Part shown: piece after piece, positions 1 to 64,000 of the stretch | Numbering within the stretch: the first letter of the stretch is position 1 | Layout of the letters: each line of letters opens with the position of its first letter | Source of the DNA: the human T2T-CHM13v2.0 reference genome, Homo sapiens | Assembly: GCF_009914755.1 (NCBI RefSeq) | Contig: NC_060926.1 | DNA length: 64,000 bases | Direction: 5' to 3' (one strand) | Notes under the pieces: model-generated | Databases searched by the model: none | What the model saw: only the letters and a program-made list of their open reading frames with translations | Told to the model about the DNA's origin: nothing | Made by a program: the position numbers and the translations under genes

Positions 1-199
1 TGTGCATTTGTATTATGTATTTTTTATGCTTAAAACACATTTTAAGAAAAACCGAAGATTTTATTTTTTCTTTTTAACAGCTGAATCCAAGAATCCTAGG
101 ACACTCTTAATTTGTCCCAGAAGTGTGAAGTCCACCTAGGGCATAGCCGTGAAGGGCTCCCAGAACTGTACGGGGAATTTTGAGGCTGGGGTACCGCAG

Positions 200-700
200 T
201 GAAGTGCAGCTCACCCGGGCGGAGCGCACCTGACCTGGCTTCCACACCTGGTGGAGCGCCTGGGAGGCCTCGCGGATAAAGCCCCGGGCAGCGCGTGACC
301 CGCCCCAGCCCAGTAGTGGAGTCCCCGCCGCGGGCCCCTTGCTTGCAGGGTAGGTGTGGCCCGGTCGTCCCACTCTCCGCCCCCTCCTGCTCCTCCTCGC
401 CGTGCCCAACCCGCCCGCTTCTCCTGCCTAGGCTCTTCTTTCTGCTCCTGTCGCCATGGCCCCGGCCTCGGCGCTCAAGCGACCCTCTCGCTCCGCCCAG
501 GTCAGTGAAGGATGGGATGCAAGTGCCCGCCAAGCCCCCCGTTTCCCACGTGGAGTTCCCACAGGGCAGCAGGGAGGGGCCGCGCCTTCTCTAACTGACC
601 CGAACCGACCCGGGCTTCACAGGCTTCGTGGAGAGCAGCTGCCCCGCCGGCATCTTCCGGATGAGGCTCTCTAGACAACAAAGCCTTCTACGCGGAAGTT
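200..700 (+). promoter_or_regulatory. CpG-rich promoter region at the 5' end of the ZP pseudogene / overlapping lncRNA
   Basis: High GC and CpG density; GGGCGG 217-222, CACCTG E-boxes 227-232 and 245-250, GATAAA 275-280. Confidence 0.55.
432..500 (+). pseudogene. ZP pseudogene putative signal-peptide exon
   Basis: ctcctgcctag|..|gtcagt; LFFLLL then VAMAPASALK after a frame change. Confidence 0.45.
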
Positions 701-704
701 ACTG
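623..704 (+). pseudogene. ZP pseudogene exon (G)FVESSCPAGIFRMRL / LDNKAFYAEVT
   Basis: ttcacag|..|gtgaca; internal frameshift. Confidence 0.6.
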
Positions 705-1043
705 GTGACAGGGGAAGGACTCATGGGTTTTTGCAGCCCGGTGTCCCCAAAACAACCTCCTGACCCCCAGCCCACCCAGGTTCCCTGCTAGCCCGCCCAA
801 CCCAGAAAGACTGGCCTGCCTGGGGTCCAGCAAGGATACAGAATCGCGCAGCTGCCCCCCACAGCCTGCCGCCCAGCATCGGTTCTCCCACCCATCTGCC
901 TGTCCCCACCCGCTATGAGACGCCCTGGGTCTGCTTCCCTGGGACCAGCCCTCAGCGTTGCCTTAAGTGATTCTGGTGCCAGGGACTCTGAGGACCCCCA
1001 GGCTCCTCCAGGCTGGCAGGTGACCATACTCCTTCCACTGCAG

Positions 1044-1161
1044 ACCCCTGGATGCCCAGCTGCCGCACCTCCCGTGGCCCCACGCTGTGGCTACGTGTTG
1101 TCTGAAGACGCCTGGGGAAACCTTCAGGGCCTCTGTACTGGCCTGTCATGTGGTCAACCAG
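1044..1161 (+). pseudogene. ZP pseudogene exon APRCGYVLSEDAWGN / FRASVLACHVVNQ
   Basis: ccactgcag|..|gtgagc; ZPAX-type 'QCGY..WGN..FRAS..SCH' motif; frameshifted. Confidence 0.8.
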
Positions 1162-1949
1162 GTGAGCAAGCTTCTGAGATGCCCTTGTTCAATTGCCCAG
1201 GAAACAGGTGTCCAAGATTCATATGGAAGAAATCTGGCCCTGCCCTCAGCACTGAGGACATTTGGGGAATCCAGCATCCCCTCCTGGATGCAGATCGCTT
1301 CCGCCTGGCACAGGCTGTCTTCACAGCTGCAGAGTCCTCTTGTGTCTAAGAACAGAGACCACAGTTCCATCTTTGCCTTGCCAGGATTGACCTCTAATGA
1401 ATAGATCACCTTTGTAAGGTGGACCAAAAAAAAAAAAAAAAAGAGCATTTCCAGGTGGCTGTAACTGACAGCTGGGAACTGCCAGAGTGTGGCAGGAGGC
1501 CCAAAGCTGTAGGAGTTTAGAGGAAGCCGCATGCAGGCACCTTGCGCTCAGATGAGGCATGGGGTAGAACTGCAGATGAGAGCAATCAGAAGGAGACTCG
1601 TGGGATAGCAGGGTTTAACCTGGCTACGATGTCAGCAAGGTGGACGGGGAGACTGGGGCCCCAGCTATGCCTGGATTTAGGGGTTCAAAGGTATAGGGAG
1701 CTAGCAGGAGCACTTCAACAGAACAGAGGTGAGATTAGTGTCAGATCACTAAATCCTAAGTCTCTTCTGTGCATCTCTACCTGCTCTATTTCATCATGCT
1801 CCCTTCCCTGCACACCTCCAGCCGTCTGTCTACTAACAAGAGACCCGTACCTCAGTCCCACTGAGCCAGGTGGGACTGGGCCAAACCTCCCTATTTGATT
1901 CTTGCCTCATCTTCCCTGGGACTTCGGTGCTTTCTTGCCCTTCTTCCAG

Positions 1950-2094
1950 GATAATAGATGGTTTTCCCTCAGTGTGAACATCGAGGTGTCTGGGTTCATG
2001 GAAGCTGGTGAAGAAACCACCTACAACTATACCATGTCCTGTCCCTATTTCACATGGGCCTCGAGGAAGATTCTCTGAAGGGAACTACATGGAG
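1950..2094 (+). pseudogene. ZP pseudogene exon [26 protein letters not shown](CE)GNYME
   Basis: ttcttccag|..|gtgagc; 145 nt, consistent with a 2-nt loss that creates TGA at 2076-2078. Confidence 0.85.
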
Positions 2095-2291
2095 GTGAGC
2101 ACAGGTAACCCCAGCCAGAATGCTGGGTCTCCTGGGGCCGAAACTACCTCCTTCGTTCTATGAAGTGAGGCCACACTTGATATTTTCATGGAACCAAGTC
2201 CCTTAGTACTTAAGCCTTATCAGCCATGAAATATAGACCCTTTTCGGGAAACAAGATTTGATTAAGTTGAAAGGAAATCAGAATGTCAGCG

Positions 2292-2912
2292 ATCTCTGCA
2301 CTCCTATGGTCATTGCAGCACTATTCACAATGATATAGAATCCACCTAAGTCCCTCTCAGTCCCTCAGTTGGATGAATGGATAAAATGTGAAATAGATTA
2401 GATACACACACACACACACACACACACACAGGAATACCATTCAGCCACTTTTAAAAAATGAAATCCTGTCCCTTGCAGCAACGTGGATGAACCTGGAGGT
2501 CATTATGTTAAGTGAAACAAGCCGGGCACGGAAAGACAAATACCACGTGACCCCACTCATTTGTGGAATCTGAAAAAGCTGATCTCAGAAGTAGAGACTA
2601 TAGAATAGTGGTTCCAGGTAGCTGGGAAGTGTAGGAGAGATAGGTTAAAAGGTACAAAATTCCAGTTAGGAGGAATAAGTTTTAATGTTCTATTGTACAG
2701 TAGGGTGACTATGGTTAACAATAGTATATTGTATATTTATCATATTTATAATTTATATTGTATATTTATAAGAGGATTTTGAATGCTCTTACCACAAAGA
2801 AATGATAAAGGTTTGAGGTGATGGATACGCATTACCCCGATTGGATCATTACACATTGTAAACATCACACTGTATCCCATAAATATGTACAGTTATTATG
2901 AGTCAATTAAAA
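2292..2912 (+). mobile_element. L1MA-type 3' end fragment with (CA)n at ~2404-2430
   Basis: ttgcagcactattcacaat..tggatgaacctggag..tgaggtgatggata..aattaaaaata. Confidence 0.85.
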
Positions 2913-3321
2913 ATACAACTTCAAATCTTGATTTAGGTTGGCAGGTAAGGAACAGAGGCCTAAAGGTAGGTGGGCTGTACACAGTCATCATCCAACCACG
3001 TGGCTCATTGCTGTTGCCTTGGGCTCAGAAGTAGCATCAAAGCTGGTGCCCCAACCAGGCCCTCGGCCCTTAGGATATCTCATGAGAACCTAGGTCCCAA
3101 CAAGAAAGGCCATTCCTATGAATGACGTGACCCTTAGGCTGCATCCCTGCTCCAGGAGATGTAACTGGACCTGTGTGGGTATCTGCTGGGTCAGGTCCTG
3201 GGAATCTGCATTTACAGCCATGTGGTGTAGGGATCCCAAAGGAGAGGCTAAGACACTTGTAACTGGAGGAGGGGAGGGGAGTCAGGAGACAGAGCTGCAT
3301 GAAGAGCTTGCTTGTTGGCAG

Positions 3322-3409
3322 GTGTCTGTGAGGATCAAAGTGCCCATGGTTTCTGAAGCCCAGGACCCTGAGCAATGGATGTCAGCATTGGCTGGATGCA
3401 CTCCCCATG
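3322..3409 (+). pseudogene. ZP pseudogene exon VSVRIKVPMVSEAQDPEQWMSAL
   Basis: ttggcag|..|gtagga; continues NYME|VSV. Confidence 0.75.
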
Positions 3410-3981
3410 GTAGGACTGAGGACTGACCAAGCAATCCCTGGCCAGCCCACATGGACCTGCCTACCACTCTCCCATACAGTGTGCAGGTAGCCTGCAAGCA
3501 ACATCACAGCCTTCAAATTCCCTGCAGCCTATTGAGATCCTAGAGACAGGAGCCCCACCTGTCTCATCTTGCCTACCTGGGGAGGTACCCCTGTCTTTGC
3601 CAGTCTTGCCTCCAACTGGGAGCCTCTTCTGCCGGTCCTCTCTGCTGAGCCCTGCTCACACCGAGCCAGGTGGTGGAGGGACAGTGAGGGTTGCTGAGTG
3701 AAGCTATGTAACTTGTACAGCCTGCACAACTCCAAGCAGTAGCCCTGTGTCTAGTATTTTTTGGGGGGAGATTCTGGTCAGCCTTGATTTTTGGGCCTTT
3801 TTAGTGTTCTATCTTGCCAACTTAGTAAAAGATCTGGTTGTCTTGCATTTGAGAGGAGATGAGAGAAGCAAGTACCTCTTTTTTGTAAGAACAAGTAAGT
3901 GAACAAGTGCCTCTTTCCTGCCTTGCATTCAACTCCTTAGATCTCCTTGATTGCACGGTCAACCCCGCTCCTGTCTGTCAG

Positions 3982-4144
3982 GCTCAGGAACCACTTACAA
4001 GCTATGGCAGGTGATGTTCCAGCATCCCACAGGGAGGATTATGCTGGTGAGCCACATGGCCAAGCAGGACTATGGCTTCAACAGCTCTGGGGCCTGCATG
4101 TTCCTGCATTAGCCCTACTCCAGCAATGAGGCTGAAGTTACCAG
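3982..4144 (+). pseudogene. ZP pseudogene exon TYKLWQVMFQHPTGRIMLVSHMAKQDYGFNSS..FLH*PYSSNEAEVT
   Basis: ctgtcag|..|gtgagt; TAG at 4110-4112. Confidence 0.8.
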
Positions 4145-4247
4145 GTGAGTTTCATCTACCCCACTCTAATCCTTGGGAGAGCGAGAGTGGGGACAGATCA
4201 GGAGGATGCTCTTTAACTGACATCTGTGAGCTCTGAGCACAGAGTAC

Positions 4248-4270
4248 TATTAGGTTGATGCAAAAGTAAT
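4248..4270 (+). mobile_element. Truncated MADE1/Hsmar1 terminal inverted repeat fragment
   Basis: TATTAGGTTGATGCAAAAGTAAT matches the mariner TIR start; no partner TIR seen. Confidence 0.55.
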
Positions 4271-4679
4271 CTCAGCTTGGTCAAATAGCTTAAGTCTGCT
4301 TTTATCTTTATGAGCAATTCTAATCAAAACTGGTCATGTTCCAGGGAGCAAATAGATTAATGTGGGAGCAAATAGATGAATGTTTTCAGGATTTAGGCAT
4401 CTGGTCTTACTTATAGGAAGTTTATTTCATCTCAAACAACTCCTGTATCATCTTCTCTAGGTTTTAATATAACTCAATACCTGCCTCTCTCTAAAGAGTG
4501 CCCCTGGGTAGGACTGAGGTGTGATCTCATGGGGTGGTATAACATCACAGCTGTAACTCCAGCTAGAAGTTTGTCTCAATCCCGATTGGCTGGCCAGCTA
4601 TGGTTTTCTAGGGAAGGCAGTTGGCGAAGTGCCTCATCCACAGCACACCTCTCATCTGCTGCCTCTTTGTTTCTCATAG

Positions 4680-4820
4680 AGTGACATCATGGTATCTGGT
4701 GCAAGCTATAGCATCCACCTATTCTTGGAGCACACGTGGTCAGACACTGATTGGCATGTGACCAAGTTGATGGTGGTCAAAACAGAACTCCTTTCATGCC
4801 CACAAGCTTCAGTATTACTA
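4680..4820 (+). pseudogene. ZP pseudogene exon [34 protein letters not shown] / TPFMP
   Basis: ttctcatag acceptor; donor degenerate, so the 3' end is approximate. Confidence 0.75.
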
Positions 4821-5215
4821 TGTTCCCTGCCACTTCCGTTGAAGTTTTGCAGGATTGGGATGATCCTTTGGTGTGAACGAAGCCCCAAAGAGGACCACGT
4901 GGAGAGTGCCTGGTAGGTCTTAGTGTGTACAGCAGGAATACTGACTTGGCATAAGGGCTCAAGTTTTAGCAAGTACAGCCCATCCCATCTGGGCCAGCTT
5001 CTACCTTTAGGCCTCAATATGCCCATAGACTGATTCAGTTTGAGTTCTGATCACTTGTAGCCTGTAACTAAGGGCTAGGTAAGTGCATTCAGAGTTCTGT
5101 CAAAAGTGTGATCTTGATATTTAGAAGTAAAAGCTTCAGAACATCAACTTTCTAGCCTATCATCCAATTAATGCTTAAAAACATGATATAGACCTTCCTT
5201 TAGAACTATCATTCA

Positions 5216-5520
<305 letters not shown>

Positions 5521-6110
5521 CTATTATTCAGACTCTAATGTGATTGAATAACTTTCGGTCCTGAGGAGAGACAACAGTAGTAAGGATTCTTTTGACCTCC
5601 ATGAGCCTATAATCTACACAAAGAAGATTGTGGTTAGCCCTCACATGCGAGCTTATTTTTTTGTGTTCAGCCGCTACTTAAGCCAACATACAAAGGGACA
5701 AAGCTGGATAAATTGCACTCTTACCTGGGATGGTGAGGCTAGTATGTTAGTGGTTATTTGCATAAGGAATGGCTGGCAATTTTTGACTGATGCTGCTGGG
5801 TTGCCCTCGGGTTTATGAATGGGCTTATGTTCTCAAAATGGCCCTCGCTGATCACATCCTTCCTGTGGTTCCTCACTCGGCCTTGTTCCTGAGTTACTGG
5901 CTAAAGAAGGATTGACTCTAAGAGACAAGAGCATCTTTGGGGGGAAAGGGGAGAAGATTATCAAAGGACACAGACACCCCTAGTCCTTTCTAGTCCCCTC
6001 ACAGGAAAGAGAAAACAGGATGCTCTTAGCTCTGAGGACTTAATTAAGGGAGACTGGGAGAGTCTGTTGCCGGTAAACCACAGGCTGTAATAGATGAGAA
6101 CTTCCAACAG

Positions 6111-6318
6111 ACACGGTCCCTGGGACAAGACTCTTCAACATCACCTTTGGAGCTGTCTTCCCTGGTGACCAGTTGGTGGCAATGGGGATCAGAACTGTGC
6201 CCTATCCTATTTCAGAAGTGGATGAACCTGGGTATAAGGTTTGGGAAATTTCCCTCCCAGATGGAACACAAAGGTTTGTGCTTGAAGTGTCCTTGATGAC
6301 ACAGAAGTGATTAAAGAG
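6111..6318 (+). pseudogene. ZP pseudogene exon [39 protein letters not shown] / DDTEVIKE
   Basis: ccaacag|..|gtcagc; 208 nt, with a 1-nt loss near 6293. Confidence 0.85.
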
Positions 6319-6754
6319 GTCAGCCAGTGCTCATGTCCAGGTAAGAAGCTGTCAGTTTGGACAGATCCTCTGCCCAGCAGATAGCTTACCAGATAGTGTT
6401 ACCTGCTGGGCAGGTAACATACTTCATAGGCAGAGCTCTCACCCACCCCACCCTCACAGGTCATTAAATTACATGAGCACGTCTTGTCTAATCTAGCTTG
6501 GCAGGCTGGAGCAGTTTGAAACACTGTAATGGAGAGACCAGTAGCCACTCGAGTACGTGACAGAGTGGACATCCTCATTGGATTGAGGTCTCAAGCCCCC
6601 CATCAGGTGGTGGGCACACAAGGACAGGGCCTACTCTGCTATGCTGTCCAGCCTGAGCAGATGCTGTAAGGGGGCAGGAGGCTGTCCTAGGGTCACTACC
6701 CAGAAGTGGCTTCGTAAATTCAGGCAGCCTTTTGCTCAGCATGGCTCTAAGCTA

Positions 6755-7335
6755 TGGTCAACCTGAAATAATTGAAAGGATCAGAATCCAGTTTTAAAGA
6801 GTTTATTCAAGCAAAAAGCTGGGAATGACCATACAGGAAACAGACTTCAGAGAAATGGAATAAGTGCTCCGAAGTTAAAAGTTAAGGTCTTGCTTATATA
6901 GGCAGAAAATAAAGAAATTCAGTAGGATTTTATCATTTTCTATACAAGGCTGTTTTATGAGTTACAATTTAGTTTGTTTTCTTTTCCATAAAGTTTGTTT
7001 TCTTTACAGCTTGTTTTCATTTCCTTTCCAATTTAAGAGTAGTTAACATTCCATCTTAGACAATCCCATAGCCATGAAGACTTTGTGTGGAAGAGGAAAG
7101 AGGGAAGTTAATCTATACTGAATATCAACAGTTAAGAGGGAAGGGGTCTTCCCTGGCACCCTTTAGTCATTTACAACATTTTACAAAACATGTAGGTAAG
7201 AAAAATGACCAATCTGTAATCAGAAACAAAGGTTACAGCTGCATGTTTATGTGACTCAGGTCCTATAATCACATTCCCTTAAGGCTCAAAATGTTTTGAG
7301 GTTCTAACAGCTTAGATTTTGAATTACTTTACTCT
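6755..7335 (-). mobile_element. ERV1-class solo LTR (MER57/MER51-like; subfamily uncertain)
   Basis: tcaacctgaaataa..aaagagtttattcaagc..ttccttaaggctcaa pattern. Confidence 0.6.
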
Positions 7336-7373
7336 ATCCATCACTTGCAGACTGTTCCTGTGATGTCTTCTAG

Positions 7374-7491
7374 TACATGAACAGGAATGAAACCCACTAT
7401 GTCCTCCATGTGAACTACATGCTGAGCGTGGGTCCAGATGGGAAACCATTCTCCTACCCTGCAGAAATGGTATATAGTTTCAAGGATGTGG
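7374..7491 (+). pseudogene. ZP pseudogene exon [39 protein letters not shown] (open)
   Basis: gtcttctag|..|gtaagt; 118 nt, no stop. Confidence 0.8.
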
Positions 7492-8647
7492 GTAAGTACA
7501 CCAAGTGAGGTGCTGGTCCTGGACTCATGGATGGTCTTGGTACCCAACAAGTTACACTGGCTCTGTCCAAACAACAGCTGTGGAAGCCCCTCCCATGGGA
7601 GGGGGGTCCCACTGGGGCTACACAGAAGTAACTCCTCACAAGTGGCTTGTCTGCATCCTGGGATTGGAAACCCAGTATAGAAGCAGCTGTTGGCAGACTC
7701 ATGAAGTAATACAGAGAATGGGTGGCTGCTCATACAATCAGCAGTAAGACTTCACTTAAATCATGCCAGGAATGACATGAACAGGACTCTAAGTACCCCA
7801 TACAGTCTTCCCTCCCAGGTGCCACCACCCCTGAAATATTAACCTTGGTAGACTTCTCCTGTCAAGGTCACAGTAAGGGTAGCCAGTGGTATCAAGACCT
7901 TGGTATAAATCAGACATGGCCTTCTTCCCAGCAAGGTCATTAGGTACCCAATGTAGAGATAGCAGGGAAAGGATATAAAAACAGGAAAGTTCCAGGTGAG
8001 TCATCTTTTGCCCCTTGACTAGGCCTGCCTATAGGTTTGACAGCTCCAGGAAGTAAGAAAACAGGTATATTGTCTTCCTTCCTATAGCTCTGCTAGGTGT
8101 CATCCTCTTAAGGTCACTAGGATTCTAGTGTTGAAGGCTTGCTGCCACACAGATGGCACTGTTCTATCCTCAAAGCATTTTCAGGGTGCCATCTAATGGG
8201 TCTGAATCCTGGTTCCATTGCAAACTTTAAGCAAGGAACTTAGCATTATCCAATCCCCATTTTCTCCAACTACTGGCCCCCTCTAAGGAGGCTGAAGAGT
8301 GAAAGCATGTTGAACACCAAGATGCTCTCCAAAGATGGAGTCCTTCTCTTCTGAGCCCCACAGCTCTGCAAGATGGGTAAAACTCAAGGTGGCATTAGGC
8401 TCTGAGAGGAGCTCCATCACACAGCTGGCATAGTATGGAGCTGGACCAGAGCCCAAATCCCCTATCTCCCCACTGTCCTAACCAAAAGCTTACACTTCAG
8501 AACCCAAGGCCGTGAACACAGACCTCACACAGCTGTAACCTGAGAAACTGCCATTGCTGATCTAGTGCCAGAACCGCTTCCCCATCCCTGGCTTTCCTGC
8601 TGACTTCCCACGAGATAAGACTTTTCTTTAAAAAGGGGGCCTTCTCA

Positions 8648-9550
<903 letters not shown>

Positions 9551-9632
9551 AGGCATCTCACTTAAGGGCCTTCACACTAGGGCTCCAGTGGAAAAGTAAA
9601 AGGGCCAAAGGGGAGTGATGAGAAATGGATGC

Positions 9633-10741
9633 TTGGGAGAGAATAGGCCTCCAACAAGATTCTTCAGTCTTGGTATGCCAAGGCTGGACAATAAGGAGAA
9701 TCGGACCCCAACCTGAGTCCCATTTACCCATTGTGTACTTTTCACAGAAATTCCCTAGGCCATTGGCACCTGTGACAGTGAGAACCTATACTTGGCCATC
9801 CCAGTAACTGACCCGCTCTCCTGTTGGGAGCTCTACATGGGACACTGGCACCTGAGCCGTAGGCCAGGACCCCTTGACATAGTCCTCATGACAGATAACT
9901 CCACCCATCTGCTGTTGGCAGTGCAACTCTTTTCTCCAGGGGCGCTGTATGAGGGGGTCCCCCGAGGGCTTAAGCTGGTTGACGGGCTAAGGAGGGTGGA
10001 GAGAAGTTGTGCAGCCACTGTCCTGGGCCATCAGTCACAGCGGTGTGTCACTTCAGACACAAGGAAGTGCCTGGATGGTCTTGGTGCCCAACAAGTTGCA
10101 TTGGCTCTGTCCAAACAGCGGCTGTGGAAGCCCCTCCCAGGCCAGGGGTGCGGGCTTGAGCAATCCCTGTCCAGTGTTCTCGGGGAGCAGAATGTATGGT
10201 ATCTAATACAGTCTACAACAGCATTTGTGAGGAATGGCCTGTGTTTGGGTGCATGTCATGCCATTAAAATCCCTAGAACTAGAAAGAAGTGGCTTCCAGA
10301 TCCCAGGCCCCCTGGGCGACTCTCAGCATCCTGGGCCCCACAGACCTCAGCTGCCAGATCTGCCCCAATGGCCAGGACTGCGTGGCATCTGTTTCTGATG
10401 AAACTGAACCCAGCTGTGGGGTGGGTCCCAGGATCTCTCCCTCCAGAGGATTTGCGCCCAGCTTGAGGTGGCCCCAAAGAAAACTGACATGCTAGAGACT
10501 CCAGAAACCTTCTCCATGGATTTACCCCATTGGGAGAGAAAAGGCCTCCAACAAGACTCTTCAGTCTTGCTATGTCAAGGCTGGACAATAAGGAGAATCG
10601 GACCCCAACCTGAGTCCCATTTACCCATCCTGTACTTTTCACAGGACTTCCCCAGGCCATTGGCACCTGTTACAGTGAGAACCTATACTTGGCCACCCCA
10701 GTAACTGACCTGCTCTCCTGTTGGAGCTCTACATGGGACAC
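9633..10741 (+). repeat. Direct repeat, ~212 bp (9633-9845 vs 10530-10741)
   Basis: Hand alignment gives ~12 substitutions and 1 indel. Confidence 0.95.
9748..9953 (+). pseudogene. ZP pseudogene exon [37 protein letters not shown]
   Basis: ttttcacag acceptor; TAG at 9756-9758; donor reads GG instead of GT; overlaps ORF 9792..10466. Confidence 0.8.
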
Positions 10742-10778
10742 CAGCTCCCATGCATTTATCCCTCTTCAGACCTCACTG
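10432..10778 (+). pseudogene. ZP pseudogene exon split by a duplication: [29 protein letters not shown] (10432-~10520) + CIYPSSDLT (10751-10778)
   Basis: cccag acceptor; G|gtgaga donor in phase with the next exon (V|CFPSG). Confidence 0.7.
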
Positions 10779-11566
10779 GTGAGAAGCTGGGCTTCTGGGT
10801 CCCCATGCTGCTTCATCCCACCTCCCAACCCTGTCTTCAGGCCCACTGCTGATCCCAGTCTAGAACCACAGCACCGCCCCCATCCTGCATGAAGAAGGCC
10901 TTGTGCATCTGCCTTGGTGAGATCTTTCCAGGCTGACTGGTCTGTACTCCCTGGGGAGATGATCGAGACCAGCTCACACTGCTGTGTGTCACATCCATAT
11001 CTTCTATGGGAAAACTAACCCCCCTCGCCTCCTATGTGAAGTCTCAGGCTTCACAGCCCATTTCAAATGCTGTTTCTCCTATAACCACATAGCCTGCCAA
11101 CCACTGGATCTCCTTTCTGGTTCCTCCCTCTCCCCCAACTTTTTCCTTTTGAACTCTCATAATCAGAGCCATAACCATTTTCTGCCTTGCACTAGTTACT
11201 TGTCCTTGACTGTCTTTATTTTCCCTTCTGAGCTGACTTTCTTGAAGGCAGGGCCCCCAACCTGATCACCATGCCTCAGATAGTATCCAGGTTTTGCCTT
11301 CAGCCCCTCAAATAATACAAATAAAAATGAACAAATTCCAATATTTATCCACAACCTACTTGATGGCCTAAAAATGCATTTTAAATGGGTGTGTCTGAGG
11401 TAACTTGTGAAAAGCCCTGGGGTCAGGAGCCAAGTCCTACCTCAAGGAGCAGCATAAAGGCTTAGCCCAGCCTCGTCCAAGGACTGCCAGGTAAAATAGA
11501 GAACAGACTTTGATCAAAATATGGTTGGAAACAGGATGGTTGTGAGAACTATGGTTGTGTTCCTAG

Positions 11567-11733
11567 TGTGTTTCCCTAGTGGGACTGTGGCCATCTCTTC
11601 CATGATGGCCACAGACCCTTCCATTGACATGTGCAAGGCCACACTGAAGGATTGCACCTGCAAGCCAACAGAGTCTAGCAGCAACCAAACCTTCTTCTGA
11701 CTTGACGTCACCAGCCGTGGTACCTCAGTGAGG
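11567..11733 (+). pseudogene. ZP-N exon [54 protein letters not shown]
   Basis: gttcctag|..|gtgagt; ZP-N pattern C..G..L.D..CKP..F.....CGT, with the last Cys changed to Arg; TGA at 11698-11700. Confidence 0.85.
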
Positions 11734-11807
11734 GTGAGTAAGGCAAAAGGGCCACCTGCTCCTGCCAGGCCTTAGCATACCATCTAAGCTTTTTCTTCTC
11801 AGTCCTG

Positions 11808-12167
11808 TGGTATTGTTCCATTTTCACACTGCTGATAAAGACATACCTGAGACTGGGCAATTTACAAAAGAAAAAGGGTTAATGGACTGACAGTTCCACA
11901 TGGCTGGGGAGGCCTCATGATCATGTCAGAAGGTGAAAGGCATGTCTCACATGGCAGCAGATGAGAAGAGAAGACTTGTGCAGGGAAACTCCCCTTTAAA
12001 AAACCATCAGATCTCGTGAGACTTATTCACTATCACAAGAAAAGCACAGGAAAGACCTGCCCCCATGATTCAATTACCTCCCACTGGGTTCCTTCTACAA
12101 CATGTGGGAATTGTGAGAGCTACAATTCAAGATGACATTTGGGTGGAGACACAGCCAAACCGTATCA
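11808..12167 (-). mobile_element. THE1-type MaLR solo LTR
   Basis: ttttcacactgctgataaagacatacc..cagccaaaccgtatca. Confidence 0.9.
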
Positions 12168-12207
12168 CCCATGTCCTCCATATGCTCTAAAATCTTGGGT
12201 TATGTAG

Positions 12208-12307
12208 TTTGAAGGTGACTATATTATATATGAAAAGGGAATCATGTATGAGAAGGAACCCTTGCTATGAAGGGCTGGCCCACAATTACAAGATATCCAG
12301 ACTACAG
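12208..12307 (+). pseudogene. ZP-N exon FEGDYIIYEKGIMYEKE / PTITRYPDYR
   Basis: ttatgtag|..|gtgaga; matches ZP 'YENEI..ITRDP.Y'; frameshift. Confidence 0.8.
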
Positions 12308-12884
12308 GTGAGATGGCCACTGTATGAATGGAAGTCAGCTGTGCCCCTGAGCTTCATCTCACTGTTGTCCCCACCCCTGTCCTCAGGAAATTCCAGCTGA
12401 CTAGGGAAGAGAATGCCAGTGTATAGTTTGCAGCAGGAGGAACTCAAAACATCAGTGACAGTGCCCCAAAATGCTTCAGTTTCCATGTTCTCTTTTTCAT
12501 TTTTTAGGTCCTATTTTACTTCCTTACCTAATACTTATTATATTGGAGGTATGATGTAAATTGGAGTAATACTGACAGACCTTCTTCTTTGATAGACTAA
12601 GCAGTGTTGCTAGAAACAAATCGTTGCATAACTAAATCATGATCCACCATGCACATAGCCCACCAACCAATGGAGAAGACCAGCAGAACAGATAGTAGGC
12701 TATCTCTTCCAGCCTCAAGCCCCAATGCTGTCATTCCTAAGTTGAGACGTTGAAGTCTCTTTGCCTCCCTGGTACAGAGTCTGTTTGCCTTGTCTTGTCC
12801 ATGAACCAGAGTTCCTTCAAGTCCTTTCTTACTCTGCAGTTCTACAAACCAGTGAGCCTGCTCTTGCCTCCATGCTTGTCCTAG

Positions 12885-12950
12885 GCTGATGCTGCTCTGC
12901 TACTACTCAGTTAAAGAAACATTGGCCCAAGAGGACAGGCACAAGGACAG
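12885..12950 (+). pseudogene. ZP-N end exon [13 protein letters not shown]
   Basis: gtcctag acceptor; ZP 'RL...C.Y' motif; donor approximate. Confidence 0.7.
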
Positions 12951-13096
12951 GTGGAAGAAGAAAGCTGTCCTGCCACCAGGAGATGGCATGGTGGTATGGC
13001 AGTCCCAGGTCCGAGGTCAAGGAGTGGCTGGGGAACAGAGGGAGAACTTTGAGTATTTCTGCCTGGGTGCCCTCAGCTTGACATTCTCTCATTCAG

Positions 13097-13151
13097 CAGG
13101 GCCTCAGAGAGAGCAGACAGACACTGGAGATCCAGGCAAGAGTAGCTCAAG
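13097..13151 (+). pseudogene. ZP linker exon [10 protein letters not shown]
   Basis: attcag|..|gtaagg; ZP 'L.V.MRLAKD' pattern, in phase with the next exon. Confidence 0.7.
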
Positions 13152-13238
13152 GTAAGGGTGTTCTGGAGTATACTTTGGGGGACAAAGGGCAGAAGAAGAA
13201 AGTTGTCCATGAGTTCACCAAGCCCTTCCTCTCTTAAG

Positions 13239-13419
13239 ATGAGTCGTTCATTGAGTTTCACCATGGGGAGATGGCCATTGTGAATCAGCCATAGTCAACA
13301 CTCTTTGAGGTAGAACTGATGAGCTTTGCAGATGCCTCAGCAGAATTACTCCTGGACAAGTGTTGGGTGTCAGAGTCACCAGAATTTGATGGCAGCCCCC
13401 AGTGGAACATAATAAATAG
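13239..13419 (+). pseudogene. ZP-C exon [52 protein letters not shown]
   Basis: ctcttaag|..|gtacat; hallmark ZP-C 'FEVEL..L.L..CW....P.W.II..C'; TAG at 13292-13294. Confidence 0.9.
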
Positions 13420-13538
13420 GTACATATCCTCAGCTAGCAGCTGAGAGGGCAGAACCAGAACCCCAGTCCTACCAGATATAGCCCAAGATTCTGTAAGAAT
13501 ATCTTACATGCTAAAGCAAGATCCCCAAAGTGAGGACC

Positions 13539-13901
13539 TGATATGGTTAGGCTGTGTCCCCACCCAAAATCTCATCTTGAATTATCCCCACAATCCCCAC
13601 TTGTCAAGGGCAGGACCAAGGGTGGAGGTATGGGGGCAGTTTCCCCGGAGCTGTTCTCATGATAGTGACTCTCACGAGATCTGATGGTTTTATAAGTGTC
13701 TGACATGTCCCCTGCTTGCACTCACTCCATCCTGCCACCCTGTGAAGGAGGTGCCTGCTTCTCCTTTGCCTTCTGCCATGATTGTAAGTTCCCTGAGGCC
13801 TCCACAGCCATGCAGAACTGTGAGTCCATTAAACTTCTTTCCTTTATAAATTACCCAGTCTCGGGTATTTCTTTATAGCAGTGTGAGAAGGGACTAATAC
13901 A
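13539..13901 (+). mobile_element. THE1-type MaLR solo LTR
   Basis: tgatatggtt..ggactaataca with 5-bp TSD GGACC. Confidence 0.92.
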
Positions 13902-14147
13902 GGACCAAATCTCCCAATAGATCTGAGTCTACCAAATGAGACTTCCATCACTTCTGTGCAGCTTCTCAGTTAGGAACTTCCCCTGACTTCTAACAGCCTC
14001 AAGCCCCCGCCCCAGTCCTACTCATACTTCCTCATGTATAAGAAAGGGTCAGCCAGTCCTCACCAGTCCTCAGATAACTACTGGAATGGACACAAGGTTT
14101 CTCCAGAGTGCCTCACTCCTTGTTTGTCTCCAAATTCTTCCTGACAG

Positions 14148-14268
14148 CTGCAAAAAAGAGAATAACCTGCTAGAGGTAGACTTTTACCCTGTCTCCCAGG
14201 GTGAGAAGGTCCAATACCCCTCATTGGTCAAGAAGCTGGTGAAGTTTGTGGCACCCAGATTCAAAGAG
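14148..14268 (+). pseudogene. ZP-C exon CKKENNLLEVDFYPVSQGEKVQYPSLVKKLVKFVAPRFKE
   Basis: cctgacag|..|gtgaga; ZP 'GC..D...F.PV......PS..KRF' pattern. Confidence 0.85.
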
Positions 14269-15090
14269 GTGAGATCTCAGAGAACCAGAAAGGGCTAAAT
14301 AGGAACCTAGATTCCTGTTTATATGGCCAGTATGGGGACACTGAGCAAAGTCCCTGGGAGCCCCAGGTCCCAAGTACTTCCTAGGCTTTTATAAAGAGAT
14401 CTGGATGACATGTCCTGCTTGGTGACTTGGCATCAACGTTTAGAAGTCAAGTCTGACAGATGGCAACTGGTAACCAGATTAAGCATGGAGGGTGGGGACA
14501 GGGCAGCCTAGCATGAGTGGGACCCTAGCTGATCCTCTGCTTAGACAGTTGTTGACTCTGTGACCTAAACAGGTCATGTCTCCTTTTTGAACCTTACCAC
14601 CTTCTGCAAAATGGAGCATTAACGTTAAAGTCACTGAAGACTTTAGAAGTATTGATAAAGCATTCAATAAGTAGACTTCCTAAGAGGAAACGAAACTGAC
14701 TCATTCCTGATCAACACCCTCAGAATAATCCCATTTCATGCCTAGATGCAGGAGGAAGCTCATTATCTTCCCCATCCCATTCTCACACTTTAACTCCTCC
14801 TCTCCTCCTCTTGTCTCCTTGAAGAAAGCCTGCCCTCTTACTAAAGCCAGTTGGGAAGAGGTCCCATAAGGCTTTTGTCTTAGGAAAAAGTGTGGGTGGG
14901 AAGGAATTGTTGTTGGGTCACTCTTGGTTTCCCAAGGCCCTGAGACAGGAACTTCTGTTCCTGCTAGAACAGAATGGCCTCTGCCCACACCGAGCTCGAG
15001 ATGCTGTGGAAGCTTCCAGATCCTTGGCTCCTTAAGGTTTGTCCTGCTGTAATGCTCAGTCTTCTGCTATTCACCCACTTCCATTCTCAG

Positions 15091-15181
15091 GTGTATCTGT
15101 ACCACCTGACCCAATCCTGCCTACACTTGGACCCTGACGGGCATTGTGGTGGCCAGTACTATCCAGAGGAGAGAGAAGGAG
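15091..15181 (+). pseudogene. ZP-C end exon VYLYHLTQSCLHLDPDGHCGGQYYPEEREG
   Basis: attctcag|..|gtaaga; degenerate ZP 'VY.HC...C......C...C'. Confidence 0.75.
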
Positions 15182-15643
15182 GTAAGAGCAGGCCCCTAGC
15201 CACGTGTCCAGTAGCAACACTGAGAAGTTCTGCCCCAAAGGTCCTGCCCATAAAGTTCTCTGCACTTTCCCCCTCCATCCCTCCAAACAAACTCACCCTT
15301 CTGAAAGCTGCCTCAAGTCCTGACCAGATGGCACCCTCCTGCAGAAGTCCCTGAACAGCAAGCACTCTGCATGTCATGCCTACATCTCAGCCTGAGGAAC
15401 TCTTGAAGAGGCCTTTCCTCCAGAGCTGAGTGAGCTCTAAGAGCTCTTTGGCCAAAAACCCCTGGCTCTTGCCCATCACACTTGCCTAGTGTCTGGCTAC
15501 GATAATTTTCAGGCATTTTATGAAACATTTAACAAGTCTGATTACCCTTCTAGGAGACAGTCCTAGAATAGAGGTCATATGAACATAGATCTTAGTCCTC
15601 CTGCCTCAGTGAGTCCCTCACCCCATACACACCTTGAACTCAG

Positions 15644-15917
15644 GCCAGAAGAGAGCACTTGACCATCTGGCTCTGGTTCCAGTGACTCCAGGACTTATAT
15701 GCCCACAAGCCAAAAGAAGATCAAGATCTGAGTGGGAACTGTGGAAAGCATGTCATGCGAGCCCCTGCCGCCCTTGAAACTCTGCGTTCCTCCTCCTCAA
15801 AGAACAGTGCCTGAAGGTCCTGGCTGTGGCCCTGGCTGGCCATCTTGCTTCCTGGTCACGGTGGTGGCCACTGTGCTGGTCCTGTCCAAGATGACCTGTA
15901 CATCATTCCATGAATGA
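15644..15917 (+). pseudogene. ZP C-terminal propeptide exons: (G)QKRALDHLALVPVTPGLI (from 15644) and frameshifted TM LKVLAVALAG / CFLVTVVATVLVLSK..* (15803-15917)
   Basis: Acceptors at 15642-3 and 15801-2; dibasic site, hydrophobic patch and TM-like run appear in the expected order. Confidence 0.55.
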
Positions 15918-18900
15918 CACGTGACAACAGCTTCCCAGTGTAATAAGCACATTTAACCCAGCACTTGTCAGCCCCACTGTTCTGTTGGAAGTGTTCTATC
16001 TCACTGATCTTGCCTCTCCTAAAGCAAGGGACAACTCCTGGCACTCCGCTGCAGAGGCCCTTGAAGCCTGTTGGAATTTTAGTGAAATGAGATGCCTGGC
16101 TTAAGCCATGTTGCCTGGCTTCTCAAGTACCAGCGGACATATTACTAGCAAGGAAGAAGGCTAGCAGCAAGAATGGTTATTGCATCCTAGAGGCATTTAG
16201 TGGAGGAGAAAACTGCCCTGGTACCGCCATAGCCCTAAGTGCTGCCCAGAGTTCTGAGCTCTCGATGAGCACTTGGAACACGTCTGCCTGCAGCCTCCCT
16301 ACACTTTTTTATGACTTGTCCTACTTGTCAAGCCCAGCTTGTCCCACTTCTCCACATGAGTCTTCCAGTGACATCTTTGTGACCATCTCCACCCCCTGGG
16401 TAAATGCTCCACGCTGGGAGTCCACAAAACACAGTCTGACTTAGAGATTCTCTGGCATGACTCTCTTCCCCACTGTGTACACTGACTGCCTTAGATGTAG
16501 GCCTCTTGTTTGGGGCCCTTCCTGGCCAGACCCTGAAGCAGCCTCTGAGGAGGGTGGTAAGAATGGTTCCCTAGAGCCCAGTTACAGAGTCTGCCTCCTT
16601 TCCAGATCATGCTGTAATGGACTGAGATCTCAACTCAGCCCACACTCTTTCCTGGCCTACATAGCCGTCTCAGAAGGGCAATGTTTCTCGCTGTTAAAGC
16701 GGGTGGTCCCTCTTGCTAACCTAGCTGAGCATCAGGTACTGGTTAGCTGTAAGGGCTGGGAAGTGGGGGGTGTACCCATTGGCCTTGGTGATGAAGACAG
16801 CCAGGTATCCAAGTCCCAGCCGGGACTCCTGCTGGGCCATAAAGGCTTCAATATGCTGGCTTCTCCCCATTGAGGACCTCAGGCCCCAGTTCATTATCAG
16901 GATTTTAGAAATACCAAGAACATCAAAAGAACAGAAAAGAGGCCCTTAAGGGACTCCTAATAAGATAGAATTTGCATGTCCTCATTGGACTAGAACCTGA
17001 ACTGCTTTAAAAAGCAAAAGGCCCTTGGTACAATCTGATGGATGTGACTGTACAGAGAAGAGGAAACACCTCTGAGGGGAGTGAGAGGCCTTGGTAAGGA
17101 AGTTGCAATCTGGAGCCACCTGGGCAGGTCAGAGCTCTATAAGCAGGAGAAGCCAAAGGCATAACACACAGTAGTGCAGGTGTCAGCCAGGAATCAAGGC
17201 TATGACAGCTGGAGTCCCGGGCCAAGAACTACAGGGGGAAGGAGGAGAAATGCTTGTTCCCCCAACTCCTATCTCCTGCCATGGGGGTGGACTTCTACTA
17301 GCTATGACATTCCTACCATCTCTCTGCCTCTTCCCTCTCTCTTTTCTCTCTGCCCCACCCTGGGACACGGTGACTTCCCTGATGCTAGGGGGAGGGGATG
17401 GTGTGGGTTAAAAAAAAAAAAACAAGCTGCATAGCTCAGCCCCTTCCTCTCTCCCCTCACTCTCCTGGGGGTGCCTGCTTTCAGAGTCTGTGCAGCTCTT
17501 GTCTCCTTCTTACCATAACCCTACCTGGGCGGCAGCAGCCGCCGCCCACACCCTCCCCTACCCCCATGGCACTGCCTGCCACATCCAGGACCATTTCCGA
17601 ATTCTGAGGCTCTGTTGTCGGAGTGTCCCCTCTAAGCTGCATCCTGCAACCCAGTCCTATTCCCAGAGAAGCCCAACATCCCCTCTGGATCTGCCTGTCT
17701 GCATTACCGTTTGGTTCAAAACCCAGTGCTGGTTACTGGGCCTCTCAGGACACCAGGGAGGCTGGGCTGGGGAGGACTGGTGGGCGAGCTGTCCCCTCCA
17801 CATTCTGCCAATGCCTGGGACGTGAAACTCATTCCTGTTTCCATGAGACTCGTATCCTTAATGTCCCTTTTGACTTCAGCTAATTCTGAGTAAGTTTTTG
17901 ACCCTCGCACCTAAATTTGGCCCAAGGCAGAAACAGCGGGGATTGGCTTCTCTGACGGCTGAGTCACTTGTCTTCCTGTCTTCTCCCTCATATTCCACTT
18001 CTTGTGGGCGTGAATTAAAGTAGAACCAGGCAGGCGACACTCTCCTGTTGGTGACCAGCGTTCCACAGTAAAATGGGGTGTGACAGCAGCTGGCAGAGCA
18101 GCAGCCTGCCCGGGGCTGTGGGCCACATCCCCCCTCCACCCCAACCAAGCAGCCTGCCCTGCCCTGGTGCCAGGCGCCAATCGGCTGAGCAAAATAGGCT
18201 GAACTCAGGCCCTGCGAGGCCAGGACGGCGCCTATCAAGAACTCCTGTTCCCTCCAGGGCAAGAAGAGGGAGGAGCGAGGCTTGCCCTGAGCGGAGGGGC
18301 TTCAAAACTGAGCCCTGGGCAAAATGGGGCAAGTTGGTCACCCTAGAGGGAGCTTAGGTTTAAGGAAAAGAATCTGGGACCTTCTAGCTTTGACTCCAGT
18401 CTAACATAACTCTCTGATTGTCCCTTTAGTAAAATAGAAATAATGTCAGTCTTGAAAGAATGTCATGAGGCTTTCATGAGGACACATGGAAATGGCAGAC
18501 ATTTGTCTTGCTGGAAGGTTCTCCCGTTTCCCCGCCCCTATTCCAGGTAGGTTGCTGTCCTCAGTACCTGAGGTTTTATGTGGAATCACCATTCTCCTTC
18601 CCATGATTGTAAGTCAGATTATAAGCAGCATTTGAGTAGATGGAAATGTGATTAGGTCTATGTCCCTCATCCCAACATTCTTTATGCCAGCTTTCATTCC
18701 CACAGCTCCAGCTGGAGACATGCACCCACAACTTAGCAGTGCCTTGGGGTGTCCTGTCTACTGCAGGACGTCTTCAGTGCCCATAACGTTCTTCTCCAAA
18801 TTAGGTTTCTGAGCCTTTGCATATTACATCACAGGGCTGGGCCCATGGGACTGCAATCCGGGAGGATGGTCCTAGGCACAAAATTGAATCTTGAGATAGG

Positions 18901-19879
18901 TCTAAGGTTTGCCATCAGGATTAATGAAAATAAGTGTACACCGGGGCATGCTTCACTAACTGGAAGTCACTATTATTAAACTGAGAACCGGAAGGGCTAG
19001 ATCTGGTCATAATTCTGTTAACCAACTGCATAACCTTTAAGCCGGAACCTTTACCTGTAAAATAAAGGAGTAGATGATTTCTCCAGTTCCTTCCCGCTCA
19101 AGTGTCCTATGACTGATTAAAATTATGTGTCCATTAAGCAGCTCAAAAGGAATTATGTCTGGCTATCTGAAAGCTCACAGCCAGCCAAGGAGGAAGTGCA
19201 CTAAAGGCGAGGCCCGGCTGCTCCCCAGCCCAGCACTGCTCGCTGCTGTGTTAATTGACAATGATGGAACAAAGCACATTTTATGAGAGTTCATGAGTAG
19301 GAAGTCCAAGGAGCCTATACATTAGTCACGTCTGAAAATCTTCCTTGCTGGTCCTGCAAGCCAGAGGAGCTGGCCACTGCCACTTACCCAGATGAAGGAC
19401 ATGTCGATCCAGAAAAGGGAACAGTTAGCCAACATTGCTTTATTTGCTCAATCGTAATAACTTTTTCCAGGGAGAAAACCCACGTAAAACTATTGGAGAC
19501 AGAATTCTGGATCAAGTCAGGCCACAACATAAAATTACATGGTAACAATGGTCTCCAATTTGAGAGAAGCAGCATAATGCACCCCAACCTCCCACAAAAA
19601 CCTCAAACCCTTGACTCGGGAAAACAAGAAGGTCATCTTCCATCGGCCCTTTCCTCCACTGTCCTTCTCCCCAGACTCCCTTGTGCTTGTATAGGGCAGG
19701 GAGGGGTAAGGAAAACAGATCAGTTGCCCTGGGACGTCAATCACCCTGTTGAAACTGGTCTGAGTGCCAGACAGACAACCAACATGGCTCCTGCCTTCAG
19801 GGTCCACATCTTGAAGAGGGAGAGGAACACAGGAAATGGAAAAGCACCCTGGAATTAGATGCTGGGCCAGATGAACTGG

Positions 19880-20226
19880 AAGTAGTTCTTAAACTTGAGT
19901 GTGCCTCAGACTCCCCAGGGGCCTTGTTAAAACACAGATGGCTAGACCCTACCCCCAGGGAGCTAGATTCACTTGGCTTGGGGTAGGGCTGATATTTTGC
20001 ATTTCTAACATGGTCCTAGGTGCTGCTGGTCCATAGACCATGTGCTGAGAACCAGTACTACAGACAGTGCTCCCCATACTTTAGTGTGCGTATGAACCGC
20101 CTGGGGGCCTGGGTAAAGTGTGAGCTCTGATTCAGCAGGTCTGGTACAGGGCTAGGGATCTGCATTTCTAACAAGCTCCCAGGTGATGCCAATGCTGCCG
20201 GTCTGTGGTCCCCATTCAGTAGCAAG
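19880..20226. mobile_element. Two adjacent MER5-type hAT elements
   Basis: tctgcatttctaacaagctcccaggtgatgc motif and a diverged second copy. Confidence 0.7.
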
Positions 20227-21057
20227 GGTGCTCCATCTAGACCAGAGTGTGATGGAAGTTAGAGAATGAGATGAGTTTGGGTTGATATTGGCAGGGAAGG
20301 TTTAATGGTAGTTACTGGGACTTGGGCTGGTCCCAGAAGAATGAGCAGGATTTAAATAAATGAAAAGGCTGTATTCTGGGAGAGAAATTTGAACACAGAC
20401 AGGGCGGTGGGATTGAGAATAGCAAGGGTAGAGGAGTGGGCACTGGCCATTGTCACAGATGAGTGACACACCGAGGCTTGGGGCCCTGCATGCAGGCGCC
20501 TTGCTCCATCTGCCTCCACACCACCCTCCCCAAGCAAGAAGCTGGTGCAGTTCCAGTAAGTCTACTGGCAGCCAGTCTTCATAATGGAAATAATTATTGT
20601 TCTGTGAGTCCCAGACTGACAGCTCCCAATCCTGCCTGCTCAGCCAACTGGGTTATTTTTTCACCTGGCTTGTTAGCAATGGTTTGTTGTTTGGCAGCAT
20701 GAAGTGACTCCCACTTTTCCTTTCCAATCTCAAGTCAGAGAAACCTCAGTTCTCCGAGAGTTGAATGTCTCGAAGCCACACGGGGGTGGTTATGGATTTC
20801 TCAGCAGGCAGCCAGGGCAACCAGCATGTTCTATATGGTGCTCAGTCATGGGTTCCTCTCCTGATCCAGTGAGGGTCATGATCAGATAAAGGAGTAATAG
20901 CCCCTTCTTTCCCACACCCACCCCCCAACCTTGGAAGTCTTCCGTTTTCAGGTTTGTTCTAACAAAAGGCTCACCTTTTCTTCAATAGAGCTGCATGTGT
21001 AGGTGCAGAAACATGCGAGCTCATGTGCAAAAGGCCTGTCATTTGAAAATGAAACTA

Positions 21058-21538
21058 CTATTTATTGGGTTTCCCAGCAGTGCTGTAACGAGGCACTACA
21101 AACTGAGTGGCTTATAACAACAGAAATTTATTTTCTCACAGTCCTGGAGACTGGGGAGTCCAAAATCAAGGTGTTGGCAAGGGCATGCTCCCTCTGAAGC
21201 CTCTAGGGCATGGACCTCACCCCTGGGGAGCTGGAAACCCTTCCTTGCTTTTTCCAGTTTCGGGTATCCCTGGGTGTTCCTTGGCTTGTGGCAGAACCAC
21301 TCCAGTCTCCACCTCTGTCTTCACAAGCCGTTCTCCCCAGTGTCTGTGTCCAAATTTCCTTTTCCTTGTAAGGACATCAGTCACACAAGGTATCTGTAAG
21401 GACCCACCCTACTCCACCTGCATCTTCTTAACTAATTAGATCTGTCATAACTTTATTCCCAAATAAGGTCACATTCTGAGGTACTGGTAGTTAAAACTCC
21501 AACATATCTTTTTGGGGGGCCCAATTCAACTCCTAACA
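21058..21538 (-). mobile_element. MLT1-type MaLR LTR
   Basis: aacaacagaaatttattttctcacagt..aataaggtcacattctgaggtact. Confidence 0.8.
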
Positions 21539-21779
21539 GGTAACTTTATAGTTTATAACATTATATTACCTGCTGAATTTGACCTTGTCTTTTAGAGGGG
21601 CTTTTTCCTCTAAACTAGAATAGTGACCTGTTTTAAATAAAATCGATGCTGAACTATAAATCAGGCCCTATTCTCAAGGTCAGCTGAGAAGGGCTCAAAC
21701 ACTTATCCACCCCATACCTATTAGCCAGTGATGAATCTGTAAGCTCTAAATAGCAAGTTACTGAGCAGATTATGATAAT

Positions 21780-22400
21780 GAATTCACTTATCCATTCAAC
21801 ACATGTAAGGCCCTTCTGCATGCCAGGCCGTGGTGCTGAGGACACAACAGTAAACAAAAGAGACAAAAGTCCCTGCCCTCTCAGAGCTTGCCTTCCAGTG
21901 TGGGAAAGACAAAATAAATAAGAACATGGTTTGGGTAAACAGAAAAAAGATGAGTATGATGAGGATTTGCTATTTTAAAGAGAGCGGTCAGAGAAGGGCC
22001 AGGATAAGGCCATGGGGTAAGGCAGGGAGAAAACAGCACATGTAAGTTCCTCAACGTGAGTCTTTGTGAAGACTCTGCTTCTCACTGAGAGAAGCCATGG
22101 CACACTCCCAAACCTTCACTCTGGTGGCTGTGTTGAAACTGACTTTGGAGGTAAAACTGACAAAGCAGGATACTTGCAATACAGAGGGGCTGATGTCTTG
22201 GCTTTGGGTGGTAGCGGATGAGATGAAAATTGCTGGAATCGGGATCTGTTTCAAGGTAGGAACCCACAGTGTTTGCCGCTGGGGAGCACTGGGACCAAGT
22301 CTGGCATGAGAGGCGGGACAGTACAGCTGCCATTAGCTGTGCTGGGGGAGGACCAGGAACTCCGTTTGGGATGCTTTAAGTTTGCACAACATCAACTCTG
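21780..22400. mobile_element. L2 fragments
   Basis: cattcaacacatg..gacaaaagtccctgccctc..gagctt. Confidence 0.6.
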
Positions 22401-23104
22401 TGATCTTAAAAAGAGCTTTCCAATAAAGTGGAAATAGGTTCAAATAACGTGGTGCCAAAAGAATACATTCAAAGGTATTCTTGGTACACAGGAGTCAAAA
22501 TTGCCTAGAGGGAAAAGAGGCACTCAGGTGGTGAACACAACTAATAGTAATTTTTTCAAGAGGTGACTAGCAGCCATAGGAAAGGGAGCCTTTTAACCCT
22601 TTGTTTCTAGTTATTCTGGCTAAAAATGGTTAGCTGTAGAGAAAAATATGAAAGGCGGGGGGTCTTTTTATTTATACCTCCTGTACTGTTTTAATTTTTA
22701 TTACCATAGCCATGTATTAATTGTATATCAAGAAATTGGCAAGCACTTTTCATGCGGCTTTAAAAATTATGTGTCAAAGCAGAATAAGGTAGACTTCTAA
22801 GTTCTTACACAAAAGAATGTTCAAAATAATAAGTGATTTAAGTTACCAAATAATATGTATACCATAATTCTGCGCATGTATCTGCATACCTGTGCCCATG
22901 TATTTGTACAAAGAAAAAGGCCTAGAAGGATAGACAGGAACTGCTTTTTACCTTATATTCTGCAGGTTTGCCACTTTTAAAAGGAGTACTTTTTGCATGT
23001 GTTTAAATTGAATGTGATGGCCTTCCCTCTACTTCGCTTCAGCCAGAGCTCAAGCCTCCACACACTCCAAACAAGAATTGTTGAATAGTTTAAAGAAATA
23101 GGCG

Positions 23105-23400
23105 GGCTGGGCACGGTAGCTCACGCCTGTAATCCCAGCACTTTGGAAGGACGAGGCAGGCAGATCATGAGGTCAGGAGTTTGAGACCAGCCTGACCAAC
23201 GTGGTGAAACCCGGTATCTACTAAAAATACAAAAATGAGTTGGGCTTGGTGGCACATGCCTGTAATCCCAGCTACTCAGGAGGCTGAGGCAGGAGAATCC
23301 CTTGAAACCCAGGAGGTGGAGGTTGCAGTGAGCTGAGATCACGCCACTGCACTCTAGCCTGGGCAACAGAGCGAGACTCTGTCTCAAAAAAAAAAAATAA
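23105..23400 (+). mobile_element. AluS
   Basis: Full dimer with A-tail. Confidence 0.95.
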
Positions 23401-23500
23401 ATAAGCAACAGAAAAAAAAACTGAAGCTTTTCAGTCCCCCTTGGCTCTTATTCCTGCTAGAAATAATGTGACTATGTAATAATAAATTCTACTTAAGGGT

Positions 23501-23868
23501 TGTATCAGTCTGTTTTCACACTGCTATAAGGAACTGCCCCAGTCTGGGTAATTTATAAAGGAAACAGGTTTAATTGACTCACAGTTCAGCATGGGTGGGA
23601 AGGCCACAGGAAACTTGCAATCACGGCAAAAGGGGAAGCAAGGCACCTTCCTCACAAGGCAGTAGGAAGAATGACAGAAGGAGGAACTTGCCAAACCCTT
23701 AAAAACCATCAGATCTCGTGAGAATTCACTCACTATCACGAGAACAGCATCGGGGAAACAGCTCCATGATTCAATTACCTCCACCTGGTCTCTCCCTTGA
23801 CATGTGGGGATTATGGGGATTACAATTCAAGATGAGATTTTGGGTGGGGACACAGCCAAACCATACCA
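23501..23868 (-). mobile_element. THE1-type MaLR solo LTR
   Basis: tgtatcagtc..cagccaaaccatacca with TSD AGGGT. Confidence 0.9.
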
Positions 23869-25719
23869 AGGGTTTTTTGTTGTTTCTTCAGTAGTAGGGC
23901 CAAAATGTTTTTTGAAGTTAAGCACGATTCTTATAAGAATATAGAATGAAAATGTGAAAAATGTTTAACTCATTAATAGAGAACCGCCAGAGTGGTAAAA
24001 GAGCATTAGAATAACTGAGTACTTATGGTCCATGAAGAAAGAATTTGGGAATAAAGTTGCTAGGTTAAATACAAAACTGGTTAACGTTCTTCAGGGCAAT
24101 ACAGCCAAAACTTTTGGGGTTATCTTTTCTACCAGAGTTCATTTGCATCTCCTCTGGACAAAAATCTGCAAGTTACATGCAACCTCCCAGAGTCTGGGCC
24201 CTAATCAAGAGTAAATAGAAAATCAAAGAAAGGCACACACATGGCTCCCCAAAAGAATTAAACAGTCGTTGAGTGGGTCTGCTGGTATGATATTGAAATG
24301 CCATGCAAATCCTTTTGCCTTATTTCTACGTATTGGATGCTTTTTTTGACATAAGATAAAAATTTACATATTGGCAGCTGTAGCTATCTAGTTTCCAAAT
24401 GGAGTTTGCTCTTAAAATTAATCTGCTTTTCACCATCTTTTGTGTCTGTTTTTAATAAGAAAAATGACCACCAAGCAATGTGGGCATTGCAATAACATTC
24501 CATTATTTAAAAACATACTTTAATATTATTCTGATACTCACTTTGCTGGGTACTAAAACATTTTATGAGCAATTTAAATTTTTTATCAGGACCAAAAAAA
24601 AAAAAAAAAGTCCACATATCTGCTGTGAGTTGATGCCAACAGCAAAAACATTGATACTCATTGCAGTTTCAAATATTTATATGGATTTTGGACACAACCT
24701 TGCACAAGTTACTCAATTTCTTAGCTTCATCCTCTATGCAGAATAAGACCTTCACTAAACTGCTATATTTATGATTTTGTGATGACACATATAAACCTGG
24801 GATTACACTGTTGTGTTCCTATTTTACTTTTATATCCACATTCATAATTTCAGTTTCGGGGCTTCCTTACAGGTTGCTTGTTTTATAATTTGTCTTGCTA
24901 CATGACGTGTTCTTTTACCTTCTTGTGATTTTAAAAAGGATAAACTATGTGTTTTAATTGTATCAATTGCTTTGTTTTTTCAAAAACAGAAATTAGACTA
25001 TACTCATCCTTCTTTCCTTTCTGTAGAGTGAAATGGTGTCATTTGAAGTCCCTTAACATTAGATTTGAAATTTAACAAATCTCACTCTCCCTCTTTTACC
25101 AACTGCCATTTTAAATTATGGGCATTCTGTTCTCACAATTTACTGTCACATTTTTTAGAAACACAGAAAACACCAAAATGTGAATTTATATAGAAATTGT
25201 TAAAATTACACACCTAGCGTAAATAGCAAATATTCAGTCAACTTTTCACTATGCTCTTGAAAAGCTATTACACATTTGTCAACAATTTGTTTAGCGTAGC
25301 AATATGTTAACCTAAACACACTAAATTCAGCATCCATTTCAGGCAGAGATGAGCCGTCTGATTTACTCAACACATTTCTAGTTAGAGAGCATCACATGAG
25401 ACAAAGTGGAATCGTGCCACATATTTGAATGAAGCCAGAAGCAGCACTTTTTAGGACTCTTAGATCTGTTTTGTGCATGAGCTGTTGTTTTTGAAACACT
25501 CTCATGTTTAGTCATTAATTTGCATAAAATTTTTTCTGTGTTGTAACTTTAAGTGCAGTTTGCATGCAAGACCAGTATACCCAAAAACCTTGAAAAAATG
25601 GTGCAGCAACTCTGAATATACCTTCAAACCATTGAACTGTACACTTTAAATGGGTAAACTATATGATATATGAATTATTCTCAATAAAACAAAAAACTAG
25701 CACAGTAAACATTCATGCT

Positions 25720-25937
25720 CAGCCTAGACAATGTGGTGAAACCCTATCTCTACAAAATATACAAAAATTAGCTGGGCATGATGGCGCATGCCTATAGTCC
25801 AAGCTACTTAGGAGGCTGAGGTGGGAGGATCACCTGAGCCCAGGGAGGTCAAGGCTGCAGTGAGCTGTCATCAAGCTACTGCAATCCAGCCTGGGCAACA
25901 GAGTGAGACCCTGTCTCAAAAAAGAAAAAAAAAAAAC
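25720..25937 (+). mobile_element. 5'-truncated AluJ-like element
   Basis: cagcctagacaatgtggtgaaacc..gtctcaaaa. Confidence 0.85.
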
Positions 25938-28179
25938 ATGCTATTACGGTTTATATACAAACTGTTTACTTCTGAGTTAAATTTTTAAGGGGGCTAGACT
26001 TAGCAGAAAGGGAGACATTGAGACAAGAATCAGTGTAAACGCTGAGTGGTAGGTGGGGTTGAAATATATCATGCCCACGGAGAAAGATTTAAGACCTACA
26101 AAATGACAGGGAGCCAAGGCTACATTTAGGATTCAGAGGGTAGAGAAGCCAGTGAAAAACAGAAAACCAAAAAAGACAGAGCAAAAGAGCAAATGACAGA
26201 GCAAAAGAGCAAATAGATAATGACTAAAGACTAACTTGGATATTTGCTTTGCTATCATAAAGTAAAGGGTTTTATTCAGTTCCAAATTTCAGAAAAAAAC
26301 AAATAGCTCCACACTTTTCAACTACTGTTAGGAGTAATATTCTAAACTCAAAAGTAACTTAAATCCATTTTATCCTATCTTACCTCACTTTGTGAAAGAG
26401 AAACCTTATAACAAACCACAATTCTTTTGTTTTTACAAAGGAAAAAATTAGAAAACATAAGTTACTTTTCTAGTAGAAAAAGGAAATAACGAATACTGAA
26501 ATGTGGGAAATATGAACGGTAATGAATATATTTTAAGGTAAATATCCAAGGTATTATTTGGTCAATCAGAAACTTAGAATCTGAATAATGCCTAAAGTTT
26601 CAACGCTAAACAAGGTAAATGAATTATTCTTTATTTCCAGTAACAAGACAAGAGAAAATGAGTGCCTGGGTCTACAATCAGCAACTGCTGATTCTGAACT
26701 TAAGTGACTTTTTTTTTTTTTTTCTGATAAAGGATGAAGAAATTTTGAATATAATCTAACAAACCACATGAAAATGTTAAACAATTTTTCCTTTTCATAT
26801 TCCATCTGATCCCAGTCAAGAGTAAAGAGAATATGAGTCAAGAGAAAATAAAATTAAACATTAAGCATTTGCTTCTCTGGGTGGAATGGCTTAAAGCTTT
26901 CCCTCCCAAGGTCTAGGAAACTTGCTTTTTTAAAAAAAAAGTTTTCCTAAGGATTTTTCTACATTTTAATGCAATTTTAGAAATTTTTTTAGATTTCCAA
27001 CAAATATAAGATAAACCGTTTTGGAAAGTATGAATAATTCCAGAAACAGAGACTTTGTTTCTAGGCCATGAAACTTAATTTCCTCTTAATATTCACTTAC
27101 CTACAGCCCAAACTCTCCATGTATTTTGCCAGATATTACTTATGAGCTACAAACAGGGCAATTACTTTTTCTGCTTCATGAGATTACTCATACACACACA
27201 AAAAAAGCATTTTAAGGCTGCTGCTGCTGATTGCATCTGAGGCCACAGAAGTTACCCTGCGCCTTCCTCTGAAGACACAAAGCAAACTTTCCTTTCTCCT
27301 GATTCGGGTAATTTCCACCACAGAACAGCTTTTCCATAGCAGTAATAAACTAGTTTGGGAATCTTTGGAAGCCAAACAACAATAAAATACAAAAAATGTA
27401 GATGGCATATGGCTGGTGTTAGTCTGTTTTCCCTTCAAGTTCTTCCCGGTTTTTGATAGCTTCATAAGGGCCTAATTGTTGGCAGCACCAAAATAAAAGA
27501 TTTTTAAACTTTATACTTACTAAGTGCTTTTTGTCATTTCCTCACCTCTCTATACATTCCTACCTGATCACCAAATTATTATGGAGATTTGAACAGTGCT
27601 TGGCTTATAGTATTCAGTAAATGTTGATAACAATTGTCATTATCCAGAGACAGAAAATATGTTCAATATTTAAATCTTAACCTATTTTTATCAATGATTA
27701 CTTGAGAAAATCAAGTGTAATTCAAGCTGAACTCTTTCAAATTGTAGGACATGTTTATTTTTAAGCCTAAATGTTATGTCTCTCTAGCCTAGCTATATAA
27801 AATAGCCTTTCTCTCAAAGCCAATGCTAGGGCAAGAAAATGGACAGGGGACTAGATTAAAAGAACTGAGAGAAACATAAAAAAAAAAAATGCAATTGAAA
27901 CCTGATTGGCTCTAGATCCAAATAAAAATCTACACACTTTGGAATATGGGCTGGATATGGCTGACATTACAGAATTATTCATTTTATTAGGTATTATAAT
28001 GGTATTGTGGTTATAAAGGAGGATGTCCTCAATCTTAGAAAATGTAGGCTGAAATATTTAGGGGCGAAGTACTGTGACCTCGTCACCTTATTTTCAAATG
28101 TTTCAGCAAAAAGTTATATATTTAAATAGAAAAAGCAAATGTGGCACAATATTAACAACTCATGAATTTAACTGAAGAG

Positions 28180-28185
28180 TTTATT
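28180..28185 (-). terminator. TTC32: Likely TTC32 polyadenylation signal
   Basis: AATAAA on the minus strand ~340 nt after the stop. Confidence 0.55.
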
Positions 28186-28518
28186 ATACTTTCAACTTTT
28201 CTGCAGATGTAACATTTTTTAAATAAAAAGTTGAGAATAAAAAAATCACAAAAATAGTTTTGCTGAAGAAAATACCACACATTCCTTTTTACTATAATAT
28301 TTAATATAATAATATACACTTATACATTGGTATTATTTACACTTCATTAAAAAAAACCCATTCAACCTGAAATTAACTACCTTAAACACACTATTTAACT
28401 TTCAGTGCTAATGTATTAATTTCTTAAATATAAATCAAAATAGCTCAATATCTAAATTACTGATAACTAGATGCAGATGTAAGGATCATGAATCAATACT
28501 TCCATTAAGTTAAAAATA

Positions 28519-28713
<195 letters not shown>

Positions 28714-29380
28714 TTATTCATGGAAAAGCTTTGATACATGTACTTTTGCTTTTATATTTATGAGCTTTCAGTCACTTCTAGTAAAGGAATCTTTTTATCT
28801 TAATAATATAGAGATGTGTATATCAAAGTAATTTTGTGTGCCCTTAGGGAATAATACACCTAAAATTAGCTATGGGTTTATTTATTGAGATTTAACAGGT
28901 AAATATTATCAATCATCTTAAAATTTTAATAAAACTGTATCACCTGTTTTACATAATTGCAGTAAAATTAAGAAACGGGAACTAATTTTCTTTTTGACAC
29001 TTTAAATGAAGAAACACTACCTATGGTCCCTTTAATTCAAGAATCTAAACTTCACTTTCTATTGTCTTGTGTGTCTTCAAAGATTTTAACTCAGAAAAGT
29101 TTCACAGGTGAACATCTGAATTGCCCTCATTTCACAGCTGGGAATGCACAAGCACAAAGTAATGGGGTCACCCCTGCTCCTGCGCCCAGGTCCAATTCCC
29201 ACCCCAGTGCTCTGCTGTGATCTATAACGCCTATCAAAAGCCTAAAATAAACTCAGGGACACTTCCTTTGTTCCAAGCTCTAAACCTAAATTTCACAGAA
29301 CTTTAAAATTTGATTACCACGTTAGTTTTACAACATTTGAAAGCTCTGAAATAACAGAATACAGTCAATGACAAAACTCA

Positions 29381-29569
<189 letters not shown>

Positions 29570-31204
29570 TTAAACAAAAAGTTCACATTAAAAACACCGT
29601 GTTACCAAATTCCTCTCATTTCCACTTTCATTCTCTTTTGGGTATTGTCAAACTTCACAGCCTATAACATGCAGCATCAACACTGAAAATCCAAGCTGAA
29701 GAAAAAACGTACAAATAAAGAGCTAAAATCAATTTTTGTTTAACCCTGTTATCTACTTTTGTAGGGTTATACCACTGCAATGTCAACCTGAAAAGCATAC
29801 TAACTTTACAGTGTGTTCACTGCCAATTTGTTCTGCTGAATATAACATTAAAATGATTGTTCATTTTTCTAAGCACACACCAGCAGGGCAAAGAAGACAG
29901 AACAGATAAATACTAAGCAAAGAGGGAAAGCCAGCCCAAAGCCCGAGTTTGCTATGGATATGTCACAATGTGAATCAATTTCATTCTCAAATTTTTAAGT
30001 GATCTTAAAACAATAAGATTTGAAATCATTTTCCACCAATAAAAAACTAAAGTTAACGCTAAGTGAAAATTCAACATGCTACGATCCCCAGGAAGTTATC
30101 TCTGGGGACAGAGTTGCCCTCCCTCCAGCCTCAGCTGGCATCCTCCCCAATGCCAGGCTGGCTTCCTGCTAGGAGGGTGGGCTCCTTTAGACCCCCTCAG
30201 GGCTCCAGTCAATTTTGATGTCCTTTGTGCAGAACTGGCTCTGCACCTGAGGGAACTAGAGGTTGCCCAAAGAGCTTTAAATTAGCAGCCATTCCTGGGC
30301 TGTACAGCCAGGTAGCTCTGACCAGCCACCAGCTCAACAGGTCACAGCCCCTGGCTGCCTTGAACCTTTCTCTGCACAGGACAAATAGTCTGCACAGAGA
30401 ACATTAGTGCCTCTGCTCTGAGTCAGGGATGATTCTGTTTCCCTTTCTTTTTTCCCAAAGCAATTCTCAAATTAGAACCAAACAGAGAATTCATCTGTCA
30501 CTTCTTTGTAATACCCCGTAGTAAAAAGTATAGTCCTCCGAAAGTATCTGTGAAGGCAGTTAGTGTAAATAAAAGCTACTTCTCTTAATATCTTGATCCT
30601 TGAGATTTCAGACAGGGACTGTAACTACTGCTACCCTAAGAGGCACTCACAGCCCAAGGGCCTCCTTCAAACCAAGTTTGCTAACGATGGAGAGGAACTG
30701 TCGCAATTTTAGAAAACGTCTATTCTATGAGCTGTGATGGAGACTGGATGTAGGGATACTTCTGGATGCCACTAAGCACCCCCGTTAAAACCTAGATTAC
30801 AAGACGGTACCACTCCCCTTCACCTATGTGTGACATGACACTAGTTGAACTGCTCCCAGTAGAGAGTTTAAAGAAAAAAGCAATCTCAGGATGCCAGTAA
30901 GGTTTTAGTCATTAAATCGAAGTTTCAAAATTATTGTTATAAGTTTTTAATACTAATTATATATTCGTAATATAGAGAATCATAAAATGTTAGACTTAGA
31001 ATTAGATCTCATTAAATCAAATTCTAAAATCGTTTTCATGTGGAAATTTTGTTTCATATTTTAAAGAAATGGACTAACAGTTGAAGCCGAAATTTTCTGT
31101 AATATTAAAATTTTTGTAATGATAGTATTTATTATAATGGAATTCATTCAAGTTACCTAACCCAAATGTGAATTTTTAGGATTTGCTAACTTTCGCAAAA
31201 AAAA

Positions 31205-31285
31205 ATATTTTTTATATATATATAAAGTGTGTGTATATATATTTTTTATATATAAAGTGTGTGTATATATATACACACACACTTT
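31205..31285. repeat. (TA)n/(TG)n/(CA)n compound microsatellite with palindrome
   Basis: aaagtgtgtgtatatatatacacacacacttt. Confidence 0.9.
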
Positions 31286-32769
31286 GGAAATTAGGTTTAT
31301 GACTAAAGCTATACTTTAGATATTAAAAGAAAACGTCACAAACCATTCAGAATGAAAGGCATTCAAAAATTGCAAATATTGTTTCAAAATGATTTAGTGA
31401 CCCAATACTTAGAAAATAAATGTAAGCTCCAAAAGATAAATTGAAGGGAAAAAGTTGAAATGACAGAATTCAGTTTCAATCCTTGAGTTCCTAGAATTTT
31501 ATCAAAAGCTTATTTTACAGATGAAAAACTGAGGCTGAGACATTAGCCATGTGGCAGTGCCAAGACTGGAATTCAGGCATGATGAACTCCCTTCTACTGC
31601 GCTATGACAAACTGTCTTTCCTGTGCTGGTAAGGCATAGCTATTATATATGCTACAGACACTTGTGTTCTTAGGCTGAGAGGTGCAAAGAAGGAAGAATA
31701 ACAAGACTAGACAGCAACAGCATACCTGATGCTGATAAATACTTTTTAAAATCTACTAGGTAAGTCTACTCTTAGAGCTTGAAACATGAATAGTTTCGCT
31801 TTCTATGTTTACTTATCTTTTTTATGGGGGAGGTGCACTGAGGAAAGTAGATGGTATCATCTTATTGCCTGTTCAGAAACTTCTATTATTATTCTTGTGT
31901 GTTATTGAAATGAGAAGGCAATTTTCTTTCTGGTTTAATTCCATGTAGCGTAACAAACAGGGTAAGAATCAAGTCCTTAGTGTTTAGTTAAGCCTCATAC
32001 AAAAGACAAGCTGGCATCCTGTCCAGAAAACTCAAATCCACAACAGACAACTCACAACTATTCAAAAAGCTGTTCAACCAACCCCTCTGTTCTTTTCTCA
32101 TCCTGATCCACTCCATACCATCAACAAGCCCAGTCGAGGCAAGACTTGGAGTAAAAACAAATGCTACACATCCAGGCACAAGCCGAAAAGATGCTTTGGG
32201 CAAGCAGACAGTAACAGGTGAAGCCGCTCACATCACAAAGAGAAAGTCAGCGAATCGTTATGTGCTTCCTGGTGAAAGTACACACACCCACCTAAAAAGT
32301 ATTCTTGCCATGATATTGAATCTGAATTCAATTGGATCAAACCTCAAGGTTTAACCACCAATTCACAGCAATATGAGACAGATGACCACATTAAACGACA
32401 GAAGAGATTCAGTCAGCAAGTCCAAAACACGGAAATTCAAAGGACACAAGAATCGGTTTCCTCAACAAATAAAGAGGGGAAGGTGGAGAAGAGACTTAAA
32501 AAGACTTGATGTGTATCCTGACTTGAACTAACTGCGAAAAGGGAACCAAAGAACAAAACACCTTATTAGTCGATCAGAATGGTTCCAACACTGACGACTT
32601 GATATTAAGTAACTATGTGATGATGACATGGTGGTTCCTTCTGAAACATCCATGGATGAATACAATAGGTAAACTGATAATGCTTAAGCCAAGTGATAAA
32701 CACCTAGACGTTCGTTATGCTCTCTTCCACATATTTAAACGTTTTTCACAAGTGAAAAACACCACCAAG

Positions 32770-33850
<1,081 letters not shown>

Positions 33851-34926
33851 GAGTAGGCTTTGTCTACCCTGAAACGCTTTGTGTCGACATTCCACCAGGT
33901 CTGTTCCACGGTCCAAACTTCTCTACCTTTTTTGACCCTCTAGAATTGTGTTACGATTAGTAGTATATTGTGTCGAGAGTCTGGGATCTTTGATGTTAGT
34001 TATATTCCCTGGCTGTTTATGCCAAAGGGAAATCCAAATAGTAATTTATTACGTACATTACGTATAATTCAAATTAAAATTTTGTAAGAACAGTTGCCAA
34101 CCACGCTACCCTACATGCCTGCTGTGTATCTTCTCGGCGTCCCTCGATTCTGTTTTGCTTCCCAAAGTACTTGAGCCCTTTCCGTCATAAAAAGTAAAGA
34201 TGAAAAATATATTTGGAGCATGATACTTACATGCGGAAGTCTTAACAGGACATAAATTGTGTGCTTTTGGCTGCTTTCATTAGATTTTTAATTTTTTCCT
34301 TTTACCACCACTGAAAAAAATACAAATACAGTGGATTAAGGTTAAATTAAAAAGCACTAGTAGAAATTAAAAGATTGCAAGACTACAAAAAAATAAACTG
34401 GCATTTCTGGTGTAAGCAAATGGACAGCTCAATAGAACAAAAGCCCAGAAACATACCTCAAATAGGCTGTATTTTGTAAAAGACATGTAACATATATGGG
34501 GAAAGGACAGATTATTCAAATGAGTGCTATTGGGAGGATTAGTTAACCATTTGGGGAAAAATACATTTAAGCATTTAAGCTCCCAATTGACATAATATTC
34601 ATTCCAGGTGAATTAAAAGATTAAATAAATAAGATAAAAAGCTTTTTTTTTTCAGTTCCCATTTATTTTTGCCTCTTGGAGCAATGTCATCTTTTCAATA
34701 TGAAAAAAACAAAACAAAAAACAAATCTGAAGTACAGGATAGAACAAAACCAAGTGTGTTGGGGGAAGCAACAGCAAAGGGAAGACAAGATGTTGCAAAA
34801 AAAAAAATGGAGGGGGGATTCCCCTCTCCTCTGGGGAATGACTCAAACACTGATGTGGCAGCGTACACTATTCTACATAAAGCCAGGGATGTTAATCCTT
34901 TTGGGGGATAAGAAAAAGTGGAGATG

Positions 34927-35286
34927 GCCAGGCTCTGTGGCTCATGCCTGTAATCCCAGCACTTTGGGAGGCCTAGGCGGGCAGATCACCTGAGGACAGG
35001 AGTTTGATAACAGCCTGGCCAACATGGCAAAACCCCGTCTCTACTAAAAATGCAAAAAATTAGCTGGGCGTGGTGGCGGGTGCCTGTAATCCCAGCTACT
35101 CATGAGGCTGAGGCACAAGAATCCCTTCTGGGTGGAAGTGGTTGGCAGTGAGCTAATTTTTGTATTTTTTGTGGTGATGGGTTTCCCCATGTTGTCCAGG
35201 CTGATCTCCAACTCCTGGGTTCAAGACATCTGCCCACCTCAGCCTCCCAAAGTGCTAGGACTACAGGCATGAGCCACCGCACCTGA
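34927..35286. mobile_element. Fused inverted Alu pair (plus 34927-35152, minus left arm ~35151-35286)
   Basis: The plus Alu breaks off at gcagtgagct and runs straight into aatttttgtatttt..gagccaccgcacc. Confidence 0.85.
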
Positions 35287-35589
35287 CTAGAAGTTTTGCT
35301 TTGTTCTGTTCAAGGAATAACAGGAATATTTATGTGTCTAAAAACCAGTGATCTAAGAGGAAAATAGCAGGATATGTAATGGAAATTGGGGATTTGGGAA
35401 GGGGGTTTCTAAATAGGAGTAAGATTCTTAACCTTTTTTGTGCTATGGCACCTTTACAAGTGTGGTGAAGCCTATGTCGTTTCAATGTTTTCAAGTGTTT
35501 TTAAAACATAGGATTACAAAGGAAAGGAATTATATTAAAAAACAGTTGGAATATTAACAGATTTATTAAAAAGTAAAACATTTATTAAC

Positions 35590-38500
35590 ATTAAATATCA
35601 AGAACAAATGGCAAACACAAAACTAGCAGAGGAAGAAAATAATAAAAGATCAAAACACAGATAAAACAAAAATGGAATCAACAAAACCAAAAGTTGGTTC
35701 TTAAAAAGATTAAAAAAGTTAATAAAACTTGAGCTAAATTGACTACGAAAAAGGAAAAGACTCAGATTACTAAAATCAGAAATGAAAATGGGAACATTAC
35801 CATCAATTCTACAGAAATAAAGAGGATTATAAGAGAGTACTATGAACAATTGTATGCTGAAAAATGGGAGTAACTACATGAAATGAGCAAATGCCTAGAA
35901 ACAAAAAACCTACGAAGATTGTATCATGAAGAAATAGAAAATATGAATAGACGTGTGTATTAGTCTGTTCTCACACTGCTAATAAAGACGTACCCAAGAC
36001 TGGGTAATTTTTTTGTTTTTAAGAAAAAAGAGGTTTAATGGACTCACAGTTCCACGTGGATGGGGAGGCCTTATAATCATGGCAGAAGGCAAACAGCACG
36101 TCTTACATGGCAGCAGGCAAGAGAGAATGAGAGAACAGTGAAGGGGGAAATCCCTTATAAAACCATAAGATTTTGTGAGACTTAGTCACTACCATGAGAA
36201 CAGTATGGGGGAAACTGCCCCCATGATTCAGTTTTTTCTCCCACCGGCTCCCTCCCACAACATGTGGGAATTATGGGAGCTACAATTCAAGATGAGATTT
36301 GGGTGAGGACACACACAAACCATATCAACCTGTAACTTGTAAGGAGATTCAATCAGTAATCTAAAAATAACCTCTTGACAAAGAAAAGCCCTGGACCTGA
36401 TGGCTTCACTGATGAATTCTACTAAATGTTTAAGGAAGAACCAACACCAGTCCTTCTTAAGATTCCATTTAAAAAATGGTTATAACTAATGAATTCAGCA
36501 AGGTAGGAGGATATGAAATCAACATGCAAAAATCAGTTGCATTTTTATTCACTAACAATGAAGCTATCCAAAAATGAAATTAAGAAAACAATTCCAGCCA
36601 GGCACAGTGGCTCACACCTGTAATCCCAACATTTTTGGAGGCCAAGGTGGATGGATCACTTGAGGTCAGGAGTTCGAGACCAGCCTGGCCAACATGGCAA
36701 AACCCTGTATCTACGAAAAATACAAAATTTAGCCAGGTGTGGTGGCAGGCACCTGTAATCCCAGTTACTCAGGGGGTGAGGCAGGAGACTCACTTGAACC
36801 TGGGAAGTGGAGGTTGCAGGGAGCCAAGATTGTGCCTTGCACCACTGCACTCCAGCCTGGGCAACAGAGCAAGACTCTGTCTCAAAAAAAAAAAAAAGAA
36901 AGAAAAGAAAACAATTCCATCTACAGTAACATCAAAAAGAAAAAAATATTTAGGAATTAATCAAGAAAGTAAAAGATGTGTACAATTAAAACTATAAAAC
37001 ATTGCTAAAAGAAATTGAAGAAGACATAAATGGAAAGACATCTCATGTACATGGATTAGAAGACTTAATATTGTTTAGATGTTAATATTATATAAATCAA
37101 TCTTCAGATTCTATGGAATCCTTATCAAAATCCCAATGATGTTTCTGCAGAAATAGAAAACTCCATCCTCAAATTCATATGGAATTACAAGGACTCCCAA
37201 ATAGCCAAAACAATTTTGGAAAAAGAACAAAGTTTAAGGACTCACTTCCTGATTTCAAAACTTACTGCAAAGCTGCATTACCCAAAACAAGTGTGTTATT
37301 GGCATAAAGACAGTTTTTTAAACAAATGGTGCTAGGAAAATTGGATATCCACTACAAAAGAATGAAGCTGGTCTCTTACACCATATACAAAAATTAAAAT
37401 AGATCATGACCTAAATATAAGAACTAAAATTACAAACTCTTAGGAAAAAACATATGGCAAAAGCTTAACAACACTGAATTTGGCAATGATTTTGTGAATA
37501 TGACATCAATGGCACAGGCAACAAAAGAAAAAACTACACAAATTGGGCTTGACAAGAATTTAAAAACCTTTGTGCATGAAAAGACACTATCAGAGTAAAA
37601 AACAGAATATTTACAAGTCATGTATCTGATAAGGGATTAATACCCACACTATATAAAGAACTTCCAAAAACAACAATAAAGCAAAACAATCCAATGCAGA
37701 AATGGGCAAAGGATTTGAATAGACTTTTCTCTAAAGAAGATACACATATGGCCAATGAGAACATGAAAAAATGCTCAACGTCACTAATAATTAGGGAAAT
37801 GCAAATTGAAACTACAATCAAATACCACTTCTCACCACTCCAGTAGGATGGAAACTATTAAGAAGAAATAAGTGTTGGTGAGGATGTGAAGAAACTGGAA
37901 TCTTTATGCACTATTGGTGAGAATGTAAAATGGTGCAACCACATGGTGTGACAATTCTTCAAATACTAAGAATAACCATTTGATTCAGCAATTCCACTTC
38001 TAAGTATATACCCAAAATATCTGACAGCATGGTCTTAAAGAGATATTTACACATCCAGGTTCATAGCGGTATTGTTCACACTAGGTAAAATGTGGAAGCA
38101 ATCCAAGTGTCTATCAACAGATGAGTGGATAAGCGAAATATGGTATACTCATACAATGGAATATTATTCAGTCTTAAAAAGAACAAATTCTGCCACGTGC
38201 TACAACATGGATGAAACTTGAGGACATTACATGAAGTGAATTAAGCCAGCCACAAAAAGACTGAATGATTCTATTTTTATGAGGTACCCAGAGTAGTCAA
38301 ATTCATAGAGACAGAAAGTAGAATGTGGTTGCCAGGGACAGCTTTAAGGGGGATAGGGAGTTATTGTTCAATGAGCATACAGTTTCAGTTTTGCAAGATA
38401 AAGAATTCTGAAGATGGATGGTGGTGGTGGTGGTGGTGGTGGTGGTGGTGGTGGTGGTGGTGGTGGTGGAATATGAACAATATGAATGTACTTAATAAAT

Positions 38501-38760
38501 ATAGTTAATGCCACTTTAACTGTACACTTAAAAATGATTAAGATAGGCAAGGTGCAGGATCTCATGCCTGTAATGCCAGCACTTTGGGAAGCTGAGGTGG
38601 GAGGATTACTGTGCTAAGGAGTTTGAGGCTGCAGTGAGCTATGATTGTGCCACTGCACTCCAGCCTGGGTGACAGAGCTAGACCACGTCTTGTAAAAAAT
38701 TTAAAAAAAATTTAAAAATGATTAAGATAGTAAATTTTGTGCTATGTCTATTTCATCACA
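35590..38760 (+). mobile_element. Fragmented old L1 (L1MB-like ORF2 to 3' end) with nested THE1 LTR (35956-36327) and Alus (36597-36905, 38546-38700)
   Basis: Decayed L1 ORF2 and 3' UTR motifs; nested elements, the THE1 and first Alu with TSD-like flanks. Confidence 0.85.
38419..38469 (+). repeat. (TGG)17 trinucleotide repeat
   Basis: Pure run counted directly. Confidence 0.95.
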
Positions 38761-39019
38761 TAAAAAATATGGAAAAATCAAGTGGCAAGTGTGTTTTCTG
38801 TAAAAAGATCGTTGCAACAACATTGCATTGAAGTCATTATTACTGTATTTCTATTGATTTTGTTGCATCCACTGCAGTTTCTGCTTTATAAAGGTGGTTG
38901 CTACGAGCATAGATATTAGGTGTTATATCTATGTCTACAGATACTCTTACATGTTACATTGTCACTGTGAATAGCAGTTTTTAGCATTATCAAGTATTCT
39001 TGCTTGTAGTACTTAACTC

Positions 39020-40430
39020 ACCACATCAACAAATTGAAGAAAAATCTCAACAGATGTAGAAAATGCAGTTAATAAAATTCAACTCCTTAGCAAACTAGGA
39101 CAAGAAGACATACTTATTAAAACCTACCGACAAAATGTCTACAGAAAATATAATAAGCAATGATTTCTTAAAATATTGAAAAATTTCCTTTGAGATTAAG
39201 AATAAGACAAGAATGCCCAGTATCATCACTTTAATTATTCAGCATTGTATTGGGTATCCTAGCCAGTGCAATAAGATGATAAAAAGAAATGAAAGACATG
39301 ACAATTGAGAAGTATTTTTTTTAAAAAAAGCAGTCATTAAACATGGTTATATAGTTGTATATGTAGAAAAGAAGTGCAAAGGACTGAGAGTGACAAAACA
39401 TTTTTGAAGAAGAAAAACAAAGGAGGACTTGTACCAGATAGCAGGACCTATTTTAAAAACTATAATAACTGAGACATTCTGCTTTGGGCCAAAGAAAGAC
39501 AAACAGATCAATGGAACAGAAAAAGAAATCAGAAATTGTTACCTACATATATGGACTTGATTTTTTTCCCATATAATTGCACATCAGTGTGGAAAGGGTG
39601 GACTTCAATCAGCTGGAGGTATCATTGACATTAATTTCTTTTAACTTTAGAGAAATCTCTTAGGAGCTGATATCTCTCAGCATAAAGACATAATACAGCA
39701 ATTTATTCAGTCTCACCTCAGTTTCTTTTTCTTCTGTTAAATTCAACTAAAATAGAAATCTCTTATTAAAAAAATAAAACTACCAATGTTAAATGGGCAA
39801 TTTGATGAGTTTTAACAAATGTGGAGTCATGTAATCATCACCAAAACCAAGATATGGAACATTTCTATCATCCCACAATGCTCCTTTGTATACCTTTGAA
39901 GTCAATCACCTACCCTTCTCCCTGATCTCAGGCACTACTTTCTATGATTTTGTCTTTTCTGGAATTTCATATAAATAACATCATACAGTATGCTGTCTTC
40001 TATATCTGGCTTCTTGCACGTAGCACAATGCTTTTAAGATTCATCTATGTTGTTACTTGTGTCAGTTCATTCCTTTTTATTGCTGAGTAGTATTTCATTG
40101 TGTGGATAGTCCACAATTTGTTTATACATTCACATATTAATGGATATTTGGTTTCTTTCCAGTTTCTGTCTACTATAAATAAAACTTACGTACATTTGCA
40201 TTCAAGTCTTCCTGTAAATGTGTTTTGATTTCTTCTGGGTAAATTCCTAAGAGTGAGATTTCTGGGTTCTATGTTAAGTGTATATTTAAATTTAGAAGAA
40301 ACTTCCAAACTTTTCCCAAGTGAGTGTACTGTTTTGCATTTCCATCAGCAATGTATGAGGGTTTCAGCTGTTCTATACCCTCACTATTTCTCTTGTCAAT
40401 TTTAGCCATTGTAGTGTGTAGAAGCATCTC
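39020..40430. mobile_element. Old L1M fragments in both orientations
   Basis: Plus-strand ORF2 remnants ~39020-39600; minus-strand 3' end ~39770-40430. Confidence 0.65.
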
Positions 40431-40499
40431 ATTTTTTCTAAATCTCTCTCAATTTTACTACCTAGAAATTTAAACTGCCAAACAATAAATTAGCTAAAT

Positions 40500-40765
<266 letters not shown>

Positions 40766-40822
40766 CCTTTTAATGTCTACTTTCTTTTAATTTTAAAGAA
40801 ATCTCTTAAGAACAAATACTGA

Positions 40823-41294
<472 letters not shown>

Positions 41295-41789
41295 TGCTTT
41301 TTATATTCAAAAAAAAAAAAACCAGTAAATATTAGTTTCTTAGAGAAAAAAATGAATTGAGAAAATGGTCTTTAAAATAGACAGTAGAGGCAATACAATA
41401 TTCCTATTTTCATTTTGAAACTGAGTAGAAAATCTTGGAGCTACATTATCAAATGTAGTATTCTTTATTTTCTCTTATAGGTCTAGTAGGACATAATTTC
41501 CTTCGTTCCTAAATGAGAACTCAGCATGACCATTAAGGAGTAGCTCACAGCAACCTCCAATATCTGACATTTGCCTAGTGCCTCTGGAAGGTTGTTGGGG
41601 TTTTTCCCCCCTTGTTTGGTAGCAAAAGTGGTATTGTATATCTATTGTACCTCCTGCTCCCTTTTCCCCTTCTCCACTCTGGAGCCCAATACCCTCCTAA
41701 CCAACCCCCATCAGAATACTTAAATGAAGACACAGCAAACACCGTGTTCTCCGTAAGTTATAGATAAAGAAAACGTGGAATAAACACAA

Positions 41790-44700
41790 GTTATTTTTTT
41801 CTTCAATGTTTATTATTTTCGTATTTTTTCACTTAATACTACATAAAATCTAAGATCTCAGCTCTTGGAATACAGAAAAATAGTTTCAAAGTGTATTTTA
41901 GCAAAACAATTTATAATGAAATTAGCATTTGTGAATTAAGCATGTCAACATTACTGTGTTGCTTGTTAGGCACACTGCTTATTTGTACAGCTTTATCAGT
42001 CAGTTCCATCATTTCAATATTTTGGCCCACCACACCACTTTGAAACATGTAATGAAGGGCAAGTTTTATAATAAAAAAAACAACTTGGCATTACTCAACG
42101 GGAAGTCAGTACATGTTTTTTGCAAGGAGAACAACATAACTGTTTAATGATGCTGTCTTCAATATACTACCTAATTCTGTTTATGCAACTTCTCACCAGG
42201 TAATTGTTTTTTATGGTCAGTTTTGCTTTTCTTTGTCCCCCTAGTCAAGGGAGAGTTTGTTAGTGTTGTTATCTGGAAATTTCCTTCATGTCGAATAAAA
42301 CCAACTAGATTGACTCATAATATAGGTGTTTTCTCTAGTACCATTTACACAGAAGACAAAGGTCCCCAAGACATTATGGCAGATCATTAAAACTTTCACA
42401 GATATAGATACCAAAGAGGCATAAGCTTTTACAAAAGTAAAAAAGATGTGCCTGTCTATATACATATGCGCGCACACACACACGCACACAAAATTAGGTC
42501 CACAAGGTATGAGAGGTTGTTTTTAGAGATACTGGTTTCTGGATCCAACTGAATGAGAAATATCAACTAGATATTGTTTAAATATCAACTAGATCCAGCA
42601 ACTTAGGATCTACCTGGAATAATTCGTTGGTGGGAAAATTCTAGGGCTCAGGCAGCACAGAATTAGGGGGAAATGAGAAGCCTCCAAAAGAGAGTTTCCA
42701 AAGTTAGGTGAAGTCTGAGGAGTCAACAGGTGATTCTAGAACTAAAGCAAATGAAAGTGCAACCAACAAATCACAGTAAGGGGCTAGAGGCATGACAATC
42801 GAATGAATTCTCAGCTGATTCCTGAGACAGGAAAGGGAAAGAAGAGATACTCAAGCATTAGACCATGGACTAAGAATTGCAGCTCTGACCAAACTGTCCT
42901 GCAGGAACCTTTCAGACAGGCAGAACTAATAAGTGTGCCATCCCTACAACCCTGAACATTTCTCTTTCCTTGATGAAGCAGAGAATAGTCTCATCCCTAA
43001 AAACAGAAAGTCCTGTGGAAAGATGCAAGTTCAACAGGAGATGTACTGTCTTAGACAGACTTCTTTGTTAGGATGTGATTTTCTGATTTGGGGAAATTTC
43101 CCATTCTGGTATAGAACAAATGAGAAAGCTGGAATTCATTGTGTTACATTTAGGTAAGTAAGTTAGTAACCTAGGAGACTTATTAGGCAAAGTTAATAGA
43201 GCGTGTATGTGTGACCACAGATAGAAAGGAGCAAGAGATACCAAATATTCATGAAGCACTAAAAATATGAAAAGCCACAAAGATACCAAATATTCATGAT
43301 ACACTAAGTATGCATGAGACATATAAAGCCTTCAGTATGTGTGAGAAGTTGATTCAATTACCCACTGGTGACACTCATTCTGGCCTGTCCTTACCCAAGA
43401 AATACAATAAAATTCATGACTGCTCAGCAGACTAATAGGCAAGCTATTGCTGTGGTGAAGTGTACTTGCCCCTGACACCCTTCTATAGAGCAAGTGTACA
43501 TCGTTGGCCTCAGGCACATTTCATCTGATTGAGTCATCTGGCTCAAGCGGCCACTCTGGTCCTTTTTGTAACCCGACTATTAGGGGAAAGCGTATGTGAC
43601 AGAATGTGAGTCAGGACATAAAAACATTACAAAACCCAGGATTCAGGTGTTGCGGTCTTTCCACTCCACTGGCACGTTACACTAACAGTGTTAATCTATC
43701 ATTGCTTTCTCCTTGTTCCTCACTGTGTATTGCAAATTGGTTCAATAAACCAATGTATTTTGAGAATTTTTATTTGGTTTATAAGGCTTTCTGTTCCATG
43801 ACCTCTGGAATAGCTTGCGAGGCAGTCTATTTAGAGGCTACCATTGTACCAAGGTAATTTTCCACGAGGCGCATGAATAGAGACAGAGACCTCAAAGACT
43901 TCTGGTCTTCTCTTTTTATTTAGGCCAATGAGCCCACTCTCTATCCTAAGCTCATCTAGGCTCTAAATCTCTTCTCATAGCTCACTATTCCCAATCTGCA
44001 ACATGCTGAACTTGTCTCTGTCTCTACAAGACAAAAACATATGAGATTGAGAAAGTGTATTGTAGCTGCAAAAACAAAGTTGCGTATCTCTATGTATTGC
44101 CTCTACTATATGTAAGCCAAACCTCAATAAAATAATCTTGATGAAATAGTGCAAAGGTCTGGTCTTTAGCCACAAAATGGGAATTCATGAGAAATAAACA
44201 GAGAACATTATTAGCTATGTAAAAGACATAAGAAATGATCCATTATGGATCACAACTGTTTATCTTTCAAATTAATAATAAATGAAAACAGACGCATATC
44301 AAGAAAAAATCACTCCCTCAACAATACTTGTGTAAATAAACGGTCCAACTTAGTGACAATGTTTCAACAGAAGCTATAACTACAAAATGGATATTTCTGT
44401 TTAAGTTATCTTCATTATAAATAGAGGCAAGTTTTCTGCACAATCATATGAAAGTGTAAATTCCAAATGCCATCTCTTAAATGAGACTAAAAGGACAGGT
44501 TTTAAAATAGAAGAATAGGGCTATTAGAAACAATTCAGATTGTAAAAAATGTCTTAAAATGCCATCGCCTCACTTCTGAAAATACAATAAAGAAGACATT
44601 CGACACTTATTTAATTAAATATGGCTATAGAGAAAGCTCATTTCATTATTACAATTGTTTAACTTCCTTGTAACATGGGTTATAAAAATTCTCTAAATTC

Positions 44701-45088
44701 AACTTTGCCCCACTCCCATGCTTCCCCCACTCCCTACTCCCTTCAAGATTTTTTAATGAATTCAGTTACCTTGACACTGTGAGAAAAAAATTTATTTGGA
44801 ATATTTCCATGGTATCATGTAACCAAAAACAAGATAAACAAAAGAGAGAGGGTGAGAGAAAACATGGTTGATTTTCATACATTTATATGAAAATCGGCCT
44901 TATTATTTCACAGTTGTATTGCCATAAAAATTATTTTATTAACATATATTTTGTGCAAAAATTCAACTATAAATAATGAGGCTGATTTTCATACAAAACT
45001 CACAGAAATAAACCTTATTACATATACAGCATATAGCCATGTATATATGCTACATATATTTTACAGTTATATACAGTTTATCATTCCT
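41790..45088 (-). other. WDR35: WDR35 long 3' UTR (AATAAA at 41809-41814 on the minus strand)
   Basis: Repeat-poor AT-rich sequence after the stop, ending at a polyA signal. Confidence 0.7.
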
Positions 45089-45271
<183 letters not shown>

Positions 45272-45566
45272 TTAAAACTTCTCATTAGTCTAACTTTATT
45301 TAATACACTTAAAAAAAACCTAAAGAATAAAACTTCTGAGATGAACATCAAATACTTTCATTTAAAAAAGTTATTTCAAGAAAAAACCTTTCTTACAATG
45401 ACAAAATAAAGCATGAATACACTTGTAAAAATAAATAAAATAGGGTATAATGTTAATGTGAATTGCTTCAAAATTCAGTGCTTTAATTCCTACATTAAAC
45501 ATTGTACATCTAGAAATCCAAGCTTCTAATAAGATAGAATGGCATCCACTAATTAAAATTAGCCTA

Positions 45567-45836
<270 letters not shown>

Positions 45837-46457
45837 TTAAAATAATTATTATGATATCATGAACATGCAAAAGAAGAATCTAAGTTAAGGTGATTTCATT
45901 GAACTTGCATGAACGAACTGAAAGCAAACAGTGTTGAGAGATGGGAGCACCAAGAGGAGGAACTAGGCTACATGATATCCAAGGTTCTGTGAAGCTGGCT
46001 AACAGCTCATCCTATGAAAAGAACCACCACCAAATGCTGCACATGGCTGTGCCAGCTCAGAAATACACACACACACACAAAATTTTGGTGTCAAAACATC
46101 CACATTTTCTTCAATTTATGTTAGAAATTTCTGTGGCACTTCATAAAAAGCAAATGAGTATTATACTATGTTAGTCATAAACTGCAAGATAATACCATGT
46201 TTCCTTTTGTTAAAAAAAAAGCAAAACAATATAAGCAAAACAGTATAAAATAATATGTTCTTTTCTCTGTGTTTCTTTGGACAGATTATTGCTTTTGTAT
46301 TACTGCTTTTGTCATTTGTCTCACTGAAACAATAGGATTTTGTGAAAAAGTGAAAATGAGTCTCCAAGTTGTCAGTTGAGACAATTCAAGTTACAACATC
46401 TTATTTGCAATTATACTGGAGATGAAAAAATCTTTCTTTAAAATGCACTGTATTCTT

Positions 46458-46622
46458 GGGCCTGTTGGGGGTGGGGGGCTAGGGGAGGGATAGCATTAGG
46501 AGAAATACCTAATGTAGATGACGGTTGATGGGTGCAGCAAACCACCATGGCACATGTATACCTATGTAACAAGCCTGCACGTTCTGTACATGTACCCCAG
46601 AACTTAAAGTATAATAAAAAAA
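46458..46622 (+). mobile_element. L1PA 3' end fragment
   Basis: ggggagggatagcattaggag..agaacttaaagtataataaaaaa. Confidence 0.9.
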
Positions 46623-47384
46623 GCAGACTTAATATTAGATTTAATATTAAGATTTAATATTAGATTTATAACCAATTTGTATCTTTTTCTTCTCTAGACC
46701 TTGGAATCTTAAAAATACTTTGTTATAGTATATCAAAAACTTCATAAAACCAGTTTAAACAATATATTCATGTGTTTTACAATCAGAATCCTATAAACTG
46801 GTTCTGGGGTCAAGTATTTACAACAAAGTGTAGTAGAAAAAATGTATATAAAATGTAATCACTCAGTTACAATAAACAATATCCTCTAATTTCATATCCA
46901 AAGCATGATAGGTTCAAGGGTAATAATTTACAGGTCATACATTGTTTCAGATCGTCTTACCACTGACAAAAAAAAAAAAAATGAGGCATATAGAGATCTT
47001 CACCTAGTAGGTGAAGCATCTCAAGTTAAAGATCTAATTGTTCTTTTAAGTCTAGAAATGGTGTATAAATTGAATATGATACAGCTATTTTAAACAGTGT
47101 ATAATTTATGTCACATATTAGTTAAAACTAAATGAAGGTCAGTTATAAAATAAACATAAAAATAATTTTTATATATAACTAATAACCAATTAGAAAAAAA
47201 ATTTACAACCTCATTAATGACAACAAAACTAGGAATAAACTGAAAAATAAACCTTTAGAGCCAGCAAGAAGAAAACTACAAATCTTTAGAAACACAGATA
47301 CATAAGTGATTTCTAAAATAGATGTTTCTGACAAATATCACATGTTCTCACTCATATGTGAGATCTAAAAAAGTTGACCTCGTG

Positions 47385-47469
47385 GAGCGTGCAGTGAGCT
47401 GAGATTATGCCACTGCACTCTAGCCAGGGCAACAGAGCGAGACTCCATCTAAAAAAAAAAAAAAAAAAA
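47385..47469 (+). mobile_element. 5'-truncated Alu
   Basis: gcagtgagctgagatt..ccatct + poly-A; TSD-like aaaaagttg(a/g)cct. Confidence 0.85.
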
Positions 47470-47477
47470 GTTGGCCT

Positions 47478-54254
<6,777 letters not shown>

Positions 54255-54275
54255 GTATAAATTTAGTTTCATGAA

Positions 54276-60040
<5,765 letters not shown>

Positions 60041-60327
60041 CATTAAGGTAGAATTTCAAATCTGTTAAGAAAGAATAAACCTAATATATGGTTTCAGGAT
60101 AACTTAGATGTTATAATAAACATAATATTTAACAAACTTGAAGGAATTCCTAAGCATGATTCCTAAGAGAAAAATATGAAGTAAAAGACTGACAGACATG
60201 ACTATATAAAAAAAACTATTAATATCATCATCACAGCTACCACTTATTGAGGGCTCACAATGTCCAGGCAGCATAATAAGTGAGTTTTCTTTTCATGAAC
60301 TTCTCAATCATTACAATAACTCTATGA

Positions 60328-60635
<308 letters not shown>

Positions 60636-61910
60636 GAGGAAGATACTATTATCCTTTCTTTACACAAAGAGAAACTGAAGCTTAGAAAGGATCAAGTAAC
60701 TATAACTTATAAATGCTAGGGAAAATCAATATATATGAAAGACGATTATTACATATGGTCTCTAAAGAGCTCTTATAAAAATAATTAAAAATAAAAATCA
60801 TCACTATAGAATTCCAGAAATATTCAAATAAAAGAATTTCTCTAAAAGTTTTCTTTTAATATCATGCCATTGGAATACAGATTCATGATGTATTAGGATT
60901 AGAGTGTGATGTGCATATGGTGATGATGTGAGCAGCAAATGGATGATGTCACCAATATGACAGAGGAAGGGTGGGGTGTCATGACAGTGCTTGCCATGGC
61001 CAAGCTGAAAGACCAGTAATGATTTAGTCATTCATATGCTTTGGCTTACAACATAATTATCATAATTACACTCTCTGGAGTTCATATATCTAAATTCTAG
61101 AATATTGTTATTGTTAAGAAGAAATTGAGATCCTGATATTACATGTAAATAATCTTCTATCAATTACAGTATACAAATACCATGGAATATTAGGTAGAAT
61201 GTTTATATAGATCTCTGTTTAAGAATGAGGAAAGAACTATAATATACTGCTGAGGGAAAAAACCATGCTCCTGCATGTAGAAACATCTAAAAGGAAGTTT
61301 ACCCAAACCTTAGCAATGATTACCTCTGAGTTATAGGATTATTTTACAAATTGTTAGATTATTTTACTTTTTCTTCATATTTTTCTGTTTTGGTTGAAAT
61401 TATTAGCTAAGTATCACTTTTATAAAACACAAGATAAATGCTATAGCAATGTATATGTAAAATATGGAAATATTTTAAAACGTGGTTTTCAAAAAGTACA
61501 TAAAAGTATGCCATGTTATACTCCCGATATTGTAAAGAATAAAATTATCTGAATGTATGTATTAAATATATTTTATGTATTTAAATATATGTATTAAATA
61601 TATTTAATAGATATATGTATATATATTTTTCTCCAAAAAATATGAACTTGGCTATGAAGTATTTAACTTTGAATGGCTAGCCATATGAATGCTATACACA
61701 TTCTTTTTGCTTATCTCAAATTTCTGACATTTCTGTGAACTATGTGTTTTCTCTGTATTAAAAAAAACTTCAAAAATGGGAATGCATAAGACTCAAACAT
61801 AGGAAAATAAATCCATAGGAAAAAATGTTATTGAAGGCCACATAAAGGCAAATTGAAGAAGCTAGCCCTTCATACTCAATTTATAATTTTCAGACATACT
61901 ATACACATTA

Positions 61911-62081
<171 letters not shown>

Positions 62082-62209
62082 CTACGAGTAAAGTCAGCCC
62101 ACACTTTCCGTCAGCACAAACGCACACACAGTGTCAACTCCCAAATAACAACAGTCATTAAAGTATCTAAATGAGCAGATTTTATCATTACAAAACTATG
62201 ATTACAGAC

Positions 62210-62365
62210 TTTTTTTTTTAAGAGATGAGGTATTACTCTGTCACCCAAGCTGGAATGCAGCTGCGTGGTCATAGCTCACTGCAGTCTCAAACTCATGGAC
62301 TCAAGTGATCCTCCCACCTAAGCCTCCCTAGTCACTGAGATCACTGGTGTGAGCACTGCACCCAA
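62210..62365 (-). mobile_element. Old Alu monomer fragment
   Basis: ctctgtcacccaagctggaatgcag..caagtgatcctcccacct. Confidence 0.75.
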
Positions 62366-62791
62366 AACAGATTTAATTTTTTATTATAATTCATAGTTTG
62401 TTAAACTGGTATGAATAAATTTTAAAATATAACTAATTAGATTCTAAGTTAATCAGACATTCATTTACGCATTACAACAATATATCTAGGAAAGTTTTAA
62501 AACTCACTGATTAGAAAGGAAGATTTCCCAGGTAAGTAAAATTTTTTAACAAATAAGACATTAAAGCAAAGACTACAGATTAGTATTACAGAAAAACAAT
62601 TTCAATATTTCTAGGTAGAAATTTCTGAATTTGAATACTAATTCTAAATCAGTCATTCTTTTTCTTCATATCATTTAAGGAAACAAATGCAGACATGCAA
62701 ATTAAATGACCTATCCATAAAAGAAGTTTAATAGTTTCTTTTTTTTTTTTTCTTAAACACTTCCAATGATGTAATGTTATTTAACGTGCTA

Positions 62792-62977
<186 letters not shown>

Positions 62978-63805
62978 CTATATTTGTACAAATACAATCA
63001 TTTCCAAAACTAACAAATTTGATTCCCTAAAAAAGGAGGAAAATCAGTAAGATGGAATATAAATATCACCTATTTAAGATAAATATTTTAAAACCTATCT
63101 TCTTTTCATTAGTACCTATTCGTATTTAGTTCTTTCCTTAGTATTTAGCCCTAGGAGTTGGAATTCAGATCACTCTTAGAAAATGAGAGGTGCTGTTAGA
63201 TAACTAAATCAGAATAAAGAAAGTATTGATGAAATGCTGGTATTTTCCATAATACAGAGATTTTTAAAATAATGTTCCAAGTACACAAAGATATGATAGT
63301 GTTAACATGGTGCATCCTTCAGAAGCTGAAACTTATTTAAATGATTTTAAGAGATATTTTTCCTTTTTCATTAAATCAAATGGGAATAGAATAGAAGGTA
63401 AAATGTGTATACATTAATACTGTACTAATTATCTTCCCTCCAAATAAATATTATGTAAAGCGTAATATTTAAAACTTGTACATTTAAAAGAACTTAAAAC
63501 TCTATTATCAACAAAATTTAATTCCCTGTTGTAGAAATTTGTACTTTGCAGTCTCAGTAATTTCTTTAACTCTTTGTTAACTCCAGTATTCAACATACAA
63601 TTGTTTAGGTATTAGTAAGTTGCTAATATTAATAAACATCTTTGTTGGTAAAAGGCAATAATACTAAAATAATGTATACAGAAGCAATAAAACCAGAGTG
63701 GTTTTGCTGTAATAAATATTTGTTTCCAAAGAAAATGGAGAATATGCTCTTTCATATATTAAAATATTGTGACTGGAACAAATCAACTATTCACCAAGAT
63801 TTTTA

Positions 63806-63976
<171 letters not shown>

Positions 63977-64000
63977 CTAGGAGAAAAATTACACCATTCA

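What the first reader, a model, noticed from the sequence alone, without database searches (positions are those of the whole stretch)
316..15917. Near-complete fossil of a ZPAX/ZPY-type egg-coat gene hidden in a 'non-coding' region
Seen: about 20 plus-strand segments bounded by AG/GT splice together, in colinear order and mostly compatible phase, into a signal-like segment, a long N-terminal region, ZP-N ([26 protein letters not shown]), ZP-C ([30 protein letters not shown]) and a C-terminal tail. Known: ZPAX-family genes encode large egg-envelope glycoproteins in fish, amphibians and birds and have no functional human copy. Inference: this is a unitary pseudogene. Motifs such as YMNRNETHY and ENLYLAIPV resemble my recollection of the avian ZPAX2/ZPY paralog more than ZPAX1. 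I recall that a human ZPAX pseudogene has been reported, so its existence may be known. The paralog identity and full exon reconstruction may not be.
Basis: partly seen in the sequence, partly recalled or inferred. Interest (0 to 1): 0.9.

Follow-up and report, generated by a model that had tools for sequence, protein, structure and literature searches.

The report
Dead human egg-coat gene (ZPAX-type), LINC00954
The stretch is the decayed remains of an egg-coat (zona pellucida, ZPAX-type) gene that humans lost but wallaby, platypus, birds and reptiles still have; it is still transcribed as the "non-coding" RNA LINC00954, and that humans carry such a dead gene was already reported in 2008.

Summary
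Observation confirmed. One exon (13295-13441) passes Pfam's ZP-C cut-off on its own. An intact 972-aa tammar wallaby protein (P0005), a platypus protein and an elephant protein align to the + strand from about 427 to 15917. They form one colinear chain of 18 exon-like blocks. Chain scores are 1653-1746, against 408-562 for reversed, shuffled, opposite-strand and other-DNA controls.

The copy is dead. It has 4 in-frame stops, at least 9 frameshifts, no start codon, about 100 codons with no detectable trace, and a 229-nt insert that includes a duplicated upstream segment inside one exon.

The LINC00954 RefSeq exons mostly end where the homology blocks end. It is therefore a transcribed unitary pseudogene.

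In a tree the relic pairs with elephant inside an amniote-only clade (all 100% SH-aLRT). That clade is distinct from two other ZPAX-like clades.

A human ZPAX pseudogene is already in print (Goudet 2008, seen only as cited by others). No searched paper links it to LINC00954. Interest is low to moderate.

The parts
402..720 (+). E1: relic of the first coding exon (signal-peptide-like segment and start of the mature protein), inside a GC-rich (62-72% GC) promoter-like region. LINC00954 exon 1 is 402-500.
   Evidence: tblastn matched wallaby aa 11-40 to 427-510 (53% identity; E 0.21 on its own) and elephant aa 32-46 to 631-675 (73%). The chain alignment needs 3 or more frameshifts here. No ATG precedes the signal-like segment in its frame (ORF 280-594). 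GC content.
1044..1161 (+). E2: AG/GT-bounded and identical to LINC00954 exon 2.
   Evidence: 28 of 34 residues identical to elephant. Two frameshifts: 14 extra nt at 1063-1076, and one at 1121-1123.
1950..2094 (+). E3: identical to LINC00954 exon 3.
   Evidence: 67% identical to elephant over 46 aa (E 2e-14). Frameshift at 2074/2075, with a stop in the old frame at 2076.
3322..3390 (+). E4: coding-exon relic that the lncRNA does not use. No GT follows the homology block.
   Evidence: Platypus aa 157-179, 65% identity, E 5e-5. Flanks read.
3941..4144 (+). E5: identical to LINC00954 exon 4.
   Evidence: Platypus aa 193-242, 60% identity, E 3e-13. In-frame TAG at 4110 and a frameshift at 3990.
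4145..4679 (+). Interval where about 100 codons (wallaby aa 244-346) should lie. No match rises above controls, so they are deleted or decayed.
   Evidence: Local chain scores were 49.5, 37 and 34.5, against control maxima of 48, 54 and 75. A possible trace lies at about 4525-4590.
4680..4819 (+). E7: its 5' end equals the acceptor of LINC00954 exon 5 (4680-4912). The lncRNA donor lies 93 nt beyond the homology.
   Evidence: 83% identical to elephant over 30 aa, E 1e-12. Frameshift near 4784.
6107..6318 (+). E8: coding-exon relic not used by the lncRNA. GT follows at 6319.
   Evidence: E 2e-19 to elephant and 5e-12 to wallaby. Frameshift at 6292.
7374..7491 (+). E9 (holds YMNRNETHY). The acceptor AG is at 7372-7373. 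The donor is the same as that of LINC00954 exon 6, which starts 23 nt upstream at 7351.
   Evidence: 69% identical to elephant over 39 aa, E 3e-12. No stop or frameshift.
9748..9953 (+). E10 (holds ENLYLAIPV).
   Evidence: 65% identical to elephant over 71 aa, E 1e-22. In-frame TAG at 9756. No GT at its 3' end.
10432..10779 (+). E11: split into 10432-10518 and 10745-10779 by 229 extra nt (10516-10744). Within these, 10530-10741 is a 94% copy of 9633-9845 (intron plus the 5' part of E10).
   Evidence: Repeat found. The chain join of 10515 to 10745 has no protein gap.
11560..11733 (+). E12: start of the ZP-N domain of the ZP module. Its donor equals that of LINC00954 exon 7 (10770-11733).
   Evidence: E 2e-17 to wallaby aa 617-675, which lie in its Pfam ZP-N domain (625-716). 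In-frame TGA at 11698. A conserved Cys is replaced by Arg.
12208..12307 (+). E13: ZP-N continued (holds ITRYPDYR). AG/GT-bounded.
   Evidence: Frameshift at 12258.
12885..13020 (+). E14: end of ZP-N (holds LLCYY) and the linker.
   Evidence: 77% identical to elephant over 22 aa, and 49% to wallaby and platypus over 45 aa.
13097..13151 (+). E15: short linker exon, followed by a good GTAAGG donor.
13239..13420 (+). E16: ZP-C core exon (holds [17 protein letters not shown]).
   Evidence: Pfam PF00100, E 3.6e-7. Best solved relative is the mouse ZP2 ZP-C domain 5bup, E 5.9e-4. In-frame TAG at 13292.
14148..14268 (+). E17: ZP-C continued (holds FYPV). Identical to LINC00954 exon 8.
   Evidence: E 6e-4 to platypus.
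15091..15181 (+). E18 (holds VYLYH). Identical to LINC00954 exon 9. A conserved Cys is replaced by His.
15683..15917 (+). E19: relic of the last coding exon (membrane anchor and short tail), at the start of LINC00954 exon 10 (15683-16580). The match is weak.
   Evidence: The chain alignment places wallaby aa 911-967 and platypus aa 949-975 here, with several frameshifts.
402..16580 (+). LINC00954 (NR_033875.1): the spliced transcript of the relic.
   Evidence: Annotation supplied with the finding. Splice dinucleotides checked.

Best explanation
Window 402-15917 (+) is a unitary pseudogene, meaning a gene that died in place with its introns. Its parent was a large ZP2-like egg-envelope glycoprotein gene of the ZPAX group.

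The ancestral protein, as still encoded in tammar wallaby, platypus, birds, turtles and squamates, has these parts in order: a signal peptide, N-terminal Ig-like/ZP-N repeats, a ZP module (ZP-N plus ZP-C) that polymerises into egg-coat filaments, and a C-terminal membrane anchor.

In human the reading frame is destroyed many times over, so no ZP protein can be made. The locus has kept a GC-rich promoter region around the old first exon and most of the old splice sites. It is therefore still transcribed and spliced, and is annotated as the lncRNA LINC00954.

Shown: the homology, the colinearity, the lesions, the coincidence of lncRNA exon ends with homology-block ends, and the clade placement.

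Inferred: that the promoter and splice sites are the ancestral ones (no orthologue's gene structure was available), that this is the same locus as the ZPAX pseudogene of Goudet 2008, and that the RNA has no ZP-related function.
For: Family: one exon passes Pfam ZP-C on its own, and its best solved relative is ZP2 ZP-C.

Orthologues: a search of 1.84 billion representatives with that exon returned the 972-aa tammar protein P0005 (62% identical in the exon) and the 946-aa coelacanth protein P0014 (57%). Both carry Pfam ZP-N and ZP-C.

Colinearity: 17 of 18 tblastn HSPs (E<1) of P0005 lie in order on the + strand at 427-14241. Elephant P0100 and platypus P0015 give the same chain, with exon identities up to 83%. 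Chain scores are 1653-1746 against 408-562 in all controls.

Disablement: TAG at 4110, TAG at 9756, TGA at 11698 and TAG at 13292 are seen with every reference that covers them. There are at least 9 frameshifts, in E1, E2, E3, E5, E7, E8, E11, E13 and E19. No ATG precedes the signal-like segment. About 100 codons leave no trace above controls. A 229-nt insert containing a duplicated upstream segment splits E11. Only 60 of 83 covered near-invariant columns are kept, against 104-113 of 113 in intact genes.

Transcription: by my reading, 14 of the 18 internal splice sites of NR_033875.1 fall at the ends of homology blocks.

Clade: human plus elephant 100, within mammals 100, within an amniote-only clade 100 (SH-aLRT; 66 rows by 949 columns). 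This was repeated on 26 rows. Chain-score excess over the reversed control is 793-1306 for 10 of 10 clade-A proteins, 145-470 for 8 of 8 clade-B and 280-458 for 7 of 7 clade-C.

Literature (passages read): ZPAX pseudogenes are reported in human, chimpanzee, macaque and cow (PMC8005149, PMC3434135, PMC4092215). The chicken ZP-domain vitelline-membrane protein gene LOC421956 carries the NCBI symbol LINC00954 (PMC6839265).
Against: Only 1 of the 150 single frames scanned reaches any ZP Pfam model. The ZP-N exon alone finds nothing in Pfam or in PDB sequences.

The E1 and E19 matches are weak (E 0.07-0.2 alone, or seen only in the chain). The chain aligner has a high noise floor (about 400-560), and it also strings together short spurious blocks.

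Synteny in other species was not tested. I have no orthologue gene structure, so calling the splice sites 'ancestral' is inference.

I never saw Goudet 2008 itself. That their pseudogene is this locus is therefore inferred.

One paper (PMC10864564, passages read) reports a 49-aa peptide from LINC00954 with effects in a lung-cancer cell line. The locus may therefore not be wholly without product, although that ORF is not in a ZP reading frame.

Three of the 14 hits (P0003, P0012, P0013) are repetitive proteins that do not look like ZP proteins. I did not check them with Pfam.
Confidence: 0.93

Rival explanations
1. The relic descends from a different ZPAX-like paralogue. One candidate is the lineage that holds the frog (Xenopus P0170), coelacanth, lungfish and second squamate/turtle copies (my clade B). 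The other is the lineage with sharks labelled 'ZPAX 1', bowfin, caecilian copy b and one turtle (clade C).
For: Clade B and C proteins also give chains above their controls: coelacanth scores 927 against 458-534, and Callorhinchus 934.5 against 477. The ZP-C exon is 57% identical to coelacanth, against 62% to wallaby.
Against: The tree puts the relic inside clade A with 100% SH-aLRT at three nested levels. Comparing turtles only, the chain excess is 873-971 for clade A, 145-175 for clade B and 337 for clade C.
Confidence: 0.03
2. The locus is not just a fossil. It now works through its RNA or through a new small peptide (the published 49-aa LINC00954-ORF), and that role explains why the promoter and splice sites survive.
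For: PMC10864564 (passages read) reports detection of a 49-aa product and growth effects on over-expression in A549 cells. Splice sites and a GC-rich 5' region persist despite heavy coding decay.
Against: The only 49-codon ATG...TAG frames on this strand lie at 7531-7680 and 2885-3034. Both are outside the RefSeq exons, and the spliced RefSeq transcript holds no 49-aa ORF. The evidence is from one over-expression study in one cell line. Retention of splice sites in a unitary pseudogene needs no selection over this time span. I have no cross-species conservation test of the RNA.
Confidence: 0.07
3. The apparent gene is a chance pattern, or a processed (retrotransposed) copy.
For: Most single frames have no database match on their own.
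Against: Chain scores are three times every control. The exons are spread over 15.5 kb and separated by introns that hold Alu elements. AG/GT flanks are present.
Confidence: 0.005

Closest known systems
Human ZPAX pseudogene (Goudet, Mugnier, Callebaut & Monget 2008, Biol Reprod 78:796). I know it only through passages in PMC8005149, PMC3434135 and PMC4092215.
   Same: A disabled ZPAX-type gene in human, also reported in chimpanzee, macaque, cow and dog. This locus is very probably the same one.
   Different: I could not read the paper, so I cannot confirm its coordinates, exon map or synteny. No paper in the searched library holds both 'LINC00954' and 'ZPAX' (0 papers).
Tammar wallaby 'uncharacterized protein' P0005 (972 aa). 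The reviews call the tammar gene ZPAX (PMC8005149 and PMC7155028, passages read).
   Same: It has the same exon order and the same domains. Per-exon identity to the human relic is 46-61% in the better blocks. Both sit in the same mammalian clade.
   Different: The tammar gene is intact, while the human one has stops, frameshifts, a lost start codon and a missing segment. That P0005 is the published tammar ZPAX is inferred: it is the only tammar protein in the listed rows of either search (120 of 191 and 120 of 383 shown).
Elephant G3U767_LOXAF (P0100, 713 aa, 'ZP domain-containing protein')
   Same: It is the nearest relative of the relic: 66% identity over 504 columns, sister at 100% support.
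   Different: It is an open, partial gene model that stops before ZP-C. It keeps 86 of 98 covered near-invariant columns, which is fewer than intact genes keep. It may be a decaying copy or a poor model.
ZP2 (zona pellucida sperm-binding protein 2)
   Same: It has the same architecture: N-terminal Ig-like/ZP-N repeats followed by a ZP module. Many orthologues are auto-named 'ZP2-like', and ZP2 is the best PDB match to the ZP-C exon.
   Different: It is a separate subfamily that is functional in human. No ZP2 sequence was in my tree, so the root of the ZPAX-like clades is not fixed.
lncRNAs that are relics of lost protein-coding genes (Hezroni 2017, PMC5577775; the 2023 MBE loss-relic study, PMC10195156)
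   Same: This is the same kind of object: a unitary pseudogene annotated as a lncRNA.
   Different: LINC00954, ZPAX and 'zona pellucida' do not occur in the supplementary files held for either paper (4 files and 1 file). Their main texts were not searched for these terms.

Membership tests
ZP-module proteins (Pfam ZP-N PF23344 plus ZP-C PF00100) | ZP-C domain | tested here: met
   Frame 13295-13441 hits PF00100 at E 3.6e-7, 30.8 bits against a cut-off of 24.6, covering profile positions 36-74 of 133. Only part of the domain is in that exon. E17 and E18 align to the rest of the orthologues' ZP-C.
ZP-module proteins (Pfam ZP-N PF23344 plus ZP-C PF00100) | ZP-N domain with four conserved cysteines | tested here: inconclusive
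   The single exon frame gets no Pfam or PDB hit. However, 11560-11736 aligns at 61% (E 2e-17) to wallaby aa 617-675, inside its Pfam ZP-N domain 625-716. By my reading of the alignments, three of the four cysteines are kept and one is Arg.
ZP2/ZPAX-type egg-coat proteins | N-terminal array of extra Ig-like/ZP-N domains ahead of the ZP module | tested here: met
   The orthologues carry PF23736 (Ig_ZP2) and PF26562 (Ig-like). Human blocks E2-E11 align colinearly to that part. Pfam does not detect these domains on single human exon frames.
ZP2/ZPAX-type egg-coat proteins | Signal peptide and C-terminal membrane anchor | tested here: inconclusive
   Weak colinear matches at 427-510 and about 15825-15902. 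No predictor was run, and the start codon is absent.
Functional gene of that family | One open reading frame across the exons | tested here: not met
   4 stops, at least 9 frameshifts, an insert in E11 and a missing segment.
Unitary pseudogene | Introns kept and disabling lesions present | tested here: met
   18 blocks spread over 15.5 kb with AG/GT flanks and intronic Alus. Lesions listed.
Unitary pseudogene | Lies at the position of the functional orthologue in other species (next to TTC32/WDR35) | not testable with these tools
   No vertebrate genome was reachable. There are only hints. Chicken chr3 at about 101.4 Mb holds LAPTM4A, MATN3, WDR35 and TTC32 (PMC9412053). Chicken ZPAX is listed with VSNL1, SMC6, GEN1 and MSGN1 among copy-number regions (PMC4092215). 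Chicken LOC421956 bears the symbol LINC00954 (PMC6839265).
Unitary pseudogene | No intact copy elsewhere in the same genome | not tested
   The human genome was not searched. The reviews list only ZP1-4 as functional in human (PMC8005149).
'ZPAX' versus 'ZPY' subfamily (Feng 2018, PMC6262864) | Groups with the frog protein that gave the subfamily its name | not testable with these tools
   No sequence labelled Xenopus ZPAX or ZPY, or chicken ZPAX, was obtained. The one Xenopus laevis protein found (P0170, unnamed) is in clade B, not with the relic. Source labels of 'zona pellucida AX' sit on a sturgeon protein (in the lineage that groups with clade B) and on two sharks/rays (clade C), and on none in clade A.

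The most novel reading that the evidence does not exclude
What is called 'ZPAX' in amniotes, including the human relic LINC00954, may be a separate, old paralogue that survives only in amniotes. It would not be the orthologue of the frog and fish genes that gave ZPAX its name. The human loss would then be the loss of a third ZP2-like lineage.

In my trees clade A is sister to a gnathostome-wide clade C. Placing it inside the tetrapod part of C is rejected (p-AU 8e-5). That test used a 26-row set and the plain LG+G4 model, and the group was named after I had seen the tree.

In addition, the elephant still has an open partial model with 88% of near-invariant residues kept. Decay in placentals may therefore have been gradual and lineage-specific, rather than one event in their common ancestor.
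Probability: 0.3. Interest if true: 0.4.

Novelty: already known. Interest (0 to 1): 0.25.

Why it matters
The finding shows that a human "long non-coding RNA" used in cancer-signature papers is the still-spliced carcass of an egg-coat gene. This matters for how LINC00954 and its claimed micropeptide are interpreted. It also gives a base-level lesion map for dating the loss of this ZP gene in placentals.

The loss itself has been textbook knowledge in the zona pellucida field since 2008, so the gain is annotation detail. There are three additions: the link to LINC00954, the exon map with its lesions, and the placement in an amniote-only clade.

Tried and rejected
- Goudet 2008 could not be read because it is not held.
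- A word-indexed search with the ZP-C exon alone found only a read-through ORF of near-identical DNA from an unnamed record (P0001).
- The ZP-N exon alone found nothing in PDB sequences.
- ESM Atlas look-ups of a clade-C and a clade-A protein gave only generic 'ZP2-like' cluster names and no help with naming.
- Apparent second copies in quail and Mauremys turned out to be isoforms, so the idea of avian tandem ZPAX1-3 could not be followed up. That idea is mentioned in PMC8508634.
- The AU test on the full 66-row set did not finish in three runs. I replaced it with a 26-row set under LG+G4.
- The interval 4145-4679 was searched for the missing 100 codons and nothing rose above controls.
- Rfam found nothing in the relic, only an Alu/SRP match at 25771-25919.
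- The supplements held for two 'lncRNA fossil' papers do not list LINC00954.
- The search of earlier findings was not open.
- Paper reading closed. As a result, the accession table of PMC9154058 and the six papers holding 'LINC00954' plus 'pseudogene' were not read. Those unseen files could settle the ZPAX/ZPY name.
- No structure or complex prediction was run, because none would change the verdict.

Full report
**What is there**

The window is human chr2 upstream of TTC32 and WDR35. The finding covers 316-15917 on the + strand, which the supplied annotation calls LINC00954.

I scanned 150 of the 154 + strand stop-to-stop frames of 33 aa or more in 1-17000 against Pfam. The first two and last two frames were dropped to fit the limit. 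Exactly one frame hit a ZP family: 13295-13441, PF00100 ZP-C, E 3.6e-7, 30.8 bits against a cut-off of 24.6. The few other weak hits are unrelated families below their cut-offs. Against solved structures the same exon is closest to the ZP-C domain of mouse ZP2 (5bup, E 5.9e-4) and to medaka choriogenin H. The ZP-N exon alone finds nothing.

**Finding intact relatives**

A word-indexed search with the ZP-C exon returned only a read-through ORF of near-identical DNA.

A full HMMER pass over 1.84 billion representatives gave 14 hits at E<=0.001.
- Two are full-length proteins of the right size with the match at the right place: P0005 (972 aa, 62% identity at residues 791-831) and P0014 (946 aa, 57%).
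- Five are short fragments (45-175 aa, 63-76% identity): P0004, P0006, P0008, P0010 and P0011.
- Three are fish multi-ZP proteins. Pfam shows ZP domains in all three, and trefoil in two (P0002, P0009).
- Three are repetitive proteins that do not look like ZP proteins (P0003, P0012, P0013). I did not check these with Pfam.
- One is the read-through ORF P0001.

P0005 is an 'uncharacterized protein' of the tammar wallaby and P0014 is from the coelacanth. Both have Pfam ZP-N and ZP-C. The relatives of P0005 include platypus LOC103167717 (P0015), elephant G3U767 (P0100, 713 aa, partial), Anolis LOC103280166, and many birds, turtles and squamates. Most are auto-named 'ZP2-like' or 'uncharacterized' (120 of 191 listed).

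**Colinear chain**

tblastn of P0005 against the whole window gave 18 HSPs with E<1. 17 lie on the + strand from 427 to 14241 in protein order, and one (E 0.36) lies at 19946-20077. The only break in order is a second copy of part of one exon. The best pieces are the ZP-N exon (11560-11736, 61% identity, E 2e-17) and the ZP-C region (E 5e-19). Elephant and platypus give the same chain and add pieces. Elephant is the closest, with 64-83% identity in the better exons.

I wrote a protein-to-DNA aligner that allows frameshifts and jumps. Over 1-17500 (+) it scored 1714.5 (elephant), 1746 (platypus), 1653 (wallaby) and 927 (coelacanth). The controls scored 408-562: reversed proteins, the minus strand, three other 17.5-kb parts of the window, and five shuffles each. 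The noise floor of this method is high and it strings short spurious blocks together. I therefore rely only on blocks that tblastn also finds or that all three references agree on.

**Exon map and lesions**

I can support 18 exon-like blocks, listed under 'parts'. AG and GT flank most of them.

Lesions seen with every reference that covers the site:
- In-frame stops: TAG at 4110, TAG at 9756, TGA at 11698 and TAG at 13292.
- Frameshifts in E1 (several), E2 (two), E3, E5, E7, E8, E13 and E19.
- 229 extra bases splitting E11.

Inside that 229-nt insert, 10530-10741 is a 94% copy of 9633-9845, which is the intron plus the start of E10. This explains why 'ENLYLA' occurs twice.

The frame holding the signal-like segment has no ATG before it. 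About 100 codons (wallaby 244-346) that should lie in 4145-4679 leave no match above controls.

Among 113 alignment columns that are at least 90% conserved in 64 non-placental proteins, the counts kept are:
- Human relic: 60 of 83 covered.
- Elephant model: 86 of 98.
- Wallaby: 104 of 113.
- Platypus: 111 of 113.
- Quail: 111 of 112.
- A turtle: 113 of 113.

The copy cannot encode a ZP protein.

**Relation to LINC00954**

The RefSeq exons 1044-1161, 1950-2094, 3941-4144, 14148-14268 and 15091-15181 coincide at both ends with homology blocks. Exon 5 shares its acceptor (4680). Exons 6 and 7 share their donors (7491, 11733). The last exon starts where the last coding block starts.

By my count 14 of the 18 internal splice sites sit at block ends. 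The exceptions are the donors at 500 and 4912 and the acceptors at 7351 and 10770. Exon 1 lies in a 62-72% GC stretch over the old first exon.

This is what a transcribed unitary pseudogene looks like. That these are the ancestral sites is inference, because I had no orthologue's gene structure.

**Which paralogue**

I built a tree of 65 proteins plus the human conceptual translation. The translation has 633 aa from 21 robust blocks, with X at stops. The method was IQ-TREE quick with LG+C20+F+G4 on 949 columns.

The relic pairs with elephant (100). This pair sits with wallaby and platypus (100), inside a clade of 14 rows that holds only amniotes (100). I call this clade A.

Clade A is sister (99) to clade C. 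Clade C holds sharks and rays that sources label 'zona pellucida protein AX 1', bowfin and sturgeons, a second caecilian copy and one turtle.

Clade B holds coelacanth, lungfish, a second copy in squamates and turtles, caecilians, and anurans including one unnamed Xenopus laevis protein.

A 26-row repeat under LG+G4 gave the same picture. Clade B grouped with a sturgeon lineage (one member labelled 'Zona pellucida AX') and a shark lineage (99). A tree forcing clade A to join the tetrapod members of clade C was rejected (p-AU 8e-5). That group was named after I had seen the tree, and this model rejects true clades somewhat too often. The same test on all 66 rows did not finish.

Independently of any tree, the chain score in excess of the reversed control is 793-1306 for 10 of 10 clade-A proteins, 145-470 for 8 of 8 clade-B, 280-458 for 7 of 7 clade-C and 290-377 for 4 of 4 fish/shark B-like proteins.

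Birds appear only in clade A in the listed rows of both searches. Entries that looked like a second quail or turtle copy are isoforms.

**Names**

The reviews say that a functional ZPAX exists in tammar and that ZPAX pseudogenes exist in human, chimpanzee, macaque, cow and dog (passages in PMC8005149, PMC3434135, PMC4092215, PMC7155028). P0005 is the only tammar protein listed in either search. Clade A is therefore most simply 'ZPAX' as mammalian workers use the word.

Feng 2018 (PMC6262864, passages read) splits off a 'ZPY' subfamily: Xenopus ZPY plus neopterygian and amniote genes. That paper names an Anolis protein and an Ensembl elephant gene as ZPY, and reports ZPY pseudogenes in zebra finch and alligators. 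Those statements fit either clade A plus C or clade B. I obtained no sequence labelled frog ZPAX, frog ZPY or chicken ZPAX.

What stands is that the relic is not in the clade of the frog sequence I have, nor in a clade carrying a 'ZPAX' source label.

**Synteny**

Synteny was not testable here. There are hints only:
- Chicken chr3 near 101.4 Mb holds LAPTM4A, MATN3, WDR35 and TTC32 (PMC9412053).
- Chicken ZPAX is listed with VSNL1, SMC6, GEN1 and MSGN1 among copy-number regions (PMC4092215).
- The chicken ZP-domain vitelline-membrane protein gene LOC421956 carries the NCBI symbol LINC00954 (PMC6839265). This implies that NCBI's pipeline pairs it with the human lncRNA.

**What is new**

The existence of the pseudogene is known. 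No paper in the searched full-text library holds both 'LINC00954' and 'ZPAX' (0 papers). Six papers hold 'LINC00954' and 'pseudogene', but I saw only their listing. The supplements held for two surveys of lncRNAs derived from lost genes do not list it.

The additions are the link to LINC00954, the exon and lesion map, and the clade placement. They are useful for annotation but not surprising. I score interest at 0.25 and novelty as 'already known'.

Noticed in passing
window 7531-7680 (+): This is a 49-codon ATG...TAG frame. It is one of only two such frames on this strand in 1-17000 (the other is 2885-3034). It is the likeliest site of the published 49-aa 'LINC00954-ORF' peptide (PMC10864564 gives a 147-bp hg38 interval). 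It lies 40 nt past the donor of RefSeq exon 6, in the intron, and not in a ZP reading frame. The spliced RefSeq transcript has no 49-aa ORF. I did not verify the mapping of hg38 to window coordinates.
   Followed up: partly
window 7528-7604 and 10072-10148 (+): A 77-nt direct repeat at 90% identity. One copy lies just after E9, overlapping the 49-aa ORF. The other lies in the intron between E10 and E11. Its origin (local duplication or a repeat family) was not worked out.
   Followed up: no
window 5216-5518 and 8630-9551 (+): Alu-like repeats: one copy in the E7-E8 intron and a run of three in the E9-E10 intron. They were identified by mutual similarity and the repeat mask, not by a repeat library.
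   Followed up: no
window 11810-12167 (+) versus 13900-13539: A pair of inverted copies about 360 nt long at 71% identity, flanking exons E13-E16. They are probably two old insertions of one repeat family.
   Followed up: no
P0100 (elephant G3U767), residues about 233-262: The elephant model departs from the otherwise near-invariant 'YKQRW...D...C' stretch. It keeps only 86 of 98 covered near-invariant columns, and 11 of 12 covered cysteine columns. By eye about four of its departures recur in human. The elephant copy may itself be decaying or mis-modelled.
   Followed up: partly
P0149, P0151, P0156 and other squamate clade-B proteins: Squamate and turtle clade-B proteins are short (about 745-820 aa). 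Their precomputed Pfam lists lack ZP-C (PF00100), unlike the coelacanth and amphibian members. This may be a lineage that lost the ZP-C half.
   Followed up: no
window 25771-25919 (+): An Rfam Metazoa_SRP match at the gathering threshold (70.2 bits against 70), inside a masked repeat. It is an Alu, not an SRP RNA gene.
   Followed up: no
P0004, P0006, P0008, P0010, P0011: Short ORFs (45-175 aa) in the representative library that are 63-76% identical to the human ZP-C exon. They look like the same exon read from relics in other genomes. Their sources were not examined.
   Followed up: no
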